Shown here piece after piece: positions 1 to 64,000 of a stretch of DNA of 64,000 nt. Made by a program: the position numbers and the translations under genes. The DNA is taken from contig JBGSZX010000043.1 of the NCBI GenBank assembly GCA_041750195.1, forward strand, positions 77,650 through 141,649, in the 5' to 3' direction. Source of the DNA: Bdellovibrionota bacterium. Lineage in GTDB: Bacteria; Bdellovibrionota; UBA2428. The notes below the pieces were generated by a model that had not been told where the DNA came from, did not search any database, and saw nothing but the letters and a program-made list of their open reading frames with translations. The number at the start of each line of letters is the position of its first letter. Within the stretch, counting starts at the first letter, position 1.

Positions 1-266
1 GAGCTGATGGCCCCCTCCATCATAGCGGCAACGGCCCCAATATGATCTTCATGAGCATGAGTGATCAGCCAAAACTTAGGCGAATGCTCAGAAAAGAACT
101 TTGTATAATCTGCATGAAGGCATTCAATTCCATAATCGTTAGCATTGGCAAAAACAATTCCCGCATCAACGGGAATGAGTGTCGATGAAAATTGATACAT
201 CAATGAATTCATTCCGACTTCGCCGCTGCCCCCCAAAGACCAAAATTTAAATGTTTCAGAATTCAT
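1..266 (-). CDS. rnj: RNase J family metallo-beta-lactamase-fold ribonuclease. Only the N-terminal ~88 aa are in the window; the 3' part of the gene lies beyond the window start.
   Basis: The reverse-complement translation from the ATG at 264-266 gives MNSETFKFWSLGGSGEVGMNSLMY...WLITHAHEDHIGAVAAMMEG, which carries the MBL HxHxDH motif and an RNase J-like N-terminus. The start overlaps the upstream ORF's stop by 11 bp. Confidence 0.6.
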   Translation of the reverse strand, partial: MNSETFKFWSLGGSGEVGMNSLMYQFSSTLIPVDAGIVFANANDYGIECLHADYTKFFSEHSPKFWLITHAHEDHIGAVAAMMEGAIS

Positions 267-1788
267 ATCTCAGACTCCCTGCGACCCTATAATTTTGAAA
301 CGACTCCTTTGGAAACGGAATGTCGGAAGCCACAGTGGCAGGAATCCAGCGCCTTTCGCCTTCAAAACTAATTTTTGCGACCATCTGGTCTTCGATTTGG
401 TATTGAGAACCAAGCTCCATCCACAAAATTCTATCGTCTCGCCTTGTCCCAGGCAATCCACGGTGCATCTGCTTTTTTAAACCCATCAATGCTGGAAATT
501 CAAACTTCTCCCATTTTATTGTCAGCCCAAAACTTCCCGCGATTTCCAATGTCATAATTGACCATGGCAATACCTCGGGTTCAATATGGAACTTATAGAT
601 GGCCATCAAATTAGGAAATGCTATGCTTGGTGTCTTGAGCACCAAATGAAAACGCGGCCAAAGTTGTGCGCCGGTTACGGAGAATCGATTGTCCATAAAG
701 CCAAGCAGAACATTTATCTCGCCTTCTCGAGCCTGTTTGACTATGAGATTATAAGCCGCGCCCCAATTCCAAAGCGTCTCGCTTAAAATATCTTCCAGAA
801 AGGAATATCTAGAATAACTAATTTCAAGAAACGCTGAAGAAGACGTCGTATCTTGAAAGTAAATTCTATTGTTTCCTCCAATCCGAGTCTGCCCCCAAAG
901 AGTAGGAAGCCAAGTTTCTCGAGAATAAAGTCCTTCTAGTTCAAAACGCCTCGAAAAGACCTTCCAACCAACATTTGCCTTTCCTTCGAGAATTTTTACT
1001 TCGGCCCTTTGTGCCACACTCCCAGATGGAATCCACTCAAGGTCCTTTGAATACTTTGCATCAATTGAAAGTGCCGTATCTGGAGAGAAGGAAACGACAT
1101 GCTTCTGCCTGTGATCCCACAGAAATACATTTTTTCTTTTAGGATCAATCCAATATTCCGGTAAAAAACTAGCGCGATGCCAAGTTGAGGCAGACTTAAC
1201 AACTCCCTCAATTGTTCCTGAAATATCACTAGCTATTGAAGATTCACCTTGTGAAGCCAAGGAAGAACTTAATGGATTTCTATCGTAAACAGATCGAATT
1301 TCTGCGTTAACATTTAGACCAGACTCAACTTCAAAGTACCAAGGATGCTGATCGGCCAAACTCATGCAAGGTGCCAATGCTAGTTCCAGAGAATCAATTT
1401 TACTGCCAATATAAATAGCCGAATCAAGAGCTTCATGACAACTTTCCTGACACTCAAAAACATTAGGCGCTTGCGCTCTCCACTTCTGTATCAAGGCCTC
1501 CAGGGCAAATGCGGCAGATTGACCACACTCAGGACGACTCTCCTTTTTTAGCTCTCCCCAAAGATTCGAAAGTCTGTTTTCGATATCAATAAGTTTTGAT
1601 TTCAATAAGATTGACTCGAAACTTTTTAGTTTATTATCTTTATTTTTTACTTCGTTCGAGCGAGACCCGGGCCACCCTTGAATGAGGTGCCTTAGTTTCT
1701 GAGAACTTTCTTCGCCGCCATTTGCACTTGCAAGCGACGCAAAAACAAAAGCAATAAATAAAAAATAAAGTTTACTCCTTGCCATCAT
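256..1788 (-). CDS. Hypothetical secreted protein, probably an outer-membrane beta-barrel with an N-terminal Cys-containing periplasmic segment
   Basis: 510-aa ORF with an N-terminal signal peptide (MMARSKLYFLFIAFVFASLASA) and five Cys within the first 120 aa. The body is rich in alternating hydrophobic and aromatic residues. It ends in the aromatic ...RYEF typical of OM beta-barrels. It overlaps the upstream ORF by 4 bp. Confidence 0.55.
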   Translation of the reverse strand: MMARSKLYFLFIAFVFASLASANGGEESSQKLRHLIQGWPGSRSNEVKNKDNKLKSFESILLKSKLIDIENRLSNLWGELKKESRPECGQSAAFALEALIQKWRAQAPNVFECQESCHEALDSAIYIGSKIDSLELALAPCMSLADQHPWYFEVESGLNVNAEIRSVYDRNPLSSSLASQGESSIASDISGTIEGVVKSASTWHRASFLPEYWIDPKRKNVFLWDHRQKHVVSFSPDTALSIDAKYSKDLEWIPSGSVAQRAEVKILEGKANVGWKVFSRRFELEGLYSRETWLPTLWGQTRIGGNNRIYFQDTTSSSAFLEISYSRYSFLEDILSETLWNWGAAYNLIVKQAREGEINVLLGFMDNRFSVTGAQLWPRFHLVLKTPSIAFPNLMAIYKFHIEPEVLPWSIMTLEIAGSFGLTIKWEKFEFPALMGLKKQMHRGLPGTRRDDRILWMELGSQYQIEDQMVAKISFEGERRWIPATVASDIPFPKESFQNYRVAGSLRYEF

Positions 1789-3272
1789 CTAAGCCCCGAA
1801 ATTTTTTTCTCAAAACTCGATAAGCTTGCCTTTACAACTCTATCTTTGTTTAAATTCAATCGAATTGTTTTGAGTTTATAACCATTCAGAAGATCTAATA
1901 GCTTTTTTTTGTGTTCGCTATTCTGCGCCAAACTACTTGAGTATTCAATTTCGCTAAGTAGCACATCACGCACTCGATCTGAGCTAGTCAGCTTTTCTAA
2001 ATTTTGACGTTTGTAATCAATCAGACGGCCCACAGCTTCCAATCTCTGAGACGTCTGAAAAGAATAGCGCCTTACCCAATCCCAAGCTTGCTCGGCTTCA
2101 AAACTTTGTTTTTTTCCTTGAAGATATTGCGCAAACTCATAGAGCGTTTCATCTCTATAAATAGAATTAAAGCTTTCCTCAAGAAGATCCTCAAAATCGT
2201 TAACGCTAACCTGTACTTCTCCCTGTATCCGTGAGGCCGAAATTAACTTCCTGAGCTTCGCTTCGAGAATTTTTTCACCTGAAATTTCTTCCATCCCCGG
2301 TGCTTCAAAGCCAAGAGAAAAATATCTATACGCCTTAGGCCACCGCATACCATGATACTCGTTATTCGCGACTTCAAAGAATTCACTGGCCACAATGGTT
2401 TCACTGCGAGCCATTTTTAGCAAAATTGAATAGGACCTAATTTCGGCAGCTTCTGAAAAGTTGCCGACACGCGCTAACTCTTCTGCCAAAGAAATCATAA
2501 AATTTCCCGCAATTTTTCCCGCTTCTGGGCCCTGTGACTTGCTCGATTCAAAATAGTCTCGACAAACACGGCGTATATTCTCCGTTGAACTTCCCCAAAT
2601 ACTAACCCATTCTTTGACAAGCATATCTGCCGATTCATCATCACCAAATTTTTTGATCATTGCCTGTGAGAAGGCGTAACCTTCAACCTTCTTAATGGGG
2701 TGTAATTCTCTACGAGCCTTCAACAGTGCGGCTACAGCTTGAAGATCGTCAGCATCTTTTGCTCCAGGCGCCTTACCCAAAATCCAAAGCCACCATGCTC
2801 CGTGCGCCTCAGAAAGTAGCGCCTTTTGAAGAGGATGAGCGCGCAAAAACCTAGAATAGACTGGAAGAAGATCGGGCCAACTAGCTTGCGAACTAAAAAA
2901 ATTTGCCTGCGTCGACTCCAGGAGAATCCCCCAAAGAGCTGCATCCACCAAAGAAGGATCTCCAACTTTCCTTAACTCACCCAGAACCAGCGCCGCGCCC
3001 TGGGGCCCCTTTCGTAAATACCACTCGACTTTTATTTGATCCGACGAAATTGTACTTGCCTGAGAGGCAAAGGCGCTTTGCGGTTTAAGAAAATCGGAAT
3101 GGGCGTTTCTTCTTGTGAGAGCCCATTGATCTTCAATCTTTGAACTAAAGATCATATTTTCATATTGGGAGATGTGATCCTCGAGTGTGGCGCCAACCGG
3201 CACCATTCCCAACAACAATTGTGTGGATAAACATCGCGATAAAACTGATTTAGCAGGAATAGCCCTCCTCAT
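1785..3272 (-). CDS. Hypothetical protein, predicted mostly alpha-helical, W/L-rich, 495 aa
   Basis: Long ORF whose start and stop overlap both neighbours by 4 bp (translational coupling). I recognised no catalytic motif. Confidence 0.55.
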   Translation of the reverse strand: MRRAIPAKSVLSRCLSTQLLLGMVPVGATLEDHISQYENMIFSSKIEDQWALTRRNAHSDFLKPQSAFASQASTISSDQIKVEWYLRKGPQGAALVLGELRKVGDPSLVDAALWGILLESTQANFFSSQASWPDLLPVYSRFLRAHPLQKALLSEAHGAWWLWILGKAPGAKDADDLQAVAALLKARRELHPIKKVEGYAFSQAMIKKFGDDESADMLVKEWVSIWGSSTENIRRVCRDYFESSKSQGPEAGKIAGNFMISLAEELARVGNFSEAAEIRSYSILLKMARSETIVASEFFEVANNEYHGMRWPKAYRYFSLGFEAPGMEEISGEKILEAKLRKLISASRIQGEVQVSVNDFEDLLEESFNSIYRDETLYEFAQYLQGKKQSFEAEQAWDWVRRYSFQTSQRLEAVGRLIDYKRQNLEKLTSSDRVRDVLLSEIEYSSSLAQNSEHKKKLLDLLNGYKLKTIRLNLNKDRVVKASLSSFEKKISGLR

Positions 3273-3673
3273 GATCTATTTCCCTCCAATATTTGAGGAA
3301 TATCATATTCGACCAAGGCAATAGAATCTTCGATGCGTTGACGTATTTTAAGTTCTTCAGAACTTGCGAACTTTTTCTGAAAACTTGGCTGCCGAAATAA
3401 TAATTTCGCTCGCCCAAGATATGATATCGCCGATTTTTCTTTTCCAGAATAAGCGCTCACAACAGCCGCAATTAAATATGATTGAATTCTACGCTCTGGA
3501 GACGCCTGTGGAGTAATTTCTATATTTAGTTCGGAAATCGCCTGAGCCACATCAAACAAGCCTTTTTTCCCTAGCTCATCAAGGCCCGCTAAAACGGGAT
3601 CTAAAGCTTGCGCGTAGGTACCCATCGAAAAAGAAAGCGACAAACCTAAGGCCACAAGATGCAAGAGCCTCAT
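3269..3673 (-). CDS. Hypothetical small periplasmic protein (134 aa) with a signal peptide
   Basis: N-terminal MRLLHLVALGLSLSFSMGTYAQA signal-like sequence. ATGA-type 4-bp overlaps on both sides. Confidence 0.5.
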   Translation of the reverse strand: MRLLHLVALGLSLSFSMGTYAQALDPVLAGLDELGKKGLFDVAQAISELNIEITPQASPERRIQSYLIAAVVSAYSGKEKSAISYLGRAKLLFRQPSFQKKFASSEELKIRQRIEDSIALVEYDIPQILEGNRS

Positions 3674-4308
3674 CTGACACCAACCTTATTGTCTTCGATT
3701 GACGTTAAAACCAAATCTGGCTCCGCAGAGCTACTCTGAGACCAGGGTGTTTTATTTTGGAGTGTCATGAGAATTTTTTTAGAATTTTTTCTATCAACTG
3801 CACCAATGGGAAGTTTGGCATTATAAAAAACTGTTTTTTTGCTACTAGCAAATGGATTAAGTGAATCGAGCTTTTCAACTTCAGCCTCTACGTACAGAAT
3901 TGAGACATCTTTTGATTGATATGGCAACCATACGGAGTACCACTTCAGCGCCCATTGCTCACCTTCTGGAATGCGCAAGTCCTGCTGAGCCTCGACACCA
4001 TCAATCGAAACCAGCTTCACAGACAGTGCCTTCAGCTTTTGCGATGGACGCTTAGACCAACGTAAGAAAATTCGACTTCCATGTTCAACACTAAAAATAA
4101 TTTTGGGAGAAGCTTGATTTGGGAGTCCAAAATTCTGGAGCATCTGACTTCTATGCCGTCTCAAATCGGTCTGTGCTCGCATGAATCTTTCGGATACAAA
4201 GTTCTGACTTAAGGAAAATGAAGCGGAGCTTAACAATGCCAGCATTCCTAATAGAAATTTTCTGAGCCTGCCAAGAGCAGACAACCTCCCGAACAATCTT
4301 TCGGACAT
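3670..4308 (-). CDS. Hypothetical signal-anchored or exported protein (212 aa)
   Basis: Has one N-terminal hydrophobic segment (LLGMLALLSSASFSLS). It starts 1 nt after the dacB stop. Confidence 0.5.
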   Translation of the reverse strand: MSERLFGRLSALGRLRKFLLGMLALLSSASFSLSQNFVSERFMRAQTDLRRHRSQMLQNFGLPNQASPKIIFSVEHGSRIFLRWSKRPSQKLKALSVKLVSIDGVEAQQDLRIPEGEQWALKWYSVWLPYQSKDVSILYVEAEVEKLDSLNPFASSKKTVFYNAKLPIGAVDRKNSKKILMTLQNKTPWSQSSSAEPDLVLTSIEDNKVGVR

Positions 4309-4309
4309 G

Positions 4310-5863
4310 CTATCGAGCGCCCTTCTCTAAACTATCCTTGATAGCGCCAGGCTCTACGCTCATTGGCGCTTTGCGATTAAATTCGGCAAGCGCCTGTCCA
4401 AAATAATTTTGCCATTTCATAAGGTCTCTGGTGCTTTTCTTAAGATCATTCATCATAACGGCAAAAGCTAGAAGCTCCCCGCCTTGGCTTTGAACAACGC
4501 CAACAAGTGCCGCTACACCATCCAAGGAACCTGTTTTCGCTCGAAGCCGACCGAAGGCCTTGCTTCCCTTCATTCGATTTTTCAACGTGCCATCACGGCC
4601 TGCTATCGGTAAAGACGAGAGAATCTCTGGGAGGACTTCGAAATCTAAGTAGGCCATGTTGATCAGATCAACAAATTGATTAGCACTCATTTTATTTTTT
4701 CGTGTTAATCCCGAACCAGAAACTACTTTGAGGCCCGTTGACTTTATGTCCATTCTTAAAACTTCTTCATTTAAAACTGCGAGACCTTTTTCAGCTGTTC
4801 CAGGGGCTCCCTTGATTTCTTTTCCCAAAGTTTTAATCAAGACTTCAGCGATAAAGTTATTCGAAAATTTATTCATCAAGGTTACGATTTCCCGCAGTGG
4901 CAAACTTCCTTTAGAGGCAACCTTAACTGCCGACAAGGGTCTTGTTTTTCGAATAATTTTACTCGAGTCCGAAAATTCTACGCCTTTCTGCTCCAAAAAA
5001 TATTTAAGGGCGAAACCAGAATAGATTGCTGGCGACAAGACATTAAAATACTGAAGCTGCTCGGACCAACCTAAGGGCATGTTGCCCTTTACTTCGACAA
5101 CATCTCCAATATCGCCAGCATCGCGTCGCCTTGCCTCAATTTGGTACTTAGTTTTAGTTCCGCTTGTTCGAGCCGTATTTTTAATTTTGATATAACCAGT
5201 GTCGGGCTCAACAAATACTTTTACAGGATCGCCTTCTTTGTCTCCGGGCCTAAAATAAACCGTTGTGGTATTGTAGTTAAAACTAAGAGCTCCGATGGGA
5301 GCATTGTAAGGGCGATCGGTTGACGTCTTAAGTCGTTCTTCGCCGTAGCGCTCTTGATCAAAGGCAGAATCATCAACAATAATATTTCCGTTTACCTTTT
5401 TAATCCCGGTTCTCATGACGTCACTAGCCAACAAAAACATTCGCTCACTCACTAGTGAAGGATCGCCCTTTCCTTCCAAAAACAGGTCTCCATTCAAAGT
5501 CCCGTCTTTAAGCGATTTTTCGAAGTAGACGTTTGTGTCATAAGTGAAATCAGGGCCAAGCTTTCTAAGCGCGACGATAGCCGTCAAAAGTTTTACGGCT
5601 GATGCAGGCACGAGAAGCTCTTTGGGATTTATAGAAAATAGCTCTTCCTGACGTGATAACGAAAAAACCCGCACACCAAGAGAGGCCTTGTCGAGCTTAT
5701 CATTCTTAAAAATATAGTTTAAACGACTCTGAAGAGCCTTAATGTACAATTCATCCGTAGCATTGGCCTTCCCTGTCGCTGAGGAAGAACAACAAACAAG
5801 CAAAAATATATAAAACGCTCGCTTTGTGAACCCCCGCATCACAAGATTCATTAAAACCTCCAT
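4310..5863 (-). CDS. dacB: D-alanyl-D-alanine carboxypeptidase/endopeptidase, PBP4 (peptidase S13) family
   Basis: Signal peptide present. The three penicillin-binding motifs are all there: SxxK (PASAVKLLT), SxN (KFSNNFIAE) and KTG (RAKTGSLDG). Length and order match the PBP4 family. Confidence 0.8.
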   Translation of the reverse strand: MEVLMNLVMRGFTKRAFYIFLLVCCSSSATGKANATDELYIKALQSRLNYIFKNDKLDKASLGVRVFSLSRQEELFSINPKELLVPASAVKLLTAIVALRKLGPDFTYDTNVYFEKSLKDGTLNGDLFLEGKGDPSLVSERMFLLASDVMRTGIKKVNGNIIVDDSAFDQERYGEERLKTSTDRPYNAPIGALSFNYNTTTVYFRPGDKEGDPVKVFVEPDTGYIKIKNTARTSGTKTKYQIEARRRDAGDIGDVVEVKGNMPLGWSEQLQYFNVLSPAIYSGFALKYFLEQKGVEFSDSSKIIRKTRPLSAVKVASKGSLPLREIVTLMNKFSNNFIAEVLIKTLGKEIKGAPGTAEKGLAVLNEEVLRMDIKSTGLKVVSGSGLTRKNKMSANQFVDLINMAYLDFEVLPEILSSLPIAGRDGTLKNRMKGSKAFGRLRAKTGSLDGVAALVGVVQSQGGELLAFAVMMNDLKKSTRDLMKWQNYFGQALAEFNRKAPMSVEPGAIKDSLEKGAR

Positions 5864-5904
5864 AAGTCTCCATTAAAGCACACTTTTTAGCTATTCTAAG
5901 GTCT

Positions 5905-7413
5905 ATGCGAAACATTCTCTATACCCTCATTTTGATTCCACTCATTTTTTCATGCACCAAGCAAAAAATAAGTGACTCTGACACCTTAATTCTAGGCATT
6001 GAAAGTGAAGTGAAAAATCTAGACCTTCGAAATTCAATGGATATGAACTCTTCTCAAGTTATCAGTTTGTTTTCGCAAAGCCTTCTACAGATAAACAACG
6101 AGATGGTTCCCGAAACCGACCTCGCCCTGTCATTCGACGTCAAAGATGCAAAGGTGTTTAGTTTTGAACTTCCAAGTGATGCCATTTTTCATGACGGAAA
6201 AAATCTAACATGTGATGATGTTTTGGCCTCTTTTCAACAAGCCTCAAGTGAGGGTTCTCGCATCAAAACGGCCTTCGAAGATGTGAAATCTTACACGTGC
6301 CCTAGTCCTACAAAATTTGTCATAGAACTCAATAATCCGAAAGCTTCTTTTCTTGCCGGTGACGTTCCCGCTGTTAGAATTATGCCAAAGGAATTGGCGC
6401 TGAGCACCACTGAGGCTCCGCCCATTGGATCAGGTCCCTACAAATTTCTAAAACGAGAAAACAGAGACATTATTTTCGAACGATTTGACAAGTTTTCTCG
6501 GTATAAAGATGGCAAAAAAATAACCTCTCCTTATTTTTTCAAAACTCTTATCATCCGAACTGTTCAAGATCCAACGACCAGATGGCTCTCATTAACCTCT
6601 GGAGATATCGATGCCCTTATCAATGCTATTTCGCCGCAAAAAGTTCTGGAAGCAAAGACGACAAAAGGCCTTGTTGTCTACGAAAAGCCAGGCAACACGT
6701 TTCAATATTTAGGATTCAACTTAAGACTTCCAAAGTTCAAAGACATTCGGGTCAGACAAGCAATCGCCTATGCTATCGACCGCGAAACCATCATTCAGCA
6801 CAAGTTATACGGCCTTGCCTCGCTAGCAACATCGGTCCTTTCGCCTCTAAATTTTTATTATAAAAAGGATTTAGAATCTTACAAATATGATCCGGAAAAA
6901 TCAAAAGCTTTGCTAAAAGAGTCGGGCATTAAAAACCTTGAAATTGAATTTAAAATCTCATCGGATAGAGACATCAACTCCATAATGATGGTGATCAAAG
7001 AGCAATTAGAAAAAGTGGGAATCAAAGTCACCTTAAGGCCCTATGAATTTGCAACATTTTTTTCGGACGTACAAAAGGGCAATTTTGAAATGTTTTCCCT
7101 TCGCTGGGTTGCGGTCACGGAACCCGATATCATGCATAAAATCTTTCATTCTTCCCAAGTTCCCCCTGGAAGAAATCGCGTTTATTTTTCGAATAAGGAA
7201 TTAGACGATCTCGTCGATCGCGGAGCTCGAGAAGCTGACGTCAACGCTAGACGCGACCTTTACTATAGAGCACAAGATATTGTTGCCAAAGAGCTTCCTT
7301 ACATTCCTCTGTGGTATCCCAGCAATGTCGCAATAACTTCCACAAGAATAAAAGATTATGAACTTAGCTCTATCGGAACTTGGCATTCACTCTTAGAGGC
7401 CAGAAAAGAATAA
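5905..7413 (+). CDS. ABC transporter substrate-binding lipoprotein, family 5 (oligopeptide/dipeptide/nickel type)
   Basis: Lipobox (LIPLIFSC) at the N-terminus. The 502-aa length and overall sequence character fit SBP_bac_5-like periplasmic binding proteins. Confidence 0.65.
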   Translation: MRNILYTLILIPLIFSCTKQKISDSDTLILGIESEVKNLDLRNSMDMNSSQVISLFSQSLLQINNEMVPETDLALSFDVKDAKVFSFELPSDAIFHDGKNLTCDDVLASFQQASSEGSRIKTAFEDVKSYTCPSPTKFVIELNNPKASFLAGDVPAVRIMPKELALSTTEAPPIGSGPYKFLKRENRDIIFERFDKFSRYKDGKKITSPYFFKTLIIRTVQDPTTRWLSLTSGDIDALINAISPQKVLEAKTTKGLVVYEKPGNTFQYLGFNLRLPKFKDIRVRQAIAYAIDRETIIQHKLYGLASLATSVLSPLNFYYKKDLESYKYDPEKSKALLKESGIKNLEIEFKISSDRDINSIMMVIKEQLEKVGIKVTLRPYEFATFFSDVQKGNFEMFSLRWVAVTEPDIMHKIFHSSQVPPGRNRVYFSNKELDDLVDRGAREADVNARRDLYYRAQDIVAKELPYIPLWYPSNVAITSTRIKDYELSSIGTWHSLLEARKE

Positions 7414-7415
7414 TC

Positions 7416-8315
7416 ATGAGCAGCACGCGCCTAACATCGGGGATGCTCCCCATTCTTCTCGTCGACGACGAAGAAGAAATTCTAAAATCCCTACGAAGGG
7501 ATCTTAGGCGTAACGCTATTGTTGAATATGAGACCGACCCCCTTAAGGCCTTAGAAAAAATCAAACACAATGAATACTCAGTCATTCTAAGTGACTTAAA
7601 AATGCCAAAGATGAACGGGCTGGAATTGCTAAAAAAGGCCTTTGAGATTCAGCCAAATTGCCAGCGAATCTTGCTAACTGCTTTTCTAGATCTTGCAAAC
7701 CTTCCTGATACGATTAACCAAGCTAGACTAAACTTTATAATGACTAAGCCCTGGGAACCTGACGATCTCAGAGGTATTGTTGAAAATGCTCAACGTAGCA
7801 ACGAACTCGACCGGGAAAATCGCGAGCTCCGAAAGCTTGCACTTGTTGATAGCCTCACGGGCGTATCAAACAACAGATATTTTTGGGAGCGTTTGGATTC
7901 CGAGTTTTCAAGAGCCAAACGATACGGCCGTCCTCTTTCACTTATCATGAGCGACGTCGATGACTTTAAAAAATTTAACGACGAGCATGGCCATCTCTAC
8001 GGAGATAAAGTTCTCCATGATTGTGCGCAATGCATGGAAATGGGGAAACGAGGAGCCGATACCGTGGCACGATATGGCGGCGAGGAATTTGCAATCATTC
8101 TTCCAGAGGTGACCAGGCCAAAAGCTATAGAAATTGCGTCCCGCCATTTGCAAAGTGTTCGAGCCTCAACAGAAGTGAGCATGAGCTTTGGAGTGGCAAC
8201 CTATCCCGAAGACGCGAGTAGCACCACTGAACTTGTAGACAAGGCAGACCGTGCCCTCCTAAAAGCCAAACAAACCGGAAAAGGCAAAGTGCTAAGTGCC
8301 TTGGATTTGGATTAG
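7416..8315 (+). CDS. Response regulator with a receiver domain fused to a GGDEF diguanylate cyclase domain
   Basis: The N-terminus has a REC domain (LLVDDEEEIL...ILSDLKMPKMNGLELL). The C-terminus has the GGDEF active site (RYGGEEFAIILPE) and a DxD-type (DDFKKFNDEHGH) region. The likely ATG at 7416 lies just after the upstream stop; the ORF track begins at 7380. Confidence 0.8.
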   Translation: MSSTRLTSGMLPILLVDDEEEILKSLRRDLRRNAIVEYETDPLKALEKIKHNEYSVILSDLKMPKMNGLELLKKAFEIQPNCQRILLTAFLDLANLPDTINQARLNFIMTKPWEPDDLRGIVENAQRSNELDRENRELRKLALVDSLTGVSNNRYFWERLDSEFSRAKRYGRPLSLIMSDVDDFKKFNDEHGHLYGDKVLHDCAQCMEMGKRGADTVARYGGEEFAIILPEVTRPKAIEIASRHLQSVRASTEVSMSFGVATYPEDASSTTELVDKADRALLKAKQTGKGKVLSALDLD

Positions 8316-8329
8316 GAGAATTAACAAGC

Positions 8330-9115
8330 ATGGGACATGCACACGCGCTTTATTTTTCAGGAGCAGCCACCCACTTAAATTCTAGCAAACTAGAACAAAA
8401 TGATTTTGATTCTTCAACTTTGGCGCATCTGCGTGCCTTGCGAATAAAAAAGGGCGAATTGATTTCCTTCTTAAGTGGTTCCGGTCATAAAAGTTTCTGC
8501 AAATGCACAAACCACAATCCTTTCGAATTTGAGATTCTTAAAACTCATTCGTACAAACAGCTTTCCCCCAATTTAATCCTGGGGCTGGCATTGCCCAAAA
8601 AAGATGCCCTTGCACAAGCCCTCACACAAAGTACCGAAATTGGCCTAGGTGGCTTTCAGCTTTTAAGGAGTCAGAATTCGGATCCCTCCATAAAAAGCAT
8701 GGATAAAATATTCCCGCGCTGCCAACGAATCATCGAAGCGGCAGCAGAACAGTGCCAGGCCCCATTTCTGCCGAAATTGTCGCCTGAGATTGCATCACTA
8801 GAAGCCTTTCTTAAGGAAATTTCGTCTCAACAAAACTCGCTTGTCGTCTGGGCCAACGAAAACCTTTCATCATTAGGACAATACGGAATCCCGAACATTC
8901 AAGCGACCTCACAATCTCTGCGCGAGACATCAAAAATTTTTTTATTGGTTGGACCCGAAGGTGGCTGGACCAAAGATGAATGTAAAATAATTGAGGCGCA
9001 TCAAGCCATTTATCCACTCGCACTTGGCCCGCAAATACTTAAGGTGCCCACCGCATGTGTTAGCGCCATCACCTATCTGCGGCAGTTCGTTGGAGCGCCT
9101 TGGACCGAAACTTAA
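8330..9115 (+). CDS. rsmE: 16S rRNA (uracil1498-N3)-methyltransferase, RsmE family
   Basis: C-terminal LLVGPEGGW motif typical of RsmE (SPOUT-fold methyltransferase). Length 261 aa. GGAG ribosome-binding site upstream. Confidence 0.65.
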   Translation: MGHAHALYFSGAATHLNSSKLEQNDFDSSTLAHLRALRIKKGELISFLSGSGHKSFCKCTNHNPFEFEILKTHSYKQLSPNLILGLALPKKDALAQALTQSTEIGLGGFQLLRSQNSDPSIKSMDKIFPRCQRIIEAAAEQCQAPFLPKLSPEIASLEAFLKEISSQQNSLVVWANENLSSLGQYGIPNIQATSQSLRETSKIFLLVGPEGGWTKDECKIIEAHQAIYPLALGPQILKVPTACVSAITYLRQFVGAPWTET

Positions 9116-9136
9116 TTCTGCGGTATTCTTCTAACT

Positions 9137-9637
9137 ATGAATTCCACCCCTAAAGCATCGATGTCGAAATCGATACCCGAATCGTGGCGAAAAGCTTTCG
9201 ACTTGGCTCAAAAAGCTCATGCTGAAGGAAAAACTGTTGTCACAACCAACGGATGTTTTGATTTGCTTCACAAAGGGCACGTTAGCTATCTACGAGAAGC
9301 CAAAAAACAAGGTGATTTTCTTTTTGTAGGAATTAATGCAGACGCTTCCGTTCGCGCCATCAAGGGCCCTTCTCGCCCCATCAATTCTGAATCAGATAGA
9401 GCCTATGTTATAGAAGCTCTCGAAATGGTGGATGCCGTTTGTGTTTTCGAGGAAGAGACTCCCGAAAATCTTCTTAGAGCCCTCAAACCAAATGTGCACG
9501 TTAAAGGCGCTGATTGGAAGGGAAAAAACATTCCAGAAGAATCTATCGTCAAGGAATGGGGCGGCCGGGTTCATTACGCCGGTTTTGTGGACGGCTACTC
9601 AAGCACAAAGATCATTGCAGCTTCTAAGAAAAGTTAG
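9137..9637 (+). CDS. D-glycero-beta-D-manno-heptose 1-phosphate adenylyltransferase-like cytidylyltransferase (HldE C-terminal domain / RfaE domain II type)
   Basis: VVTTNGCFDLLHKGHVSYLREAKKQGDFLFVGINAD is the nucleotidyltransferase (H/T)xGH signature as found in HldE domain II. 166 aa. Confidence 0.7.
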   Translation: MNSTPKASMSKSIPESWRKAFDLAQKAHAEGKTVVTTNGCFDLLHKGHVSYLREAKKQGDFLFVGINADASVRAIKGPSRPINSESDRAYVIEALEMVDAVCVFEEETPENLLRALKPNVHVKGADWKGKNIPEESIVKEWGGRVHYAGFVDGYSSTKIIAASKKS

Positions 9638-9690
9638 AAAAAATTTAAAAAACTATTGTTCTTCGGGCGTAGCAAAGATACAAAACACCC

Positions 9691-10293
9691 ATGTCTAAAC
9701 TTATCTTGATCCGTCACGGCCAATCCCAATACAACCTCGAAAACCGATTCACAGGATGGATCGACAGCCCCCTCACGGAAAAAGGTATTCAAGAAGCGGA
9801 ATCAGCGGGTGACGCTCTTAAGGCCGCTGGCTATCACCCACAAATTGCCTTTACCTCTGCGCTTCAGAGAGCACAAAAAACACTCGATATTATTTTAAAA
9901 AAACTAGATCTCTGCAAGATTCCCATTACAAAAAACGAAGCCTTGAACGAGCGTCACTACGGCGATCTCCAGGGAAAAAACAAAGCCGAAACCGCAGAAG
10001 AATTTGGCGCTGAGCAAGTTCATATTTGGCGAAGAAGTTTTGATGTGCCCCCACCGAATGGTGAAAGCCTCAAGACAACGGCCGAAAGAACGCTCCCGTA
10101 TTTTAATGAAAAAATTATGCCTGAGCTACAGAAAGATCAAACCATCTTAGTCGTAGCTCACGGAAACAGTCTTCGATCTATCGTGATGGAAATCGAAAAT
10201 TTAACACCTGAGCAAATTCTAAAAACCGAAATCGCAACAGGTGAAGCCTGGGTTTATGAATACAAAAACGGTGCGTTTAAAAAATATTGCTAA
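9691..10293 (+). CDS. gpmA: 2,3-bisphosphoglycerate-dependent phosphoglycerate mutase (histidine phosphatase superfamily)
   Basis: N-terminal LILIRHGQSQYNLENRFTGWIDSPLTEKG carries the RHG catalytic motif and is GpmA-like. At 200 aa it is somewhat short for the family. Confidence 0.7.
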   Translation: MSKLILIRHGQSQYNLENRFTGWIDSPLTEKGIQEAESAGDALKAAGYHPQIAFTSALQRAQKTLDIILKKLDLCKIPITKNEALNERHYGDLQGKNKAETAEEFGAEQVHIWRRSFDVPPPNGESLKTTAERTLPYFNEKIMPELQKDQTILVVAHGNSLRSIVMEIENLTPEQILKTEIATGEAWVYEYKNGAFKKYC

Positions 10294-11048
10294 AAACTTT
10301 TTTCAAGTAAAACGCCCAAACTTGGGTTTGCCGCCATAACATCAAGCTGTATAGAAAGCTTCGCAATTAAGTCTATTCTTGCTCCCACAAAAATGTGGTA
10401 CGTTGCCGTGGTATGCGGCCCTACACTGATGCCTGATGCTATCACTTCAGAGTTTGCTGTTGAGTTGCCGACCAAAAATCCTGCACCAAAGTAAGGCTGC
10501 CAAAGAATTAAATCTTTCGTTGCTTGTGCCGCAAATCCCATAACATTTGAAGATAAATCTCCAAACACATTCACATGCGTGAATCTAAAATCCACGCTAA
10601 AGGCCACACCTTTTTCTTCGTCGTTATAAAACGCCCATTGAGTTCCAAATCCATAAGTTTGAATAGCATCAAAAACTCCCCCCAAACCAAGCGAAGCACT
10701 CAATTTGATATGATGAGGAAATTCGGCGCCCAACCAAAACCGAGGAACAGGTGTGATATTGGGAGCCACGGCGCGCTGATCGCCAAGTGACAATATGTCT
10801 CGTTTTAAAACGAAGCCCGTTTCTAGGCCCAAGTTAAATCCCAATGGACCCTCTGGACTTAAAGAGTGTGCTGTCCAAGAGCGATGACTGGAAGGAAAAA
10901 CAATTTTTTCCGTAATATTTTTGACGTCGTCTATACTTAAACTACCCGACAAACTCGCAGCGTGAAGCTTGGCGCTTAAAAAAGACGCCAGAAGAGCAAC
11001 GCTAACAAGAATAAAATTTGAGTGGCATCGTGCTATTATTTTAAGCAT
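10290..11048 (-). CDS. Hypothetical small outer-membrane beta-barrel protein
   Basis: Signal peptide present. Alternating hydrophobic pattern. C-terminal ...LLEKSF ends in an aromatic residue. Its start codon overlaps xerC/D's start divergently. Confidence 0.5.
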   Translation of the reverse strand: MLKIIARCHSNFILVSVALLASFLSAKLHAASLSGSLSIDDVKNITEKIVFPSSHRSWTAHSLSPEGPLGFNLGLETGFVLKRDILSLGDQRAVAPNITPVPRFWLGAEFPHHIKLSASLGLGGVFDAIQTYGFGTQWAFYNDEEKGVAFSVDFRFTHVNVFGDLSSNVMGFAAQATKDLILWQPYFGAGFLVGNSTANSEVIASGISVGPHTTATYHIFVGARIDLIAKLSIQLDVMAANPSLGVLLEKSF

Positions 11049-11964
11049 GAAGCCTAGCTTAGCATCGACTCAATCGCAGAAGCAAAGTCTAGAGCCTTTC
11101 CTCTTAAAAATTATTGACGACTTTTACTCACAGCTTAAGATTCACAAAAACCGAAGCCCTCATACTTGCAGGTCATACGTGCAACATTCAAAAACTTTGC
11201 TCGAAGACCTTAGCCTCCTCCACGATTCCAAAAAAGAAATCGAGGCCCCATCATTGCTCAAAATTCTCACCAAACAGAATCTAAGCCTACATCTGCAAAA
11301 TTGTGGGCCGTCACTAGATGCGTCGTCCATGGCACAAAAAATCAGCGCGCTAAATACTTTTCTTCGCTTTTTGCAGACTCAGTTACCCGGTCTTGATGCC
11401 AACAGATTGCAGATCTCCCGGCCAAAAGTTCCCGTTCGAAGCCCAAAAATTTTGACGGAAGACCAAATTCGCTTTTTACGCGCACAGATTGAAGAATCAT
11501 GCCCTTCCGATGAAGCCCTCTTGTTTGAGCTGCTATATGGATCTGCCTTACGGATATCCGAATGTTTAGACCTAAATCTTAGCCACGTAGACCTTCAGCA
11601 AAAGAATGTTCGCATACTCGGAAAAGGCCGCAAGCGCCGCCTTGTTCCGATCACAACGCGTGCCGTTAAGCTTATAAAAAAAATAGGAAAATCATCTGGA
11701 AGCCCCTGGAATGGCAGACCAGATGTTCGCACGCTTCGGAGGCTCTGCAGCCGCTGGGCCAACCTCCTCCCCGAAAGTGATTTGAATATTCACCCGCACC
11801 TTTTAAGACACAGCCTTGCCAGTCACCTACTCAAAAGAGGACTCAAACTACCCGAAATTCAGAAGCTTCTTGGGCACAGCAAGCTATCAACGACTCAACG
11901 TTATACGCATTTAGACTTGGCTGACCTCATCAAAAACTACGACCAGAGTCTCCCCGTCAAATAG
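11047..11964 (+). CDS. Tyrosine site-specific recombinase of the XerC/XerD type
   Basis: The C-terminal catalytic region HPHLLRHSLASHLLKRGLKLPEIQKLLGHSKLSTTQRYTHL has the HxxR...Y signature with RISECLDL and a GKGRKRR box. The ORF track starts at 10969, but the ATG at 11047 avoids an 80-bp overlap with the divergent gene. Confidence 0.75.
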   Translation: MKPSLASTQSQKQSLEPFLLKIIDDFYSQLKIHKNRSPHTCRSYVQHSKTLLEDLSLLHDSKKEIEAPSLLKILTKQNLSLHLQNCGPSLDASSMAQKISALNTFLRFLQTQLPGLDANRLQISRPKVPVRSPKILTEDQIRFLRAQIEESCPSDEALLFELLYGSALRISECLDLNLSHVDLQQKNVRILGKGRKRRLVPITTRAVKLIKKIGKSSGSPWNGRPDVRTLRRLCSRWANLLPESDLNIHPHLLRHSLASHLLKRGLKLPEIQKLLGHSKLSTTQRYTHLDLADLIKNYDQSLPVK

Positions 11965-12038
11965 CTTCCCAAGTAACTAACGATGATTCTGATAATTCAT
12001 TGAAGAAAACCCGAAAATCATGTGATAATCCATAGATA

Positions 12039-12887
12039 ATGTTGACGCTAGAATTGTTTCCATTGGCGACCCTTACAACACTTTTGATTATCGGTGGGCC
12101 GGTCACACTGATCATTCTTATTAGGGCACTAAATTATTATCTCGGCAATATTTGGGTAAAGCCTGTCGCAACAGGGCTCCCCGCTGAAGACAGTGCCCCC
12201 TTAGGTCTTGTCATCAGATGGGATAACGACACTTTTGATTATAAAGTCTGCCGAATTCGTTTGGAATATGTTGAAGTCTTCCGAGGCGGACGCTCTTTGT
12301 CGACAACGTTTACCTTCGAAGACAAACAAGCCAAAAAACGAAGCTTTGTTCTTCCTCTAAAACTTATTGATAATGAACTCAAACTCCTGACTCATGCCGA
12401 AAACATCAAAGAAATGAAAAGCAGCTCTGTCATTGTTGAAGTCGAAACGACTGACGGCCGAACAGTTAGACGAAAAATAGCAAAACGCAAACTCATGGAA
12501 GCCATGGCAGCACCGGCTACCAACGCAAAAAAAGAAGAGTTGGATTTAGCGCCGCCTAAAGAATCTGATGCTTGGTCTGTGCATTCAAGAGTTTTCCCTT
12601 GGAGAAAAGTGGTTGAAGTTGATGCCGGGGCAAAAAAAGCCGGTGGGCCAGCAGCCAGCTCCTCAGCTCCACAAGTTTTCGATTTCCTTATTAAGAGAGT
12701 TTGGATTGAACCAGGCTGCATTGTCTGTGATGCCTGCGAAAACGAAGCCCCGGATGTGTTTCAAGTTTTAGAAGACACGTGCATTGTTCGCGAAGGAGCA
12801 CCCCTAGCAAACACGGGCTCCATTGTGGCCGCCGCAGAAGGCTGTCCTGTTGATGTTATTAAATACGACACGGCTCCGAAAGCTTAA
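12039..12887 (+). CDS. Hypothetical membrane-anchored protein with a C-terminal single-cluster 4Fe-4S ferredoxin-like motif
   Basis: One N-terminal transmembrane helix (LATLTTLLIIGGPVTLIILI). The C-terminus has CIVCDACENEAP...EGCPVDVIKYD, a CxxCxxC...CP pattern. Confidence 0.55.
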   Translation: MLTLELFPLATLTTLLIIGGPVTLIILIRALNYYLGNIWVKPVATGLPAEDSAPLGLVIRWDNDTFDYKVCRIRLEYVEVFRGGRSLSTTFTFEDKQAKKRSFVLPLKLIDNELKLLTHAENIKEMKSSSVIVEVETTDGRTVRRKIAKRKLMEAMAAPATNAKKEELDLAPPKESDAWSVHSRVFPWRKVVEVDAGAKKAGGPAASSSAPQVFDFLIKRVWIEPGCIVCDACENEAPDVFQVLEDTCIVREGAPLANTGSIVAAAEGCPVDVIKYDTAPKA

Positions 12888-12920
12888 ACCTGCGACTGTC
12901 TATCCAACTATCCATCCGAA

Positions 12921-13547
12921 CTATAGCAGTCCCTCGGCCTCAAGAAGTGATCTTTTTAATTGAGGCCCATTTGTAAACTGGGATCCACCGTATTTTCCAA
13001 CATCGACGCCCATACCTTTGCGCACTCTAGAAACTGCAACTTTATTTACTGAAGCCTTCGGCAAGACACGATGACAAGGAAAGATAACGGGCCATGGATT
13101 TGTGGCCATGACACTGGCAACGGCACGCACCGCTTTTTCGTGCTTAGATTTTTTTGCAAGAGCGCTGTAATCAAGCACCCTACAAGGGTTTTGACTAAAC
13201 TTTAGAAGTCCTAACAAAATATCTTTTTGGAATTGCGATTTAAACGGACCCAAAAGAAGATTCTTCTTCCATAATTGAAACGTCGTCTGGTTAGCACGCT
13301 CTAAGACCGCCTGCCCGATGACCGCATGCTCTGGCTTGTCAGTAGAAATGATTTCGAGCGACGTCACCAACCTACCTGTCTTTAACAGCAATTCATTAGA
13401 CAAAAAGGTCACGCCTTCTAAGCTAAAATATTTAGGATTTATTGTTGCGCCGTCTTTTAAGAAATCTAAGATATTGCCTGATTCAGAAATCACGCTGAAA
13501 TCAATCTTACGCCCCATAAAGCTTCCACTTAAATTTTGAGTTTTCAC
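12921..13547 (-). CDS. ogt: Methylated-DNA--protein-cysteine methyltransferase
   Basis: Active-site PCHRV motif (VIFPCHRVL) preceded by NP...AVRAVASVMATNPWP. The length is right for the family. Confidence 0.8.
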   Translation of the reverse strand: MKTQNLSGSFMGRKIDFSVISESGNILDFLKDGATINPKYFSLEGVTFLSNELLLKTGRLVTSLEIISTDKPEHAVIGQAVLERANQTTFQLWKKNLLLGPFKSQFQKDILLGLLKFSQNPCRVLDYSALAKKSKHEKAVRAVASVMATNPWPVIFPCHRVLPKASVNKVAVSRVRKGMGVDVGKYGGSQFTNGPQLKRSLLEAEGLL

Positions 13548-13612
13548 CGCTTATCATCTAGCAAAAAGCCACCCCCCTTGCCAGCCCGATTTACCCCGCC
13601 TATAGACAACCG

Positions 13613-14497
13613 ATGGCAACCCACGAGCAAACTTTGTTTTATGCCTTAGGTGCCAACCTCTCATTTGCCTTCGCCTGCCTTATTTTTACAGAATATAGCC
13701 GCAAAGTTTCTAGTCTGTGGATGAATGCCTTTAAGGCGACTGTAGCCTTCTGCGCATTCGGACTAGCAGCCCTTCTTGGCGGAGGCTTGTCCTCAATTGG
13801 AACACCCGCCTTCTTTTCGCTTTTTGCCAGTGGTTTTTTAGGACTCGCCATTGGAGATTTGTTTTTACTTAAAGCCTTTTCAATTATTGGAGCCAGTAGA
13901 ACGCTAGTGCTCTTTGCTTTTCAACCTCTTATCCTAGGAACTTTTTCATTCTATATATTCAATCAAGCCATCGACCTTCAAAAATTCTGGGGGCTATTAT
14001 TTTTCCTAGCTTGTTTGTTCATTTTTAGCCTTGAGGCTAAAAAAACAAAAGGAACCTGGGAATTCAAAGGATTGCTATGGGCCCTAGCGGGAGTGACCCT
14101 TGATGCCATCGGCGTTCTCATGACAAGGTGGTCGTTTGATCGAACCCCTGAAATGAACAGCATCTCGGCAAATTTTTATAGAACCATCGGATGCATCGTC
14201 GCCTTTTTCCTGATCTCAAAATTTTATAGGCCCTTAGAGCTATGGCATAAGTTTAGAGATTGGTCGCCAAAAATTAAACTTCTCATTCTAAGCGGTTGTG
14301 TCTTTGGAACATTCTTGTCTCTTTTACTTTATCTTAAAGCCCTTCAATTTGGGCATCTTGCGACAGTATCTGGAATTGCGATTACCTCGCCGCTTTTTGC
14401 AACACTGTTCGAGTCAATCTGGGAAAAGCGTTGGCCGACCAAATATCTCTGGGCAGCACTCGTGAGTTTTTCGATAGGTTTTTACATCGTTCTATAG
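13613..14497 (+). CDS. EamA/DMT superfamily transporter
   Basis: About ten predicted transmembrane helices in two repeated halves. 294 aa. Confidence 0.65.
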   Translation: MATHEQTLFYALGANLSFAFACLIFTEYSRKVSSLWMNAFKATVAFCAFGLAALLGGGLSSIGTPAFFSLFASGFLGLAIGDLFLLKAFSIIGASRTLVLFAFQPLILGTFSFYIFNQAIDLQKFWGLLFFLACLFIFSLEAKKTKGTWEFKGLLWALAGVTLDAIGVLMTRWSFDRTPEMNSISANFYRTIGCIVAFFLISKFYRPLELWHKFRDWSPKIKLLILSGCVFGTFLSLLLYLKALQFGHLATVSGIAITSPLFATLFESIWEKRWPTKYLWAALVSFSIGFYIVL

Positions 14498-14531
14498 TTC
14501 GCGATACATGGATAAAAATTTAAAAAACATA

Positions 14532-15890
14532 TTAGTTTTTTAAATTCGTGATCTCACCGTCGTCACACTGATAAGAAAACTTGGTTTCCACAGGATTATT
14601 TTGAGAATCAATGATCTGATGCTGAACCTGCAACGGCTTCATGACCTTTTTTGGAAATCCATTTACCTTAAAGCATCTTGATTCACGCTTTATGTAGCTC
14701 GCGACCGTACTATTTTTATCTAAAAGATTGTTTGAGTTAACACCTGGGTTGTTTGTAAGAATCATTTTAGAGGGTGAAAGCTTGACTATTTGATTGTCAA
14801 TGACAGCGTTAGACCTAACATAGTCCAAGTCAGAGCCGCTACTACCGAAGCTTTTCCCCTTGTCGAGGTCACAATAGCCTCTATTTCCGTTTCTTGATCC
14901 CAAATATACCGAGGGATAGTTAACAGTCACAAGCTTTGGAATTTTTACTGTTATCCCAAAAACTTTTTTTGTTTCAACGATCCACTCTTTTTTTGTTCCA
15001 TCAAATTTATCATAATAAAAATAGTTGTTAGAAACTAAATTTGATTGAGGGGATTGATGCCGGATGGTCCCACCCTCCCCGCAGTTGCGATACAAATAAA
15101 CCCCACCGTTATGCAAACTTGAAAATTTATTGTTCGCAATAACGTTATTGGCAGATCCATCAACGGCAATTAGCTCGCGTTTGCTAGAGTTTGCATGAAT
15201 GCGATTGTTCTTGATCACATTATATCCAGATTCCGTATCCAAATATATATTTACGCTATCAGTACTTCCCTCAATGAGTGAATTCAAAAGACTGACTCGC
15301 GTCGTCCCCGGACTAACATATAGAGGAATGCCACCTGCCGCAATAAGATGCAACTTGTTGAGAGTAATTCGTGTAGGTGCTGCATCCTGAGCTCTTTTGG
15401 TGTGCCCCTTGGATTGAGAAGATTTTTTAACTTCAAGTGCCTCACCATTTGCACCCATCCCCTGAACTCGTATACCGCCCTTTATGCTACAATCTCTAAT
15501 TGTTATGTCAGAGGGGCGATCCCAAACATTGCCGGCTCCCTTGATTGATGTAATCAGAATCGCCTGCGGACGATTGGCTACAATAATATTTCCGCCATTA
15601 CAATCTATGGTAACTCCCGACGCCTCGGAGCCCTTTAGAATAATTCGCTTCCTAACAACATCTGATGATCTTAATTTAAGATCACAGGACAAAGAGACAT
15701 CTTTTTTCCCGTCAACGGCCGGGTCCATTAGCACTTTTTGCAAGACGCTATCGCTGCACTCTTCCGCCCGTGCTTCTGCGACGAGCCCAATTGGCGTCAA
15801 CACAGCGCTCATTAAGAAAGTAAAAGTGATTGAAAATATTTTTTTTGAATTCATTTGCGTACCCTTTACCAGTGCAGCCTCTGGGACCAC
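14532..15890 (-). CDS. Secreted right-handed parallel beta-helix (pectate-lyase-fold) repeat protein
   Basis: Signal peptide present. Repeated Asn-ladder segments (NNRIHANSS, IANNKFSS, VSNNYFYY) are typical of beta-helix repeats. Confidence 0.55.
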   Translation of the reverse strand: MVPEAALVKGTQMNSKKIFSITFTFLMSAVLTPIGLVAEARAEECSDSVLQKVLMDPAVDGKKDVSLSCDLKLRSSDVVRKRIILKGSEASGVTIDCNGGNIIVANRPQAILITSIKGAGNVWDRPSDITIRDCSIKGGIRVQGMGANGEALEVKKSSQSKGHTKRAQDAAPTRITLNKLHLIAAGGIPLYVSPGTTRVSLLNSLIEGSTDSVNIYLDTESGYNVIKNNRIHANSSKRELIAVDGSANNVIANNKFSSLHNGGVYLYRNCGEGGTIRHQSPQSNLVSNNYFYYDKFDGTKKEWIVETKKVFGITVKIPKLVTVNYPSVYLGSRNGNRGYCDLDKGKSFGSSGSDLDYVRSNAVIDNQIVKLSPSKMILTNNPGVNSNNLLDKNSTVASYIKRESRCFKVNGFPKKVMKPLQVQHQIIDSQNNPVETKFSYQCDDGEITNLKN

Positions 15891-16048
15891 AATCTAGTCA
15901 CATGCTCAGACAGCGAGACATGCTACGACGTACAGCAAATATTAAAACGTGCTAAACCTACAAATGAGATTTTACTTCATATCGCCGAAGCGATTCAATA
16001 CAAAAAAAATATCGGTATCATTCCAGATAGATACGCCCTTAACTCCCC

Positions 16049-17005
16049 CTAAAATCGTGTTCCAATGTAAGCAAAACTAAACATTGAGACGAAGTCTAAA
16101 GTTACACTATCAACCGAAAAATATGTCGTATCTGTGACTACTGAAATCGCACCAAAGTATTTTTCACCACTAAACCCAATACCAACTCGACCTGAGCCCT
16201 TACTACTAAAAGATAATTTTTGATCGTCGCCGTAGTCACGTGTAGAGTATTTTTGAAATTGTGGGCCCACTGCCACGATGGCAGACAGGTGAAGATACCA
16301 TGGACCCCCTAAGACAAAATTGTATCCATAACCTCCGCCAAACGCGATGGTGCTAAACTCTGCATCCTTGATATTTCCAAGAGTTCCATACTCTGTTTCA
16401 AAACCTGCCGGTGCCAGTACCGCATCACTCGAAATATTTTGTTTGCTCACTCCCCCCAAGAGCATCCAACTCCCCCCGGAAGTTGTTTGAATAGCGGTTC
16501 CATTTCCGGTAGCTACTAATGACATGCGTTCTGGGTGATACACATAAAAGATATTGGCACCCAAATAGCCTGACTTTAAATCGTTACGAAGCAAGGCTGT
16601 CTCAAACCCTGTAATGACAGTGGGCCCCTTAACATGATAGCCCGTAAAATCTTGCCAATAGAAATCGACTCCCCATTTTCCCAGGTAGGAATGAAGTTGA
16701 AAATCAAAATATTCGGTTTCGCCATAGATTAAGGGATCATCTTGGTGCGAAGTTTCGGCCAAAGAAACGTAAAAGCCCCACCAACTGTAATCGACTCCAA
16801 CACCTACTTTGGGCGCTGGATTTTGTTCGTATTCAAAATCTGGATTTGCACCAGAGGGAATATCGGCCTGGATGGCCAAGGGAATGGAGGGAAGAGTGGT
16901 TCCGATTCTCACACTTACTTTTCCAGGAAGTTCCTTTACTCTTTCACCTGCCTTTGCCAGCAGACTTCCCAGAAATAGCGCTGCACAAAAAATTTTACCC
17001 CTCAT
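16049..17005 (-). CDS. Hypothetical outer-membrane beta-barrel protein
   Basis: Signal peptide present. Gly/aromatic-rich amphipathic strands. C-terminal ...YIGTRF ends in Phe. Confidence 0.5.
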   Translation of the reverse strand: MRGKIFCAALFLGSLLAKAGERVKELPGKVSVRIGTTLPSIPLAIQADIPSGANPDFEYEQNPAPKVGVGVDYSWWGFYVSLAETSHQDDPLIYGETEYFDFQLHSYLGKWGVDFYWQDFTGYHVKGPTVITGFETALLRNDLKSGYLGANIFYVYHPERMSLVATGNGTAIQTTSGGSWMLLGGVSKQNISSDAVLAPAGFETEYGTLGNIKDAEFSTIAFGGGYGYNFVLGGPWYLHLSAIVAVGPQFQKYSTRDYGDDQKLSFSSKGSGRVGIGFSGEKYFGAISVVTDTTYFSVDSVTLDFVSMFSFAYIGTRF

Positions 17006-17766
17006 TAAAACCGCCTCACATAACCCACACTAAAACTTGCGTTTTCAATTTTTGCCAATCCCTTTGGGAAAAAATAAAATGAACTTTGTTCAGACTTTTC
17101 TTTGCCAGATTTTGCCTCGCTCTTTCGTCCCTGTGCCAAACTCCATTCTCCAACCCAATAACCGATGGCTCCGCCGATTAAAACATCACTCAACCAATGC
17201 TTCCCCTCGTACATTCGTGCATAGGCCGTCATCCCGGCTGACCCGTATAAGAAAATGCTAACTGCAACATTGTCAGCCCAATGTGACAAAACTCTCGCCA
17301 TGGCAAACGCTGAAGCCGTATGCCCCGATGGAAAAGAATTCCAATTAGAGTCGGTAAATGAAAAGGGCCTAAACGTATAGGCCCCATCGTTTAAATAGGG
17401 ACGTGCTCTTCCAACCAAAGTTTTTCCCGTCCAAACAACAAGAGTCGACGCGGCAAAAGCTCGAGTCGCATCTCGCCACATTGCCAGCTGAGGTGAAAAC
17501 TCTTTTCCAGAATCGCCTTGGCTCGCCTGCAGAGAAAACAATGCATAAGGGAATAGACCCAATGCAGGCGCTACAAAGCCACCAAACCTTTCACCATAGA
17601 CACTTATATGCCCTAAGGTAGCATTTTTTGAATTTTGTATTTTTTCGTGAATACCCTGGTCAAAAGCAAAACAATTTCCGACAAAAAATGCGGCTACAAA
17701 AAAAATGCTGCGTAAAAATTTTAACAAAGATTTGAAATATCTGAAAGACATTGGCTCACCAAGCAA
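17005..17766 (-). CDS. PAP2 family phosphatase (type 2 phosphatidic acid phosphatase fold)
   Basis: All three PAP2 motifs are present: KxxxxxxRP (GRARPYL), PSGH (FPSGHTASAF) and SRxxxxxHxxxD (ARMYEGKHWLSDVLIGG). Confidence 0.75.
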   Translation of the reverse strand: MLGEPMSFRYFKSLLKFLRSIFFVAAFFVGNCFAFDQGIHEKIQNSKNATLGHISVYGERFGGFVAPALGLFPYALFSLQASQGDSGKEFSPQLAMWRDATRAFAASTLVVWTGKTLVGRARPYLNDGAYTFRPFSFTDSNWNSFPSGHTASAFAMARVLSHWADNVAVSIFLYGSAGMTAYARMYEGKHWLSDVLIGGAIGYWVGEWSLAQGRKSEAKSGKEKSEQSSFYFFPKGLAKIENASFSVGYVRRF

Positions 17767-18496
17767 CGCCTAGGCCAAGATGTCCATGCATAGAGGCTTG
17801 CAAAACTCTAGCGCGCCCACCAACGATTGGAACGATAGCTTTGGTCAACATGAAGCGGAGGTCTGCATTGGCAAAAATATTTCTCCACAAAAATTGTCTC
17901 GCCTCGACACCGGTATGCATACCGGCACCAACGAGTGAATATCTCTTTCCAGTTGGCCACGTTATGGGCTCGTTAGGAAGCGTCAATCCATTTACTGTAT
18001 TAACGGGATGAACCACCACGGGCCCCACTCCGAAATAAAAATTTAACCAAGGCAGTAGACTCGCACCGACGGAAAATGGAATTAGATTGTATCCGAATGT
18101 CATACGGAATTCGCTAACGGCCGCCGGCAAATTATTGAGCCAAACTTTGTGATGCAAAAGTTCAATGCCCCACCACATATCGTTTAAGCCCCAAAAACTG
18201 CTATCCATTGCTCTTCGATATCTAATATCGTAATAAGGTGCCGCCCCCGGTCCAAAGGGACGGGTGGAATACTTGGCCGTAAGTTTTTCCTGATAAGCAC
18301 CCTGCTCAAACTTAAGGGGCATGTTAAAGTTTTGTGCGCCGCCGCTCTGAATATCAAAAGCGTTTTTCGAGCCGCCAAAGGCACTGGCAATTGCAATATC
18401 AGATATTGTGGCCCCAAAGATCATAAAACCAAACATAAGCCAAAAGTGAGACACCGAAGCTTGTCTATGCGAAGGCGAACAAAAGTTGTGATTCAT
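17756..18496 (-). CDS. Hypothetical exported protein, possibly an OM beta-barrel
   Basis: N-terminal hydrophobic segment. C-terminal aromatic ...LGLGVAW. 14-bp tandem repeats lie just upstream of it. Confidence 0.45.
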   Translation of the reverse strand: MNHNFCSPSHRQASVSHFWLMFGFMIFGATISDIAIASAFGGSKNAFDIQSGGAQNFNMPLKFEQGAYQEKLTAKYSTRPFGPGAAPYYDIRYRRAMDSSFWGLNDMWWGIELLHHKVWLNNLPAAVSEFRMTFGYNLIPFSVGASLLPWLNFYFGVGPVVVHPVNTVNGLTLPNEPITWPTGKRYSLVGAGMHTGVEARQFLWRNIFANADLRFMLTKAIVPIVGGRARVLQASMHGHLGLGVAW

Positions 18497-18579
18497 AGGT
18501 CGCCTAAGCTAGAAAAAGAATTGCAAATGCGCAATCCAAGAGATCAATGAATTGCGTCTTTAAATTTTTTTGAATTACC

Positions 18580-18634
18580 GGAGTAAACTAACGGAGCTAA
18601 ACTACTGGAGCTAAACTACTGGGGCTAAACTACT
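18580..18634. repeat. 14-bp tandem repeat array (about 4 copies of ggagctaaactact) at the smg 3' end, upstream of the 17756-18496 gene
   Basis: ggagtaaactaac ggagctaaactact ggagctaaactact ggggctaaactact read directly. The last unit overlaps the smg stop codon. Confidence 0.8.
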
Positions 18635-19094
18635 GAAGAACAGTCGTGCTCGACTGCAGCCATTCTCGCCATTCAGCCTGCATCCTTGCAAAAACCGTCA
18701 AAGCTGCAATACGGCGAATTGAGCGAGGACTAACTTCCGGCCCAGACAACGCCATCGCTCGTTCAATGATTTCTTCCACAGTTAGCTGATCAATCACCCC
18801 TCGAGTATGGAGCCCAATAATAACTCCATGTGCTTCAGGAGTTATTTTCATCGCCTCAATGCGGCTAAGAACACGTAAAGATGGAGACAATTGTGTCTCA
18901 AGAGATCGTTTTCTTGATAAACCCTCAGCCAATGTTTTTTCTTCTATCCATCTGAAAGCTTCTTTAATTTCGGTGCTCGAAAATCCTTGGTCTACCAAGG
19001 CATCATTTAAATCGTCTTGTTCAAAACTTTCGTCCTCAACATCTGCAAAATATTGGCCAATGAAACCCACGGCGTCTAATACTCTTGTATCCAC
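18630..19094 (-). CDS. smg: Smg-like protein (DUF494)
   Basis: 154 aa, acidic. Located immediately downstream of dprA, as smg is with smf in enterobacteria. The architecture is similar; this is not verified by search. Confidence 0.45.
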   Translation of the reverse strand: MDTRVLDAVGFIGQYFADVEDESFEQDDLNDALVDQGFSSTEIKEAFRWIEEKTLAEGLSRKRSLETQLSPSLRVLSRIEAMKITPEAHGVIIGLHTRGVIDQLTVEEIIERAMALSGPEVSPRSIRRIAALTVFARMQAEWREWLQSSTTVLQ

Positions 19095-19174
19095 TGATGC
19101 CCCCTTTCAATAGGTTGCTAGTTTCCGAACACCCTAAGCAAAGCCTATAGGTTTTCGGAGTCATACACCCCTAC

Positions 19175-19906
19175 TTATATATTATATGAATTGCGCGCCG
19201 CGTGAGCAACTAAGCTTTCCGCAAATTCCGCCAGATCCGTCAACACCTCACCTTGCCCCCTTGAAATCATTAATGAAATGCCATGTGAAGATTTGTTAAA
19301 GATTGACCCCGGAACCAGATAGACAGATTTTGACATATCGGCGGCGTCTTTGGCCGTTTGCCAAGTACCTGATTTTTTTAGAGCCTCTACAATCAATACA
19401 ATATCGGCATCGGCCGCAATCCAAGCATTGCGCAAAAGCCATGCCTTAGGTCCTAGCCTGGCTCGGAGGCCATCAGCAGATTGTAGGACCCTCGGCACCA
19501 ACAAAGCTGATCCCTTAGTATTTACAATTCTACTAAACAAAGCTGCATTCCATTGTGGTCCAGGCCGCTCGATTGGCCCCACCAACCAGGATCTTGTATC
19601 TAAATTATTTTTTAGCGCCTCTTCATGTGCACAAGCATCGATTCCGATAGCACCACCAGAAACGATGCAGATTGGCGCCCCCCTTAGCATCAACAACAAT
19701 TGCGCAACCACAGCTCGCCCATATTCGGTAGATTTTCTGGTCCCAATTATGGCGAGTCTTAGATTGCTTCTTTTAAAAGTCGCCGCATCACCACGCAAAT
19801 ACACTTCATTACAATTTAACAAATGGGGATACTGCTCGCGAAGTTTAGAAATTTTAGGACACAAAGAACTTAGTGCATGAAGATTTTCTTTCATGCAAAG
19901 CCCCAT
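19175..19906 (-). CDS. dprA: DNA processing protein DprA (Smf), Rossmann-fold domain only
   Basis: The core IIGTRKSTEYGRAVVAQL...VSGGAIGIDACAHEEALK matches the DprA Rossmann domain. At 243 aa it lacks the N-terminal SAM and C-terminal wHTH extensions. Confidence 0.7.
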   Translation of the reverse strand: MGLCMKENLHALSSLCPKISKLREQYPHLLNCNEVYLRGDAATFKRSNLRLAIIGTRKSTEYGRAVVAQLLLMLRGAPICIVSGGAIGIDACAHEEALKNNLDTRSWLVGPIERPGPQWNAALFSRIVNTKGSALLVPRVLQSADGLRARLGPKAWLLRNAWIAADADIVLIVEALKKSGTWQTAKDAADMSKSVYLVPGSIFNKSSHGISLMISRGQGEVLTDLAEFAESLVAHAARNSYNI

Positions 19907-20024
19907 TCAATAATTAGGCCAGTCAGTCAATGTGCTGTGGGTAATGTGCCCTACACCGAAGCCATCATGCGCATAAATAGTGCGATTGAAGTCGAGCTGC
20001 TAAGTCAAAAGCGCGCATTTTTTT

Positions 20025-20084
20025 AAATGTCCAACTATCCGCTTCCAATTATCCGCTTTATAAAATGTCCAATTATCCGCCGCC
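20025..20084. repeat. Three direct repeats of a 13-bp motif TCCAAYTATCCGC in the dprA upstream region
   Basis: aaatgtccaactatccgctt ccaattatccgcttt ataaaatgtccaattatccgccgcc. Copies at 20030, 20045 and 20068. Confidence 0.75.
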
Positions 20085-20492
20085 TATAAAAATATTTACG
20101 TTCCTCAGAAGCCCTCTCTTGCGCGAAACTTTTTTGCTATAGCCAAGTTTTTCGAGACGATTCAAATCAAAATATTCCTTTATCGACTTATAGGATTTTC
20201 TTCCAAGACTCACGATTCTACTTGTCGCCAACGACCGTGATTTATTTAAAATCCATCTTTCATTCCTGAGAAATGAACGCGACCCTATAGCCTTATAAGA
20301 CTTGAGCACCACATGATTTGCATGTTTGCACGACACGGGCCGTGCAGTTTTTGGATTTGATGCTGTGGCGCCTTTAACCGGAGCGCCAGATGCTTTAACC
20401 CAAACTACCGGAGCGCCACCAAATGACATTGATGTCTTGCTAAATTGTTTGAAATGAAACAAATTTTGCTGTTTGCTTTGGATTCGAGTCAC
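20073..20492 (-). CDS. Hypothetical very basic small protein (139 aa)
   Basis: The ORF is flanked by two tandem-repeat arrays. Lys/Arg-rich. No recognisable motif. It could be spurious. Confidence 0.3.
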   Translation of the reverse strand: MTRIQSKQQNLFHFKQFSKTSMSFGGAPVVWVKASGAPVKGATASNPKTARPVSCKHANHVVLKSYKAIGSRSFLRNERWILNKSRSLATSRIVSLGRKSYKSIKEYFDLNRLEKLGYSKKVSRKRGLLRNVNIFIGGG

Positions 20493-20553
20493 TATTTAAA
20501 TACCATACGTCCGTATGGTAGCTATGAAAAAGCAAAAACTAGTCGAGTTATTT

Positions 20554-20595
20554 AGAAGCTCCACATTAGAAGCTCCACATTAGAGGTTCCATATG
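20554..20595. repeat. 14-bp tandem repeat x3 (agaagctccacatt) upstream of the 139-aa basic ORF
   Basis: agaagctccacatt agaagctccacatt agaggttccatatg. Confidence 0.8.
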
Positions 20596-20702
20596 TGACA
20601 CAAACTGCACAATGGAGCATTTCCCCTCGCGCCAAACAATAAGACTGTGAGTGCATCACCCACACGACATCATAAAGACCCAGGCCAGCCGCTGTTTAAC
20701 AG

Positions 20703-22295
20703 TTAAAAAATACTGTCTTCGACATCAACTTCTTCTTCAGAGTTAACAATCCAAAGGGTTCCGGTTCTTTGATCGCGGTCAATTAACAGCGCCTTAGCTT
20801 TCGCAGAATTTCCCACATTAATTGTAATCAGAGCTCCAGGACGAGGACCTACGCCAATCGATGGAAATCGAATTCCCATCAAACCATATTCGGCAGTATG
20901 GACTTCCGCGCCCTCCTGCAATGGAACCAACCTGGTTTGCTCTCGCTCTTCTGGACCAATCGTTTCTTCATGAATCGCCAGCGGAGTAATTCTAAACGAT
21001 CGGTTGACGATCAAATCTCCAGCCTGAACTTCTCGAAACGCTTTAACAACCGTGGCTCTATTGCCCTCAACCTTTAAAGTTCCCAACCAGTTCACACGAT
21101 AATAAGTCGAAAAATCAATATTAATGGTTTTGATTTTTACGATTGGAAATATCCCATCGGCCAAACTCGTCTTAAAGCTGTCGCCCTCTCGATAGAAAAT
21201 TTTCCCAGATGAATTAAATATTTTTGGAATCTCTCCAACACTATCTGGCTTGCTATATAACAAAAAATATTGAAAAGGGGGATGAGGCGCCTGAATCTGC
21301 ATCCGAAGAGTTGCATCAATAAACTCTAAAAGAGTTTTTTCTTTATCCATTTTTGTGAGGGGATAAAGCGCCACATTGCTCGCATCAGAAATATCAGACT
21401 TGTACGCTAGCTCCGGAGCGGAACCTGGATTTCCTGGTTTAAAATCCAATGTCATTCCGGTTGATATGATGTGTGGATTCGTAATCGATGCATTCAAGTG
21501 CCAAATTTTGGGCCATAAAAAGGGCGTTCCAAAAAGCCTCTCCGAAACTTTCCATAAGCTATCTCCCCGATGAACGTTGTATTCCTTGTCGACCATAGGC
21601 CCTGCCCATCGCACCCAGTTTGCATCACTCATCTGTGGCCTCAGTGGAACTCTCCAAAATTTATCTGAAGGAGGCAGCTGATTCCCGGGTTCATCAGACA
21701 AATCAGAACCAAGGCTTCCGGCCTGAAGCTGTTCGGCTTGCTCTAATCGTTTTTCTAAAGCTTGGATGTCGTCTGGCATAGCCATAGGATCTTCCATCAA
21801 ACCACTGCCATCTGAATTGCTGTCTTCCAAATTCGTCGGTTGTGCTAGCAACGGACTTGGAGCGACGGGCTGTTTTACCGCGGGGCTAACGACTTCCATT
21901 TGATCTTCTTCATCTAAATTTTCCGTTTGAGCGGAAGAAGATTCGGATTCCGAATCCGATTTAGCCTCTTTGGTATCGGCCATCTGATCAAACTCTTCTT
22001 CAAGTGCATCGTCACTAAGAGCTTCTTCTTCACTCGTGTCAGACTTTGTGTCGGCCTTCGCCTCCAGATTACTTGCACTTTCACCCAATTCTTCCTCGGC
22101 TTCAGATACTTCTTCTTGTGCCTCTGCCATATTCGAATTTTTCTGGGCCTCTTCAGTCGCTGAAGAGGCAGAATCCTCGGATGATTCTAGATCTGGAAAA
22201 TCCTCAAACGGCGATTCTTCGTCTTGAGCCAAGCCACGGCCTGAGAATGCAAGGGCTAAGACAAAAATAGATAATTTGAGAAATTTAGTTTTCAA
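20703..22295 (-). CDS. Secreted protein with an acidic low-complexity N-terminal region and a LysM peptidoglycan-binding domain
   Basis: Signal peptide present. Long D/E/S-rich stretch. LysM-like YNVHRGDSLWKVSERLFGTPFLWPKIWHLNASITNPHIISTGMTLDF. Confidence 0.6.
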   Translation of the reverse strand: MKTKFLKLSIFVLALAFSGRGLAQDEESPFEDFPDLESSEDSASSATEEAQKNSNMAEAQEEVSEAEEELGESASNLEAKADTKSDTSEEEALSDDALEEEFDQMADTKEAKSDSESESSSAQTENLDEEDQMEVVSPAVKQPVAPSPLLAQPTNLEDSNSDGSGLMEDPMAMPDDIQALEKRLEQAEQLQAGSLGSDLSDEPGNQLPPSDKFWRVPLRPQMSDANWVRWAGPMVDKEYNVHRGDSLWKVSERLFGTPFLWPKIWHLNASITNPHIISTGMTLDFKPGNPGSAPELAYKSDISDASNVALYPLTKMDKEKTLLEFIDATLRMQIQAPHPPFQYFLLYSKPDSVGEIPKIFNSSGKIFYREGDSFKTSLADGIFPIVKIKTINIDFSTYYRVNWLGTLKVEGNRATVVKAFREVQAGDLIVNRSFRITPLAIHEETIGPEEREQTRLVPLQEGAEVHTAEYGLMGIRFPSIGVGPRPGALITINVGNSAKAKALLIDRDQRTGTLWIVNSEEEVDVEDSIF

Positions 22296-22848
22296 AACTT
22301 TTACCCTCTAGAAGCTCTACCAATTTGCTCTCAGCCTTTCCTGCGGCTGGCGTTGCCGGATATTTTCTAATCAATGCCTGCCACTCAATGAGCGCATGAT
22401 CATTTCTCCCAAGATGGACCCAACACAAACCAATCATAAAAAACGCATCTGCAACGGTTGAATCGTCTATTCCTTTATATTTTAGAGTCTTTTTGAGTTC
22501 ACGAATAGCATCTTCAAAATTTCTTCTTCGATACTCCACTTCACCTAATAAAAATTGCGCCTGAGCGGTGAGTTTGTGTTTCGGATAACGTCTTAAAAAA
22601 TCAGTAAGGCTCACAAGTGCCTCAGACTCCTTTCCAAGCCGAATAAGCTGAGTGGCCCTCTCCATATCTCGGCTGGCATCAATATTTGTCGATTCAGAAT
22701 CTGCACGTAAAGGCGTACTGACCAAAAGGCATCCCCAGATACAAAGAGTCAAAATACTAACACCCAAAAAGGGCTGATTAATTATCTTCACTCTCACTAG
22801 TATCATATTCGTATTGAGAGATGTAAAGACGCTGCTCAAAGAGGCCAA
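22285..22848 (-). CDS. TPR-repeat protein with an N-terminal membrane anchor or signal
   Basis: Hydrophobic N-terminus followed by TPR-like helical repeats (AQFLLGEVEYRRRNFEDAIRELKK..., AFFMIGLCWVHLGRNDHALIEW...). Confidence 0.5.
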   Translation of the reverse strand: MASLSSVFTSLNTNMILVRVKIINQPFLGVSILTLCIWGCLLVSTPLRADSESTNIDASRDMERATQLIRLGKESEALVSLTDFLRRYPKHKLTAQAQFLLGEVEYRRRNFEDAIRELKKTLKYKGIDDSTVADAFFMIGLCWVHLGRNDHALIEWQALIRKYPATPAAGKAESKLVELLEGKSFEN

Positions 22849-24308
22849 TCATTGAATAAAAAGACTCTTTGCCCGACTTCAGGATCTCGCCTAGGCAAAA
22901 GGTGCGCCTCGCGTCCTCCGTTTGAATAAATTTTCACTGCCTCTAAAAAAGAAATTTTTTCAGCATCACGAAGCTCCTTCGCACTCGAGAGCAATGTTCG
23001 CATAGGATCAAAAGAAACTATAGGAGCGTCACTACCCAGACTCAATGGCACATTAGCCTCTAAAAGGCTTTTGAGGCGATAAGCGTCTCTATCTAATCTA
23101 GTTTCACCCAAATATTGTTTTGAAAACCTTCGATCTTCGATCTCATGTTCGGGTTGAACCGCCAAAGTCCAAAATGGAAATTCATTTTGCAATCTTTTGA
23201 TCTGTGTCCTTTTTACCAATTGCGCATGTTCGATGCGATGAATTCGCCCACCCGCTTTTTTACAGTGCTCCAAAAGTTCCTTCGACAAAGCCGCACTCAA
23301 CTCTAAAACCTGCTCAAAGGCAGCGTCTCCGATAGCATGAAAACTTAACGCAAATCCTCTTTTTAGAGCGCCACGAGCTTCTTCGATGAGTTCCCTAGTC
23401 TCCCAGAGTTTCAACCCAAAATTATTTGGGTCATCTTCATAGTGATCCGTCAAATTTGCAGTCTTAGCTCCGAAGGAGCCATCCAAATATTTTTTCCAAT
23501 GTCGAACTTCTGCCCGCCGTGTTCCTAGCGCGCATTTGAAATCAAACGAGAATGGGGACAGATCACGTGTATCAACGTCATCAAGCAATATGCCCTGGTA
23601 GTCCATCTTTAAATCGCCGCTTTTTGCCAATTGCAAAACACAATCGTAACCAACGCGATCTAGGCTCATATCTCCAACCGCCGTAATGCCCGCCCTCATT
23701 AGCATCTCTTGCGCATGCAGGAATTGTCCTCGACGGGTCAATGAGCTCGCCTCTGGCAATGCCTTTTGAAGAGCCGCGATTCCATTATCGTCTAAAATAT
23801 TTTTATACTGAGAATTATACTGAGAATTATACTGTGAATTATCTAAAGACGCCGGCAAATACTCCCTCAAGGCCGCATCACTTAGAAGAGCCATATGAGC
23901 GCATTTGCGATAAAGTATCCACGACTTTTCCTGCCCCAACTGCTCCACACACTTCTTATAAAATTCTTCAATCGAAACACCCCATCGCCGCTCATCAAAG
24001 GCATAGGAGATCAAAGTTTCGTCAGATTTATTCTGATGTCCTTTGATGGCTTCAATGTAAGCGTCCGAAGATTCGAAAGAATCTCCAATAATTCGCGTAG
24101 AAAATTCCCCCAACCAACTTACGTGCAAATGAGAATCAAAAAACCCTGCATGTAAGATAGGCCATTTAGAAAAATCTTCAGCACAGTTATCGATAGGGGA
24201 TAACTCTCTTAAGGTAAATTCACCCTCAGAACCTGCCTCAAGAACAGCTTTATGAGGGGCAAAACAATCAGCTTTATTGAGAAGAATAACATCTTTATTG
24301 ATACGCAC
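22836..24308 (-). CDS. Amidohydrolase-family metal-dependent hydrolase
   Basis: N-terminal metal-binding HxH (FFDSHLHVSW) and the overall architecture fit Amidohydro_3-like proteins. Contains an in-frame NSQYNSQYNSQY repeat. Confidence 0.6.
   Translation of the reverse strand: MRINKDVILLNKADCFAPHKAVLEAGSEGEFTLRELSPIDNCAEDFSKWPILHAGFFDSHLHVSWLGEFSTRIIGDSFESSDAYIEAIKGHQNKSDETLISYAFDERRWGVSIEEFYKKCVEQLGQEKSWILYRKCAHMALLSDAALREYLPASLDNSQYNSQYNSQYKNILDDNGIAALQKALPEASSLTRRGQFLHAQEMLMRAGITAVGDMSLDRVGYDCVLQLAKSGDLKMDYQGILLDDVDTRDLSPFSFDFKCALGTRRAEVRHWKKYLDGSFGAKTANLTDHYEDDPNNFGLKLWETRELIEEARGALKRGFALSFHAIGDAAFEQVLELSAALSKELLEHCKKAGGRIHRIEHAQLVKRTQIKRLQNEFPFWTLAVQPEHEIEDRRFSKQYLGETRLDRDAYRLKSLLEANVPLSLGSDAPIVSFDPMRTLLSSAKELRDAEKISFLEAVKIYSNGGREAHLLPRRDPEVGQRVFLFNDWPL
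23807..23842. repeat. 12-bp tandem repeat x3 (actgagaattat) inside the amidohydrolase coding sequence
   Basis: Direct inspection shows actgagaattat actgagaattat actgtgaattat, encoding NSQY x3 on the minus strand. Confidence 0.8.
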
Positions 24309-24418
24309 GACTTTGCCAGATTACCTTTGATCCGGTGCAGATGCGAGGCACTTTTTGACCGAAGGTATTCAATCTCTATCTTGTAAATTTTGCCATTGAG
24401 CTCTATTGTCGCCCCCAT

Positions 24419-25462
24419 ATGACGCAGAAAAAAACCATTGGAGTATTAACGGGTGGCGGTGATTGTCCTGGCTTAAATGCGGTCATCAGAGCCGTCACTA
24501 AACGCGGGCTTTTTTATGGATACGATGTCATTGGGTTTAAATCCGGCTGGAAAGGTCTTCTTGAAAAAGATTTTTTAAAGCTTGGCCACGACGACGTTAG
24601 CGGACTTGTTCACCAAGGTGGTACTTTTTTGGGCACCTCAAGAACTAACGTTTTAAAAGACGAAGCAACCATTCAAAAAACTTTTGATGCCTTCAAAGAA
24701 CTGTCGCTACATGGTCTTGTTGCTGTTGGCGGAGAGGGAACCCTCACTGTCTCAGAACATTTGGCCAACAAAGGCATGCGCCTGGTAGGCGCACCGAAAA
24801 CTATTGATAACGACATAAGCGCAACGGATGTCACAGTTGGTTTTAATACGGCTGTCGAAATTGCAACCGAAGCCATTGATAGACTTAGAACGACAGCAGA
24901 ATCCCATAGACGAATCATGGTTGTGGAAGTGATGGGTCGACATGCTGGATGGATCGCAACTTATGCAGGCATCGCGGGCGGAGCCGATGCTGTTTTAATT
25001 CCAGAACATTCCATGACGGTAGAAGATCTTGTTGAATCTCTTGAGCGCAGACTAAGTCGCGGAAAAAGATACTCAATTGTCGTCGTTGCAGAGGGTGCCA
25101 TTCTAAAACACAAAGGCCAAGAGGCGATGGTGGCAAAAGAACGCACGGATGCCTTTGGACGTCCACAGCTAGGCGGCATTGGCCAAGCTCTATCAAATTT
25201 ACTTGAAGATATTTTAGGCATCGAATGTCGAGTGACAGTCCTTGGACATGTTCAGCGCGGTGGCAGTCCCACAGCTTACGACAGAGTTGTTGGAACCAGA
25301 CTCGGCAGCTTTGCAGTCGACTTGCTTCACCAAGAAAAGTGGGGCCAAATGGCCGCCATCGAAGGCTCAAAAGTTGTGGCCCGAAAGCTCTCTGAGGCTA
25401 CTGGAAAACTAAAAACGGTAGATGATGATCTATGGGACCTAGCAACTAGTTTCTTTGGCTAA
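24419..25462 (+). CDS. pfkA: 6-phosphofructokinase
   Basis: N-terminal GVLTGGGDCPGLNAVIRAV and GGEGT motifs. 347 aa. Confidence 0.85.
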   Translation: MTQKKTIGVLTGGGDCPGLNAVIRAVTKRGLFYGYDVIGFKSGWKGLLEKDFLKLGHDDVSGLVHQGGTFLGTSRTNVLKDEATIQKTFDAFKELSLHGLVAVGGEGTLTVSEHLANKGMRLVGAPKTIDNDISATDVTVGFNTAVEIATEAIDRLRTTAESHRRIMVVEVMGRHAGWIATYAGIAGGADAVLIPEHSMTVEDLVESLERRLSRGKRYSIVVVAEGAILKHKGQEAMVAKERTDAFGRPQLGGIGQALSNLLEDILGIECRVTVLGHVQRGGSPTAYDRVVGTRLGSFAVDLLHQEKWGQMAAIEGSKVVARKLSEATGKLKTVDDDLWDLATSFFG

Positions 25463-25591
25463 ATTTATCCCACCAAGCCCACAAGCCTAAATTATTGATT
25501 TTAAAGTATAACTTTTTGATATACCCGTTCAAACATGGATCTTGCGCCTTAGGCGATTGACGCGACGAGTCCAGCACGTTAGAGTCCCCCC

Positions 25592-26728
25592 GTGCGACGC
25601 ATCATTTTTAGCCTGTACTTCGCCCTTTTTAGCTTCGCAGTCTGGGCATCTGATCCCTGCACTCGCGCCCTAGTCAGCGTCATGGGCCCCACGGATCTTG
25701 CACCTCGGGCTACCAAAAGAAGACTCGAAGACGTGCAAGAACTAAGGCTAGGAACCTATAATACTTACAACTTATTACGAAGTGCCGACGGAAAATATCA
25801 AAAACCGCTCTATAAACAAGAAGGCCTTGCTCGCCCCATTATTTCTAATGACCTCGACATCATTGTTGTCGAAGAAGTTAATGACCTTGCGGAGATGCAG
25901 CAATTCTCTCAGTTTAGGTTGGGGGATAAGTACGAAAGTATTCTTGCCGATTCAAACGATTCGCGCGGTATCAAAATTGGTTATTTTATTAAAAGAGATC
26001 TTCCTTTTAGGATTGAAGTCACAACAAGCAAAGACATGGAAGCCGTTTATCCCGCCACCGGAGAAGTCACAAAAATATATTCGCGCGACCTCCCGGGTTT
26101 ACGTGTTTGGTCGCCCGAACAAAGTGATAACGACGAACCACTTTTGAGTCTTTTTGGCACACACTTTAAATCTAAAAGAGACAAGCCCGGCGATCCGGAA
26201 AGCCGCATTTTACGAAGAATTCAAAATGAAATTTCAGCTTTAGTGGTTGAAAAAGAAATGAATCTTTATCCCCAAAGTGTTGTTATGGTTGCAGGCGACT
26301 TCAACGGAGATGTTCGTGTTGAACCAGAATTCGCCCCCCTTAAAAACATATTAATAGATCTTTTTGATGCGGCAAATCCTCCCATGACGGATGCCGAACG
26401 AATCACACACAGCTTTCACCCCAAAGAGGGCGATACAAAATATAGCCAAATTGATGCCTTTCTTTTGGCTCCCAATGCAAAACCCTATATAAAAAAGGCT
26501 TTTGTGCACAGATATCTGGATGCAAATGGCAATATCAAAACACTTCCTGCAACTTGGGAGGAACGAAATGCAAATCCCTCAGATCATTTTCCGGTCATAT
26601 TCCATTTTGATTTCAAAAAACTTTTGGAAGATCGAGGAGTTCTTCCTCTAACCGTTTCTTGGATCCACATACGATTACTTCAGGCTCAAGATCGACCTGA
26701 TATTGTTTACGAACCTCTCGTTGCATAA
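25592..26728 (+). CDS. Secreted endonuclease/exonuclease/phosphatase (EEP) family protein
   Basis: Signal peptide present. EEP catalytic landmarks LRLGTYNTYNL (N), VVEEV (E), VAGDFNG (D..N) and SDHFPV (DH). The 3' tail overlaps convergent murB by 116 bp. Confidence 0.65.
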   Translation: MRRIIFSLYFALFSFAVWASDPCTRALVSVMGPTDLAPRATKRRLEDVQELRLGTYNTYNLLRSADGKYQKPLYKQEGLARPIISNDLDIIVVEEVNDLAEMQQFSQFRLGDKYESILADSNDSRGIKIGYFIKRDLPFRIEVTTSKDMEAVYPATGEVTKIYSRDLPGLRVWSPEQSDNDEPLLSLFGTHFKSKRDKPGDPESRILRRIQNEISALVVEKEMNLYPQSVVMVAGDFNGDVRVEPEFAPLKNILIDLFDAANPPMTDAERITHSFHPKEGDTKYSQIDAFLLAPNAKPYIKKAFVHRYLDANGNIKTLPATWEERNANPSDHFPVIFHFDFKKLLEDRGVLPLTVSWIHIRLLQAQDRPDIVYEPLVA

Positions 26729-27581
26729 GAGCAATCAGATCCTCAACATCCGTCGATTTTGCCTGATCTACATTTAAGATAAAATTTGCATGCTGTTCTG
26801 AGATCATGGCACCACCAACACGAGTTCCCTTAAGTTTGCATGCTTCAATCAAGCGACCAGCACCCATCTTTGAATTTTCTGGATTTTTAAAAACACTCCC
26901 GCAATTTGGAAAACTAAGCGGCTGGCGATCTCCTCTATAAGACAAAATCATACTTACAATAGAATGTGACTTAGAAATATTTTTAGCCTTTTTTAATTTT
27001 AAGTCGGCACTCAAAACAACGGCTCCATCACTAAAAATTTGGTTTCCGTGTCCCCGATATTTAAACGCCAAATCCTTTGCCTGTAATTCAAAACAATTTT
27101 TCCCGGGACTCCATAATCGTAAGGAATCCACAATATCTGCGTAGGACCCCCATCGAGTGCCGGCATTCATGAACATTCCGCCGCCAATGCTTCCAGGAAT
27201 TCCTGCCGAAAATTCCAGCCCCTCGTATTCATGTGCGAGGGCCCATTCCAACAAATGTGCTTTTAATAAAAAAGAGGGAACACGAACGACGACTTCATTC
27301 TCTGACGAAGACAATATTTTAATTTGTGAAGATGCCTGAACAGAGGCCAAGTGGACCACCACAGCCCTTAGTCCTCCGTCGCGAATGAGCAAGTTTGTGC
27401 CACTTCCCAATAAAAACATTGGAGTCTTGTGTTGATGGCATCGCTCCAATACCGCAATCAATTCCTTTTCTGATGTGGGCTCCACAAAATAGTCGGCGCA
27501 ACCTCCAATCCTAAAGGAGACAAAACTCTTCAAAGGAATGTTTCTTTTAATTCCCTTTTCAAGCTGAAGAACCGTTTTCAA
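26613..27581 (-). CDS. murB: UDP-N-acetylenolpyruvoylglucosamine reductase
   Basis: FAD-binding N-terminus FRIGGCADYF. The length and dcw-cluster context support the call. Confidence 0.8.
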   Translation of the reverse strand: MKTVLQLEKGIKRNIPLKSFVSFRIGGCADYFVEPTSEKELIAVLERCHQHKTPMFLLGSGTNLLIRDGGLRAVVVHLASVQASSQIKILSSSENEVVVRVPSFLLKAHLLEWALAHEYEGLEFSAGIPGSIGGGMFMNAGTRWGSYADIVDSLRLWSPGKNCFELQAKDLAFKYRGHGNQIFSDGAVVLSADLKLKKAKNISKSHSIVSMILSYRGDRQPLSFPNCGSVFKNPENSKMGAGRLIEACKLKGTRVGGAMISEQHANFILNVDQAKSTDVEDLIALMQREVRKQYQVDLEPEVIVCGSKKRLEEELLDLPKVF

Positions 27582-27583
27582 GT

Positions 27584-28990
27584 TTAGGACTCCAATAGTT
27601 CTGGAATAATTTTGAAAATATTGCCGGCTCCTAAAATAAGTAGCGGCCTATTTTCTTGTTTCGCGATCAACCCCAAAGACGAAACAACTTTAGCAAAATC
27701 TTCGCAATATTCAGCCGTGACATTTTTTATATTTCGCGAAAAATTTTGGCAATCCAAATCGTCAACCCATAGTTCGCGGGTTTCAGATGCCGCATATATA
27801 GGAAGCGTAAACACTTTTTCAGCTCCCTCAAAGCAAGTTCCGAACTCTTCCCACAGTTCACGAGTTCTAGAATATCTGTGCGGCTGAAAAACAACATACG
27901 GTTTCTTGGCATAAGCAGCAGAACAAGCCTGGAGAGTCGCTGCGATTTCGGTTGGATGATGAGCGTAGTCTTCAATAAGAGGACCGTTCTTCCAAGTGCC
28001 CCGATGGTCAAACCTTCGGCTGACACCATTAAAACCAAGCAGCGCGCGACAAATGGCTTCCTCTTCAACACCAAGCTCAAGTGCCATTATGGCGGCGGCA
28101 CTTGCATTTAAAACATTGTGTCGTCCTGGAACTGATAATTTAATTTCCATTAGGAGTTCTTCAGCAAAATTAGAGATCTCTTTTGAACCAACCTTATAGA
28201 TTTTAAATGATGGCGTAGCCGTATCTTCCAGAACTTCAATCCAATAGTCTAAATCTAATTTTTTATTAAAACCATAACTCACAAAGGGCTTATTAAGTGT
28301 CTTAATAACTTCACGCACATTCGGACAATCGCCGCACAAAACAGCTTTTCCATAAAACGGCAATCTGTCTAAAAACTCTTCGAATGCTCGCAGGGTAGCC
28401 TCAAAACTTCCGTAGTGATTAAGATGCTCTTTATCAATATTGGTAACAATAGCCATTTCTGGAGCCAGTCGATTAAAAGAACCATCGCTCTCATCAGCTT
28501 CGGCCACAAGCCATTGGCCCTCACCCCATGTCGCGTTCGAACCAATGGCATCAAATTTTCCACCAATGATAACAGCCGGATCTAGCCCTGCCTCTCGAAG
28601 AATTAACGAAAGCAGTCCTGTCGTTGTTGTTTTTCCGTGGCTACCAGCCACTGCAATTCCCCGACGAAGGCGCATGAGTTCAGCGAGCATTTCGGCCCTA
28701 CGAATTAGTGGAATTTTATTTTTTCTTGCAAAAAGTAATTCAGGATTGTCTTTCGAAACCGCCGTGGAATAAACGAGCACGTCCGGAACAATTTCTTTAA
28801 ATATTGCTTCGCTATGCCCCTTTTGAATTTGTGCACCTAATGACCTGAGCTTATCGGTGGTTTCGCTTTCTGTGATATCGCTTCCGCTGACCGAATGTCC
28901 TGATCGGCAAAGAATTTCGGCAAGTCCCGACATTCCAACGCCACCGATTCCTACAAAATGAACTTTTCTGCTTCGATCAATAATAGACAT
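27584..28990 (-). CDS. murC: UDP-N-acetylmuramate--L-alanine ligase
   Basis: VHFVGIGGVGMSGLAEIL N-terminus and the Mur ligase P-loop GSHGKTTTT. Confidence 0.9.
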   Translation of the reverse strand: MSIIDRSRKVHFVGIGGVGMSGLAEILCRSGHSVSGSDITESETTDKLRSLGAQIQKGHSEAIFKEIVPDVLVYSTAVSKDNPELLFARKNKIPLIRRAEMLAELMRLRRGIAVAGSHGKTTTTGLLSLILREAGLDPAVIIGGKFDAIGSNATWGEGQWLVAEADESDGSFNRLAPEMAIVTNIDKEHLNHYGSFEATLRAFEEFLDRLPFYGKAVLCGDCPNVREVIKTLNKPFVSYGFNKKLDLDYWIEVLEDTATPSFKIYKVGSKEISNFAEELLMEIKLSVPGRHNVLNASAAAIMALELGVEEEAICRALLGFNGVSRRFDHRGTWKNGPLIEDYAHHPTEIAATLQACSAAYAKKPYVVFQPHRYSRTRELWEEFGTCFEGAEKVFTLPIYAASETRELWVDDLDCQNFSRNIKNVTAEYCEDFAKVVSSLGLIAKQENRPLLILGAGNIFKIIPELLES

Positions 28991-29021
28991 AACTTTGATG
29001 TACTCTAGTTATTTAGACGGC

Positions 29022-30125
29022 TCAAACACTTCCTAGCGACATAAGTGTTTCGCTCATTTTGTACAAATCTGCCGCTGCATTGGGCCGAGCCCATTTCAAA
29101 AAGGCATCCGAAAGGGCCTTTCTGCGAGCAAATGAATCTGGAAGCTGTGTCAAAGCTAATATTTTATCCGCAAGTTCCGCTTCAAATTTTGTAGATAATT
29201 GGTCCACAAGATCGGCAGCACCAGCGTCTCGCAGCAAATTGGCATTGATCATTTGATGGTTGTCAGCCGCTTGTGGGTAAGGAACAAAAATAGTCGGCAA
29301 ACCGACTGCCGCAAGCTCGGCCACTGTTGAGGCACCCGCTCTTGCAACCACCAGATCTGCGCCTTGGAAGGCCGCGGACATATCGTCAATAAAACCAACG
29401 AGCTCAATTTCGTCGCCTAAATTTAAATTTTTCTTAAGAACTTTTGCATAGTCCAAATGCGCCGAACCAATTTGGAGTTTTACAAACAAATTTTGGCTTG
29501 CGAAATCAAACTGCTTAGCAATTTTTAAAATGGCTTCAGTTAATGGCTTCGCTCCTTGCGATCCCCCTAAGACCAAAATATTTTGTCCCTGTTCTCTCAA
29601 ACCTAAGGGAGATAATTGTTTTCGAATAGGAATTCCGGATTCCGTTACGGTGCACTTAAATCTCACAGCGGCATCAGAACCCGGTGAAGCCACCGCAAAG
29701 CGAGCCCAACGTGAAGCCAATCGGTTAGCAAGTCCAGCTCGAATGTTTGGCTCCATAATGACAATAGGAATTTTGCGCAAAACAGCCGTGAAGATGACCG
29801 GCAAAGAGACATAGCCGCCAACGCTAATAACCAAATCAGCCTTGGGTCCAAAAAAAGAAGTCACAAAAAATTTTAGGGAGCCCCAAGCTAGCAAAAACAG
29901 TCCGATCATTTTCGCAAAAAGACCGCCCCCTTTCCACTTAGCCGAACTAACAAACGTCAGCGGAAAGCCATGGGCCGGGATTATTTTTGACTCGAGTCGG
30001 TCTTTGCTTCCAAAAAACTCAATTTCGCATTTTGGATTTTGTTCTTTAAAAAATTCGGCAAAACTTAGTCCTGGAAAAATATGTCCCCCGGTTCCGGCTG
30101 CTACAATCCAAATTCTCTGAGACAT
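29022..30125 (-). CDS. murG: Undecaprenyldiphospho-muramoylpentapeptide beta-N-acetylglucosaminyltransferase
   Basis: IWIVAAGTGGHIFPGLSFAEF N-terminal G-loop. Sits in the dcw cluster. Confidence 0.9.
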   Translation of the reverse strand: MSQRIWIVAAGTGGHIFPGLSFAEFFKEQNPKCEIEFFGSKDRLESKIIPAHGFPLTFVSSAKWKGGGLFAKMIGLFLLAWGSLKFFVTSFFGPKADLVISVGGYVSLPVIFTAVLRKIPIVIMEPNIRAGLANRLASRWARFAVASPGSDAAVRFKCTVTESGIPIRKQLSPLGLREQGQNILVLGGSQGAKPLTEAILKIAKQFDFASQNLFVKLQIGSAHLDYAKVLKKNLNLGDEIELVGFIDDMSAAFQGADLVVARAGASTVAELAAVGLPTIFVPYPQAADNHQMINANLLRDAGAADLVDQLSTKFEAELADKILALTQLPDSFARRKALSDAFLKWARPNAAADLYKMSETLMSLGSV

Positions 30126-30126
30126 A

Positions 30127-31323
30127 TCAATAACCTTTCAGATTTGATTGTTTCGCAACAGCCAAAACTAGTCCGCATGCAAAAAACGTCATGATGAGTG
30201 ATGAGCCGCCATGTGAAATCAAGGGTAGCGGTAATCCCTTAGTCGGAAGCAATCCCATCACGACACCGAGATTTAACACCGCCTGCAAACCGATAAGTGT
30301 TGTACATCCCGCTGCTAGCAAATAGCCCGACCGATCTGGAGCATTGAGAGCAACTCGATAGCCCCTATAGACAAGTACAAAAAAACAAGCAATCAACAGG
30401 ACCACAGCAAAAAAACCGAGCTCTTCTCCGACAACAGCCGCAATAAAGTCCGTATGCACCTCAGGCAAATAGTGCAATTTTTCTTGACCATTACCTAGCC
30501 CCTGGCCCCAGGCACCGCCCGAAAAAAATGCCGTGAACGATTGAACAATTTGATAACTAGTATTCTGTGGATCTGCCCAAGGATCAAGGAACGAAAGCAA
30601 TCGCCTTTTTCTATAGTCGGCCCCCATTATCAGATGCCATGCAATAGGAGCCATCACCAAAACACTTCCCAGAAGATAGGCTACTCTCCCGCCCGCTAAA
30701 AAGATCATAATTCCACACATCACCATGATCACAACGGCGTTTCCAAAGTCTGGCTGCAACAGCAAAAGGCCGGCAAGTAATCCGCCCACCAATCCCATGG
30801 GAAGAAGTCCATAAGCAAAACTTTTTACGTTATCGCCCTTGCGAACAAGTGCCCAAGCCAAATAAATCACACAAGCTATTTTAGAAAACTCTGCGGGCTG
30901 AAAGCGAAAGCCCCCAAAACCTATCCAACGAGTCGCACCACCGACCTTAACGCCAACGCCGGGCACCTGGACGAGGACTAAACCTAGAATAGCAATGATG
31001 AGCAAATATCCACCTGCACGAACCCAGCGATGGTAATCAGTCGCAAGTGCCAATCCCATACAAAAAAATCCCGCCGCTACAAAGGCTAGTTGCCGCCGGA
31101 AATAAACCCAAGAATCTTGAAACTTATCATACGAAATGATGCTTGAAGCCGAATACACCATGACAAGACCCAAAAGGGCGAGCGCCACTACGATTGCAAA
31201 AAATAGTCGATCATTAATAGCGAAATTTTTTGTCATGTTCAATTCAATGAAGATTGCAGCTAATTCTGCAAAAACAATTCTCCGTCCCCTAGAATCATTA
31301 TAACGAGACCGTGGAAAATTCAT
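30127..31323 (-). CDS. ftsW: SEDS-family peptidoglycan glycosyltransferase FtsW
   Basis: Ten-TM SEDS architecture. Positioned between murD and murG. Confidence 0.8.
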   Translation of the reverse strand: MNFPRSRYNDSRGRRIVFAELAAIFIELNMTKNFAINDRLFFAIVVALALLGLVMVYSASSIISYDKFQDSWVYFRRQLAFVAAGFFCMGLALATDYHRWVRAGGYLLIIAILGLVLVQVPGVGVKVGGATRWIGFGGFRFQPAEFSKIACVIYLAWALVRKGDNVKSFAYGLLPMGLVGGLLAGLLLLQPDFGNAVVIMVMCGIMIFLAGGRVAYLLGSVLVMAPIAWHLIMGADYRKRRLLSFLDPWADPQNTSYQIVQSFTAFFSGGAWGQGLGNGQEKLHYLPEVHTDFIAAVVGEELGFFAVVLLIACFFVLVYRGYRVALNAPDRSGYLLAAGCTTLIGLQAVLNLGVVMGLLPTKGLPLPLISHGGSSLIMTFFACGLVLAVAKQSNLKGY

Positions 31324-31396
31324 AGGGCCCCATAGACCGAAAACCCGACATGCAGCTGTAAGCCCTAGGGATATGAATAGATAAAAATCGCTTAAT

Positions 31397-31433
31397 CAAA
31401 AAAACGACCCAGATTCCGAAGAATCTGGGTCGT
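31397..31433 (-). terminator. Rho-independent terminator-like hairpin between murD and ftsW
   Basis: A perfect 13-bp stem (acgacccagattc / gaatctgggtcgt) with a cgaa loop. On the minus strand it is followed by a 7-nt U-tract (complement of aaaaaaa at 31397-31403). It lies in a 164-bp intergenic gap. Confidence 0.55.
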
Positions 31434-31487
31434 TTTATAAAATCTAGTTCTATTTTTGTTTGCGCTGTTTTTATCTACAAAACATAC

Positions 31488-32885
31488 TTACAAAACATTC
31501 GGACGCCGAGGCATGGCAATTTGGCCAATCAACTCCCTAAAATAGGCGCCTTTTTCGACGTGACTCGCAAATTGATCTTCCGGCGAACATGCTGGGCTAA
31601 GCAATATAACGTCTCCACCGCGTGATTTTTGATAAGCAACAATAACGGCTTCCTCAACGGTACCAACAAGAAAAGTTTCAGTAAAATCTCCAATAGCTCG
31701 ATTGATTTTTTCCTTAGCCTCTCCAACAAGAATAAGATTTTTGACTCTTTGGCGAATGTGAGGAATCAACGGAGAATAATCTACATTTTTGTCTCGTCCA
31801 CCTGCGATCATAATCACGGGCTCTGCAAAGGCCTGTAAAGTTCTCATTGTAGCATTTGGGTTTGATGCGGATGAATCATCATAAAAGGCTACTGAATTAA
31901 GTTTTTTTACAAAGTCTACTCTGTGGGGCAAGCTTCGTAAATTTTCTAGCACTGCTTGAATGTGCTTTGATTCAACACCAAGCTCTACAGCTGCAAGAAC
32001 AGCAGCCAAAGCATTTTCCCTATTGTGAGTGCCGCGCATTCGATAATTTTTCAAATCAAAACTTATAAGCGGAGCGGACATTTCGGGAAATCTACGAATG
32101 TTCATTGTATTGCGTTCTACCCAGCCGCCCGCCATGTGGTCGGGAAATCCTTGAGAAGAAAAGTAAAGAAATTTTCCGGGGACACCCTGAACCATTTGCT
32201 GAACATTTGGGTCTAGTCCATTAAGAATCAAAACTGTTTCTTGATTGGCATTTTTAAACACCTCACGGTAAGCCGAAAAATAAGTTTCGATATTAGGATA
32301 CTTGTCTAAATGGTCTTCAGAGAAGTTAGTAAATAGAACCATTTTAGGGGCAAAGGAACTTGTTCCTTCAAGCTGAAAAGATGTCGCAACAGCTATAAGA
32401 TAATCGGCTTGCTCAACTGTGTTTAAATACTTAGCCATAGGCAAATGCACATTCGAAAATACTTTTTTACCAGCATTAGCTAACATGTTTTCTAACAAGT
32501 GGGCCGTTGTCGATTTTCCATTTGTTCCCGCAACTGCAATTACCGGGACCTCTGAATACAAAGAAACAAATTCAATTTCTGTCACCACGCGAGCGCCGGA
32601 AGTGCGCGCAAGTTCCAGGACAGGAAGATCCAAAGGAATGCCTGAAGCCACAATAACGTAGGTTGCATTTTCAAATGTTTTTGGGTTGTACTCACCACAC
32701 TCAAGAGTAAATCTTGATGTGTCTAATTCTGCATCCACAAGCGCTCTTGCCTTTTCACACGCCAAAGCGTCGGCCAACGTTACTTCGGCTCCCTGATTTA
32801 CAAGATATCGAACGAGTTCAATTCCGCTTGGGTTGATTCCTATGACGACGGCTCTGTTGCCCTTAAGGCCTAATGATGCTGACAT
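31488..32885 (-). CDS. murD: UDP-N-acetylmuramoylalanine--D-glutamate ligase
   Basis: N-terminal Rossmann VVIGINPSGIEL and the Mur ligase P-loop AVAGTNGKSTT. Confidence 0.85.
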   Translation of the reverse strand: MSASLGLKGNRAVVIGINPSGIELVRYLVNQGAEVTLADALACEKARALVDAELDTSRFTLECGEYNPKTFENATYVIVASGIPLDLPVLELARTSGARVVTEIEFVSLYSEVPVIAVAGTNGKSTTAHLLENMLANAGKKVFSNVHLPMAKYLNTVEQADYLIAVATSFQLEGTSSFAPKMVLFTNFSEDHLDKYPNIETYFSAYREVFKNANQETVLILNGLDPNVQQMVQGVPGKFLYFSSQGFPDHMAGGWVERNTMNIRRFPEMSAPLISFDLKNYRMRGTHNRENALAAVLAAVELGVESKHIQAVLENLRSLPHRVDFVKKLNSVAFYDDSSASNPNATMRTLQAFAEPVIMIAGGRDKNVDYSPLIPHIRQRVKNLILVGEAKEKINRAIGDFTETFLVGTVEEAVIVAYQKSRGGDVILLSPACSPEDQFASHVEKGAYFRELIGQIAMPRRPNVL

Positions 32886-32922
32886 TCTTCTACTGATCTC
32901 CTATTTACTTTCGTGTCGTGAA

Positions 32923-34008
32923 CTAACGGAGTTTTAGAGTGCTTAGCGCTACCAGCGCAAGCAAAAACGACACAATCCAGAAGCGAACAATCACTTTTGG
33001 TTCGGGCCACCCCAATAATTCAAAGTGATGATGCAAAGGCGCCATTTTAAAGACGCGGCGCCCCGTAAGTTTAAACGAAAGCACCTGCACGATCACCGAC
33101 AAAGTTTCCATTACGAAAACTCCGCCCAGTATGACAAGAAGAATCTCATGTTTGGTTGCAACTGCGAGTGCGCCAATTGCACCGCCCAGGGAAAGTGCAC
33201 CGACATCTCCCATAAAAATTTGCGCTGGGTAGGTGTTAAACCATAGGAAGCCAACACCTGCCGCCAGTAACGCGGCGCAAAATACCGCCAGCTCTCCCGT
33301 TTGAGGAATATGCGGAATTTGTAAATAATCTGCAAAAACAGCATTTCCGCCTAGGTACGCCAAAATGAAAAAAGCTGCGATGTTTACAATACAAGGCCCA
33401 ATTGCGAGTCCATCCAGGCCATCCGTCAAATTAACAGCATTCGAGGTCCCCACCATGACAAGGACTGAAACAGCAATGTACCAGGGCCCCATATCAAGGG
33501 TGATATTTTTGAAGAATGGAAAAAAGAGATGTCCCGATATGGGACTACTAAACTGAATGACGTAGAAGCCCCAAGCCACAAAAAGTGCCGACAAAACTTG
33601 AAGCCGCATTTTCCAACGAGACGCCAAGCCTTTGGGATCTTTGTATAAAACTTTTTTTGCGTCATCCAGAAGCCCAATAAACCCAAACGCCCAAGTGATT
33701 CCAAGCAACAGCCAAATATAAGGATTGCTCAAGTCAGCCCAGAGCAGACAACCCAATGATAACCCCAAAAGTATAAGAACTCCTCCCATCGTTGGAGTTC
33801 CCTGTTTCTTAAGATGGCTTTGTGGGCCGTCATCTCGAACGGCTTGGCCATATTGCTTGGATTGAATGTAGCGAATGAAGGGTCGCCCCATGACTAAGAC
33901 AAAAAGCAAAGCAGTAAGGGCCGCCATTCCTGACCTAAAAGTGATGTATCGGAAAACGTTAAAAGCAGAAAGTGAGTCTTGAAATGAAATTAGTAGCCAA
34001 TAAAGCAT
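32923..34008 (-). CDS. mraY: Phospho-N-acetylmuramoyl-pentapeptide transferase
   Basis: Ten-TM protein with conserved MraY motifs (PTMGG, NAVNLTDGLDGLA, HHHFEL). Confidence 0.9.
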   Translation of the reverse strand: MLYWLLISFQDSLSAFNVFRYITFRSGMAALTALLFVLVMGRPFIRYIQSKQYGQAVRDDGPQSHLKKQGTPTMGGVLILLGLSLGCLLWADLSNPYIWLLLGITWAFGFIGLLDDAKKVLYKDPKGLASRWKMRLQVLSALFVAWGFYVIQFSSPISGHLFFPFFKNITLDMGPWYIAVSVLVMVGTSNAVNLTDGLDGLAIGPCIVNIAAFFILAYLGGNAVFADYLQIPHIPQTGELAVFCAALLAAGVGFLWFNTYPAQIFMGDVGALSLGGAIGALAVATKHEILLVILGGVFVMETLSVIVQVLSFKLTGRRVFKMAPLHHHFELLGWPEPKVIVRFWIVSFLLALVALSTLKLR

Positions 34009-34113
34009 ATGTGTTCGCCTGATCAGAGCTTAGCTGAGAGCGGCTCTTATCTCAAATAAGGGCGACAATTTTAAATACTGTTTTTTAAATTCTGTTTGTA
34101 GAGTCAGTCTGAA

Positions 34114-34563
34114 CTATTTTCCAAGAAATTTTGATCTATAGGCAATCCAGGGCAATCCGATAAGCATGCCCCACGAACCAAGCAACAAACAATTTGCCGC
34201 TAAAAAAGAAATCACCCACCACCTTGGCAAGGATTTATTAGATTTCTCATCCAAAAAAGTCCTAATTCTCACAAAAATCAAAACAACAAGAAAAAGACTT
34301 GAAAATGAAACCAACCAAATTGATGGCCCTATTGAAAACAAATATCTAACAAACGCTTCCCACACCTGAAAAAAGAAAATCGCAATCAATGCGAAGATGA
34401 ATGCCGAAAAATTTGGGTTAGGAGTACTTCGCTTTTGACCCCAACGATAAAATTCAGCAATGTTGGCAGGATGCATTCCAGATTTCGCGCGATAATGAAG
34501 TTCTGCAAGAAATGCCGTCATTGCAAAAATGAAAGCTAGATATATGTGTAGCGCATGAAACAT
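34114..34563 (-). CDS. Hypothetical small integral membrane protein (149 aa, about 4 TM)
   Basis: Hydrophobic helices; no motif recognised. Located between metK and mraY. Confidence 0.45.
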   Translation of the reverse strand: MFHALHIYLAFIFAMTAFLAELHYRAKSGMHPANIAEFYRWGQKRSTPNPNFSAFIFALIAIFFFQVWEAFVRYLFSIGPSIWLVSFSSLFLVVLIFVRIRTFLDEKSNKSLPRWWVISFLAANCLLLGSWGMLIGLPWIAYRSKFLGK

Positions 34564-34570
34564 ATTCGGA

Positions 34571-35746
34571 TCACAAATTGAAGGCTGATTTTAAATCATC
34601 AACTTTATCCAATTGCTCCCAGGTAAAATCTGGATCAGATCTTCCAAAATGTCCGTAACAAGTTGTTTTAGAATAAATAGGCCTCTTTAAATTTAGTTCC
34701 TCAACCAAACGACCGGGACGAGTTGGAAAAATGTCCCGAATAATCTTCTCAAGTTTTAACAAATCAACGCTCGCAGTGCCAAAGTCTTCAACCAACAAAC
34801 TCACTGGCTCAGAAACTCCAATTGCATAGGCAAGTTGAACCTGCAGGCGATCTGCCAGGCCAGCAGCCACAACATTCTTAGCGATGTAGCGGGCCAAATA
34901 GGCTGCAGATCGATCAACTTTCGAAGGATCTTTTCCGCTAAAAGCACCACCGCCATGAGGAGCCATCCCGCCATAGGTATCCACAATAATTTTTCGTCCG
35001 GTTAGACCACAGTCTCCGTGCGGGCCTCCAATCACAAAACGACCTGTTGGATTGATATACATCCGCGGAGTTTCCCGCATCCATTCTTGTGGAATAACTT
35101 TCGCAAACAATTTAGTTTTAATATCTTCAGCAATTTCTTCTTGAGAAACGTCCGGAGAATGTTGTGTAGAAAGCACCAAGGTATGAACCCGACACGGTTT
35201 TCCGTTTACGTATTCTAGTGTCACTTGAGCTTTCGCATCTGGCCTAGCCCAAGCCAGTTCTCCTGATTTTCTAAGACGAGCGATTTCCTGCGTGAGTCTA
35301 TGCGAATAAGCGATTGGAGCAGGCATCAATTCAGCCGTTTCTCGACAGGCAAATCCGAACATCATTCCCTGATCTCCAGCGCCGAGTTCATCACTTTTTT
35401 CAACACCTTGGCGAATATCAGAACTTTGTTCGTGAAGGTAATTTTCTATTCGACAAGTTTCAGAATTGAAGCCCAAATCTTTGTGATTATATCCAATATC
35501 AGCAATCGCCTTGCGAACAATCGTTGCGATATCCACCTGCTGGGAGGACAGAGTTTTTATTTCTCCCGCGACGACTACCAAATCTGTCGTCACCATCGTT
35601 TCACAGGCAACCTTAGATTCGGGATCACCGATCAAATAAGCATCTAAAATAGCGTCACTTATCGAATCCGCGACTTTGTCTGGATGCCCCTCGGTGACCG
35701 ATTCTGAGCTAAAAAAATAATTCCTAAGAGACGGGTGTTCAGACAT
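34571..35746 (-). CDS. metK: S-adenosylmethionine synthetase
   Basis: [27 protein letters not shown]-terminus plus [19 protein letters not shown]. The ORF track extends to 35782 from a TTG. The ATG at 35744-46 gives a canonical N-terminus; an alternative ATG sits at 35765-67. Confidence 0.9.
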
Positions 35747-35815
35747 GCAGAAACTTATAGAACTCATTGCCACAATTGGCAATGAGTTCTACCTATCTGA
35801 AAAGCAGTTTTGTAA

Positions 35816-36172
35816 CTATTCTGACTCTTCTTCCAAATCGTTTGTGCCACCATGATGTGCCTTGCCAGAATGATTGGTAGCTCGCTCTTTATGCTTACGA
35901 GTTTGTTGAACTAGCTTGTCTGTCAAATCGTCTATTGCGGCATACATATTGTCGCCACGCGCCTCGGCCTTAGCTTCGAACTCTCCCGACACAACGTGTG
36001 CCTGGGCGATATGATCATTTTTTTCGGTCTCAAACACAAAATCAACATGAGTCATACTATGCAGATGTTTGGCCAGTTTATTTGCTTTCTTTTCGGCATA
36101 CAGGCGAACGGCATCCGACGAGTCCATCCCCCTAAACGCAACACGAGCTTCAATTTTTGATGTATCTATCAT
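35816..36172 (-). CDS. hpf: Ribosome hibernation promoting factor / sigma-54 modulation protein (RaiA/HPF family)
   Basis: 118 aa, HPF-like sequence. Canonical position directly downstream of rpoN. Confidence 0.8.
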   Translation of the reverse strand: MIDTSKIEARVAFRGMDSSDAVRLYAEKKANKLAKHLHSMTHVDFVFETEKNDHIAQAHVVSGEFEAKAEARGDNMYAAIDDLTDKLVQQTRKHKERATNHSGKAHHGGTNDLEEESE

Positions 36173-36193
36173 TTCTTCTACCCCCTCAAATCC

Positions 36194-37648
36194 CTAAAAA
36201 TATTTTTTGCGCTTGCTAGAAGGCAATATTCCCAGGGCTTCCCTATACTTAGCAACAGTTCTCCGAGCGATGTTGATATTGTTTTCTTTCAAGGCCGTCG
36301 TAATGGCCTGATCGCTCAATGGCTTCTTTTGATTTTCAGACGAAATCAATTCTTTGATTTTTTGCTTTACCGATTCACTGGCCAAATCTTCTTCGCCGTC
36401 ACCTCGACTAATAGCAGAGTTGAAAAAATACTTTAATTCATAAATACCATGTGGAGTATGAACAAACTTATTTGTAGTCACCCGTGAAATCGTTGACTCA
36501 TGTAACTCGAGTTCTTCGGCGATATCCCGCAAGACCATTGGCTTAAGATGCTGAGGTCCTTTTTCAAAAAAATCCATCTGGCGATTTAGAATTGATTCCG
36601 TAACTCGATAAATGGTTCGCTGCCTTTGATAAATACTTCGCATGAGCCAAACAGCACCCTTCAGTTTTTCACGGACATAAGCCTTCGCCTCGCCTTTGAG
36701 CAAACCGCTGTTGAGCTGATCTTGATAGGTTTTAGAAACTTTTAGCCGAGGAATGCCATCCTCATTCAAGACAACCGAAAATTTTCCACCGCTATGAACA
36801 ATATAAATGTCCGGGACCACATAACTTGGCTCGGAGTTACTAAACAAACGTCCGGGCTTTGGCTCCATATGATGAACGATTTTACACATCTCAATAACGT
36901 CTTCGAGGTCCATTTCCATTTTTTTAGCAATGGCATTGTAGTTTTTTGTTTCAAGTTCGTTTAAATGATTCTCGATAAGCTCAACCACATCATCATGGTA
37001 TTCAAGCTGTTCGGCTTGTATCATCAAACATTCTTTTAAATTTCTTGCCGCGACCCCCGGCGGATCAAATCGTTGAATCTTATAAAGAACTGCCTCAATT
37101 TCGGCTCGATCAACTTCACACTTTTGTTCTAACTCTTCGACCAACAACACCAAATATCCATCTTCATTTAAATTGCCGATGATCTCTTCAGCAATTTCGA
37201 ATTCTTTTTCATCATTTGCGGTCAATCGAAGTTGCCACATCAAATGATCGTAGAGAGTCGACGGCCTAGACAAGATCTGCTCGAAATTTGGAAGCTCATC
37301 GGGATTAAAGTTTTTTGTCGTTGGAAGGTATTCGCGATTGCCGCTGCTTTGCTCGATATAACTTTGCCAGTCAAAGTCATCATTTGCATCTGTGATTTGA
37401 TCTTTAGGACTGTCATTTTCTCCGGAACTTTTTTGGTCTTCGCCTTCTCCCGCGGCACCAATATTACTAACGCTCGAATCAGGCTCAGCCTGATCTCCGC
37501 CCTCTTCAAGCACGGGGTTGTCGACAAGAGCATCCGTGACTTCTTGCTGAAGCTCAACAACAGACATCTGCAATATCTTAATTGCCTGCTGTAACTGAGG
37601 AGTCATAGTCATCCCCAGCGTTTGTTTCATTTGCTGCTTTAATCCCAT
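36194..37648 (-). CDS. rpoN: RNA polymerase sigma-54 factor
   Basis: C-terminal RpoN box ARRTVAKYRE. N-terminal Gln/Leu-rich region. Canonical lptB-rpoN-hpf context. Confidence 0.9.
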   Translation of the reverse strand: MGLKQQMKQTLGMTMTPQLQQAIKILQMSVVELQQEVTDALVDNPVLEEGGDQAEPDSSVSNIGAAGEGEDQKSSGENDSPKDQITDANDDFDWQSYIEQSSGNREYLPTTKNFNPDELPNFEQILSRPSTLYDHLMWQLRLTANDEKEFEIAEEIIGNLNEDGYLVLLVEELEQKCEVDRAEIEAVLYKIQRFDPPGVAARNLKECLMIQAEQLEYHDDVVELIENHLNELETKNYNAIAKKMEMDLEDVIEMCKIVHHMEPKPGRLFSNSEPSYVVPDIYIVHSGGKFSVVLNEDGIPRLKVSKTYQDQLNSGLLKGEAKAYVREKLKGAVWLMRSIYQRQRTIYRVTESILNRQMDFFEKGPQHLKPMVLRDIAEELELHESTISRVTTNKFVHTPHGIYELKYFFNSAISRGDGEEDLASESVKQKIKELISSENQKKPLSDQAITTALKENNINIARRTVAKYREALGILPSSKRKKYF

Positions 37649-37674
37649 AATAATTTATTCCCTCATCTTCGGCC

Positions 37675-38409
37675 TCAATTAAGCCTAAATGACTCCCCTA
37701 AATAAAACTTTTTCGCCTCTTCACTTTCAGAAATTGCTTGGGGGGTTCCGTCAAAGAAAATACGTCCCTCCTTCATCAAAAATCCCTGATCACATGTACC
37801 CAAAGTTTCTCGAACATTATGATCCGTGATTAAAACTCCAATGTTTTGACTTCGAAGTTCACGTACAAACTCTTGAATCTCACCGACAGCAATTGGATCG
37901 ATGCCGGCAAAAGGTTCGTCGAGTAAAAGATAATGTGGCTCGATAGCAAGGCACCTCGCAATCTCACACCGACGTCGCTCTCCACCGGAAAGAGTAGCCG
38001 CTGCACTTTTAGCCAGCCTTAACAAACCAAATCTTCTCATCAAATTTTCACATCTCGCCTCTAGTTCGCTTCCTTCGAAACCCTTAGCTTCGAGAGCCAT
38101 CGCAATATTTTCGAAGACACTTAGTTTTTGAAAGAGGCTGCCCTCCTGAGGAAGGTAAGAAATTCCCCGTCGCGCCCTTTGAGGCAATGGCAAATTGGTT
38201 ACATCTTCGTTATCAAGAAAAATTCCGCCTTGAGTTGGAAAAACAAGTCCGACCATCATATAGAAACTTGTCGTTTTTCCAGCACCATTAGGGCCAAGAA
38301 GGCCCACTATTTCTCCGCGATTTAATGTTATGGAAACGTCGCTAACGACTTCGCGCTCACCATATACTTTTGAAATCGACGTTGCTACCAATCCACCTGT
38401 CTGCGACAT
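37675..38409 (-). CDS. lptB: LPS export ABC transporter ATP-binding protein
   Basis: Walker A GPNGAGKTT, ABC signature LSGGERRR and Walker B LLLDEP. Lies immediately upstream of rpoN. Confidence 0.85.
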   Translation of the reverse strand: MSQTGGLVATSISKVYGEREVVSDVSITLNRGEIVGLLGPNGAGKTTSFYMMVGLVFPTQGGIFLDNEDVTNLPLPQRARRGISYLPQEGSLFQKLSVFENIAMALEAKGFEGSELEARCENLMRRFGLLRLAKSAAATLSGGERRRCEIARCLAIEPHYLLLDEPFAGIDPIAVGEIQEFVRELRSQNIGVLITDHNVRETLGTCDQGFLMKEGRIFFDGTPQAISESEEAKKFYLGESFRLN

Positions 38410-38511
38410 ATCTCTATTCTATTGCCTCTTGCGGACTTGCATCAACTTAAGACTTAATAAAGGCAAGATTTTTGCAGCAAAATGAGGCGCATCGAGACGT
38501 TTTGGCGCAGG

Positions 38512-39786
38512 TCAGTGTAAAGTTTTTGACCCTTTGCCTTTTTTAGGGGGCTTTGCGGACTTTTGAGGGCCTTTTTTCTTTTTTTTCTCCAAAAAAAGTA
38601 AGGTTTCAATATGGGCTGTTTGAGGGAACATATCGAAGGGTTCGATAGATTTAATCACGTATCCCTGCTCCGCCAATATTTTTGCATCTCTAGCCAAAGT
38701 TTTGGGATTGCATGACACGTAGATTATTTTTTTCGCGGGTTTTTTTAGAATGAGCTCAAGCACTTCCTTCTCGCACCCCTTACGAGGAGGATTTAGAACC
38801 ACCCAATCGGGCAAACCCCATTCCTTATGAAAAATATTTACGCCTTCGAGTGCGTCTGCACACAGATGCAGAACATTATTAATTTTATTTCTTCGAGCAG
38901 CGGTCACACCCTCTAAAGCTGCAGGTCCAACTTCTTCAACCGACAAAACATTTTCAGTTTTAGATGCCAAGTGCATTCCCATTAGCCCCAAACCACCATA
39001 CAAATCTAGCCCCTGCGAAAAAGGTCCTTTGCCAACAATTTCTTTCACTCTCAAATATAGTTTTGAAGCTTGTCCGCTGTTAACTTGCAAAAAAGAAAGT
39101 GGGCCAATTGATACACGCAATGCCCCCATCTGCTCGGTAAGCTCTGCATTTTTACTCAAAAAGCGATTGGCTTCACCTAACAATACATTTCCAGGATCGT
39201 CGTTAATATTTTGGACAATAGCGACAATTTCTTTTCCAAATTTTTCTTTCAATTCATCGACCAACTTCGACAAGCCAGGAACAGTTTTTCGCGTCGTCAC
39301 AAAGACACACATGACTTTTTTATCTCTAAACGAATAGCGAACTATTAGATACCTTAAAGCAGCACCGGAAAAATCATCGTTTGCCACAGGAACACTTTGT
39401 AGAATGAGGTGTTTTTTGATAAATGCAGAAACTTCATTGATAAAAGGGGCATGTACCGAGCAGTGGGGAATGTCCACAACCTGATGCGTTCCCGCCTTAT
39501 AAATTCCCATCTTCAGCGTTTCTTCGGACTTGCTTGATCCCTGGATTATCCATTTAGCCTTATTTCGATAGCCCAACGTTTTAGGAGAAGGGACGCATTT
39601 TTTCATTTTTTCTTTGATTTGAGATTCAGAAAATCCCGCATTCACAAAAGCATCTAAAACCATAATTTCTTTTTGTCTTAGCTGCTCTTTATAGGATTGT
39701 TGGATCAAAGGGCACCCGCTGCATTCCTGCCAGTGGGGACAGGGTATTTTTGATTCGTCTTTCTCCATAAATTTCTGCTTCACCAA
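38512..39786 (-). CDS. Class I SAM-dependent RNA (uracil-5)-methyltransferase, RlmD/RumA family, with a lysine-rich C-terminal tail
   Basis: N-terminal Cys cluster CPHWQECSGCPL (4Fe-4S) and a C-terminal methyltransferase fold. The tail is KKKKKGPQKSAKPPKKGKGSK. Confidence 0.65.
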   Translation of the reverse strand: MVKQKFMEKDESKIPCPHWQECSGCPLIQQSYKEQLRQKEIMVLDAFVNAGFSESQIKEKMKKCVPSPKTLGYRNKAKWIIQGSSKSEETLKMGIYKAGTHQVVDIPHCSVHAPFINEVSAFIKKHLILQSVPVANDDFSGAALRYLIVRYSFRDKKVMCVFVTTRKTVPGLSKLVDELKEKFGKEIVAIVQNINDDPGNVLLGEANRFLSKNAELTEQMGALRVSIGPLSFLQVNSGQASKLYLRVKEIVGKGPFSQGLDLYGGLGLMGMHLASKTENVLSVEEVGPAALEGVTAARRNKINNVLHLCADALEGVNIFHKEWGLPDWVVLNPPRKGCEKEVLELILKKPAKKIIYVSCNPKTLARDAKILAEQGYVIKSIEPFDMFPQTAHIETLLFLEKKKKKGPQKSAKPPKKGKGSKTLH

Positions 39787-39801
39787 AAGGGATTTTCCCC
39801 T

Positions 39802-40518
39802 TTACTTGGCAGCGCCTCCATCACTCGATCCAGACGCCGATTTTCCACCTTCAGCTTCCGCCCCACCATTTGTTGGAAACGGTGAACCGCCCTCTGAGTC
39901 TCCCCTACCACATTTGAGATCCTGTAAATATATAGGAGGAGTTTGGCCCGTATAGTAAACAATAAACGTTGATTGCCCTGTGAATCCCGGCCTAAATTCC
40001 ACACGGTTTCCATTTTCTGCGTAAAAAATCATGGAGGCTCGATCGATTAAATTGATATAATTTTCGACTTGGATGATCTTCCGCTTTCCACCTTCATCAA
40101 CAAACCTGTTGTAATGATTTTCCTTGGTCACAATAGATTCTACTCGCCCATCATGAAGTGTCCGACGAAAGACAAATGAAATATATCCCTCTTTATCCAT
40201 CACCTGATGAATTTCCCATTCAGAAAAGCTTTTCTGAATATTGAGCCTCATTTTGTCGCGAGCCAACAATCTAGATTTTCGATTTGTTTTCCTCGAGATC
40301 CAAGGAATCTGATCAATAACAAGGCATGATGCGATCTGATTGAGCGTAAGCCCTGTTTTAAAAATAGGCTTGCTGACAACCTTCTGCCTAACAGCTGTAG
40401 AACTCCCAACATCCTCATAGAACCCTGATCCGTCTTTTTTCTTTTTTTGATCTAATGATTGCGCCGAAACTGCACTCGTCGACATGGCAAAAAATAATAT
40501 GACAAATAGGGTCCGCAT
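39802..40518 (-). CDS. Hypothetical periplasmic protein with a Gly/Ser-rich C-terminus
   Basis: Signal peptide MRTLFVILFFAMSTSAVSA. No recognised motif. Confidence 0.5.
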   Translation of the reverse strand: MRTLFVILFFAMSTSAVSAQSLDQKKKKDGSGFYEDVGSSTAVRQKVVSKPIFKTGLTLNQIASCLVIDQIPWISRKTNRKSRLLARDKMRLNIQKSFSEWEIHQVMDKEGYISFVFRRTLHDGRVESIVTKENHYNRFVDEGGKRKIIQVENYINLIDRASMIFYAENGNRVEFRPGFTGQSTFIVYYTGQTPPIYLQDLKCGRGDSEGGSPFPTNGGAEAEGGKSASGSSDGGAAK

Positions 40519-40532
40519 TAGCTTAAATTGTA

Positions 40533-41738
40533 TCAGAACAAATCTCTAAGAACACGGTTCCGAGCCATGAGCCTTTGACGGGCCTTATATTCACGATGCC
40601 GGCTTCGGCCACCGATGGCCTCGACATAGGATTCTTTATCCAAAATCTGGACCTCGAACGGGTAATAAAAGGTTCGCTTTTCCCTGAGCGTAATAGGGAC
40701 TTGCTTTAACGCTTCAGCAACACCTTTTTCGTGAATAATTTGAGACTTTAAATCGGTCCAAAACATGAATGTCGGATCGGGAGCGACAATTAACTGACGG
40801 CAGGTAAATTGAATGGCTCTATACCACGATGAAGAGAATCTATTTTTAATACTCTTCAATGAAACCGCAGTTTCATTCTCCATCTTTCGAAGAGCATAAT
40901 GAAACGATGCCTCGTCAAGATCATTAGCCTCTATTTGATGCCCCATGTCCTCGACAAAATTACGAAAAGTTTCGGTAGGAATAAGCGTATTCAGAGAACG
41001 TTGGGGATGAATATTGGTTGGCGAAACCAGGCCAGTTTCGAAGAGAACCCGAACTAACTGAAAAGCCTCCCAACGGGTTTCAGTTACAAATCTAAAGCCG
41101 ATACGATCATAGATAGCTTCAACCATGGTCTTGGGCTTTGAAAGCAACTTTACCAAGGTCGAATTGCGATCTTTTCTTTCTTTTTTAAGGTAGCGAACTA
41201 GCTTTACGCTATTTTTACCCTGGCCAAGGGTCCATCTTCTTTCGTCAGCAACGGGTTGAATCATGCGATCAAATCTCTGAAAAATTTGCTCTCTCGCATA
41301 GCGAAAATTCTCAAACCTCACATCGTTGTCCAGATGAGAAATAATATGCATAACCCTAAGCACAGCACAGCTCCAGCGACTTGCAGCCGTGGGCGTGTTC
41401 TTTGAAGCCTCCTGTAGGAGCCTAAGAATATCACTTTGGTTGCCCCTGGTTAAAAAGGATTCAGGAATGTCTTCGCCATCATTCAACAAAGCATTTCTTA
41501 AAAAGGAGACTGCCTCAAAATAAATTTTCCAAATTTCTTCTCGTTCAATGGGAGACTCCGGATCATAACCGTAGGACTCCAAAAACTGAGCAGCCTCTTG
41601 CTTTGAGTGAATGTTTAATTTTTGAACGTCGACGTACGAACGACCTTCGGTCGCAGCATAAAGAGCATCCCAATCAAAATTGATCTGATCCAAAATTACC
41701 AGGCGTCTCCGTCGTCGGAACCTCGACGCGAAGACCAA
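40533..41738 (-). CDS. Hypothetical 401-aa cytoplasmic protein; possible nucleotidyltransferase (RelA/SpoT-like) fold, low confidence
   Basis: YDRIGFRFV, LVRVLFETGLVSP and RSLNTLI segments loosely resemble the D-x-x-G-x-R strand, the hG-h-P strand and the SLHT motifs of RSH synthetase domains. A possible TTG start at 41691-41693 would remove the 43-bp overlap with the upstream gene. Confidence 0.5.
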   Translation of the reverse strand: MVFASRFRRRRRLVILDQINFDWDALYAATEGRSYVDVQKLNIHSKQEAAQFLESYGYDPESPIEREEIWKIYFEAVSFLRNALLNDGEDIPESFLTRGNQSDILRLLQEASKNTPTAASRWSCAVLRVMHIISHLDNDVRFENFRYAREQIFQRFDRMIQPVADERRWTLGQGKNSVKLVRYLKKERKDRNSTLVKLLSKPKTMVEAIYDRIGFRFVTETRWEAFQLVRVLFETGLVSPTNIHPQRSLNTLIPTETFRNFVEDMGHQIEANDLDEASFHYALRKMENETAVSLKSIKNRFSSSWYRAIQFTCRQLIVAPDPTFMFWTDLKSQIIHEKGVAEALKQVPITLREKRTFYYPFEVQILDKESYVEAIGGRSRHREYKARQRLMARNRVLRDLF

Positions 41739-42415
41739 TCTTCATCGTCCTCACTCCACTCGTCGGAATCATCAAAATCGGTATCGCTATCTTCTTCGTC
41801 CTCAGTCGCCTCAATACCTGTTGGGTCGTCTTTCCACCAAGGAGGAGGTCCTTCGGAGACTTCTTCTTCAACCTCTTCTTCCCCTTCAAATTCAATCTTC
41901 GCTTCATCTTCTTCATCGTCATCTTCGCTATCGCCCTCGTCGGCAAATGAATCAAAGCGGCTGGCACTAAACGAATCATCATCAAGATCTTCGTCATCAT
42001 CATAAATACTTTTTGAAGAAGCCGATCGGCTAGGGCCCTCACCAAACTTCTCGCCATCATTGTCAAAGTCTTCTAGGTCTTCGATCTCATCCAATTCGTC
42101 ATCGTCCCCCGACAAAATAGCTTTTGCTTTGGACGGCTTTAGCGGAGCCGGTTTTGAACTCTCCGAATTTTTTAGAGCAGGCTTCTTGGATACTTTACTA
42201 GACGTTGAAGCACTTGCTTTTTTGTCTGTGGATTTTGCCACAGTTTTAGCTCCAGATTTAGCTCCAGATTTTGCCGCAGCTTTAACTGACGTTTTAGCAG
42301 CAGGCTTTGTCGCCGCCTTTTTCGCTGCAGTTTTTGTAGTTTTCTTTACAGCTTTTTTCGCCGTCTTATTCTTTGTAGCCATTCCAGGTCCTTTCACCTT
42401 TGTAATGTCCCTCAC
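41696..42415 (-). CDS. Dipolar low-complexity protein: Lys/Ala/Thr-rich histone-H1-like N-terminal region followed by a long Asp/Glu-rich acidic tail
   Basis: N-terminus AKKAVKKTTKTAAKKAATKPAAKTSVKAAAKSGAKSGAKTVAKS. C-terminus about 150 aa rich in D/E (DDDEDLDDDSF...EDEEDSDTDFDDSDEW). Coding on this strand is supported by a long ORF in a compositionally biased region. Confidence 0.5.
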   Translation of the reverse strand: MRDITKVKGPGMATKNKTAKKAVKKTTKTAAKKAATKPAAKTSVKAAAKSGAKSGAKTVAKSTDKKASASTSSKVSKKPALKNSESSKPAPLKPSKAKAILSGDDDELDEIEDLEDFDNDGEKFGEGPSRSASSKSIYDDDEDLDDDSFSASRFDSFADEGDSEDDDEEDEAKIEFEGEEEVEEEVSEGPPPWWKDDPTGIEATEDEEDSDTDFDDSDEWSEDDEDWSSRRGSDDGDAW

Positions 42416-42498
42416 TTGATCTATGCTTAAGGAACAAACTCGGGTTAAAAGGCTCCCTTCGGAGTGTCAAGCGAGTAGATTGAGCAATAGAAAGAAAA

Positions 42499-43239
42499 AT
42501 GAATAGAATCCTCCTTAAGAGTCCAGACCTAGCCATTGTAAACAAACCGGCGGACTGTCACAGCAATGAATGGTATGAGGGTCTACTATTAGACGAAAAA
42601 TCGAACACGTCCCCCAAGGAAACATGCGGCGCGTTAGGCTTTGCCACCTGGCTTCCCGCACACAGGCTCGACTTTAAAACTAGCGGCTGTTTGCTGGTTT
42701 GCTCGCCCCAGACCGTCGATAATTACACTCAGCTTTTTAGATCTCATAGCCAAGACATTCAAAAAATTTATTTAGCAGACACCGGGGCCGCGCTAGCCGA
42801 CCAACTACTTGGTAGCCACGAAGGATTTATTGTAAGTCGCTACAGACGATCAAAATCCGTTCGCTTTCTTTATGGCGATGACCCCATCCTTTCGAGGAAG
42901 TGGCACTCTAAGCAAACGGTTGAACACGAAATCATTCCATGCCCAGCGACAAAGGAAGAACTTGAAATCTTAGGACTCAGTCCACACACTGTGGGCGTTC
43001 GACTTCTTACGGGGGCCAGACATCAAATACGAGCTTTTTTTGCGAGCCACAACATGCCTATCACAAATGATCCCATCTATGGGTTAGCGCAAGATGAAGA
43101 ATCTGAAAGTGGCGAAGATGGCCTTGTCGTCGAAAGTGACGACGGCGCCCATTTAACTCTAGGCCTTCACGCCTGGAGCTTAGAATTTACAGACCCTATT
43201 TCGAAAGAAAAAATATACGCCACCGCAAAGACACGTTAA
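42499..43239 (+). CDS. RluA-family pseudouridine synthase
   Basis: Catalytic HRLDFKTSGCLLV motif and C-terminal GARHQIRAFFASHNMPITNDPIYG. Confidence 0.75.
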   Translation: MNRILLKSPDLAIVNKPADCHSNEWYEGLLLDEKSNTSPKETCGALGFATWLPAHRLDFKTSGCLLVCSPQTVDNYTQLFRSHSQDIQKIYLADTGAALADQLLGSHEGFIVSRYRRSKSVRFLYGDDPILSRKWHSKQTVEHEIIPCPATKEELEILGLSPHTVGVRLLTGARHQIRAFFASHNMPITNDPIYGLAQDEESESGEDGLVVESDDGAHLTLGLHAWSLEFTDPISKEKIYATAKTR

Positions 43240-43288
43240 GCCCAATTGCAACTGGCTATCATTTTATGTCTATTTATTTTGAAATCTA

Positions 43289-43792
43289 TCAAAGTTCGTG
43301 AGTTGAAGATCCATCGGGATGGCTCTCTTTGCCATTTTTAGAACATCCAAATAACTCATACTGACGGTACCGCATTTGGCTTTGGCTCGCGACTGCCTCA
43401 AGCGTTTTTATAATTGTTTGTTGTTCCGAAAAATCGATCGCCAAATTACGCAACTCCGCAGATTCTGATTGAACGTCGGTTAAATCTGCCGCTTCATATT
43501 CACCAATGTATTTTTCAACCAGCTCAGATTCAGTAATTTTTTCAATCTTTATAGCAACGCCCTTTGCGAGCAGTCTTGCCCGAAGAACTTCTAATTTTTT
43601 ACGCGCTTTCTCTATCTCATGAGTTATCTTTTCGTACTTTTCAAGTTCCAAATTATACTGGCTCAGCATCGAATCTCTCATTGCATCCGCCGATTTACAC
43701 TTTAGATCAATTTCTTTCATTTCGACTGCGTTTGAGGGCAGAGAAAGTGTAAAAGTTAACAAACAAATAGCGACTCTAAGAATATGCTTCAT
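43289..43792 (-). CDS. Hypothetical secreted coiled-coil protein
   Basis: Signal peptide present. Heptad-like E/K/L-rich sequence. Confidence 0.45.
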   Translation of the reverse strand: MKHILRVAICLLTFTLSLPSNAVEMKEIDLKCKSADAMRDSMLSQYNLELEKYEKITHEIEKARKKLEVLRARLLAKGVAIKIEKITESELVEKYIGEYEAADLTDVQSESAELRNLAIDFSEQQTIIKTLEAVASQSQMRYRQYELFGCSKNGKESHPDGSSTHEL

Positions 43793-43834
43793 ATGACAAA
43801 TTCTGCATCATATAAAAACAAAGAACAACTACTA

Positions 43835-46441
43835 TTACGCCAAGGCCTTTGACTTCATCACCAAAGATTTGACGCCCCCCTCGGAAGTCCCCACGTCAAC
43901 GCTAATGCGATCTCCGTCATGAAAGTCTCCGGTAAGGAGCTTTTTCGACAATGGAACTTGGAGCTGTTTGTAGACCACTCGCTTCAAAGGCCTCGCACCA
44001 AAGATAGGGTCAAACCCGGCTTCCGCAAGAAGATCTTTGGCTTCGGCACTAAGCTCAACAGCGAGATCACGATCTTTTAGAATTTTGTTGAGATCTTGAA
44101 CCTGAATGTCCACGATTCTTCTAATAAGCTCCTTATCAAGTGATCGAAATACAATCACATCGTCGATACGGTTGATAAACTCTGGACGCATATGTTGCCT
44201 CAAGCGTTCAATCAATTTTTGTTGCAAAACTTCCCGGCCTGCATCGATGTTTTCAAGAATCAAATCTGATCCAATATTACTGGTCATGATAATCACACAA
44301 TTTCTAAAATCAACTAAGCGACCTTGACCATCCGTAAGGCGGCCATCATCCAAAATCTGCAAGAGCACATTCAAAACATCCGGATGTGCTTTTTCTATTT
44401 CATCCAAAAGCACAACTGAGTAAGGTCTTCTTCGAACAGCTTCCGTTAATTGGCCGCCTTCTTCAAAGCCAACATATCCCGGAGGAGCTCCAATAAAGCG
44501 CGATACAGAATGTTTTTCCATATACTCACTCATGTCCATCCGAAGCATGCTTTGTTCGTCATCAAATAAAAATTCCGCAAGCGCTTTTGCCGTTTCTGTT
44601 TTTCCAACTCCCGTTGGTCCCAAGAACAAAAAAGACCCAATAGGTTTACTTGGATCTTTAAGCCCACTTCTTGCGAGCCTCACCGCATCGGCCACAGCCG
44701 TCAGAGCCTCTTCTTGCCCAACGACTCGTTCGCGCAACTTATCTTCTAGCTGTAAAAGCTTTTCATTCTCACCACGAATCAATTTTGAGACCGGAACTCC
44801 GGTCCATCTAGAGACAACCCCAGCAATATCTTCCGCGTCGACTTCTTCTTTTAAAACTCTTTGATCGACCTGGATGTCCTGAAGCTCCTTCTGAGCTAGA
44901 GCAATCGTTTTTTTAAGTTCAGGCAATTTTCCATACTTGATTTCAGCAGCATGCTGCAAGTCTGCGTTTCGCTCTGATCGTTCGAGATCCGCACTCAGTC
45001 GCTCTGACTCTTCTTTTAAATTTCTAAGCTTAAGAATTTGCTCTTTCTCTTTAAGCCAATGGGTTTTTAAAACATCGACCTCCGCCTTTTGAGTGGCAAT
45101 CCGCCCCTCAATCTCCTTAAGTCTTTTCAAGCTGTCGACATCGGTTTCTTTTTTTAGAGCCTCTTGCTCAACTTCAAGCTGAGTGAGTTCTCGAACTTTT
45201 TCATCAATAGCACTAGGCATGGAGTCAATTTCTATTCTTAGCTTTGCGGCCGACTCATCCATAAGGTCAATGGCCTTGTCTGGTAAAAAGCGATCGCTGA
45301 TGTATCGATTAGAAAGTTCCGCAGCTGCAACCAGTGCCGAATCTTGAATTCGAACTCCATGATGGACTTCATATTTTTCTTTAAGTCCCCTAAGAATTGA
45401 AATGGTGTCTTCGACACTCGGCTCTCCAACAAAAACCTGTTGAAATCTTCGCTCAAGAGCTGGATCTTTTTCTACATATTTTTTGTACTCATCAAGTGTC
45501 GTGGCCCCAATGCAACGAAGCTCACCCCTTGCAAGCGCCGGCTTTAACAAGTTTCCAGCATCCATAGCACCGTCAGATTTTCCGGCGCCAATCAGGGTGT
45601 GGAGCTCATCAATAAACAAAATGATTTCGCCTTGCGATTCTTGAACCTCTTTGAGAAATGATTTTAATCTCTCCTCAAACTCACCTCTATATTTTGCGCC
45701 GGCAACCATGGCCCCCAAATCTAGGGAACGTAGTTGTCTGTGCTTTAAACTTTCGGGGACATCTCCATTTATGATTCTCTGTGCAAGGCCCTCTGCAATC
45801 GCAGTCTTGCCCACTCCCGGCTCTCCAATAAGAACAGGATTATTTTTTGTTCTTCGCGATAAGACCTGAACCACTCTTCTGATTTCTTCATCACGTCCAA
45901 TGACGGGATCTAGCTTTCCCTCTGCGGCGAGCTTTGTGAGATCTTGCGAATATTTATCGAGAGCCCCATAGCCTTCTTCAGCCTGGGCGCTATGCGCTTT
46001 AGCCTTGCCGCCTCTCGCTTTAACAAAATTCCCTTTTAATTTTTCTAGGCTCCATCGAGGCCCTGTAAGCTGCGACGATATGGCATTATCTTGAGATAAA
46101 ATACCTAAAAATAAATGTTCAACAGTCACAACAGAATCGCCCATTTCAGTAGCGACATTTTCTGAAGTTTGCAAAACTCTTTGTAACTCAGCCGAGATTC
46201 CGACCCCGCCTCGTTGTCCAGAAACCGTGGGCAATTTTTTCTGCGCACTTATTGCTGCTGCTCTAAAATCTTGTAGCAGCGCCTGCTGCGTCAATACATT
46301 TACAACTGGCGATCCGCTATCTTCAACCAAAACCGTGGCCAAGTGTGCCGTTTCCAAAACTGGATTATTTTTTGACTCGGCAAGTTTCTGCGCCGTAGCC
46401 AAAGCCTTCTGAGCTAATTCTGTGTATCTTTCAAAGTTCAT
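43835..46441 (-). CDS. clpB: ATP-dependent chaperone ClpB
   Basis: Two AAA+ modules ([13 protein letters not shown] and [13 protein letters not shown] Walker A), a long coiled-coil middle domain and a Clp N-domain. 868 aa. Confidence 0.95.
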
Positions 46442-46521
46442 CCTTTAAACATGGGACCACATTCTCCCAGGTCAAGGGCCCCAATTTTAAAGAAATGATA
46501 AAGACATGAAATTGCGCGGAA

Positions 46522-47025
46522 TTATTCTTCGTCGTCGTCTTCGTCAACTTCTTGAATCTCTTCAAGATTGGCAGCTAAAAATGTTTCAGCTTCACGTTCA
46601 GCAATCATATCGCCGTCTGTAGAAATACTTTCTTTGAGGGCTCCAACCTTGTCGTCATTTTCAAGTTTTTGATGCGCCATAATCGCGTAGCGAATTTTTC
46701 CTGCTTTTTCGGCATTGCTAGCGCAAGATTCTAAGTCCGACGTAGGAATAAGGCCGTGTTTGAAGTGCATTATTTTTAGCAGTAAAAAAGTATCACCATC
46801 TTGCACGAGCGTCTTAGACAAAGCCTGCAGTTCGTCTTCGGCGCCTGCCTTCCAAAAAAAATCGATGGCATCGCTTAGTTGGTCAGCGGCCAAATATCTC
46901 TTTGCATGCGACAAAAAAGTGGCGGCGTCTACGGCCTTAGCACCGTGCAGTATGTCTCTTTTTGCGATCGAATCAGGTAAAGCTTTCAAGTTTTTGTGCT
47001 CCTCTTCCGATCTATACCAAAACAC
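46522..47025 (-). CDS. Hypothetical protein with an acidic C-terminus
   Basis: 167-aa ORF ending EVDEDDDEE; no motif recognised. Confidence 0.4.
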   Translation of the reverse strand: MFWYRSEEEHKNLKALPDSIAKRDILHGAKAVDAATFLSHAKRYLAADQLSDAIDFFWKAGAEDELQALSKTLVQDGDTFLLLKIMHFKHGLIPTSDLESCASNAEKAGKIRYAIMAHQKLENDDKVGALKESISTDGDMIAEREAETFLAANLEEIQEVDEDDDEE

Positions 47026-47055
47026 AGTCTTTAACCGTTCTCAAGGAGGGGAGCT

Positions 47056-47292
47056 ATGACAAAAAAATCTTTAGCGCACGAAACACTATTTAGGAAGTTT
47101 CCAACAAGGCAATCCGTAAAGACCCTGTATCAAAATCTAGGTGGAAAATGGTACGCCTTCGCCGATGTGAATGGCGAAGCCTATTTTGCCCCGCTCGATT
47201 TCATTAAGACCGAATCCTCCAGAGTCATTTCCTTTAAAGAAGAAGACGCTCTAGAACAAAATGAGCCCTGCACCAAAACCAAAGATGCTTAA
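47056..47292 (+). CDS. Hypothetical small protein (78 aa)
   Basis: Short ORF with a plausible GGAGG ribosome-binding site (aaggaggggagctATG). No homology recognised. Confidence 0.3.
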   Translation: MTKKSLAHETLFRKFPTRQSVKTLYQNLGGKWYAFADVNGEAYFAPLDFIKTESSRVISFKEEDALEQNEPCTKTKDA

Positions 47293-47339
47293 GCGAAGAT
47301 CTTGCAGGATGACACATTCAATGACTTAATAAGGACACT

Positions 47340-47714
47340 ATGAGTACTGAAGAAGAAGACAGCCAGGGTGGCATAAACAGGCGATTAAAACCCCGTTATG
47401 CCGTAGACATCAGAATCGAAATGCTTACCAAGGGGCTTGACCATTACGTGGTAGAGCGCTGTGCCAACGTTTCGCTTGGTGGTGTTTTTGTTTGTTCCGA
47501 CTATTCAGCCCAAATGAACGAACGCGTTCACGTACGAATCATTCTTGCGGATCAAGATGCATACTTCGACGTTAAAACGGAAGTTGCCTGGATCTGCGAT
47601 GGCTCAGGCTCCCACCCCAAAGGACTAGGCTTAAGATTTATAGAGCTTAGTAAAGAGCAAGACATGATCATTGACCGTTTTCTTCGGGAATATGTGAATG
47701 TTCAAGGCGATTAA
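47340..47714 (+). CDS. PilZ-domain (c-di-GMP-binding) protein
   Basis: The RxxxR (RRLKPRYA) and D/NxSxGG (NVSLGGVFV) motifs have PilZ-like spacing. 124 aa. Overlaps the downstream YihY gene by 17 bp. Confidence 0.6.
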   Translation: MSTEEEDSQGGINRRLKPRYAVDIRIEMLTKGLDHYVVERCANVSLGGVFVCSDYSAQMNERVHVRIILADQDAYFDVKTEVAWICDGSGSHPKGLGLRFIELSKEQDMIIDRFLREYVNVQGD

Positions 47715-48585
47715 TTCCTTAAAAAAATTTTTCAAGCTTTTTAGCTCAGCAAGGATAGCAACTTTAGCTTCGTCACTTGCCTTTAATACTATTTTATCAA
47801 TCATTCCCTTAGTCAGTTTAGGCTTCTGGTATTTGCAAAGTGCAGGTGTCGCGCAATATTGGATAGACGAAGCCAGAAAATGGCTGCTTTCACATTTAGA
47901 AATTGGGAAAAGCGATCAATTCTTAGAAATATTTAATTCATTAACCACAACTACTGGCAGCGCAAGCTGGGGCTATGTTGGTTTGGGCGTTTTTTTATAC
48001 ACCGGCTTTACCTTGCTATTGAGTATCGGCAACGCCTTGGACGATATTCTAAAAGTAGAAGAACTCCAGATTTCTTTAAAAAGAACCGCTGTACACACCT
48101 GGATTCGGCGAGGACTTTTTTTAATTCTACTCCCGCTTATTTTAGGCTTGTCGTCAGGCATCATGCTCTGGATAAGAAATGAATCATGGTTGAGTGTGAT
48201 CTTTGAAATTGAAACCTATGGACTATGGCTCGCAAGACCGTTGCCATGGCTTATAGATTTTTTAGCCTTTTGGCTGCTCTATTTTTATGTGCCCAATACC
48301 AAAATCACAAGGAAACAAGCAGCTAGTGCCGCCCTATTTGTAACACCCCTTTTTATCTTGGGTAAAATGGGGATGAGCTATTATAGCTCTTACGCACTGA
48401 CGACCCAAAAAATTTATGGCGCCTTTGCGATTGCCCCACTTTTGATGCTTTGGGTTTATTGGGCCTGGCTAATCGTACTTAGCGGCGCACTATTGATTCA
48501 TCCCTCGCCCAACACTCAGACGAATCAAGTGAAACCGACCAAAAAACCAAAGCGCACGAACCCAATAAAAAAAGCTAAGAAATAA
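47698..48585 (+). CDS. YihY/BrkB (virulence factor BrkB) family inner-membrane protein
   Basis: N-terminal ...SARIATLASSLAFNTILSIIPLVSL signature and about six TM helices. Confidence 0.65.
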   Translation: MFKAINSLKKFFKLFSSARIATLASSLAFNTILSIIPLVSLGFWYLQSAGVAQYWIDEARKWLLSHLEIGKSDQFLEIFNSLTTTTGSASWGYVGLGVFLYTGFTLLLSIGNALDDILKVEELQISLKRTAVHTWIRRGLFLILLPLILGLSSGIMLWIRNESWLSVIFEIETYGLWLARPLPWLIDFLAFWLLYFYVPNTKITRKQAASAALFVTPLFILGKMGMSYYSSYALTTQKIYGAFAIAPLLMLWVYWAWLIVLSGALLIHPSPNTQTNQVKPTKKPKRTNPIKKAKK

Positions 48586-48745
48586 ATTAGACTTTAAGAT
48601 TCTTCTGAATTCTGGCCAGACTTAAGTTTTTTGCGATTCCATGGAAAAGTCCACAAGATGACCGGCAACCAAATATTCATAAAAATCCCCCTACTGATTA
48701 GACCCGCTGCCCATCTTCTTCGGTTAACCCCCCACCTGACCTGAG

Positions 48746-48923
48746 CACTGATTTACTGTGCGCGCGGAAGAGTTGCTCTAAGGGAATAATCCCGAATAGT
48801 TTTGAGCAAATAGGGCAAAAAACCCAAAGACTTGAGCAAATTTTCAAATAAGCTCAATAATACCAGTATTTTAAGCCGCCTATAACGGCCCCAGCAACTC
48901 TTCCGCGCGCACAGTAAACAGTG
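48746..48923. repeat. 31-bp near-perfect inverted repeat pair flanking about 115 bp (MITE-like or long stem-loop element)
   Basis: cactgatttactgtgcgcgcggaagagttgct (48746-48777) matches agcaactcttccgcgcgcacagtaaacagtg (48893-48923) in reverse complement with a single indel. Confidence 0.6.
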
Positions 48924-49032
48924 CCCAAACCGTTCAAACCAAGCAAAAGACGCGCTGCACCTTTTTCTTTGACGCATGCCGGCGTGGCACCTATAAGACC
49001 TAAACAAATAAAAAAAGGACGGACTTCGCAAT

Positions 49033-51192
49033 ATGATTAAAAAAGCAAATCCCCTCACCCCTCTTCTAGCAATCATTTGTATTTTATTGTTTTCGAACTC
49101 TTTAAGAGCGCAATCAATTGATGCCAATCCAAAGGCCGCGATTGATGCCACTAAAATGATTGAATCTTCGAATTCGAAAATATATCGCGCACGAGTATTG
49201 CTCGAAGATTATAGAAATTGGCCTCAAAGTTATGAGCTCATCAGAGATGTCATCAAAAATGACGACACTCTTAACAAAGTTGCAAAAAAGAAATTAGAAA
49301 AAGCTGCAGGGCAAATTAAATACTATCTTCCCTCTAAGTGGTTTAGCCGAACCATCAACAGCAGACACCTCATACGCCCCTTCCTAGAAGCTAGTTACCT
49401 TATCAACGAAGCTCTTATGGACTCAAGAATTGCACTCAATAGTAGCTCAGATTCGGAAGTTCCTTTTGTTGAACAACTATTAAAAAGCTATTTTTTCCCG
49501 GGCAACGAGTCGGCCGGCCGTATTGAGTACCCGGAATTAGACACATATGCCTTTGATCTTTATTCTTTAACAGAAAAAAATATTGCTCAAGCAAAGCGCG
49601 AGCGAAGTGATGAAGAGAATGCAAGCGGCAATAATAACGACTCCGATAATAATCCCGCCAATCCTCCACATTTAGGCGGACCTCGAAGAGATCCCCGAGT
49701 TGGTGATTATGACCTCGACGACCAGCAATTAAACACACGCTACAAAGCCTCAAATGGTTTTGTTCTAGATTTGATATCAAAGGGTGTAGAAATTTCTGAA
49801 ATTACAAAAGAAGTTTCGGATCTCATCAAGCGCTATCAGGTTCCCAAACGCGTTCACAACCGTTACCTAGAACTTTCTTTGCTTCTTCAAGCCGTGGTTG
49901 ATCCAGGTACTGTACTTTTTGATCCCCAATTGCAAGGCTTTCTGAAGGGCGTTCGCCTTAAAGTTGCTCTAGGACAAACTGACAACAGTGCCGCTGACGA
50001 ATTGTTGAGCCTAAGATCTGAACTTGGCAACAGGGCTGTTGTAAAAACGGACGATGAAGTTCGAGTGAGACTGAGCTACCTCATGGACATGCAACGCAAT
50101 AACCCTTACGCAAAAAATGGGATTGAACTTTCTCTTAAGGAAGTAAAAGGAACAGGTAGATCTATTCTTTATGCTATCTCAACAGTTTCTGGCGAAGAGC
50201 AACTTGCATTACGCACCTTACAAATGGCGGCGACAATCGCTCGAGATGCTGATCAAATCAAAGTTGTCGGGACGACACTTAGGGCCTATCCAGCAATTGC
50301 TAAACTTCAGAGTTTAGCAAATATATCCCTGAGCAAACTAGCTGCTGCACTTCCCGCAGCCGCGAGAGCTGTTAACGAAATGGCCATTGCAACCAACAGA
50401 GGCGCTATTGGCGCCTCATTGCGATCGCTTTCATGGACGTTAAAGGGCATCGTCTCTATTCAAAATGTTGGCGTGAAAATTTCTCAAAACCTTAGCCCGA
50501 AAGCTCTTAAACTTTTGGCGGCTGCAAAGAATAACAAATATGTTAAAAATGGAAGCGCCACTGGAATTTTAACTCTTGCTGCAGCTGCAACTCAGATTAC
50601 GATCGGTGTGATCGAATACCGCGCAACTGACGACACTGACGAAAAATTTGATATCTACATCGACACGACAGCACGAGTCGCGGCTACGGCAACCTATATG
50701 CTTCCCGTTGTCGGCTGGGCTGCTGCTGCTCTTGACCTCGGCCACGCTTTCTTAGGTGTGCCATTTGAAACTGCCGACGTTTACAAAGGATATGCTTGGT
50801 TTGTTGGAGAGATCACTCTTAGCTTCTATGGATTAAGCAGCGTCAAAGTAAAGATGATCGAAGCCGAAGCCGCTTTAAACTTACCGCGTAATAATATATT
50901 CTTTGAACGTTACGGAAAACTCAGACGAAATGAAGTGGCAAGTTACGAATCAACTAAGAAATCTCTTGTGAACCTTCGTGCAGAACTTCAACAAGTCGCC
51001 CTCAATGAGATGAGCTTTCTCTACATTGCCCATAGAACTTTTGCCTCGAGCACTGACTATAGTTTTGGTGAAAGGATCGAGACCCATCACCGCTCTTTGA
51101 TCTCGAACCTTAAAATGGTTGCGAGCATTGAAACGATGCTAAATGAACGTCTCCTAGAATTTGGCGACGTAGCTTCGAACGACGAAAATTGA
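49033..51192 (+). CDS. Large hypothetical secreted protein (719 aa)
   Basis: Signal peptide (LLAIICILLFSNSLRAQS). Helical, Ala-rich middle region. No catalytic motif recognised. Followed by a strong terminator. Confidence 0.6.
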   Translation: MIKKANPLTPLLAIICILLFSNSLRAQSIDANPKAAIDATKMIESSNSKIYRARVLLEDYRNWPQSYELIRDVIKNDDTLNKVAKKKLEKAAGQIKYYLPSKWFSRTINSRHLIRPFLEASYLINEALMDSRIALNSSSDSEVPFVEQLLKSYFFPGNESAGRIEYPELDTYAFDLYSLTEKNIAQAKRERSDEENASGNNNDSDNNPANPPHLGGPRRDPRVGDYDLDDQQLNTRYKASNGFVLDLISKGVEISEITKEVSDLIKRYQVPKRVHNRYLELSLLLQAVVDPGTVLFDPQLQGFLKGVRLKVALGQTDNSAADELLSLRSELGNRAVVKTDDEVRVRLSYLMDMQRNNPYAKNGIELSLKEVKGTGRSILYAISTVSGEEQLALRTLQMAATIARDADQIKVVGTTLRAYPAIAKLQSLANISLSKLAAALPAAARAVNEMAIATNRGAIGASLRSLSWTLKGIVSIQNVGVKISQNLSPKALKLLAAAKNNKYVKNGSATGILTLAAAATQITIGVIEYRATDDTDEKFDIYIDTTARVAATATYMLPVVGWAAAALDLGHAFLGVPFETADVYKGYAWFVGEITLSFYGLSSVKVKMIEAEAALNLPRNNIFFERYGKLRRNEVASYESTKKSLVNLRAELQQVALNEMSFLYIAHRTFASSTDYSFGERIETHHRSLISNLKMVASIETMLNERLLEFGDVASNDEN

Positions 51193-51219
51193 TTTTCAGA
51201 AACTGACTAAAATCTAGAC

Positions 51220-51261
51220 ACTGGCTTGGCCTAAATCGGCTAAGCCAGTGTTTTTATTTTA
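51220..51261 (+). terminator. Rho-independent terminator after the 719-aa gene
   Basis: Stem cactggcttggcc / ggctaagccagtg with a taaatc loop, followed by tttttatttt. Confidence 0.7.
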
Positions 51262-51332
51262 ATATTATCCTGCATTATCGGACACTTACCGACTGCCAAG
51301 AGTGGTCCTTCACTTGCTCTTAACAAAGCAAG

Positions 51333-52193
51333 ATGAGTTGGGGTTTTTCTAAAAATGTTTACTTTATAGTCAGCTTAGGGCTTTTACAGGCCTGTGGTAA
51401 CCCCTTTGATATCAAGGACAGCTGTGAGACAGGTTTCTACGAAACAACTCGAGGCAAACAAATGCACTGGCCAGATGGAGCGCAAGTTAACTTTGATATT
51501 CATGCGAGTGTCCCTTCCGAATATAGAGACACCATCAAGGCTGCCGGCGACCGCTACAACGACATCCTTGAGGTAACTGGCATCAAAATATTTGAAGATA
51601 AAACCGTGAAAGACTTCCGAGGTATCCCGCTTGAAGTGACCGGAGACGGAAGTAACTCCATCTATTGGGTTCGCGATGAAGAATGGCCATGGAAAGAAAG
51701 CGACCCAAATGCGATCGCCATGACGGTCACAACCTTTGATAAGAACAACATTTCTGAAGCTGACATTTTTTACAAAAGCAAATCATACCAAAAGGATTCA
51801 CCCGACACTAAAACAAAAGCTACAGCAACCGTTAGCGTTGGAAACAACAGCAGCGCCTCATTAGATTTCTCCGCCATGAATCCTATTCAAGATTTTCTAC
51901 GTAGTACCAAAGATACTTTGTTCCCAAACTTAAAAATTGCTTCAAACCAAATATTACAGGCCGTTTACGACACAAGTTCAATCAATCATAATTTAGTAGA
52001 ACATAGAGTTTATATGGTCAGCGTTCATGAAATGGGTCATGCCATGGGACGATGCCATAGCGATGAGCCCGCCTCGATCATGTGGCCCCAAGTTGGCACT
52101 GGAGATGAAGAGACTCGCAATATGCCATTTAGCGACGAAGACTTAGATTTGTTTGAAAGCGCATACAAAATACACGTGCCAGAATCTAAATAG
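51333..52193 (+). CDS. Metzincin (matrixin/M10-like) zinc metalloprotease lipoprotein
   Basis: Lipobox LGLLQAC. Extended zinc-binding motif HEMGHAMGRCH (HExxHxxGxxH) near the C-terminus. Confidence 0.7.
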   Translation: MSWGFSKNVYFIVSLGLLQACGNPFDIKDSCETGFYETTRGKQMHWPDGAQVNFDIHASVPSEYRDTIKAAGDRYNDILEVTGIKIFEDKTVKDFRGIPLEVTGDGSNSIYWVRDEEWPWKESDPNAIAMTVTTFDKNNISEADIFYKSKSYQKDSPDTKTKATATVSVGNNSSASLDFSAMNPIQDFLRSTKDTLFPNLKIASNQILQAVYDTSSINHNLVEHRVYMVSVHEMGHAMGRCHSDEPASIMWPQVGTGDEETRNMPFSDEDLDLFESAYKIHVPESK

Positions 52194-52225
52194 TCTATCG
52201 CCGTTTTAGTAAAATTTATACTTCG

Positions 52226-54676
52226 CTAAAAACCAAATTTCTTTTTCAAATTATTAATTTGTTTTTTAACTTCAGGATTCTTGACCTTTTCGTTAATTTT
52301 CTCTTCAATTTTTGGCAATACTTTTTGGATTTGTTTTTTAGCAATCTTTTTGGCGGCTCCCTTGGAAGCTCGCTCAACTAAAATTTTTGTAGTGTATCCA
52401 TAATCCGGTTTGGGCTCGTCCATAGTTCCCTTAAGTTTAAGGGGAAACTCAATCTGTCCACTAGGCCCAAGCAACTCATCTCGATTAATAATTTTTGGAT
52501 CCATAAACAATACTGCCGTGAGGTCGATAGCTTTATCAAAATTGATTGTCCCATTCCCCTGAAATCTCATGTCGCCCAATTTCCCCTTTTGAGTATCATA
52601 GATGACATCTAAATTTTTAAGCTGAACCTGTCTTCCCACAATTTCGCTATCCACTTTGGCTGTCTTAAACGCACCATTAAAATTTTGGTTATCAATTTTT
52701 CCAGTTTTGCCTTTTGCGATATCTGGCAACTTGCCAAAAACTTCATTGATGACTTTGAGGACTGGGATATTTAAAGTTCCACTAGTTAGCTCACCCCTTA
52801 GGGAGCCTTTTAAATGTTTTTCAAGATCTTTTTTTAGAAGACCAATGCCACTTATATTAAAAATACCTTTTAAGTTTCCAGTGACATCTTTCTGCCATTT
52901 TGGCGCGTGCGCGGCCAACGCCTTTTCAACGGCAATGTTGTTTAGCATTGCATTCATACTATAGCTAAAGGCCTTTGGCTGAAGGCCCAGACTAAGGACA
53001 GCATCCATGCCTCCGCCATAGGCTTTCATGCCACCGGCATTTATGTTCATTTTTCTATTTGCTAGCCCCATAGCAAGGGATGCGTCTTTATAAGAAGCAC
53101 CCATAAACTTGATCTCTTTAAAGTTAACTTTGCCATCCATTTTTATGGAATCAAGCATTTCATTAGAGAGTGCCTCTTCAATCATCGGAGCCATGTCTTC
53201 TAAACTTTGATCGAGGCTCGCGTTTGGATTTACAGCAGCAGCCTTTGCTGGAGTACCAGCAGTTTTCGCAGTGCCGCCAGCGGGAACACTCGAAGTTGTA
53301 GCGGCAGAATCCACAGCCAACATGAGCTCATCTAGATCGATCAATTTTGAATTTACGGCAAAGCCAATATTAATTTTTTTAATTCCCTCGATAGTTGCTG
53401 AGAGACCTAAATCCGATTTCCCAATATTGATCGAAGAATTGTTGATGTTAATCTTTGGAGAACTAAGCGATCCCCCCAAAACAACCTGTCCTTTACCATT
53501 GCTGATCGGCTTCGACAGCTCAGGTGTTGATCCCTTCACTCCTGAGAATGAAACGTTGCCGGAAAATTTTGGATCTTTAAAGTCGCCAGCAATTCCGATT
53601 TTATAATTCAACGTCCCGCCTAGAGAATAGCTTCTAAGAAATGGAAACAATGCTGAAAAAGATGACAGCTCGACACCATTGGCGAGCATCGACAACGAAA
53701 AGTTTTCGGGCCCTTCGTCCGGCATTGTTAAATCTAACGATCCAGTTGTTTTAATTCCTCCAATTTCGAAATTAAGTTCCTTCAAGTTAGCTTTTATGCC
53801 GTTTCCATAACTGATCAGACCTTTAGAAGATGCGGCAAGTGCGGAGCCCTTTTGCTTATGCATCAAATCCAAGGCCTTGATTTCTAGAGCCGCTAAATCT
53901 TTCCGTATATCAATTTCAGCACTAACAACTCCGGTTGCTTGATCGATAGAGACCTTTGTCGTCCCAGCCATTTCGACCAAACCATTTATTGTCACACCAG
54001 CGCCTTTAGCAACCACATCGGTAGAACCTTTGATTTTTATCAAACTATCGAGACCAATATCACTAACATCAAAATCAAAATTAGAGAGCGACTCCTCAAG
54101 GTGCAATCCATCTTTGAACTTTAGATTCGACACAATTTGAGCATCATTGAGTTCGAAAGAAAATTTGGCGCCCACAATACGGGCCCTAAGAAAGCCAGGA
54201 ATTCCCCCAAGAATCTCTGCGATATCCTCTGCTTTATTGCTCTTGGCGACCGCCTTATTTTGCTCCATAACTTCGGCATCCTTTGGGGGAGGCAGAAGAA
54301 AAGCTGCCAAATTATCAAGACTTTTAGTTTCGTCCTTGATCCATTCTAATTTTAAGTCATTTAGAGTCAACGTCGCTTTCGGCGATGCAAGCAACGAAAG
54401 CAATGACATTTTTAATTCAACAGATTTTAAGGATCCTAAGTTTTTATTTTTGACCTCTGGAGAAATTAACTGAATATCGTCAACTCCGATGGATATAGAT
54501 GGAAACAAAGAAAGTGACAATTTTCCCAGCTTAACTTCCCCTCTTACATTTTTTTTAATAACTTCTTCAATTTTTGGTCGAAGGTCATCCAAAGAATAGA
54601 ACATGGGGGCCACCAGCAAAGCTAAAATAATAGCCGCTACAAATATTCCACCAAATTTTAAGATTTTTTTCATCAT
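52226..54676 (-). CDS. AsmA-family protein
   Basis: N-terminal TM anchor followed by an AsmA-like N-terminal region (LRPKIEEVIKKNVRGEVKLGKLSLSLFP). 816 aa of repetitive beta-rich sequence. Confidence 0.65.
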   Translation of the reverse strand: MMKKILKFGGIFVAAIILALLVAPMFYSLDDLRPKIEEVIKKNVRGEVKLGKLSLSLFPSISIGVDDIQLISPEVKNKNLGSLKSVELKMSLLSLLASPKATLTLNDLKLEWIKDETKSLDNLAAFLLPPPKDAEVMEQNKAVAKSNKAEDIAEILGGIPGFLRARIVGAKFSFELNDAQIVSNLKFKDGLHLEESLSNFDFDVSDIGLDSLIKIKGSTDVVAKGAGVTINGLVEMAGTTKVSIDQATGVVSAEIDIRKDLAALEIKALDLMHKQKGSALAASSKGLISYGNGIKANLKELNFEIGGIKTTGSLDLTMPDEGPENFSLSMLANGVELSSFSALFPFLRSYSLGGTLNYKIGIAGDFKDPKFSGNVSFSGVKGSTPELSKPISNGKGQVVLGGSLSSPKININNSSINIGKSDLGLSATIEGIKKINIGFAVNSKLIDLDELMLAVDSAATTSSVPAGGTAKTAGTPAKAAAVNPNASLDQSLEDMAPMIEEALSNEMLDSIKMDGKVNFKEIKFMGASYKDASLAMGLANRKMNINAGGMKAYGGGMDAVLSLGLQPKAFSYSMNAMLNNIAVEKALAAHAPKWQKDVTGNLKGIFNISGIGLLKKDLEKHLKGSLRGELTSGTLNIPVLKVINEVFGKLPDIAKGKTGKIDNQNFNGAFKTAKVDSEIVGRQVQLKNLDVIYDTQKGKLGDMRFQGNGTINFDKAIDLTAVLFMDPKIINRDELLGPSGQIEFPLKLKGTMDEPKPDYGYTTKILVERASKGAAKKIAKKQIQKVLPKIEEKINEKVKNPEVKKQINNLKKKFGF

Positions 54677-54769
54677 TTCCCCTTAACTATTAAATTACTT
54701 ATAAAATTAGTTACAAAACTACTTACAAAATTTATTAAAACAATAACAACAACTTTCAACTCCCTTTAA

Positions 54770-55108
54770 TCAACCCGGGGGCCAAGCCATGGCACGACCG
54801 CCAAGAATATGAAAGTGCAAATGGTCGACGGACTGACCGCCGTAATCTCCAACATTTGTGACAACCCTATATCCATTCTTAGGCAAACCAAGTTCTTGAG
54901 CGATGTCTCTGATTTTTAACATCAGATGTCCCATCAAATCTTTGTCTCCATCCGCAAGTGCCGCCATGCTTTTGATCTCTTTTTTGGGTATCACAAGCAC
55001 ATGTGTTGGGGCCTGCGCACTAATGTCATGGAAAGCCAAACATAAATCATCTTCATAAAGAATTTTTGCTGGAATCTCTTTGTCTATAATTTTTTTAAAA
55101 ATTGTCAT
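54770..55108 (-). CDS. HIT-family (histidine triad) protein
   Basis: HLHFHILGG histidine triad motif. 112 aa. Overlaps the leuS stop by 4 bp. Confidence 0.8.
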
Positions 55109-57564
55109 ATGACGATACTCACAATTCGACCTTTTACGTAAACGAATTTTTTAAGTGGTTTTCCATCAATCCATCGCTGAACATTTTCGATGGCCAATAC
55201 CTGTGCTTTCAGTTCGTCCTCAGCGATATCAACTGGAATCACTATTTTCCCACGAAGCTTTCCATTCACTTGAATGCCAAGCTCCACTTCATCAAGGGTC
55301 GCCTTTTCGGGATCGTATTCTGGCCAAGGCGAAAGAGTCACAGTATCCCGATGCCCAAGAAGGCTCCAAATTTCTTCCGCAGTATGTGGTGCAAAAGGAG
55401 CCAACAATCGAAGATAAGTTTCCACCCATAGCCTGGGAACATATTGAATTTTGTCGAACTCTTTCAGAGATTCATTAGACAACACCATCAACGCAGAAAT
55501 TGCCGTATTAAAACTTAGCTTTTCAATAGCTTCTCCAATTTGCTTAATGCTCATATGCATCTGCTTTGAAAGCTCAGAAGGCCATTCAGACTCTGGAATA
55601 TTTTCGACTCTAGACTGTAGTTTACCTTCGCCATCGATGACAGCTCTGCAAAAGCGATTTAGGTACCTGTAAGTTCCTTCAAGGCCGCCAGTCTGCCAAG
55701 GTTTTGTTTTTTCGAGTGGCCCCATAAACATTTCATAAAGCCTAAATGAATCGGCGCCATATTGAGCCACAACATCATCCGGATTGACAACATTGCCCCT
55801 AGATTTAGACATTTTTTCATTGTCTTCCCCAAGCATCATTCCCTGGTGGATCAATCTTTTGAAAGGTTCCTTTGTTGAAACAAGCCCCATATCAAAAAAA
55901 ACTTTGTGCCAAAATCGTGAATATAAAAGATGACCAACAGCATGTTCGGCTCCACCTAAATAGAAGTCGACTTGTTGCCAGTAACTAACAGCTTCGCTTG
56001 ACCATGGCTTTTCATTGTTGTGTGGATCCATATATCGAAGAAAATACCAAGATGACCCCGCTGAGCCTGGCATCGTATTGGTTTCTCGCAAAAAAGATTT
56101 TTCGCCTTCGCGATAGTTCACCCAATCTTTTAAAGTTGCAAGGGGGCTTTCCCCACTGCCAGATGGTTTATAATCATCAACAGGCGGGAGCTCTAATGGC
56201 AAATCGGCATCTTCTAATAACTTAACATCGCCGGTCATCGCACCACCGACAGGGTGCAGGACAGGAATGGGCTCGCCCCAATAGCGCTGTCTAGAGAAAA
56301 CCCAGTCGCGCAATTTATAGGTAATTTGTTTTTGCCCCAATCCCTTTGATTCCAGAAAAGACAGAATTTTCTGGGCACCTTCGGTAACGGGTAGGCCATT
56401 TACTTTCATCGACGAAAAATCTGAATTGATTAATCTCCCTTCTTCGTCAATCACCGGTACGACGGGGAGACCATGAACTTTTGCAAATTCCTGGTCACGA
56501 TCATCATGTGCTGGGACAGCCATGATGGCTCCGGTTCCGTAATTCATCAGAACATAGTCAGCCACCCAGACTGGAATTTTTTCTTGAGTTAAAGGATGTA
56601 GAGCATAGCCTCCTGTAAAAACTCCGCTTTTATCTTTGTTCAAGTCAGTGCGTGCCAAGTCACTCTTTTTAGCAGTTTCAATGCAATATTTTTCAACCTT
56701 AGCTTTTTGCTCCACCGACACCAAGTCCCATAGCAACGGATGCTCTGGAGCTAAAACCATAAAAGTTACTCCCATCAAAGTGTCAGGACGAGTTGTAAAA
56801 ATTTCGAAATATTTTTTTGGATCCGACTGCAAGGCAAACTTTATTTGCCCCCCTTCGGATTTTCCAATCCAATTTCTTTGATGTTCTTTTGTAGACTCCG
56901 GCCAATCCAAAGAATCTAAGTCTTCAAGTAGGCGCTCTGCATACTCAGTGATTTTCAACATCCATTGCCGCATGGGCCGCTTTTCAACAGGATGACCACC
57001 GCGCTCACTCTTTCCATCAATGATTTCGTCATTGGCGAGAACAGTTCCTAAAGCGGGACACCAGTTAACGGGGAACTCAGCTTGATAGGCAAGACCTCGT
57101 TCGTAAAGTTTTTTAAAGATCCATTGAGTCCACTTATAGTACTTTGGATCGGCTGTTGAAATTTCGCGATCCCAATCGTAGCCTAGCGCCAAACTTGTAA
57201 GTTGTTTTTTGTAAGTGATAATGTTTTTTGCTGTGGTCTGAGACGGATGAATGCCAGTTTGAATGGCGTATTGCTCTGCAGGCAAGCCAAAGGCATCCCA
57301 TCCCATGGGATGCAATACGTTAAATCCTTTCATCCTTTTGTAGCGACACAAAATATCGGTCGCAATGTATCCGAGTGGGTGTCCCACATGAAGTCCTTGA
57401 CCAGATGGATAAGGAAACATGTCTAAACAATAGAATTTTGGCTTTTCAGCTCCTGGCTCTCCGGGATTGGCGGCTTTATAAACTTTTTTATCTTGCCAAA
57501 TTTTTTGCCATTTGGACTCAATATTGTGTGCGAATTCTTTAAAACTAAATTCAGGCTGAGACAT
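55105..57564 (-). CDS. leuS: Leucine--tRNA ligase
   Basis: HIGH-type motif ([16 protein letters not shown]), KMSKS and LeuS-specific domains. 819 aa. Confidence 0.95.
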
Positions 57565-57613
57565 AGGCCCTAGTTTTAAAGCTCATTTACACATTACTCA
57601 ATGTTTCGATGGG

Positions 57614-58852
57614 CTAAAATTTATAACTTGATGCGATCACAATCCCATAGAAATAGTTGCTTCTAGGCTCAGGACCGGTAGTGGCCGGATTAATGGAGCG
57701 AGAATAACCCTGACCACCTTGTACCCAGCCTCCGAGGACCACTTCCCCCATTTTAGAGGCCAACACCAGGGCCCCCGTTGCGCCAAACATATGGACCTTG
57801 TCATGGATAGCGCTAAGATCTTGCGGAACCACTTTTGCCGCAGTGAGATTTGTAAAAAACCCAAGGCGATACGCAAATGTGTCCCAAAGATATTGCTCCC
57901 AGCCGACATGAAAATTGGGGATGAGCCTTAAGTCCACATCAAAATAGGAATTTCCGTTTGGATCTAAGTTTTTCGAAAAAGGCAGATATAGGTGCAAATC
58001 GCCCACGATACTTCGCCTCGCGTCGAGCTTCTGATGAAAGCCCCAACTTAGACGCATGGGAATGGGAACCGCCGTTGGCTTGAATTCTGAGATTGGAATG
58101 GCGCTATCGCCACTCGTTAAAATTGAATTACTTCCAGCGCCGCCCCAAAGCCAAACAGGTGAGCGAAAACTTGCACCCCACATAAAGGTATCACTGCTCT
58201 TGCGCGTATAGCCCACAACAGCGTTCATCCCATTTCCACCGTAGACCTTTTCATCAAAAGAAATGGCTAGAGACCCCGTACCTACATTAAAATACGAAAA
58301 CTTTTCATTGATATCTCTTGAGACATAAAAAAGCCCAATGCCAAGAGAAGAACGGTCCGATAATTTCTTTGATCCAAAAAAATTGATCCAGATATCTTCG
58401 AGGCTGCTTTCATAACTGGCCACAGATGTGCTCGACAAAGTTATTGAGCCTGAGTTTTCAAAGGCATTAGGAACAAAAACAGCTCCACCCCAAGTCCACG
58501 CACCTTTGGATAAAAAGCCACCAATGTTACTTGGAATCGACAAAAACCCCCCGCGAGTCACATTGTCGGCCGCCGACCTAAAGAGGCTTACAAATTCCCC
58601 CGTACGTGTGTCGATACGGGTATAGGAAGAGACACTTGCCGAAACCTGGTTTCCCTCAGAAAACGAAAGAACTGACGGATTTAAAAATACCACACCAGCA
58701 TCTTCTGTCAGGGCCACTCCAGCATTTCCAAGCCCCATGGAGCGCACACCAATGGGAAGATCTTCATAATTATAAAGACGCGCCCAAACCAGGGGGCTAC
58801 TAAGAGCAAAAAAACCGAACGCCAACAAATTCAATACAGCACGTTTCATCAT
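57614..58852 (-). CDS. Outer-membrane transport protein, OMPP1/FadL/TodX-like
   Basis: Signal peptide present. N-terminal hatch-like region with GLGNAGVAL...NPS. C-terminal aromatic ...SSYKF. Confidence 0.5.
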   Translation of the reverse strand: MMKRAVLNLLAFGFFALSSPLVWARLYNYEDLPIGVRSMGLGNAGVALTEDAGVVFLNPSVLSFSEGNQVSASVSSYTRIDTRTGEFVSLFRSAADNVTRGGFLSIPSNIGGFLSKGAWTWGGAVFVPNAFENSGSITLSSTSVASYESSLEDIWINFFGSKKLSDRSSLGIGLFYVSRDINEKFSYFNVGTGSLAISFDEKVYGGNGMNAVVGYTRKSSDTFMWGASFRSPVWLWGGAGSNSILTSGDSAIPISEFKPTAVPIPMRLSWGFHQKLDARRSIVGDLHLYLPFSKNLDPNGNSYFDVDLRLIPNFHVGWEQYLWDTFAYRLGFFTNLTAAKVVPQDLSAIHDKVHMFGATGALVLASKMGEVVLGGWVQGGQGYSRSINPATTGPEPRSNYFYGIVIASSYKF

Positions 58853-58857
58853 AAATT

Positions 58858-60300
58858 CTAACTTTTTACCTTTAACATCTTTTCTTTTAATATTTGAGAC
58901 ACCAACTGTGGGTTAGCCTTACCCGAAGATTTTTTCATCACTTGCCCTACAAAAAAAGCAAATAATTTATCTTTACCATCTAGATATTGATTCAGCTGTT
59001 CTGGATTGTTCTGTAAGGCTTCCTCAGCCCAAAGCTTCAAAGCCGAGTGATCACTGACCTGCTCTAACCCTTTTTCTTGAATGTACTCATTCGGGTCAAA
59101 ATTTTTATTTACCATAGCAGCTTCTATCAATTCTTTTCCCACCGTTCGTGAAATCGTCTCAGAAATTACTAAGTGAATTATTTTTGCAAGAAGCGTTGGT
59201 GTGACGGGGGAGTTTTCGAGCTGATGCTCATGATGATTGAGAGCGCCCTGTAAGTCGGTGAGAACCCATGATACAGCCTGAGCGGCTGGAATGCCTTTCT
59301 CGATAAGTGCCTCCACAAAATCCATCATCCCACGGTTGGAAATCAGCTGGTTAACATCATAAGCGCTGAGCCCCCATTCGTCACTCAACCTATCAGCCTT
59401 GGAGTCCGGAGACTCGGGCATTTCTTTTTTGATTCGATCCAATTCTTTCTGAGCTAGTTTTAAAATTGGCTGATCAGGATCTGGAAAATATCTGTAATCA
59501 TCGGCATCTTCTTTTTTTCGCATTGAAAAAGTTTTATTTGCTGCCGCATCCCAGCCACGAGTTTCTTGAATCACCTGGCCACCGCTCTCAAGCAGCGCCA
59601 TCTGTCTTGAAATCTCATATTCAATTGCTAGCTCTACATTCCTAAATGAATTGACATTTTTGATTTCCGCACGGGTCCCCAATTTAGTGACGCCAACTTT
59701 TCGCACACTCACATTTGCATCACATCTAAAATTGCCGGCCTCTAAATTGCCATCGGTTACTCCGGCATGAACAAGCAAGGAATGAAGTCTTTTTAAATAT
59801 TGTTTTGCCTCGAGTGGCGATGACATGTCAGGAGCGCTGACCACCTCAATCAAAGCGGTCCCTGCTCGATTCAAATTAACAAGTGTGCTTTTTGCCACAT
59901 GGAAAAGCTGACCGGCATCTTCCTCAAGCTGAATCCGATCCAATCGAACATTTTTTTGCGAAGTGCCTTCTCCAATTTCTACATATCCAAATTTGCATAT
60001 TGGTTTTTCGAGCTGAGTAATTTGATAGCCCTTTGGTAAATCTGCATAAAAATAGTGTTTACGCTCAAATCGACTGCTGAGCTGAATGTCGCAATGACAG
60101 GCCAAACCCGCTCGCACCGCAAGCTCAACAGCGTGGAAATTTAACAACGGCAAGGCACCCGGCAAACCAGCCGAGACGACATCAACATTTGAATTCATTT
60201 CAACAGAGTCATTCTCGACGGCCGCCGTGCAAAACAGTTTAGACTTTGTCAAAAGCTGCGCATGAACTTCGAGGCCTATGACCGCTTCATAACTAGCCAT
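58858..60300 (-). CDS. gatB: Asp-tRNA(Asn)/Glu-tRNA(Gln) amidotransferase subunit B
   Basis: N-terminal YEAVIGLEVHAQL. The ORF track starts earlier at 60351; the ATG at 60298-60300 avoids a 59-bp overlap with gatA. Confidence 0.9.
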   Translation of the reverse strand: MASYEAVIGLEVHAQLLTKSKLFCTAAVENDSVEMNSNVDVVSAGLPGALPLLNFHAVELAVRAGLACHCDIQLSSRFERKHYFYADLPKGYQITQLEKPICKFGYVEIGEGTSQKNVRLDRIQLEEDAGQLFHVAKSTLVNLNRAGTALIEVVSAPDMSSPLEAKQYLKRLHSLLVHAGVTDGNLEAGNFRCDANVSVRKVGVTKLGTRAEIKNVNSFRNVELAIEYEISRQMALLESGGQVIQETRGWDAAANKTFSMRKKEDADDYRYFPDPDQPILKLAQKELDRIKKEMPESPDSKADRLSDEWGLSAYDVNQLISNRGMMDFVEALIEKGIPAAQAVSWVLTDLQGALNHHEHQLENSPVTPTLLAKIIHLVISETISRTVGKELIEAAMVNKNFDPNEYIQEKGLEQVSDHSALKLWAEEALQNNPEQLNQYLDGKDKLFAFFVGQVMKKSSGKANPQLVSQILKEKMLKVKS

Positions 60301-61774
60301 GAGTCGCCCCCTCAAAGGGATAAGGCGCAAGGCCAGGGCGGAAGCCATCACTCGCTTCTTGGTAAGCGTCTACTACTTCGAGCAAACGCTGCTCTTTGAA
60401 GTAAGGGGCGACCAATTGCATTCCAACAGGGAGACCCGAACTTGCCGCAGGAAACGAAATAGCTGGAAGACCCGCCAAACTTGGGCCGATGGTTAGCCTG
60501 TCAGAATTATACATTTTAATTGGATCTTGAATTCGATCTCCAATTTTGAATGCACTCTCAAGAGTTGTTGGCGTCAATATGAGATCATATGATTCAAAAA
60601 TACTTTCGTATGATTCTTTGATAAGCCGCCTGACTTTTGCAGCTTTATTGAAAAAAGCATCTCGATATCCTGCGGAGAGCGCAAAGGTTCCCAGTAGAAT
60701 TCTTCGCTTAACTTCAGAGCCAAAACCCAAAGACCTAGCTGATGACATGACCTTTGCCAGTGAAACATTTTTTTCACCACCAAAACCCAGATGAACTCCA
60801 TCATATCTAGATAAATTACTAGAGGCTTCAGATGTGCAAATCAGATAGTAAACCGCCAAGCTATATTTCAAAAGTGGCATAGGGACTGTTGCCAGAATGG
60901 CTCCGTTAGTTTTTAGAAAAATCTTAAAATCTTCAAACGCTGCTTTGACGTTGCCATCCATTTCAACTTCTTCCATCAAATCTGGAATGGCGATTTTGAG
61001 TCCCTTAAAAACGCCAGCACCCGGCTCTTCATACTTAAAGGCATCAGCGTGCGATGTGGTAGGATCTCTATCGTCTTGCCCTGAAATACTTTCGAGCAAC
61101 TTGGCGCAACCATAGGCATCGAGCCCGAGTGTGCCGACCTGATCTAGACTACTCGCAAAAGAAATCACACCAAATCTACTCACTCGGCCGTAACTTGGTT
61201 TTAAACCGGTGATGCCACAAAAGGCGGCAGGCTGCCGCACCGATCCTCCGGTGTCAGTGCCCAAAGCGAAAGGAGCACTTCCGGCAGCGACAGCAGCCGC
61301 AGACCCTCCGGATGACCCCCCCGGAGATCGACTTAAATTCCACGGATTCATAACGGGACCCTGGAAAGAATTTTCGCTAGAGGAGCCCATTCCAAACTCA
61401 TCCATACTTGTGCGTCCAAGAATAACACCACCATGATCGACGAGCCTCTGGACACACGAAGCACTATAGGGCGCAATAAATTTTTCTAGAATGGCAGAGC
61501 CAGCGGTGCATTCATTACCTTTTGCAAAAATAAAATCTTTGAGGGCGACCGGCGCCCCCAATAAAACATTGTTTGACGAATCAACAGATGCGCCGGCAAA
61601 CGCTTTATCAAAAATTTGATAATAAGCTTTGGTCTCACCATTAATTTCTTGAGCCCTGCCGTGGCAATATTTCCAAAGCTCATTAGCTGATATTTTCTTT
61701 GTCTTAATAGATTTGAAGAGTTCGCGTGTTCCCCTTTCCCAGGGACAATTGCTTGGTGGTAATGATTCCATCAC
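60293..61774 (-). CDS. gatA: Glutamyl-tRNA(Gln) amidotransferase subunit A (amidase signature enzyme)
   Basis: Amidase signature GGSSGGSAAAVAAG and Ser-cisSer-Lys context. Overlaps gatC by 4 bp. Confidence 0.9.
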   Translation of the reverse strand: MMESLPPSNCPWERGTRELFKSIKTKKISANELWKYCHGRAQEINGETKAYYQIFDKAFAGASVDSSNNVLLGAPVALKDFIFAKGNECTAGSAILEKFIAPYSASCVQRLVDHGGVILGRTSMDEFGMGSSSENSFQGPVMNPWNLSRSPGGSSGGSAAAVAAGSAPFALGTDTGGSVRQPAAFCGITGLKPSYGRVSRFGVISFASSLDQVGTLGLDAYGCAKLLESISGQDDRDPTTSHADAFKYEEPGAGVFKGLKIAIPDLMEEVEMDGNVKAAFEDFKIFLKTNGAILATVPMPLLKYSLAVYYLICTSEASSNLSRYDGVHLGFGGEKNVSLAKVMSSARSLGFGSEVKRRILLGTFALSAGYRDAFFNKAAKVRRLIKESYESIFESYDLILTPTTLESAFKIGDRIQDPIKMYNSDRLTIGPSLAGLPAISFPAASSGLPVGMQLVAPYFKEQRLLEVVDAYQEASDGFRPGLAPYPFEGATHG

Positions 61775-62064
61775 GACTCTTTCCCCAATACTCTATTGAT
61801 GCGGTAGCAATGATCTGACTGCTGGGGAGCGGATGCCAAAACTTCGTCTCGTCCAACCAAACGTTTAACCGCATCCTCTCGCAGAAAAGTCGTTTCTTCG
61901 TTGATGTTAAAAAGTGGCTCTACATTTTCTGTGTTAAGAGATTGGAGATCATCAAAAAATCCTAGGATTTCTTCTAAAGAATTTGTAAGCTTTGTTTTTT
62001 CGGTCTCATCTAAATCCAAAAGTGCCAAGCGCGATAATGTCGTGATGTCGATTTGATGCTTCAT
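61771..62064 (-). CDS. gatC: Asp-tRNA(Asn)/Glu-tRNA(Gln) amidotransferase subunit C
   Basis: MKHQIDITTLSRLALLDLDETEKTKL is GatC-like. The ATG at 62062-64 follows the pcrA stop by 8 bp; the ORF track alternative at 62097 would overlap pcrA. Confidence 0.7.
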   Translation of the reverse strand: MKHQIDITTLSRLALLDLDETEKTKLTNSLEEILGFFDDLQSLNTENVEPLFNINEETTFLREDAVKRLVGRDEVLASAPQQSDHCYRINRVLGKES

Positions 62065-62071
62065 CTTTTTC

Positions 62072-64000
62072 TCACAAAACCTTTTCAAGAGGTGCATATT
62101 TTGCCAAGAATTTTTTGGTGCCGGCTCTCGAAAACTGAATTGAAAGCTTTAAACTATCCCGAGCCCCTTGCCTTTTAACTACGACACCTTCGCCGTAGTC
62201 TGGATGCTTTACTTTAGCACCCACATCAAAGCCATCATCATCAGAAGGCGATTCAAAAAAATCAGCAAAGTCATCGCGGCCCCCTCCGGAATCAAAGCCG
62301 TTATAGGCCGTGTCTTGATAGTCGGAATTGTAGTGACCAAAACGAGGGCCCAAATTTGGGGCATGATCCTCAATAAAAATTTCATTTTGAGGTAATTCCG
62401 CGATAAACCTTGATGGGCGACGAACTTTCCGGAGGCCAAACACTCTTCGCATATGAGCAGAAGTTAAATAAAGTCTTTGTCTCGCTCGAGTCATACCAAC
62501 ATAGCAAAGTCTTCGCTCTTCCTCGATTTCATCTGGATCTGCCGCGAATGCGTCACCGCGAATGCTCGGAAACAATTCCTCTTCGAGCCCCACCAAAAAT
62601 ACGATCGGATACTCAAGGCCTTTTGCAGAATGGATTGTCATCAAGGTGACGGCGCTTTCATTTTCCTGCGAGCGATCTTGATCCGTATAGAGCGCCACCT
62701 CCTCCAAAAACCCTTCAAGCGTAGGCTCCGCTGTTCGAGTTTCATAATCCGCAATTGCAGAAGCTAATTCCTGTAAGTTTTCTAGCTTAGTGGCCGACTC
62801 AATATCATCTAGTTGTTGAAGAGCTTTGATGTAACCCGAAGATTCAAGCACAACCGAATAGAAATCTCTAAGATCCATGTCAGCTCGGTCTTTTTGCAAT
62901 GATTCATAAAGTTTGGCAAAAGGAGCTAATTTTTTTTGTATGGCTGGCGTTACATCAAGCTCGCCCTGAGCCATCTTTCGAACAGCATCAAACATTGAAA
63001 TCCCCGTTTCGGATGCCTTATTACGAATCTTTTCTATCGTTGTTTTTCCGATGCCTCGAGCGGGGACATTGATAACCCTGGCCAACGCGACATTATCTTT
63101 TTCATTTGCCAATAGCTTTAGATACGCGACGGCATCTTTGATTTCGGCCCTGTCATAGAATTTCAAGCCGCCGAAAATTTGATAATTGACTCTGCCTGAA
63201 CGAAGCATATCCTCGAACAAACGTGACTGAGCATGAGTTCTATAAAATATTGCAATATCATCAGGGGCACTACCGTTAGCCAAAAGTTCAGTGATTTTGC
63301 TGACAACCCAGCGACTCTCTTCGAAATCACTTTCTAGGGTATGGACCTCAACGGGCTCCCCTTTTGGATTATTGGTAAAAAGCGTTTTTTCTTTTCTTTG
63401 TGTATTGTGCGAGATAACTTTATTCGAAGCTGTGATGATCGACGAAGTGGAGCGATAGTTTTCCTCTAGTTTTACAACCTTGGCCTCTGGATAATCTTTT
63501 TCAAAATCCAAAATATTAGAGATGTCGGCACCACGCCATTTGTAAATACTTTGATCTTCATCGCCGACAACACACAAATTTCTATACTTGGCCGCCAACA
63601 ATTGCAGCAACTGATACTGGACACCATTGGTATCTTGATACTCATCTACCAAAAAATAACGATACCTATCCTGGAAGCGCTCCAAAAGGACGGGATCACC
63701 ACGAAAAAGAGAAAGAACTTTTAACAAAAGATCGCCAAAATCGAGAGCATTGTTAAGCCGAAGAGCGCGTTCATAGGCATGAATCACGGGCTCAAGCTTG
63801 CGATCCATGTAATCGCCGACTCCCGCCTTGAACGTTGAGGGTTCGATGCCTTCGTTTTTTAAACCTTGAATTTTATAATGAACACCTTTGGGCGAAACAA
63901 CTTTATCGCTAATACCTAATTCGGCCAGACAATGCTTGATTATGGTCTGCGAATCGTAATCATCAAAAATGCTGAAGCCTGGCTGAAGCCCAAGACGATC
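62072..64000 (-). CDS. pcrA: UvrD/PcrA-type superfamily-1 DNA helicase. Only the C-terminal ~640 aa are in the window; the 5' end lies beyond the window.
   Basis: Motif III VDEYQDTN and motifs IV-VI are present, with a C-terminal Tudor-like tail. The frame stays open to position 64000: my manual translation continues upstream as ...FSIFDDYDSQTIIKHC.... The internal Met at 63808 reported by the ORF track is therefore not the start. Confidence 0.85.
   Translation of the reverse strand, partial: DRLGLQPGFSIFDDYDSQTIIKHCLAELGISDKVVSPKGVHYKIQGLKNEGIEPSTFKAGVGDYMDRKLEPVIHAYERALRLNNALDFGDLLLKVLSLFRGDPVLLERFQDRYRYFLVDEYQDTNGVQYQLLQLLAAKYRNLCVVGDEDQSIYKWRGADISNILDFEKDYPEAKVVKLEENYRSTSSIITASNKVISHNTQRKEKTLFTNNPKGEPVEVHTLESDFEESRWVVSKITELLANGSAPDDIAIFYRTHAQSRLFEDMLRSGRVNYQIFGGLKFYDRAEIKDAVAYLKLLANEKDNVALARVINVPARGIGKTTIEKIRNKASETGISMFDAVRKMAQGELDVTPAIQKKLAPFAKLYESLQKDRADMDLRDFYSVVLESSGYIKALQQLDDIESATKLENLQELASAIADYETRTAEPTLEGFLEEVALYTDQDRSQENESAVTLMTIHSAKGLEYPIVFLVGLEEELFPSIRGDAFAADPDEIEEERRLCYVGMTRARQRLYLTSAHMRRVFGLRKVRRPSRFIAELPQNEIFIEDHAPNLGPRFGHYNSDYQDTAYNGFDSGGGRDDFADFFESPSDDDGFDVGAKVKHPDYGEGVVVKRQGARDSLKLSIQFSRAGTKKFLAKYAPLEKVL

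Follow-up and report, generated by a model that had tools for sequence, protein, structure and literature searches.

Gene organisation of the dacB-rnj locus

The window, meaning the whole analysed stretch of 64,000 nucleotides from a Bdellovibrionota bacterium, begins with the 5' end of an RNase J gene, preceded in the direction of transcription by dacB and four open reading frames that are designated here O2 to O5 (Table 1). The gene sizes of the four ORFs (212, 134, 495 and 510 aa) and all the junctions agree exactly with those given in an initial annotation of this DNA: dacB and O2 are separated by a 1-nt gap, O2/O3, O3/O4 and O4/O5 share 4-bp ATGA overlaps, and the O5 stop codon (258-256) lies beyond the rnj ATG (266-264), which falls within Tyr-Glu codons of O5 and gives an overlap of 11 nt. 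The N-terminus encoded by rnj in the window is of the metallo-beta-lactamase/RNase J type with a HAHEDH motif, and its orthologues carry RNase_J_b_CASP and RMMBL domains (PF22505, PF07521). Further neighbours at this locus and its equivalents include SBP_bac_5, RR-GGDEF, RsmE, Dtd and peptidase M14 proteins. Promoter-like and terminator-like sites in positions 1-6200 showed no excess over shuffled sequence.

Table 1. Features of the dacB-rnj region, in window positions
Feature	Position (nt)	Strand	Description
Promoter-like hexamer pair TAGAGA-17-TAGAAT	5893..5921	-	Directly upstream of dacB; consensus match only
dacB (517 aa)	5863..4310	-	ORF; PBP4 of housekeeping type, N-terminal signal peptide
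DacB SxxK	5602-5591	-	Invariant motif
DacB SxN	4864-4856	-	Invariant motif
DacB KTG	4537-4529	-	Invariant motif
DacB clade-specific C-terminal tail (residues 499-517, after ...FNRK)	4313..4369	-	Alignment
O2 (212 aa)	4308..3670	-	ORF; exported, signal peptide
O3 (134 aa)	3673..3269	-	ORF; exported small TPR-like helical protein
O4 (495 aa)	3272..1785	-	ORF; exported all-alpha TPR solenoid
O5 (510 aa, C-terminus RYEF)	1788..256	-	ORF; two-domain exported protein, probable outer-membrane barrel
rnj 5' end (RNase J, metallo-beta-lactamase fold)	1..266	-	Cut by window edge

Conservation, gain and loss of the O2-O5 module

Besides the window, 12 genomes or metagenome contigs, all from Bacteriovoracaceae-like bacteria, carry the block dacB-O2-O3-O4-O5-rnj in the same position, and it was found nowhere else; its carriers are a small group of Bacteriovorax-like bacteria that are uncultured. 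When 1.84 billion cluster representatives were searched exhaustively, only 13 relatives of O5 were returned, and all those whose context was examined stand in the dacB-O2-O5-rnj arrangement. An indexed homology search with O5 alone, or with a four-sequence O5 alignment, gave no match because the O5 of the window is clustered there under a 253-aa fragment. In each of the 13 genomes the five ORFs are uninterrupted and agree in order, sizes and overlaps; the rnj/O5 overlap is kept in 12 of the 13 loci, and O2 starts between -53 and +5 nt from the dacB stop in every one. DacB is 50-76% identical among these genomes and the flanking proteins 43-76%. Synteny across related genomes had been proposed as a check on the block, and it holds in 13 of 13 module genomes; the arrangement appears to be best explained as a conserved operon.

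The four module families were connected by iterative searches, which joined the orthologues of O4 (13/13), O5 (13/13), O3 (12/13) and O2 (9+3+1) with zero off-family matches among about 6000 decoy ORFs. Alignments limited to four genomes, among them loci L004 and L005, could not be relied on for O2, O3 and O5, since their hhalign E-values of 0.05-0.3 were at the level of shuffled controls; these three families were bridged only by the larger orthologue set. The idea that O2-O5 are in part or wholly chance ORFs or decaying remnants could draw on the lack of any database name or Pfam domain and on the fact that three of them are singleton clusters. However, in 13 genomes the four frames are open and keep their lengths, signal peptides, motifs and start-stop overlaps, which effectively refutes it; its probability is close to nil.

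The module proteins diverge far faster than their operon neighbours: the median pairwise identity is 16-22% for O2-O5, against which DacB reaches 60% and RNase J 47%. Even in the closest pair with DNA available, the window and L003, the four module proteins are only 40-54% identical and DacB 73%, so that synonymous sites are saturated. In loci L006-L011, from related lineages, dacB directly adjoins rnj with no O2-O5 between them, and in L087, which is nested among the module lineages, O2-O5 are gone. The distribution shows a pattern of insertion and loss, best explained by the entry of the clade-restricted O2-O5 into a housekeeping string dacB-rnj(-dtd) that is older than they are; support for a clade of the module loci and L087 is 36%, and the trees do not fix the time of the gain. 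Since dacB and rnj stand together without the module in L006-L011, and L087 has lost it, PBP4 does not need O2-O5.

DacB is a full-length PBP4 with a clade-specific tail

DacB is a class C low-molecular-weight PBP of peptidase family S13, matching PF02113 (Peptidase_S13) at 2.8e-96 with 323 bits (cut-off 22.8) and TIGR00666 (PBP4) at 1.5e-77 with 261 bits (cut-off 107.8). The intact SxxK, SxN and KTG motifs and the signal peptide described in the initial annotation were borne out; the motifs, which are S88-A-V-K91, S334-N-N336 and K443-T-G445, do not vary among four orthologues. Full-length colinear matches were obtained to B. subtilis PBP4a (3e-61), Actinomadura R39 (2e-50) and E. coli PBP4 (1e-39); residues 68-471 align in one stretch to residues 23-426 of E. 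coli PBP4, and residues 54-474 to residues 18-442 of PBP4a. As these alignment spans leave no space for a deletion, the full three-domain architecture, domain III included, is probably kept. The predatory Bdellovibrio endopeptidases are without domain III (PMC3276566), and DacB matches Bd3459 and Bd0816 at only about 1e-8 (2-3.5e-8), in fragments. Judged by its alignments, DacB is of the housekeeping full-length PBP4 type and not of the predatory type.

The protein ends in a tail in which a variable stretch comes after the family consensus TP(L/M)xEKP. This tail is present in 12 of the 13 module loci and in the module-less L087, and it is missing from the module-bearing L096, from L006-L011 and from the outgroups.

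O2, O3 and O4 as exported proteins

A signal-peptide-like N-terminus was found in all 52 proteins (O2-O5 in 13 genomes), with neither a second TM segment nor a consistent lipobox among them, in keeping with the initial annotation of the set as an envelope operon. O2 had been regarded as signal-anchored; a cleavable signal peptide is more likely, as its orthologues show AxA-type sites (e.g., VRA↓DS and AGA↓TS) and lack any further hydrophobic stretch. The remainder of O2 comprises a conserved ERF..LRRHR helix, after which come beta-like segments that include an invariant Trp123. A HigB-like match to O2 (E=0.0028) was dismissed, being sub-threshold, confined to 1 of 13 orthologues and belonging to a protein that is exported.

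The absence of recognisable homology, claimed at first for all four ORFs, stands for O2 and O5, which have no homologue in Pfam, NCBIfam or PDB profiles, and does not stand for O3 and O4, which by their profile matches and helical repeats are TPR proteins. O3, with a likely signal peptidase site AQA↓LD after residue 23, is represented by orthologues that match TPR_14 (3.9e-5), TPR_16 (1.2e-4) and TPR_4 (8.7e-4), the window copy itself giving a sub-threshold TPR_MalT match (0.006). In O4 the confident helical-repeat core covers residues ~190-470 (nt ~2705-1863). Neither protein has a conserved lipobox across the 13 genomes.

O5 as a probable outer-membrane barrel

O5 has a signal peptide at residues 1-22 (site ASA↓NG), a conserved RHL..WP motif at residues 33-40, a helical N-domain reaching to about residue 170 with cysteines at 88, 113, 117 and 141, and a beta-rich C-domain (171-510) that terminates in Y-E-F. 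A Sec signal peptide and the lack of an inner-membrane TM helix are common to 13/13 orthologues. The beta-amphipathic fraction of the C-domain is 0.30-0.36, compared with 0.34 for the OmpA barrel and 0.25 for OmpF; soluble controls gave 0.13-0.23, but fimbrial beta-sandwiches reached 0.28-0.29. A profile-based counter of amphipathic strands was rejected because it found 19 segments in O4, the all-alpha control.

An aromatic residue in the last three positions, together with alternating hydrophobics, was observed in 11 of the 13 orthologues: nine end in F, L004 ends in YDF-L and L090 in YVF-ER, the exceptions being L099 (YEL) and L089 (GTW). As a C-terminal beta-signal this pattern is confounded, since the Tyr codon contains the rnj ATG, which constrains the terminal Tyr. 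The Pfam OMP_b-brl family was matched by one orthologue of 13 (E=0.011), and PDB profile searches were negative, with no confident match to a known OMP family. The composition is poorer in Gly, Tyr and Asn than that of classical OMPs, and a single-sequence AF2 model had a pLDDT of 35. The suggestion that the last protein of the block resembles an outer-membrane barrel is plausible, and O5 is described here as a probable outer-membrane beta-barrel.

Comparison with known systems and possible functions

Several known systems offer partial parallels. In E. coli, the outer-membrane TPR lipoprotein NlpI is an adaptor of the endopeptidases PBP4, MepS, MepM and PBP7. Its KD for PBP4 is 177 nM (PMC7049810). 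Like NlpI, O3 and O4 are periplasmic TPR proteins that could present a PBP4-type enzyme near the outer membrane, and their genes follow that of PBP4 by three genes or fewer, with co-translation. Unlike NlpI, they have no lipobox, so that anchoring would need the O5 barrel, and four components stand in place of one; no NlpI chain came up in the PDB profile searches of either protein at E-values up to 10. In E. coli, nlpI is not known to be linked to dacB. In the pairs BamD with BamA, SprE with the T9SS translocon and PilF/PilW with secretins, a TPR protein partners an outer-membrane barrel, but the scores to these proteins equal those to unrelated eukaryotic TPR proteins; BamD, SprE and PilF/PilW are lipoproteins, which O4 is not, and O5 is without an Omp85/POTRA, secretin or SprA signature. 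MipA, an E. coli outer-membrane beta-barrel, is a scaffold for MltA and PBP1B (PMC7049810). The role proposed for O5, that of a barrel scaffolding peptidoglycan enzymes, is similar, although O5 is twice as long, has an additional helical domain and shows no match to the MipA family in Pfam.

The reading put forward here, tentatively and with rather less than even confidence, is that O2-O5 form an outer-membrane-anchored periplasmic scaffold, produced when and where the housekeeping PBP4 is produced, which would place PBP4 or other enzymes of peptidoglycan close to the outer membrane or hold them back there. O2-O5 are exported by Sec. Most likely, O5 would form a beta-barrel in the outer membrane and have its disulfide-stapled helical domain in the periplasm, and O4 and O3, being without a lipid anchor, would dock on O5 and offer peptide-binding grooves; O2 may be a further periplasmic subunit or a client. 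The scaffold would then be a non-homologous analogue of NlpI, and the presence of two TPR proteins among O2-O5 fits such a periplasm-to-outer-membrane assembly. The gene structure, the conserved block, the export signals, the TPR character of O3 and O4, the rapid divergence and the pattern of insertion and loss are shown by the data, and the O5 barrel, the formation of a complex and any link to PBP4 are inferred. A trans-envelope module tied to PBP4 is possible. For the link to PBP4 may be counted the start of O2 near the dacB stop in 13/13 loci and the DacB tail in 12/13; against it, L087 keeps the tail without the module, and L096 has the module and no tail. The more specific version, in which O2-O5 encode a hitherto undescribed regulator of the housekeeping PBP4 whose TPR adaptor pair, O3 and O4, is tethered to the outer membrane through a dedicated O5 barrel and not through a lipid anchor, with the DacB tail as the peptide bound in a TPR groove, is rather unlikely. 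The identities of 16-22% for O2-O5 and 60% for DacB also count against the scaffold reading, since they fit poorly with an extensive conserved interface.

Tight coupling of the genes had been taken as an argument for stoichiometric co-expression of one complex. This argument fails because the overlap with the gene of the cytoplasmic RNase J is equally tight and conserved, being in fact the tightest and most conserved of all; coupling in this operon is therefore no sign of a physical or functional association. It is also conceivable, and given the same tentative weight as the scaffold, that O2-O5 constitute an autonomous envelope complex unrelated to PBP4, which landed in a constitutive housekeeping operon and is expressed from there; as a surface or outer-membrane structure, such a complex might serve prey contact, transport or outer-membrane homeostasis. 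Synthase-dependent polysaccharide exporters combine a periplasmic TPR protein with an outer-membrane barrel, and a periplasmic TPR protein encoded beside a probable barrel of ~330 residues recalls the PgaA, BcsC or AlgK-AlgE type. That O4 and O5 are such an exopolysaccharide export pair is nevertheless improbable, as the 8-10 kb around each locus contain neither a synthase nor a glycosyltransferase nor a polysaccharide-modifying gene, and neither Pfam nor PDB profile searches gave similarity to PgaA, BcsC, AlgE or AlgK.

The initial annotation also drew an analogy with the predatory DacB enzymes of Bdellovibrio, under which O2 and/or O3 would confer immunity to, or inhibit, the DD-endopeptidase encoded next to them. 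As with Bd3459/Bd0816 and Bd3460 of B. bacteriovorus, a dacB-family gene is followed in one transcription unit by exported helical-repeat proteins, in a lineage of predatory bacteria; the module genes are translationally coupled directly downstream of dacB, and Bd3460 is likewise small, exported, of helical-repeat type and encoded downstream of bd3459 (PMC4686830). The analogy breaks down on the defining features. DacB aligns without interruption to PBP4 and probably has the full architecture of the housekeeping type, and the housekeeping Bd3244 is not a target of Bd3460 (PMC3276566, PMC4686830). The repeats are TPR and not ankyrin: an exported ankyrin-repeat protein of ~23 kDa, as in the Bd3460 type, was not found, since no ankyrin family matched O2-O5 or their orthologues (0/52 proteins). 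Furthermore, there are four genes including one for a probable barrel, and related lineages have the same DacB with no O2-O5. An immunity function is, on this evidence, distinctly improbable.

Significance

Whatever its function, the module represents a clean natural case of a gene block inserted in an operon with start-stop overlaps kept on both sides, as well as an example of envelope proteins that diverge far faster than their operon neighbours. O2-O5 are a well-defined family set in uncultured organisms, useful for annotation, and as such resolve no open question as yet. If the module tethers or regulates PBP4, outer-membrane control of peptidoglycan hydrolases would have arisen more than once and with different parts, a barrel anchor and TPR proteins being used here and lipoproteins in E. 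coli, and a regulation of PBP4 by O3, O4 and O5 would be an independently evolved, non-homologous counterpart of the NlpI/Lpo class, whose members regulate peptidoglycan enzymes from a tether in the outer membrane. It would also furnish a first handle on cell-wall housekeeping in the Bacteriovoracaceae, a predatory group far less studied than Bdellovibrio.

Gene organization of the dacB-rnj region

On the minus strand, window positions 1-5863 carry five consecutive ORFs and the first part of a sixth. The first, dacB, encodes a PBP4-type DD-peptidase and the sixth, rnj, RNase J, while the four ORFs between them, O2 to O5, are together referred to as the module. The junctions agree throughout with the description in the initial annotation: one gap of 1 nt, three overlaps of the ATGA type and one of 11 nt. 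GC content varies little along the region (0.38-0.48), an Rfam search of it returned no match, and shuffled sequence contains promoter-like and terminator-like sites at least as often. Only one such site is notable, a hexamer pair at 5921-5893 directly upstream of dacB. The SBP_bac_5 lipoprotein gene (5905-7413) and dacB have divergent starts 41 bp apart (5864-5904), a spacing which implies that at least one promoter lies inside coding sequence, or that dacB starts at the downstream Met9. A response-regulator/GGDEF ORF (TTG at 7380) overlaps the end of the lipoprotein gene by 34 nt (7380-7413), which probably means that the gene really begins downstream of this TTG. Elsewhere in the window, an 816-aa protein (52226-54676, minus strand), matched by an AsmA family profile over its N-terminal ~100 residues only, is another large envelope-biogenesis candidate.

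Features of the window, with protein identities and orthologue links
Feature	Position	Strand	Description	Median pairwise identity, 13 genomes	Orthologues linked by iterative profile search
dacB	5863-4310	minus	517 aa	60%	
DacB C-terminal tail	4313-4369	minus	residues 499-517		
O2	4308-3670	minus	212 aa	17%	groups of 9, 3 and 1
O3	3673-3269	minus	134 aa	22%	12/13
O4	3272-1785	minus	495 aa	20%	13/13
O5	1788-256	minus	510 aa, C-terminus RYEF	16%	13/13
O5/rnj overlap	256-266	minus	also in L003, L004, L005, L086, L090, L091, L096-L100		
rnj start	ATG 266-264	minus	metallo-beta-lactamase protein with HAHEDH; cut by window edge	47%	
252-aa ORF	10290-11048	minus	no Pfam match at E<=1e-5		
452-aa ORF	14532-15890	minus	no Pfam match at E<=1e-5		
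530-aa ORF	20703-22295	minus	no Pfam match at E<=1e-5		
719-aa ORF	49033-51192	plus	no Pfam match at E<=1e-5		

Conservation of the module

A DacB scan of a genome collection gave 80 loci, all Bdellovibrionota-like, the closest being from an "uncultured Bacteriovorax sp." MAG (72% identity); 12 loci were added by a metagenome scan and seven more through relatives of O4 and O5. Besides the window, 12 independent genomes or contigs (loci L003/L085, L100, L086, L097, L098, L099, L096, L004, L005, L089, L090 and L091) share the arrangement, in the order SBP_bac_5 (divergent), dacB, the O2, O3, O4 and O5 slots, rnj and dtd. In these carriers the slots hold proteins of 180-224 aa (O2), 108-140 aa (O3; 211 aa in L091), 471-540 aa (O4) and 479-532 aa (O5), and nearly all internal junctions are 4-bp overlaps. 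Synteny, on which the initial annotation had staked its reading, is thus kept in all 12 carriers, and the block stands. Iterative profile searches, seeded from every member and run among ~6000 decoy ORFs, gave no match outside the expected slot. Taken together, the shared arrangement and these links show the module to be a vertically inherited orthologous block and not a chance run of ORFs.

An exhaustive HMMER search with O5 against 1.84 billion cluster representatives yielded 13 proteins at E<=0.001, and each one examined for context has the same arrangement. The module occurs only in uncultured Bacteriovoracaceae-like bacteria that make up a small clade. In the protein collection the window O5 was clustered under a 253-aa fragment as representative, hence indexed searches gave no self-match; the O2, O3 and O4 proteins from this genome form nameless singleton clusters in a collection of 15 billion proteins, with one NCBI contig of 206,657 bp as their source. 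The upstream neighbours (window 5905-10293: SBP_bac_5, response regulator-GGDEF, RsmE-type methyltransferase, cytidylyltransferase-like and His_Phos_1 genes) are also in synteny with those of distant module-bearing relatives (L097-L100). The module lies in a stable part of the core genome and not in an island.

DacB and the module proteins

DacB matches Peptidase_S13 (2.8e-96) and TIGR00666 (1.5e-77), and its SxxK, SxN and KTG motifs are intact, as initially claimed. Among solved structures, housekeeping enzymes match it over its full length, namely B. subtilis PBP4a (3e-61), Actinomadura R39 (2e-50) and E. coli PBP4 (1e-39; DacB residues 68-471 against 23-426), whereas Bd3459 and Bd0816, the predatory enzymes of Bdellovibrio, gave fragmentary matches only (~1e-8). 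Loss of domain III defines the predatory enzymes; Bd3244, a housekeeping enzyme, has the classical architecture (Lerner et al. 2012, PMC3276566). By this criterion and these matches, the window DacB is a bona fide PBP4 of the housekeeping kind. In this clade DacB carries a C-terminal tail after ...FNRK, with the consensus TP(L/M)xEKP and then 15-35 variable acidic or proline-rich residues, present in 12 of the 13 module loci (not L096) and in the module-less L087, and absent from L006-L011 and the outgroups. This tail is the sole DacB feature that tracks the module, albeit imperfectly, and could be a peptide ligand for the TPR proteins.

O2-O5 are unnamed in public sources, Pfam and NCBIfam gave nothing above threshold for them, and the four families are not related to one another. 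All 52 module proteins (four families, 13 genomes) have a signal-peptide-like N-terminus, with no second hydrophobic segment and no consistent lipobox. O2, earlier described as signal-anchored, more likely has a cleaved signal peptide, since its orthologues carry AxA-type sites; profile searches detected no relative of it. O4 is an all-alpha TPR solenoid: its AF2 model (pLDDT 63 overall, 70-93 over residues ~190-470) retrieved only TPR/HAT superhelices in Foldseek, and the family profile matches consensus TPR proteins at 1.3e-8. O3 is a small TPR protein, as shown by matches of its orthologues to TPR_14 (3.9e-5), TPR_16 (1.2e-4) and TPR_4 (8.7e-4).

In O5 the signal peptide leads into a conserved RHL..WP motif and then a helical region in which four cysteines (88, 113, 117, 141) are conserved. 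The C-terminal part, ~340 beta-rich residues, has the conserved motifs GxQDxR..LWPxF, PWS and HRxxPG..RxD and ends in Y-[E/D]-F. A calibrated comparison gave beta-amphipathic fractions of 0.30-0.36 for the C-domain and 0.08-0.19 for the N-domain, against 0.34 for the OmpA barrel, 0.25 for OmpF and 0.13-0.23 for soluble controls; as fimbrial beta-sandwiches score 0.28-0.29, the value denotes a beta-rich, amphipathic domain and is not proof of a barrel. One orthologue reaches Pfam OMP_b-brl (E=0.011), PDB profile searches with O5 were negative, and its single-sequence AF2 model was uninformative for fold. The C-domain is probably an outer-membrane barrel.

In 12 of the 13 loci rnj starts within the last O5 codons, T-ATG-Ax (Tyr, then Glu/Asp) being the commonest form, so the overlap first noticed in the window is ancient and conserved. 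Ten loci have an overlap of 11 nt, L003 and L091 being measured from the in-frame ATG; it is 14 nt long in L004 and 17 nt long in L090. The sole gap (29 nt) is in L089, whose O5 ends in GTW. The terminal Tyr is thereby constrained by a second frame, and the OMP-like C-terminus of O5 and the rnj start constrain each other.

Gain and loss

In the module-less loci L006-L011 and L087, rnj directly follows dacB after 14-67 nt, and the module is an insertion into this older pair. All dacB-rnj-linked lineages form one clade (200/200 bootstraps). The linkage, with dtd downstream where visible, marks this clade against L012-L082; in more distant Bdellovibrionota, among them B. bacteriovorus (L047), no rnj lies closer than 10 kb to this dacB. 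Module-bearing loci alone were monophyletic in 0/300 trees, with L087 always nested among them, which makes at least one secondary loss robust. On the 3077-bp contig of L087 (JACCDG012080743.1), rnj begins at 2395, 65 nt after dacB (858-2330), and DacB keeps its tail; the four module genes seem to have been cleanly deleted. The best tree of concatenated DacB and RNase J places L006 and L007-L011 outside a clade that unites the module loci and L087, though at only 36% support; one gain and one or two losses are the most parsimonious history, short of proof.

Possible role of the module

The block is an operon-like string of exported proteins, two of them TPR proteins devoid of a lipid anchor and one, O5, a two-domain protein with outer-membrane-protein hallmarks. 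O5 might serve as the membrane anchor of an assembly on which O4 and O3 would dock and present peptide-binding grooves, with O2 as subunit or client, and this assembly could act on PBP4 or on peptidoglycan enzymes in general. Such action has a functional precedent in E. coli NlpI, an outer-membrane TPR lipoprotein that has a KD of 177 nM for PBP4 and acts as a scaffold for several endopeptidases (PMC7049810). NlpI and O3/O4 share their TPR nature, but the lipid anchor is absent from O3/O4 and PDB profile searches found no sequence relationship; the likeness of BamD, SprE and PilF to the module TPR is one of generic fold only. By this analogy, a role as PBP4 adaptor can be proposed tentatively. 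It stands level with the equally tentative reading that the complex is independent of PBP4 in function and merely housed in a constitutive operon, because genes of unrelated function already share the operon, the module was gained and lost independently of dacB, and the divergence of its proteins far outpaces that of DacB.

The initial annotation had taken the tight coupling as a sign of one complex, an argument that does not hold, as the tightest coupling joins an envelope protein to the cytoplasmic RNase J. Its analogy with Bdellovibrio self-protection is likewise abandoned: structure matches and Pfam scans indicate a DacB not of the predatory type and no ankyrin immunity protein, the two tested features that define the Bd3459-Bd3460 pair. 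What survives of the proposed trans-envelope module is a real, conserved, trans-envelope-looking block adjoining PBP4. An exopolysaccharide TPR-porin exporter is excluded by context, with no synthase gene near any examined locus. In essence, the module would represent a new take on a familiar design, a TPR scaffold with an outer-membrane barrel, built from families without known relatives.

Follow-up and report, generated by a model that had tools for sequence, protein, structure and literature searches.

Rep proteins of the HUH class bind tandem repeats located beside the hairpin that carries the nick site, and the three 11-bp repeats of the pMV158 "bind" locus and the iterons of geminiviruses are examples of such arrangements. 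Classical contingency tracts are built from units of 1–7 nt. As the criterion for CRISPR we used repeats of 24–48 nt parted by unique spacers of similar length, and for REP/BIME elements many dispersed extragenic copies of a palindromic unit of 20–40 nt. RAYT genes have inverted REPs on either side (PMC5581495; PMC2817692). The DNA analyzed here, in the following termed the window, is a stretch of 64,000 nucleotides from a Bdellovibrionota bacterium. An earlier note on it had claimed three short direct-repeat arrays around dprA and smg, and TRF, repeat finding and pattern searches recovered all three, here called A1, A2, and A3, where they had been placed. The readings offered in the note were upheld only in part.

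The arrays behave as ordinary bacterial VNTRs. Similar to known slipped-strand duplications they have head-to-tail units of 12–14 nt in 2–4 copies at mostly intergenic positions, their edge units are degenerate, and copy number is polymorphic at the orthologous site of a sister species. They differ from such loci in that the density of arrays in this genome is unusually high compared to shuffled sequence. We consider it fairly probable that slippage during the replication of unconstrained DNA gave rise to the arrays and that they are neutral or close to it. Slippage and neutrality are what we infer; directly observed are the insertion, the transposase deletion, units that are not conserved, the polymorphic copy number in the sister species and the excess of repeats across the window, all described below. 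The three arrays are separate local tandem duplications; their origin and their changes in length would most likely both be due to slippage, and a dedicated function is improbable.

Array A1 (18576–18635, minus strand) consists of about four copies of a 14-nt unit, (C)AGTAGTTTAGCYCC on the gene strand. TRF assigned it a period of 14, 4.4 copies and a score of 85, the highest in the window. By pattern searches it contains two exact units, one unit with one mismatch and one degenerate unit of 13 nt, which is the fourth, promoter-distal unit. The smg stop codon (TAG, 18632–18630) is located inside the first unit, AGTAGTTTAGCCCC on the gene strand, and the bases copied in A1 are the last codon of smg, the stop codon and the eight bases after it. 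Array A2 (20030–20091, minus strand; the same interval in TRF, with period 14/24) carries GCGGATARTTGGA three times on the gene strand with spacings of 24 and then 14 nt. Read on the other strand, TCCAAYTATCCGC is found at 20030, 20044, and 20068, with spacings of 14 and then 24 nt, and the array is not strictly tandem; a longer 24-nt unit is common to A2 units 1 and 3 (repeat family D3). The first A2 unit, GCGGATAATTGGA on the gene strand, holds the final Gly codon and the TAA stop (20075–20073) of the transposase remnant described below. Array A3 (20552–20593, minus strand) contains two exact copies of TGTGGAGCTTCTAA and a degenerate third unit with 11 of 14 matches, and was reported by TRF at 20552–20584 with period 14 and 100% matches. 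With two exact units each, A1 and A3 are either recent or maintained, which is a point against neutral slippage. A stop codon in the first unit of both A1 and A2 is expected if duplications are tolerated only outward from the stop, and A1 and A2 look like duplications that were tolerated since they begin at a stop codon.

The array units are direct and non-palindromic. Folding of the arrays, as RNA or as single-stranded DNA, was no better than that of shuffled sequences (z from -1.05 to +1.17), and neither Rfam nor a tRNA search gave a match for them. Their description in the earlier note as mutually independent arrays with differing sequences was borne out. A kinship between A1 and A3 by way of the hexamer GGAGCT was considered and rejected, as by a rough estimate a 6-mer common to two circular 14-nt units, on either strand, is expected in about 10% of cases. 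With units of 13–14 nt that abut or lie 10 nt apart, the arrays are not CRISPR, as had also been stated before.

The genes in this region are all encoded on the minus strand, in the order LysM-like gene, 139-aa ORF, dprA, smg, a gene for a 246-aa exported protein, PAP2, and DUF4421. The labels given to smg and dprA in the earlier note hold. The smg gene (DUF494/Smg, 18630–19094) has a C-terminus and stop position conserved with relatives. The dprA gene (PF02481, 19175–19906) was identified by Pfam, and its translation probably begins at the ATG at 19894, as judged from the 239-aa length of the database protein P0019. The LysM-like gene (530 aa, 20703–22295) abuts dprA in relatives. The exported protein (17756–18496), which ends in GLGVAW, had no Pfam match but is conserved, with 64–69% identity to its orthologues in L009 and L003. 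The window is chromosomal and also encodes ClpB, LeuRS, RpoN, UvrD, and PFK. The top named match of LeuRS was a Bdellovibrionota MAG, at 72% identity.

A terminator-like hairpin followed by a T-run (18518–18537, minus strand) is found between A1 and the gene for the 246-aa protein, which places A1 in the smg 3' untranslated region. A1 would accordingly represent a duplication within this untranslated region, ahead of the terminator. The corresponding site in related lineages was informative. Just past the smg stop of a sister species, TGATTCGAAAGC is present three times in two assemblies (L003 and L004) and two times in four (L005–L008). This 12-nt unit is unrelated in sequence to A1. The six assemblies differ by no more than 11 SNPs over 9.3 kb (99.9% identical); of the roughly four indels among them, one is this 12-nt unit. 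No repeat array was found past the smg stop in L009. As read from these alignments, a different repeat arose at the same intergenic spot in the sister species, and its copy number shifts on a very short timescale. The variation (3 versus 2 copies) was seen for this different array at the orthologous site and not for the arrays of the window itself. It supports the proposal that such repeats are substrates for slipped-strand events, and the arrays of the window could serve as VNTR markers to type strains of this uncultured Bdellovibrionota lineage. A point against neutrality is that arrays with unrelated units follow smg in two species; this may be a coincidence, with a chance of about 1 in 7 if arrays are placed in intergenic DNA only, or a hint that the site is under selection.

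The same difference between two and three copies in near-identical strains of the sister species would also fit phase or expression variation, by which gain or loss of a 14-nt unit alters promoter geometry or read-through. The genes downstream of the post-smg site encode exported or outer-membrane-type proteins, as is seen near contingency loci, which also share the change in copy number between strains. The genes affected would be that for the 246-aa exported protein, which follows A1, or dprA-smg, which follow A2. We nevertheless regard this explanation as unlikely. A1 precedes the terminator-like hairpin and is not located between recognizable -35 and -10 boxes; in a promoter scan no promoter-like site overlapped any of the arrays and nothing was found at A1. 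A1 begins with the stop codon of smg and A2 with that of a dead ORF; the arrays are found at stop codons or in a dead element, not within coding sequence or between promoter boxes. L009 has no post-smg repeat, and A2 is missing altogether from relatives. Finally, 14-nt units in the low number of 3–4 copies are unlike classical contingency tracts.

A2 belongs to an insertion of about 759 nt relative to related genomes (19923–20681, minus strand), which also holds A3 and the transposase remnant. The gene order is the same in L003–L008 (DprA 74% identical) and in L009 (68% identical), yet the gap between the LysM-like gene and dprA is about 800 nt in the window compared to 37 and 41 nt in these two related lineages. 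The insertion is absent from all of L003–L009, which makes it a presence/absence polymorphism at this site. It is bordered by a 7-nt direct repeat, CTGGCCT on the gene strand, with the right copy at 19916–19922 and the left copy at 20682–20688 (both minus strand), a candidate target-site duplication. Removal of 19923–20681 together with one CTGGCCT leaves a spacer of 42 nt that aligns to those of L009 (P = 0.003) and L003 (P = 0.04). Further inside is a 17-nt imperfect inverted repeat, ATGTSSTGTGGGTRATG, with its hairpin-capable right arm at 19930–19946 (plus strand) and its left arm at 20654–20670 (minus strand), where it overlaps an 8-bp hairpin (20664–20646). The two arms match at 14 of 17 positions (P ~0.03), both ends of the insertion carry hairpin-capable sequence, and the motif is present in just two copies in the 64 kb. 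Judged from its sequence and its absence from relatives, the insertion is what remains of a mobile element that, in this lineage of Bdellovibrionota, came to separate the LysM-like gene from dprA. A directly oriented pair of similar subterminal hairpins, as IS200/IS605 elements have, was also considered and rejected (P = 0.53; hairpin energies unremarkable).

A2 and A3 are internal to this remnant, which rules them out as conserved sites for the control of dprA. The earlier note had suggested that a competence-type regulator would control dprA at the middle array; A2 lies in the insertion and the 37–41 nt gap of the relatives contains no such repeat, and the suggestion was not upheld. The repeats thus mark no dprA regulatory system. 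They mark unconstrained DNA that would have arrived with a transposable element, now decayed, in the gap ahead of dprA. Since the insertion, dprA-smg may be transcribed from a promoter of the element. Searches for close relatives and for further copies of the element in genome contigs (with DprA and with the transposase alignment), metagenome contigs, viral contigs, plasmids, and phages yielded no DNA, and neither did exact-protein look-ups of P0001–P0004 and P0017.

The ORF within the insertion had been described as a highly basic ORF of 139 aa. The ORF was confirmed, but it does not encode an ordinary basic protein; by homology and alignment it is the remnant of a RayT/IS200-like Y1 transposase gene (20073–20492, minus strand), likely with its start at the ATG at 20429. 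The 139-aa ORF itself had no match in Pfam or NCBIfam. Its homologues are 189–226 aa long, IMG annotates two of them as "REP element-mobilizing transposase RayT", and weaker relatives carry PF01797. Aligned to the homologues, the remnant lacks 76 residues through an in-frame internal deletion, and the deleted segment includes HSNHIHLL, the HUH motif. The full-length homologues scored 16–23 bits against PF01797 (Y1_Tnp), which has a cutoff of 23, and a profile of the homologues matched ISDra2 TnpA only weakly (E = 0.08). The homologues end in GG followed by the stop codon, as does the copy in the window, which is the only one there. The family is large and comprises 1,037 clusters at 50% identity (E <= 1e-10). 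Other internal deletions, bounded by repeats, were found in paralogues, in which the number of KASGA repeats also varies. On this alignment the 139-aa ORF is a dead transposase and should be annotated as a transposase pseudogene, and A2 and A3 would lie in its non-coding flanks.

The resemblance of the insertion to described elements is partial. In favor of RAYT and IS200/IS605 elements, the ORF that separates A2 from A3 has homologues with borderline matches to PF01797, some of which IMG calls RayT. The insertion is missing in related genomes, and its hairpin-capable inverted repeats may correspond to the inverted REPs of RAYTs. In contrast to these elements, the Pfam scores do not exceed the gathering threshold and the local copy is without the HUH motif. 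The repeat flanking the insertion is not scattered over the 64 kb available, which differs from RAYTs, and the 7-nt flanking direct repeat is atypical of IS200/IS605 elements. REP/BIME sequences differ as well, since the inverted-repeat motif is found only twice in the 64 kb and the array units are neither palindromic nor dispersed. Tandem arrays are no described part of either RAYT or IS200/IS605 elements, and to our knowledge an association with tandem repeats has not been described for RAYTs or IS200-like elements.

A2 and A3 are nonetheless located within the insertion, between the 17-nt inverted repeats, and given the common GG-stop ending of the homologues the first A2 unit may be shared with other copies of the element. 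They could therefore be part of functional element ends, that is of REP/BIME-like or IS-end sequences required for transposition. We find this very improbable, as the units are direct, non-palindromic and without folding, are not dispersed in the 64-kb window, and no motif was common to the regions downstream of family members, while A1 is outside the element altogether. A CGGATAAT-like motif downstream of family members looked promising by eye and was discarded, being not above shuffles.

Upstream of the remnant a family-typical promoter-like motif, TTTTCA-N17-TATGGT, was found at 20501–20530 (minus strand). It contains CATAGCTAC, and the window retains ttttCATAGCTAC-N-TATGGT upstream of the remnant. 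The motif is overlapped by a hairpin, TACCATAC-GGAC-GTATGGTA (20520–20501, z = -3.2), and A3 ends about 20 nt upstream of it. Six distant loci with members of the family (L001 and L011–L015) have the promoter-like sequence TTGACA-N17-TA...T in common, most of them with TTGACAT[AC]GCTAC. Upstream of the transposase gene, L015 carries a 24-nt unit in three perfect copies with additional degenerate copies and a 23-nt inverted repeat, and L012, at a contig end, carries (TCAGT)x6. Weak tandem repeats were found upstream of the family promoter motif in L014, and no tandem arrays in this position in L001, L011, or L013. With the window left out, as it was chosen for its arrays, arrays are present in two of the six loci, which is not significant (P ~0.03–0.11 by a rough binomial estimate with an assumed background of 5–10%). 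The presence in L015 and L012 of strong tandem arrays, unrelated in sequence, ahead of genes of this transposase family is a counterpoint to neutral slippage. There is a slim chance that this widespread RayT-like Y1/HUH family is recurrently accompanied by lineage-specific upstream tandem repeats, such as A3 and those of L015 and L012, which could be iteron-like sites for binding or processing or by-products of HUH nicking and rejoining. This weak hint that a Y1-transposase family tends to carry upstream tandem repeats is the sole point of wider interest.

The position of A3, with its three 14-nt units about 30 nt from the hairpin and beside a gene of the HUH family, resembles that of the direct repeats at HUH Rep loci. 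Together with the repeats upstream of the family promoter motif in L015, L012, and weakly L014, it could indicate iteron-like direct repeats bound by the Y1/HUH family or by a transcription factor. We hold such binding to be quite unlikely. Whereas the proteins are well conserved (mean column identity 57%), the arrays are wholly different in sequence and period (5, 11, 14, and 24 nt), and three of the seven loci have no array. The local gene is without the HUH motif and thus defective, and the context is one of chromosomal housekeeping genes without a replication module: no replication genes or origin features were found near the arrays, where the deleted remnant is the sole HUH-type gene. The units are also not conserved among homologous loci. 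Fifteen related loci, the syntenic dprA-smg loci among them, contained none of the A1, A2, or A3 units, and the units of A1 and A2 did not recur in the 64-kb window beyond chance. For A3 there was a modest excess of matches with three mismatches in the window, mostly within ORFs and without repeat structure. The interpretation of the arrays as iteron or transcription-factor binding sites was in this way not supported, as their units recur neither in the window beyond chance nor in the related loci.

Neutral slippage is in agreement with the abundance of repeats in the window as a whole. Nine arrays with a score of at least 50 were observed, compared to 0.23 expected from dinucleotide shuffles of the window, an excess that marks each array as the outcome of genuine duplication. 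The grouping of A1, A2, and A3 is not beyond chance, since about 29% of the non-coding DNA of the window falls in the stretch 18497–20702: three of nine arrays come within 2 kb in about 19% of uniform placements, and with placement in non-coding DNA only, three of five arrays do so with P ~0.22. Clustering as a sign of a locus-specific system was therefore rejected; it follows the location of the non-coding DNA.

The repeats also indicate that short tandem duplications are tolerated in large number in this genome. Taken together, the post-smg polymorphism, the varying repeat numbers and the deletions bounded by repeats in paralogues of the transposase, a coding repeat in an amidohydrolase and the other arrays suggest that short stretches are readily duplicated in tandem and deleted throughout the genome, as far as sequence comparison can tell. 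Five of the nine arrays are in the approximately 5.5% of the window that is non-coding, and two more arrays in AT-rich intergenic DNA were found at 34069–34097 and 54692–54732. The amidohydrolase repeat is an in-frame 12-nt unit in 3.3 copies, which results in an insertion of three NSQY units that is missing in both related lineages.

Tandem repeats were found in two further intergenic regions of the window. The array at 34069-34097 consists of two copies of AACAGWATTTAAAA and is located upstream of a gene with its start at 34008, and an AT-rich array of 3.4 units of 12 nt at 54692-54732 lies 16 nt upstream of the start of an AsmA-like gene (54676). Tandem repeats are therefore not specific to the dprA locus.

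Repeats were also present within coding sequences. The amidohydrolase gene (22836-24308, minus strand) carries 3.3 units of a 12-nt tandem repeat at 23803-23842, encoding the peptide DNSQYNSQYNSQY. This insertion is in-frame and is lacking from the orthologues in the sister species (L003) and in a further related lineage (L009). An imperfect repeat of five 12-nt units at 42241-42303, internal to the ORF at 41696-42415 (minus strand), codes for a LELNLELK-type stretch. Within the transposase remnant, the 12-nt direct repeat ACCGGAGCGCCA occurs with a spacing of 30 nt (20377-20418) and codes for a KASGA-type stretch, the number of repeats of which varies between the database paralogues P0001-P0006.

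Copy number differences were observed between strains of the sister species. Directly after the smg stop codon (7278-7313 in L003), the 12-nt repeat TGATTCGAAAGC is present in three copies in L003 and L004 but in two in L005-L008, and these strains are 99.9% identical. This lineage (L003-L008) has, in addition, an inserted DUF481 outer-membrane gene that separates smg from the 231-aa orthologue of the window's 246-aa exported protein. In a single sister-species assembly, L004, the TPR gene is split by a 19-nt deletion (4081-4099); the frameshift may be genuine or may have arisen during assembly.

The extended -35 motif TTGACAT[AC]GCTAC is conserved upstream of RayT-like genes in unrelated metagenomes. 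It was found at about position 3870 in L001, 94 in L012, 430 in L013, 1430 in L014 and 1410 in L015; the corresponding stretch of the window is 20526-20518. At several of these loci an inverted repeat overlaps the spacer and the -10 region. The motif may represent an autoregulatory or recognition site for the RayT-like family. Also upstream of the RayT-like gene, L015 carries at 1152-1390 a direct repeat of about seven 24-nt units, including three perfect ones (TRF score 142), and this series is broken up by a 23-nt inverted repeat (1208-1230/1274-1296).

The DprA protein of the window is short, with DNA_processg_A as its only domain. The start of dprA is probably the second ATG (19894) within 19894-19906, because the database protein P0019 has 239 aa.

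Follow-up and report, generated by a model that had tools for sequence, protein, structure and literature searches.

Organization of the locus

In the window, a 64,000-nucleotide stretch of a Bdellovibrionota contig (JBGSZX010000043.1), three consecutive minus-strand genes lie directly upstream of rlmD:

41696..42415, minus strand: gene for a dipolar disordered protein; 239 aa from GTG 42415, likely 228 aa from ATG 42382; stop codon 41696-41698
40533..41738, minus strand: gene for a divergent RSH-type synthetase of the TIGR04562/TIGR04552 family; 401 aa from TTG 41738, probably 386 aa from TTG 41693
39802..40518, minus strand: gene for a periplasmic protein of 238 aa, with an apparent signal peptide, an all-beta core and two invariant Cys
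38512..39786, minus strand: rlmD, 23S rRNA U1939 methyltransferase (TIGR00479, E 2.8e-85)

The rlmD gene lies 15 nt downstream of the periplasmic protein gene and is followed in the same cluster by lptB, rpoN, hpf, and metK; the periplasmic protein gene and rlmD-lptB-rpoN-hpf are thus co-directional neighbors of the enzyme gene. Promoter and terminator consensus scans gave matches at or below chance expectation, with no terminator-like site on the minus strand from 42415 down to 36194. ATG 42382 is the most likely start of the dipolar gene; the "MA.K" encoded there aligns with the N termini of the orthologs. The 401-aa open reading frame (ORF) shares 43 nt with the upstream gene, counted through its stop codon, while the in-frame TTG 41693 lies 2 nt past that stop and gives a protein of 386 aa, compared with 385 to 389 aa in most homologs. 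The ORF coordinates accordingly allow both geometries of the original prediction, in which the dipolar gene overlapped the 401-aa ORF or, with a TTG start, abutted it.

Family membership and homology to RSH synthetases

The 401-aa protein matches two NCBIfam models, TIGR04562 (341.7 bits against a cut-off of 140, E 5e-102, model positions 1-356 of 356) and TIGR04552 (321.8 bits against a cut-off of 125, E 6e-96, model positions 2-352 of 352). Both are named only "TIGR04552 family protein", and NCBIfam assigns them no function. The trio had been described as having no obvious annotation; this does not hold for the 401-aa protein as far as family membership is concerned, but it does hold in that the family names say nothing of function. 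As for the proviso that the ORF might belong to a known family of unrelated function, the family is a known one with no assigned function. The family occurs mostly in Bdellovibrionota and also in Myxococcota and Eremiobacterota/Vulcanimicrobiota. An exhaustive family search gave only 804 representatives, which suggests that it did not draw in canonical RSH proteins. Myxococcus xanthus MXAN_4858 and DOE51_RS08710 of Bdellovibrio sp. NC01 are members of TIGR04562/TIGR04552.

When a mixed family profile (A1) was searched against the PDB, the top two matches were Rel_Seq 1vj7 (E 0.022) and RelP 6fgk (E 0.065), and the alignment to 1vj7 placed its D264 on D211 and its E323 on E362, the catalytic Asp and Glu. 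A profile from the distant subgroup alone (A2) retrieved no RSH protein, the mixed profile doing better, and when the 401-aa sequence was queried by itself against PDB sequences it returned only noise (E of at least 0.29). The Pfam family RelA_SpoT (PF04607) is matched by 32 of 44 family homologs at an E value of 0.01 or lower (best E 6.8e-8), and its gathering score of 27 bits is exceeded by 5 of the 10 homologs tested; full-length homologs at 33 to 36% identity pass with 30.9, 29.8, 30.2, 31.2, and 33.2 bits. The window protein itself scores 13.3 bits (E 0.1), below the gathering score. The best stretch in each family member covers either profile positions 4-55 or 83-112, which are two separate parts of the model.

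Profile-profile comparison by hhalign of A1 with 10 canonical RSH synthetase domains gave an E value of 2.3e-4 at a probability of 44.5%, with an alignment that is collinear through all motifs. With the sequence of Escherichia coli RelA alone, only ExQ..HxxYK was aligned (probability 5.8%); it was the addition of nine further canonical domains to RelA that raised the result to this level. The predicted structure of the 401-aa protein (pLDDT 87, pTM 0.79) shows the five-strand/helix core of RSH enzymes. Profile matches, aligned catalytic residues, PF04607 hits, and structure prediction thus bear out the suggestion that the ORF encodes an RSH-type synthetase: the 401-aa protein really is a very divergent RelA/SpoT relative with an RSH synthetase core.

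Domain architecture and conserved motifs of the enzyme

The enzyme gene encodes the following features, for which conservation was scored in 44 sequences with identities down to 33%:

41268..41693, minus strand: family-specific all-helical N-terminal domain, residues ~16-157
41316..41375, minus strand: family signature WxCxxLRVMHxISHLDxDxR, W122-R141
40980..41207, minus strand: first half of the synthetase core, residues 178-253 (PDB profile alignment, PF04607 positions 4-55, hhalign, and model)
40845..40979, minus strand: insert 1, a two-helix hairpin, residues ~254-298 (model helices 255-270 and 276-289)
40779..40844, minus strand: remodeled acceptor loop and strand 4, N299-P-F-S-S-S-W-Y306-R-A-I-Q310-F-T312-C-R314 (best collinear hhalign)
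40680..40778, minus strand: insert 2, helical, residues ~321-353, between strands 4 and 5 (model; PF04607 resumes only at positions 83-112)
40533..40679, minus strand: strand 5, HxxYK helix, and stop codon (aligned to Rel_Seq 321-347, E. coli RelA, and the 10-sequence RSH profile)

In the N-terminal signature, which was one of three patterns used for a genome scan, C124, H131, H135, and R141 are invariant and W122, D137, and D139 nearly so. The first half of the core runs from strand 1 through the ATP-binding helix, strand 2, and a further helix to strand 3 (P245, R247, and N250). The ATP-binding helix, K189..S193..K197..K201, corresponds to the canonical RxKxxxSxxxK and aligns with K, S, K, and K of Bacillus subtilis RelP; its three lysines are invariant and S193 is nearly so, while the first Arg is shifted by one position (R188/R191). 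Strand 2 carries the DxxGxR motif with the catalytic Asp, and D211, G214, and R216 are all invariant, in agreement with the original reading of YDRIGFRFV as this strand.

Insert 1 (about 45 to 55 aa) directly precedes the acceptor-binding loop; it is present in all 44 aligned members and absent from the canonical RSH profile. In the best collinear hhalign alignment with the canonical loop NPKxNGYxSxHT, the Lys has been lost, the His is replaced by an invariant Gln (Q310), and the aromatic residue is kept as Y or F (Y306). N299 is also invariant, and S303, F311, T312, and R314 are nearly so. RSLNTLI, which had been likened to the SLHT motif, is probably the wrong segment, since the best collinear hhalign alignment puts N299 to T312 in this place; a lower-scoring alternative does pair the canonical loop with P245-Q-R-S-L-N250. 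The other proposed element, LVRVLFETGLVSP as the hG-h-P strand, is a helix plus loop in the predicted structure. In many family representatives of ~340 to 370 aa the profile match is split in two, with a first part that ends near position 308, so that insert 2 may be missing from them. Strand 5, P360-F-E362-V-Q364-I-L-D367, corresponds to the canonical xxExQIRT with the invariant E362 as catalytic Glu, but IRT has become I-L-D with an invariant Asp. H381-x-x-Y384-K385 is the canonical HxxYK and is invariant across the family. These comparisons show an RSH core that has retained the ATP-binding helix, D211, E362, and HxxYK, and to which a helical N-terminal domain and two inserts have been added.

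The dipolar protein

The product of the first gene falls into two regions of opposite charge:

42113..42382, minus strand: Lys/Ala/Thr-rich basic N-terminal region, residues 1-90 of the 228-aa form, net charge +24, pI 10.9
41699..42112, minus strand: Asp/Glu-rich acidic region, residues 91-228, net charge -57, pI 4.05
41810..41854, minus strand: motif EGPPxWWKxDPxGIE in the acidic region, residues 177-191 (ortholog alignment)
41735..41776, minus strand: motif FDDSDEW[ST]EDDxxW, residues 203-216 (ortholog alignment)
41699..41701, minus strand: C-terminal Trp codon, last residue

The dipolar composition that had been noted is real, but the protein is not self-neutralizing as had been supposed, since the whole 228-aa chain has a net charge of -33. 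The same composition recurs in the orthologs: the first half contains 22 to 34% K and 16 to 34% A in 13 of 14 (the ortholog at locus L001, a shorter ORF, has 17% K and 10% A), and the second half contains 39 to 51% D plus E (n = 14). The likeness of the N-terminal ~90 residues to histone H1, Hc1, and AlgP holds for the K/A/T-rich composition only, without a sequence-family match in Pfam or NCBIfam: the dipolar protein has no Pfam family at an E value of 1 or lower and only two chance-level NCBIfam matches (E 0.45 and 0.88). PADLOC gave no match either, and a homology search with the 72-aa acidic tail in a database of 5.8 billion proteins found none at an E value of 0.001 or lower. Sequence conservation is concentrated in short motifs. 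Among 11 aligned orthologs, G178, P180, W182, W183, K184, P187, and E191 of the first motif are invariant, and so are F203, D204, D205, S206, D207, E208, W209, D212, and W216 of the second in the aligned orthologs; every one of the 31 orthologous loci scored, like the window, encodes a protein ending in Trp. EGPPxWWKxDPxGIE, used as a search pattern, retrieved loci from metagenomes.

Synteny and the periplasmic protein

The gene order clpB / rluA | dipolar-RSH-periplasmic-(rlmD)-lptB-rpoN-hpf-metK is conserved in 14 genome loci, 20 metagenome loci, and locus L104, and the dipolar and enzyme genes are adjacent in all 35, mostly only a few bases apart. All 14 close genome loci have a dipolar gene upstream, and in loci fetched independently through the dipolar-protein motifs the enzyme gene comes next in 20 of 21. 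Although enzyme identity drops as low as 44%, the two genes lie -7 to +69 nt apart in 28 of 30 loci; this tight pairing belongs to one clade and is missing from other family clades. The rlmD gene may be present or absent in the interval, and the trio stays together. Distant family members have neither a dipolar nor a periplasmic neighbor; they adjoin pgpA-recA, likewise at a constant position, and are operonic with Rossmann-type and Fe-S proteins instead. Within the 64-kb window there is no second family copy, no Rossmann or Fe-S partner gene, and no recA or pgpA. GC content is uniform across the window (0.39 to 0.48), and every annotated flanking gene is a housekeeping gene, with no integrase or transposase among them. 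The enzyme gene looks like a chromosomal, vertically inherited core gene of a phylum-restricted family.

The periplasmic protein begins with a hydrophobic stretch and then AVSA|QS, which by eye reads as a signal peptide; it further has an all-beta core (residues 50-217), two invariant Cys, and a Gly/Ser/Ala-rich tail, and no fold relative was recognizable. LptA/LptC was considered for it because in loci that lack rlmD the gene immediately precedes lptB, and was rejected, as there is neither an OstA-type beta-jellyroll fold nor a Pfam OstA/LptC match. The protein is tied to the enzyme by synteny only, and its extracytoplasmic location makes direct contact with a cytoplasmic enzyme unlikely.

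Interpretation

We favor, with a probability of roughly 0.6, the reading that the locus encodes a vertically inherited, very divergent RSH synthetase whose acceptor is perhaps not GDP or GTP and which is coupled to the dipolar protein. To our knowledge, every characterized RSH synthetase transfers the beta-gamma pyrophosphate of ATP to a ribose 3'-OH, and this is most likely what the enzyme does as well, with an acceptor that may be other than GDP or GTP. Because the acceptor Lys and His are replaced and IRT reads I-L-D, the pyrophosphokinase chemistry and the substrate are things that we can only infer. In the Bacteriovorax-type clade, which includes the window, the enzyme gene directly follows the dipolar gene and is probably translationally coupled to it. 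More tentatively, the Lys/Ala-rich head could be a nucleic acid- or ribosome-binding element, and the acidic tail with its Trp motifs and terminal Trp could dock on the enzyme and regulate it. We found no published activity assay for any TIGR04562/TIGR04552 member, and literature mentions of the family treat its members as uncharacterized; a frameshift in DOE51_RS08710 of Bdellovibrio sp. NC01 rose to high frequency in an evolved population, and MXAN_4858 has a mild developmental fitness effect.

On another reading, the three genes that open this long housekeeping cluster might be merely syntenic and co-transcribed. Beside an RSH-like enzyme, the dipolar protein would then act on its own in association with the nucleoid or ribosomes, and the periplasmic protein would be an envelope component with no relation to either. 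The region from clpB to metK is entirely syntenic in the clade, so that adjacency by itself says little and phylogenetic inertia could account for it; the lack of neighbors of these two kinds beside distant family members, the extracytoplasmic location of the periplasmic protein, and the lack of a terminator-like site in the consensus scan point the same way. We nevertheless regard mere synteny as somewhat unlikely, given that the short dipolar-enzyme junction has outlasted considerable divergence of the enzyme, that the trio is kept together while rlmD varies in the same interval, and that the invariant motifs and terminal Trp of the acidic half are typical of a docking tail. A functional link between the enzyme and its charged upstream partner, as originally proposed, is plausible from adjacency in 35 of 35 loci and the conserved motifs; the proposal does not extend to other clades, where the enzyme has no dipolar partner. 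What the RSH fold does here is a separate matter. It might serve a different transfer (e.g., nucleotidyl), macromolecule modification (at an RNA 3' end or on a protein), or noncatalytic nucleotide sensing, for which one may cite the remodeled acceptor loop without the canonical Lys and His and with a helical insert beside it, the invariant Asp of ExQ-I-L-D, the additional N-terminal domain with its invariant C/H/H/D/D/R signature, the operonic Rossmann-type and Fe-S proteins of distant members, and the neighbors rluA, rlmD, and hpf, which act on rRNA and ribosomes. The invariance of both catalytic carboxylates, the K..S..K..K helix, and HxxYK argues instead for a working RSH-type active site, and we consider such another role unlikely. 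The RSH enzymes that modify tRNA are reported to remain pyrophosphokinases (bioRxiv 10.1101/2021.04.30.441581), so RNA modification would fall inside the favored reading rather than count against it.

The original prediction had also likened the locus to a toxSAS/CapRel-type toxin-antitoxin or anti-phage module, in which an RSH-like toxin would make a toxic alarmone or pyrophosphorylate tRNA and the charged upstream protein would be the antitoxin. With no PADLOC family for any of the three proteins at an E value of 1 or lower and no mobile context, this analogy is unsupported, and we judge it very improbable. The same housekeeping neighborhood is found in 35 of 35 orthologous loci, neither base composition nor flanking genes carry a signature of mobility, and the family is phylum restricted with apparently vertical inheritance; other family clades have Rossmann and Fe-S genes as partners. 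In addition, toxSAS structures score below the housekeeping synthetases RelP and RelQ, and the frameshift that reached high frequency in Bdellovibrio NC01 came without an antitoxin-linked signature.

RSH enzymes govern growth, stress, and persistence in most bacteria, and new RSH branches have repeatedly brought new chemistry, such as (p)ppApp synthesis and tRNA pyrophosphorylation. The family already exists in NCBIfam, and Pfam flags part of it as RelA_SpoT; we found no paper in the literature in which TIGR04552/62 is treated as an RSH enzyme. A 2011 census of RSH proteins lists Bdellovibrio bacteriovorus with Rel only and M. xanthus and Sorangium with an unclassified "SYNTH" match. An intact RSH core with an altered acceptor site makes the enzyme a candidate second nucleotide-signaling enzyme of predatory bacteria, and the dipolar protein, strictly co-located and carrying an invariant Trp-acidic tail, is a candidate for an unusual type of regulator. 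A bolder joint reading, which we hold to be a long shot, is that TIGR04562/TIGR04552 is a lineage-specific RSH branch that makes a non-(p)ppGpp messenger or pyrophosphorylates RNA or ribosomal targets, with the dipolar protein as its switch. If so, the branch would belong to predatory-type bacteria (Bdellovibrionota and Myxococcota), and its enzymes would work with a remodeled acceptor site. In Bacteriovorax-type genomes the Lys/Ala head would be a sensor of nucleic acid or ribosomes, and the acidic tail, which ends in an invariant Trp, would dock on the nucleotide site or plug it; such a regulator would be of a new kind for an alarmone-type enzyme.

Comparison with known systems

The toxSAS enzymes (CapRel, FaRel, FaRel2, and PhRel; PMC7229694) likewise combine an RSH fold with a sequence-unrelated partner in a tight, sometimes overlapping gene pair. 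They are mobile or patchy in distribution and have folded antitoxins, whereas the window enzyme is a vertically inherited core-genome protein with a disordered dipolar partner of 170 to 240 aa, has no PADLOC match, and in other clades has its partner switched to Rossmann and Fe-S genes. Histone H1/Hc1/AlgP-like proteins share with the dipolar head a K/A/T-rich composition and a pI of 10.9, a likeness that is compositional only, and they do not have the acidic Trp-motif tail, which is the conserved part of the dipolar protein. Of the domains of the long Rel/RelA/SpoT enzymes (PDB 1vj7, 8acu, 6yxa, and 7qpr), no HD hydrolase domain was found in the window enzyme, and Pfam detected neither a TGS nor an ACT domain. 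Compared with the single-domain (p)ppGpp synthetases RelQ/SAS1 and RelP/SAS2 (PDB 5dec, 6fgk, and 6ewz), to which its identity is 12 to 16%, it is about twice the size, with a ~140-aa helical N-terminal domain and two helical inserts, has the acceptor Lys and His replaced and IRT changed to ILD, and scores below the PF04607 threshold; what it has in common with them is the order of the motifs, from the basic ATP helix through DxxGxR, the aromatic acceptor strand, and ExQ to HxxYK.

Gene organization

Three consecutive minus-strand open reading frames (ORFs), followed by rlmD, were found exactly where the original prediction had placed them. The genes downstream of rlmD are co-directional and include hpf, which encodes a ribosome hibernation factor.

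Genes of the trio and its downstream neighbors (window coordinates)
41696-42415, minus strand: dipolar protein ORF; most likely start ATG 42382, giving 228 aa
40533-41738, minus strand: 401-aa enzyme ORF; overlaps the dipolar stop by 43 nt
39802-40518, minus strand: periplasmic protein ORF
38512-39786: rlmD, after the trio
37675-38409: lptB, co-directional
36194-37648: rpoN, co-directional
35816-36172: hpf, co-directional

An in-frame TTG at 41693, 2 nt past the dipolar stop, gives a 386-aa enzyme, which agrees with the length of most homologs (385 to 389 aa) and with the start position of the orthologous genes. A consensus scan of the minus strand from 42415 down to 36194 found no terminator-like site, and a very long transcription unit may therefore begin with the trio. 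Beyond hpf, rpoN, and lptB lie metK, mraY, and murD.

Other long ORFs, two on the plus strand and two in alternative minus-strand frames, overlap the dipolar and periplasmic genes (41622-42005 and 42060-42419, plus strand; 41674-42066 and 39780-40013, minus strand). They are most likely non-genes, by-products of low-complexity coding sequence. Between rluA and clpB, a 167-aa ORF (43289-43792, minus strand) resembles a signal peptide plus a coiled coil; it had no significant family match and was not detected in any related locus by tblastn.

The 401-aa protein is a RelA/SpoT homologue

The results support the view that the protein is a lineage-specific, core-genome RelA/SpoT homologue (RSH)-type enzyme with a remodelled acceptor site. 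Over its full length, it belongs to two uncharacterized NCBIfam families, TIGR04562 (E value of 5e-102) and TIGR04552 (6e-96). Taken alone, it matches the Pfam RelA_SpoT model at an E value of 0.1 (13.3 bits), below the 27-bit gathering score, over residues 189 to 233, the segment that the original prediction had flagged as RSH-like. In an alignment of 44 homologs, with identities down to 33%, 32 matched the same model (PF04607) at an E value of ≤0.01. Half of the 10 homologs tested exceeded the gathering score, and the best stretch of a member fell at profile positions 4 to 55 or else 83 to 112. When the family profile was searched against all PDB sequences, the top two hits were Rel_Seq (1vj7; E value of 0.022) and Bacillus subtilis RelP (6fgk; 0.065), with D211 and E362 aligned to D264 and E323 of Rel_Seq. 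The AlphaFold2 model built from the family alignment was confident (pLDDT of 87, pTM of 0.79), and its best 50 Foldseek matches in the PDB were all RSH proteins. An hhalign comparison with ten aligned canonical synthetase domains gave an E value of 2.3e-4, with all motifs collinear. Together, these results show that the weak match of the window enzyme reflects real homology, and fold, profiles, and catalytic residues bear out the RSH-like reading.

A 719-aa ORF (49033-51192, plus strand), similar in length to a long RSH, had no NCBIfam match at an E value of ≤1e-5 and was rejected as such for want of a Rel/SpoT match.

Acceptor site

Features of the enzyme (401-aa numbering; source in parentheses)
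~16-157: family-specific all-helical domain (alignment and model)
122-141: strongest family signature, at the end of the helical domain, W122-x-C124-x-x-L-R-V-M-H131-x-I-x-H135-L-D137-x-D139-x-R141 (alignment and model)
178-185: strand 1 (model)
189-201: ATP-site helix, K189..S193..K197..K201, canonically RxKxxxSxxxK (alignment and PDB profile)
211-216: strand 2, D211-x-x-G214-x-R216 (alignment and PDB profile)
243-250: strand 3, with P245, R247, and N250 (alignment and model)
~254-298: insert 1, two-helix hairpin (model)
299-314: strand 4, N299-P-F-S-S-S-W-Y306-R-A-I-Q310-F-T312-C-R314 (alignment and hhalign)
~321-353: insert 2, helical (model)
360-367: strand 5, P360-F-E362-V-Q364-I-L-D367 (alignment and PDB profile)
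381-385: final helix, H381-x-x-Y384-K385 (alignment and PDB profile)

In the best collinear profile alignment, the canonical N-P-K-x-N-G-Y-x-S-x-H-T pairs with N299...T312. Under this mapping, the stacking aromatic residue is retained, the loop Lys and His are missing, and an invariant Gln takes the place of the His. The alternative pairing with P245-Q-R-S-L-N-T, which is the RSLNTLI segment of the original prediction, scored lower and is non-collinear. On the preferred mapping, a helical hairpin is also inserted beside the acceptor loop, and the IRT of ExQIRT has become I-L-D, with the Asp invariant. The ATP (donor) half of the site thus seems intact, as do the catalytic carboxylates, while the acceptor half looks remodelled. 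This combination suggests a working pyrophosphokinase, one that may use an acceptor other than GDP or GTP.

Distribution and genomic contexts

Searched exhaustively with an HMM, 1.84 billion cluster representatives yielded only 804 proteins at an E value of ≤0.001 (611 at ≤1e-10), and at least 587 relatives turned up when one genome was scanned for each species. Most belong to Bdellovibrionota (Bacteriovoracaceae, Bdellovibrionales, and Oligoflexia), with some in Myxococcota and Eremiobacterota/Vulcanimicrobiota. The window also encodes a TIGR02266-family (PilZ-type, "gmx") protein (47340-47714, plus strand); proteins of this family are typical of Myxococcota and Bdellovibrionota.

The enzyme gene occupies two fixed chromosomal contexts, both housekeeping. 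In the window clade (enzyme identity of 41 to 85%), clpB, a small coiled-coil gene, and divergent rluA precede the trio, and the order is then dipolar-enzyme-periplasmic-(rlmD)-lptB-rpoN-hpf-metK; of the 14 close genome loci, 8 lack rlmD here. In distant members (31 to 38% identity), pgpA and recA lie on the other side of the enzyme gene and point away from it, in 48 and 41 of 66 loci, respectively. About half of these loci (26 to 32 of 66; compared loci L016 to L076) have after it, overlapping or a few bases off, a gene for an uncharacterized Rossmann-type protein of ~400 aa with a GxGxxP N terminus and only faint FAD_binding matches, and then encode an Fe-S protein of ~650 aa with Fer4 (Fer4_7 and Fer4_21) and Fer2_BFD domains. 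In this distant subfamily, including a further compared locus, L103 (6001-10399), the RSH-like and Rossmann-type genes overlap by 11 nt. The distant contexts link the RSH-type enzyme to this redox pair.

The original prediction had likened the enzyme and its charged neighbor to toxSAS or CapRel modules. GC content is uniform across the window, and PADLOC matched none of the three trio proteins. These findings and the housekeeping contexts speak against a mobile toxin-antitoxin or defense module and leave the analogy unsupported.

In Escherichia coli K-12 (L102, 2910500-2914500), relA is the next gene after rlmD and has the same orientation (rlmD-relA-mazEF-mazG), and in the window the RSH-like gene (40533-41693) is one gene upstream of rlmD, whose product is the 23S U1939 methyltransferase. 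An RSH synthetase near rlmD in two very distant lineages could be a coincidence or the relic of a functional link.

A dipolar candidate partner

In one clade, the RSH-type enzyme has an unusual disordered dipolar protein as a candidate partner. Residues 1 to 90 are rich in Lys, Ala, and Thr (net charge of +24, pI of 10.9), and residues 91 to 228 are rich in Asp and Glu (net charge of -57, pI of 4.05). The protein is thus strongly dipolar but not "self-neutralising," since its overall net charge is -33. Conservation in the ortholog alignment sits in the acidic tail, not in the Lys/Ala head. The conserved motifs are E-G-P-P-x-W-W-K-x-D-P-x-G-I-E and F-D-D-S-D-E-W-[ST]-E-D-D, plus a final Trp present in all 31 partner loci scored; the corresponding tail segments here are EGPPPWWKDDPTGIE, FDDSDEWSEDDEDW, and ...DDGDAW. 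The C terminus of RlmD (38512-38590) also has a Lys-rich extension, ...EKKKKKGPQKSAKPPKKGKGSKTLH. Proteins of this lineage may bear such tails quite generally, in which case the basic head would be less remarkable.

In each of the 14 close genome loci, a dipolar gene immediately precedes the enzyme gene. An independent metagenome search with the tail motifs found 21 loci; the enzyme gene is next in 20, and the 21st contig ends first. Of the 30 loci with a placeable start, 28 have -7 to +69 nt between partner stop and enzyme start; all partner loci come from one clade with wider shared synteny. The two orthologous loci that diverge most (41% enzyme identity) have a spacing of ~480 to 545 nt (L095, 3659-4136; L100, 3782-4328). 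Conserved acidic tail motifs and tight adjacency are what a docking tail would be expected to show, suggesting that the partner may bind the enzyme through this tail. The Lys/Ala head could tether the partner to nucleic acid or ribosomes, a role weakly echoed by the neighbors rluA, rlmD, and hpf.

Comparison with known systems

Databases already flag part of the family as RelA_SpoT. Our literature search found no paper treating the TIGR04552/TIGR04562 family as RSH enzymes, and only two naming TIGR04552. One reports that a frameshift reached high frequency in a single evolved population of Bdellovibrio NC01, and the other that insertions in MXAN_4858 affected developmental fitness mildly. For Bdellovibrio bacteriovorus, Rel is the sole entry in the 2011 RSH census, which for Myxococcus xanthus (YP_633016) and Sorangium gives "SYNTH[S]," left unclassified; going only by the order of accession numbers, YP_633016 may be MXAN_4858. 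The 2020 RSH update (PMC7229694) gives 30 named subfamilies of small alarmone synthetases. These synthetases appear to be the closest known kind, sharing with the window enzyme the predicted fold and the catalytic residues. The window enzyme differs from them in scoring below the Pfam threshold, in its acceptor loop, and in its extra domains.

Follow-up and report, generated by a model that had tools for sequence, protein, structure and literature searches.

An open reading frame at positions 41696..42415 on the minus strand of a 64-kb stretch of Bdellovibrionota DNA (the window) joins a lysine- and alanine-rich N-terminal head to a long run of acidic residues. Does so low-complexity a frame encode a protein, and if it does, what is that protein for? 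A preliminary description, which took the frame separately from its operon, likened it to histone H1 and chlamydial Hc1 and proposed a nucleoid-associated protein with an autoinhibitory tail, or a chaperone or decoy for basic proteins. Comparison with orthologous sequences confirms that the gene is genuine and conserved among predatory bacteria of the Bacteriovorax type. Because this gene always lies directly before a RelA/SpoT-like gene, its product most likely works with that enzyme and not as a stand-alone histone-like protein. The operon context is the most informative fact about the locus, and it is lost when the frame is considered in isolation.

A conserved gene in a low-complexity frame

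Counted from a GTG at 42415, the frame comprises 239 aa. This GTG is probably not the start in use; translation probably begins at the ATG at 42382-42380, which defines a coding sequence at 41696..42382 (minus strand) of 228 aa with a TAA stop at 41698-41696. A Shine-Dalgarno-like GAAAGGA, read from the sequence, lies 6 nt upstream of this ATG (42389..42395, minus strand). The start context is conserved, and every relative begins with M-[AP]-[TAS]-K-x-K, aligned to the ATG at 42382. Promoter and terminator scans gave counts like those of shuffled sequences, and 42416-42498 holds no convincing promoter on the minus strand; a perfect TTGACA is present at 42470-42465, but the -10 element 17 nt downstream is poor. 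An Rfam scan of 39500-44000 returned no match.

The frame is the only one open in all 22 of 22 orthologous genes, the other five being interrupted in some of these genes and open in the rest. Codons of the two conserved motifs described below vary mostly at the third position (12 of 14 codons in motif 1, 9 of 10 in motif 2), compared with five first- and five second-position changes in motif 1 and none and two, respectively, in motif 2, a pattern that indicates purifying selection on this frame. The overlapping frames at 42060-42419 (plus strand) and 41674-42066 (minus strand) are consequently best read as compositional shadows, as the preliminary description had already judged them. That description also called for a search for similar proteins in related genomes, which recovered 33 relatives with the same architecture, all from Bacteriovoracaceae or Bdellovibrionota. 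The family is small, with 11 cluster representatives among 1.84 billion proteins, and is confined to one predatory lineage.

The view that the frame is a compositional artefact, or a non-functional low-complexity frame, could draw on its low sequence complexity, on the lack of any match to curated families, and on the absence of the exact protein from a collection of 15 billion proteins that does contain a neighboring protein of the same contig. In that collection, neither version of the protein (from either start) nor three shadow frames have an exact match, an absence from which the annotation of the source genome cannot be deduced with certainty. The chance that the artefact view is right is close to nil, since the single open frame, the codon pattern, the retained start context, and the 33 relatives already refute it. 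The locus thus offers an example of a low-complexity frame, of the kind that gene callers and curators are inclined to distrust, under clear purifying selection.

A disordered protein with segregated charges

The basic head (residues 1-87; 42122..42382, minus strand) is rich in Lys, Ala, Ser, and Thr, with 26 lysines, no arginine, and a net charge of +24. Residues 1-100 have a pI of 10.3 and contain 26% K, 21% A, 14% S, 10% T, and 5% P. The AKK/AAK/TAK repeats first noted there describe the head accurately, and it is the most basic stretch of any real frame in the window. At 42241-42303 lies a weak tandem array with a 12-nt period (2.6-5 copies), which encodes AKSG-type units. The acidic tail (residues 88-228, 141 aa) carries a net charge of -57, with 46% Asp plus Glu and five tryptophans, and is as polyacidic as it first appeared: its most acidic 100-aa stretch exceeds any other in the window's six frames in net negative charge (-46 vs -32 for the next best). 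A second acidic stretch in the window, at 21906-22205, is part of an unrelated secreted protein of 530 aa. The whole protein has a pI of 4.24 and a net charge of -33.

Opposite charges are strongly separated along the chain, with a kappa of ~0.45 vs 0.18 +/- 0.03 in 30 shuffles and a fraction of charged residues of 0.44. AlphaFold2 predicts the protein to be wholly disordered (mean pLDDT 48, no residue reaching 70, a single 3-residue helix), with slightly higher values of 53-62 in a C-terminal module. Predicted disorder, abundant charge, and marked segregation together characterize the protein as a diblock polyampholyte, and the segregation makes an interaction between head and tail, intramolecular or competitive, plausible. 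This much of the autoinhibitory-tail proposal stands, whereas the stand-alone nucleoid protein to which it was attached is not the best-supported reading.

Scans against Pfam-A (E<=0.1), NCBIfam, and PADLOC gave no matches, and PDB sequences searched with a profile yielded nothing beyond chance low-complexity matches (E>1). The protein sequence shows no N-terminal hydrophobic signal, and type I secretion was considered and found to lack support. A central Ala/Val/Gly hydrophobic stretch in three relatives (L006, L012, and L022) was considered as a membrane anchor; the window protein and many other members lack it, and it is thus not a family feature.

Conservation centers on a C-terminal module

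The head, on which the preliminary description placed its emphasis, is the least conserved segment, with 1-32% identity between members. Its net charge nevertheless stays between +20 and +31 in 22 members despite this turnover. In divergent members such as P0135 the head is reduced to a few lysines, and the C-terminal module persists. The Asp/Glu/Ser-rich acidic middle (residues 88-175; 41858..42121, minus strand) is likewise variable, with 6-26% identity and a length that differs by ~60 residues.

Identity rises to 43-91% in the last 53 residues (176-228; 41699..41857, minus strand), which are laid out as EGPPPWWKDDPTGIE...FDDSDEWSEDDEDW...W-COOH. Motif 1, EGPPPWWKDDPTGIE (residues 177-191; 41810..41854, minus strand), has an invariant G-P-P-x-W-W-K-x-D-P in the alignment, and its codon variation is solely synonymous. 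Motif 2, FDDSDEWSEDDEDW, spans residues 203-216 (41735..41776, minus strand). The terminal tryptophan, W228 (41699..41701, minus strand), follows acidic residues (...DDGDAW-COOH); of the 33 aligned relatives, 30 end in Trp, two (L021 and P0131) in Tyr, and P0132 in Asp. Judged from these alignments, it is on the C-terminal module that selection acts. A short, linear-motif-like module within a freely diverging disordered chain is typical of a docking peptide.

Linkage to a RelA/SpoT-fold enzyme

All 26 of the 26 loci of the clade have a TIGR04562-family gene immediately downstream of this gene and on the same strand. The distance from the stop codon of the upstream gene to the TIGR04562 start ranges from -7 to +57 nt; in 15 of 18 loci it does not exceed 18 nt. 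In the window it is +2 nt, as the downstream gene (TIGR04562/TIGR04552 family; 40533..41693, minus strand) probably starts at a TTG at 41693; its public annotation (P0008, 401 aa) begins at a TTG at 41738 instead. Spacing this short places the ribosome-binding site of the downstream gene within the last codons of the upstream one, and the two are probably translationally coupled.

Both genes belong to a syntenic block, ClpB-RluA-X-TIGR04562-p238-RumA-LptB-RpoN-HPF (X being the gene described here), that is fixed in all long loci, with p238 as the third conserved gene of the operon. The locus is vertically inherited in these fixed housekeeping surroundings in every genome examined and is neither sporadic nor mobile. 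Two rRNA-modification enzymes are encoded nearby, the RluA-like pseudouridine synthase (divergent) and a RumA-type methyltransferase. The RluA-like gene, divergently transcribed, also always adjoins the gene; with an equally constant neighbor on that side, adjacency alone does not single out the RelA/SpoT-fold protein, and since the whole block is syntenic, vertical descent within a single bacterial family could account for some of the linkage.

The TIGR04552/TIGR04562 family is uncharacterized and conserved across Bdellovibrionota and Myxococcales. Pfam RelA_SpoT (PF04607) matches 28 of 42 family members, the window protein itself falling below Pfam significance. A family profile searched against the PDB matches only RelSeq and YwaC, with the catalytic Asp and Glu motifs (D-x-x-G-x-R and E-x-Q-I) aligned; D196 and E347/Q349 are invariant across the 42 sequences and align to FDLIAIR and PIEIQIR of RelSeq. 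The best 50 Foldseek matches are all (p)ppGpp synthetases. These comparisons show that the downstream protein has a RelA/SpoT synthetase fold with its catalytic Asp and Glu conserved.

The window enzyme is only mildly basic (net charge +5, pI 8.97). TIGR04552/62 homologues at <=38% identity occur in other contexts (PgpA-RecA, or ABM) and lack the upstream gene. Relative to them, the enzyme clade that carries it has additional conserved arginines (R83, R134, R167, R337, R367, R374, and R378) and a mean net charge of +10.5 vs +3.3, a clade comparison that is confounded by phylogeny.

A predicted disordered partner of the enzyme

We tentatively favor the reading that the protein is a disordered regulator or adaptor of the TIGR04562 enzyme encoded immediately downstream. 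The reading builds on the close, same-strand linkage in all 26 loci, on the RelA/SpoT homology of the neighbor, on the lack of the gene beside distant homologues together with the arginine enrichment of the partner-bearing clade, and on the observation that the docking-peptide-like module is what is conserved and outlasts the head. There is also precedent, as SAS-type RelA/SpoT genes are known that form a conserved bicistron with the gene of a small partner protein, frequently overlapping it (PMC7229694).

Under this model, the acidic C-terminal module would dock on the enzyme through four aromatic anchor positions (WW, DEW, EDW, and W-COOH, with the tryptophans W182/W183, W209, W216, and W228), probably at an arginine-rich face specific to the enzyme clade that carries the partner. 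The Lys/Ala head may bind a polyanion non-specifically, with DNA, rRNA or the ribosome, and polyphosphate as candidates, and the long acidic tail may vie with the bound polyanion for this segment. Depending on how far such a polyanion occupies the head, the protein could then tether the enzyme, which resembles nucleotide pyrophosphokinases, or inhibit or switch it. What the head binds, whether the two proteins touch, and in which direction regulation runs are all inferred.

Tails of this general kind are familiar. In E. coli SSB, Hfq, HMGB1, and the Bacillus RNA polymerase delta subunit, acidic C-terminal tails dock partners, autoinhibit a nucleic-acid-binding part, or both. As in the DDDIPF-COOH tip of SSB, the residue that closes an Asp/Glu run here is aromatic and bears the free carboxylate, and the acidic run with its terminal Trp (30 of 33) or Tyr (2 of 33) is a putative docking tip. 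The tail also shares its chain with a basic part of nucleic-acid-binding type, so that the same logic of competition between tail and polyanion may apply. The known proteins have a folded nucleic-acid-binding domain, whereas this one is predicted to be wholly disordered, with a much longer tail, four conserved Trp anchor positions, and no homology to any of them.

Alternative functions

A stand-alone nucleoid or chromatin protein, in which the head compacts DNA, the acidic tail folds back to autoinhibit or tune it in the manner of HMGB1, Hfq, or SSB, and the Trp module binds another chromatin component, is unlikely. The H1-like composition of the head, its constant charge, the extreme charge segregation, and the full predicted disorder speak for it, as does the host lineage, since Bacteriovorax is reported to possess histones and an unusual chromatin (PMC11789641). 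The head resembles Hc1/Hc2, AlgP (PMC9239181), and the H1-like region of CarD (PMC2919716) in being a low-complexity Lys/Ala/Pro/Ser-rich polycation of ~70-100 residues. It matches the Lys/Ala/Pro-rich makeup of H1 tails in composition only, and the likeness to H1 and Hc1 first proposed does not extend to family membership: the protein matches neither the Pfam models Hc1 and HC2 (E<=0.1) nor any NCBIfam model, Pfam detects neither a linker-histone winged-helix domain (Linker_histone) nor the N-terminal RNA-polymerase-interacting domain of CarD (CarD_CdnL_TRCF), and AlphaFold2 predicts no folded domain. As Pfam, NCBIfam, PADLOC, and the PDB give no match, the protein is not a homologue of H1, Hc1, or Hc2. 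Myxobacterial CarD does combine an acidic stretch with a basic, HMGA/H1-like DNA-binding stretch, the H1-like C-terminal region being found in some CarD proteins (PMC2919716), and Lys/Ala-rich heads such as that of Pseudomonas AlgP can bind polyphosphate granules and not DNA alone (PMC9239181). Here, however, the order is basic then acidic and the net charge of -33 disfavors DNA binding by the intact protein, none of these proteins has the acidic Trp module that is the conserved element, conservation is lowest in the head, which some members have almost lost, and the strict coupling to the RelA/SpoT-fold gene would be left unexplained. Combining the two ideas gives a chromatin switch of the histone-bearing Bacteriovoracaceae, in which a disordered, linker-histone-like polycation is checked by its own Trp-acidic tail, akin to a histone chaperone, and this tail also docks the RelA/SpoT-fold pyrophosphokinase. 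Such a switch is a long shot; if real, it would mechanically couple nucleoid compaction (e.g. in attack vs growth phase) with alarmone-type nucleotide synthesis through one charge-segregated, possibly condensate-forming polypeptide.

A role apart from the enzyme, either in ribosome biogenesis or as an acidic chaperone or decoy that binds basic proteins, is decidedly improbable. The polyacidic tail would shield ribosomal proteins or histones and the basic head would contact rRNA, and the histones of the host lineage (PMC11789641) and the neighboring RluA-like and RumA-type enzymes fit this scheme. No histone gene was seen linked to the locus. The neighborhood argument is weaker than the same-strand coupling to TIGR04562, and the decoy role first suggested is not the best-supported reading. 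In eukaryotes, FACT (Spt16/Pob3 tails), ANP32E, and prothymosin-alpha with H1 bind very basic proteins through disordered polyacidic segments, and chaperones such as FACT use aromatic anchors within them to bind histones. The disordered polyacidic segment and conserved aromatic anchors of the present protein may recall these elements, purely by analogy and not by homology, and we know of no dedicated chaperone of this type in bacteria.

About as improbable is a type II antitoxin of the toxSAS kind, a labile disordered protein that binds and inhibits a toxic downstream enzyme, where it might mimic a nucleic-acid substrate such as tRNA and the basic head might auto-repress. Type II antitoxins have a nucleic-acid-binding N-terminus and a disordered partner-binding C-terminus, an arrangement that the present protein may resemble by analogy. 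As in toxSAS modules (FaRel, FaRel2, PhRel, CapRel; Jimmy et al. 2020, PMC7229694), a small-protein gene overlaps or abuts a downstream RelA/SpoT-fold gene, and binding and control of the enzyme would fall to the small protein, a role that is here predicted only. Unlike toxSAS modules, the locus is inherited vertically amid housekeeping genes, with p238 as a third conserved operon gene after TIGR04562, and PADLOC defense and toxin-antitoxin models match neither protein. The enzyme family is moreover widespread without the small protein, which has no sequence relation to any known antitoxin, and the window enzyme has 386 aa with an extra N-terminal helical domain relative to toxSAS enzymes.

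Implications of the proposed pairing

If the predicted pairing with the TIGR04562 enzyme is right, it would represent a fully disordered, charge-segregated bacterial protein that controls an enzyme of the RelA/SpoT superfamily through short Trp-acidic docking motifs, and a further, non-toxin case among the increasingly many small proteins known to partner alarmone synthetases. The small size of the family and its confinement to one predatory lineage limit its general impact unless the mechanism is transferable. The pairing would also provide a handle on the function of the TIGR04552/TIGR04562 family. Literature searches on TIGR04562, and on small alarmone synthetases with Bdellovibrio, found no papers, and TIGR04552 appears in two passing mentions only: one family member adjoins the gliding-motility cluster of Myxococcus, and another was mutated in experimental evolution of Bdellovibrio.

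A disordered basic-acidic protein restricted to Bdellovibrionota

The minus-strand ORF at 41696–42415 encodes 239 amino acids when counted from its GTG codon. Its true start is likely the ATG at 42382, giving 228 amino acids, because a Shine–Dalgarno-like GAAAGGA lies 6 nt upstream on the same strand and an M-[AP]-[TAS]-K-x-K N-terminus aligns at this position in all relatives. Residues 1–87 carry a net charge of +24, with 26 lysines and no arginine, and residues 1–100 (26% Lys, 21% Ala, 14% Ser, 10% Thr) have a pI of 10.3. Residues 88–228 are 46% Asp plus Glu, with a net charge of −57 and five tryptophans; the full protein has a pI of 4.24 and a net charge of −33. These counts match the basic head and acidic tail reported in the preliminary description. 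The tail contains the most net-acidic 100-residue stretch of the 64-kb window in any frame (−46; the second reaches −32), and no stretch in a real reading frame is more basic than the head. Charge segregation exceeds chance expectation, with a kappa of ~0.45 against 0.18 ± 0.03 in shuffles. Next in acidity, at net −32 per 100 aa, comes the N-terminal ~150 aa of an unrelated 530-aa secreted protein at 20703–22295 on the minus strand.

Seven relatives of 191–231 aa emerged from a word-indexed search covering 5.8 billion clustered proteins, which represent about 15 billion sequences. Scanning 185,579 species genomes for a pattern gave 18 loci, all in Bacteriovoracaceae or Bdellovibrionota metagenome-assembled genomes, and a HMMER profile run in full against 1.84 billion representatives gave only 11 matches, all short proteins. 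These yields indicate a family that is real yet small and lineage-restricted. Across 22 orthologous genes, this frame alone is open in every one, each of the five others being broken in some. In two conserved motifs, third positions vary in 12 of 14 and 9 of 10 codons, with first and second positions nearly fixed. Judged by these comparisons, the ORF is a genuine gene in its stated frame; together with the conserved alignment, they exclude an artefact. The same evidence marks the ORFs at 42060–42419 (plus strand) and 41674–42066 (minus strand) as compositional shadows, bearing out their earlier dismissal as artefacts. The exact protein, from either start, was not found in the 15-billion-protein collection, where the NCBI-derived product of its neighbour on the same contig, P0008, was found; the source annotation may have overlooked this gene or called it in another way.

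The same layout recurs in all 22 full-length members. A Lys-only basic head, 70–103 residues long with a net charge of +20 to +31, is joined to an acidic region spanning 88–152 residues (net −32 to −60). Tryptophans stand at fixed positions, numbering five in 21 members and four in that of locus L021, and the final residue is Trp in all but L021, where it is Tyr. Conservation is very uneven, with identity to the window protein of 1–32% in the head (residues 1–90), 6–26% in the middle (91–175), and 43–91% in the C-terminal module (176–228). The module follows a conserved order of EG[PL]PxWWKxDPxGIE, 10–14 acidic residues, [FVI]DDSDEW[ST]EDD(E)[DE]W, and an acidic run ending in a C-terminal Trp. 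From this alignment, the selected element of the protein is the Trp-anchored acidic C-terminal motif. In the closest relative, at L008, where the neighbouring enzyme is 85% identical to that of the window, the C-terminal 52 residues are nearly identical to those of the window protein, and the head (L008 3–110) is unlike it, containing at least three KASNASA units. A weak 12-nt tandem array of AKSG-type units lies within the window head at 42241–42303. The head evolves via short tandem repeats of this kind, suggesting selection on length and charge rather than on sequence. The clearest divergent case is P0135 (locus L026), with a head reduced to a few lysines and the module retained; the relatives P0132 and P0136 trend likewise.

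AlphaFold2 modeling with the family alignment predicts a wholly disordered protein (mean pLDDT 48, no residue as high as 70), with values of 53–62 confined to residues 171–228. Searches of Pfam, NCBIfam, PADLOC, and PDB sequences gave no match to the protein. Disorder prediction, composition, conservation pattern, and negative family scans thus point to an intrinsically disordered diblock polyampholyte. Homology to H1, Hc1, or Hc2 was rejected, as there is no family match and disorder is predicted throughout; the protein fails the defining tests of H1, Hc1/Hc2, and CarD. Acidic C-terminal docking or autoinhibitory tails are found in the SSB tip, the Hfq tip, HMGB1, and the RNA polymerase delta subunit, which the protein resembles without belonging to any of these families.

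Conserved linkage to a RelA/SpoT-fold enzyme

Every related locus of sufficient length shows one fixed gene order, running from ClpB to a divergent RluA-like pseudouridine synthase, then through the basic-acidic protein, a TIGR04562 gene, a 225–240-aa secreted protein, and a RumA-type methyltransferase to LptB, RpoN, HPF, and MetK. In 26 of 26 loci the TIGR04562 gene is immediately preceded by the basic-acidic gene, with −7 to +57 nt between stop and start (≤18 nt in 15 of 18 loci). Comparison with L008 suggests that the window TIGR04562 gene starts at TTG 41693, 2 nt past the upstream TAA, yielding 386 aa, and not at the publicly annotated TTG 41738 (P0008, 401 aa), which creates a 43-nt overlap. 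Directly after it, in all related loci, lies a gene that is therefore probably the third operon member (39802–40518, minus strand); its 238-aa product has a signal-peptide-like N-terminus, is 26–86% identical among loci, and has no Pfam or NCBIfam family. The RluA-like gene (42499–43239, plus strand) always adjoins the basic-acidic gene across a common intergenic region of ~85–120 nt; its product scores above the Pfam PseudoU_synth_2 cut-off and far under every NCBIfam cut-off. At L026, in one divergent lineage, the acidic protein is 143 aa long with its basic head almost gone, and a Cys-containing ORF of 118 aa that belongs to no family (L026 3602–3958) separates it from the TIGR04562 gene.

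The partner (40533–41738 with the public start, minus strand) scores 342 bits on NCBIfam TIGR04562 and falls under Pfam significance, and Pfam RelA_SpoT is matched by 28 of 42 aligned family members (best E-value 2.5e-7). Against the PDB, the family profile matches only RelSeq and the small alarmone synthetase YwaC, aligning iyDriGlRf with FDLIAIR and PfEvQI with PIEIQI, the catalytic Asp and Glu motifs. D196, E347, and Q349 are invariant across the 42 sequences. A confident AlphaFold2 model (pLDDT 86.5) retrieves (p)ppGpp synthetases as all 50 of the top 50 Foldseek matches. By profile, homologues, and model, this TIGR04562/TIGR04552-family protein has a RelA/SpoT synthetase fold with conserved catalytic Asp and Glu; only about 150 residues align, and outside them lies an additional helical domain at the N-terminus (~140 aa), in which H116 and H120 are invariant (LRVMHIISHLDND). 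The TIGR04552/TIGR04562 family is uncharacterised in the literature, where it is mentioned only in passing, by a study of evolution in Bdellovibrio and by a Tn-seq preprint on Myxococcus.

Possible functions

The anatomy of the protein is clean and its conservation signal strong in what is a small family; we infer its function, including an interaction with the enzyme, the sign of that interaction, and the ligand of the head. The reading we tentatively favor is a disordered regulator or adaptor of the RelA/SpoT-fold enzyme. The Trp-acidic C-terminal module would dock onto the enzyme, and the Lys/Ala head would bind a polyanion such as DNA, rRNA/ribosome, or polyphosphate, with which the long acidic tail would compete for the head, creating a switch or tether. 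Heads of the Lys/Ala type can serve polyphosphate granules, as in AlgP (PMC9239181). Among known systems, the protein most resembles the small protein partners of RelA/SpoT enzymes in toxSAS bicistrons (PMC7229694) and the acidic C-terminal tails named above, although it is not a toxSAS family member.

A nucleoid protein that acts on its own and is autoinhibited by its tail would suit the basic head and a host lineage reported to bear histones (PMC11789641), but fits neither the pattern of conservation, nor the gene coupling, nor a net charge of −33, and we consider it unlikely. The rRNA-modification enzymes next door would fit a factor in ribosome biogenesis, or one that chaperones basic proteins or acts as their decoy, roles we regard as doubtful. 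The bicistron and the similarity to the CapRel/Tas1 fold might instead indicate a toxSAS-like antitoxin, which sits poorly with vertical housekeeping synteny and the lack of any PADLOC defence-model match, and which we regard as about equally doubtful. Least probable of these functions is a chromatin switch, part linker-histone-like and part chaperone-like, that predators with histones would couple to an enzyme of the alarmone type.

Enzyme homologues with and without the acidic partner

Homologues of the enzyme at 41% and 45% identity retain an upstream gene of this type. More distant TIGR04552/62 homologues, at ≤38% identity, occur in other contexts (PgpA–RecA–AlaS, or an ABM-domain gene) and have no such gene upstream. 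Enzymes of the clade with the partner have seven extra conserved arginines (R83, R134, R167, R337, R367, R374, and R378), three of them in the C-terminal helix, and a mean net charge of +10.5, versus +3.3 in the other clade. Since only two clades are compared, the contrast is no more than suggestive, and would fit an enzyme surface that evolved for an acidic ligand.

The four partner-less loci L024, L025, L027, and L028 all adjoin PgpA, and RecA–AlaS is seen in L025 and L027. In three of them (L025, L027, and L028), downstream of the RelA/SpoT-fold gene come first an overlapping gene encoding a 391–410-aa protein with no family and then one for a ~650-aa Fe–S (ferredoxin-type) protein, in what looks like a different set of conserved partners for this enzyme family.
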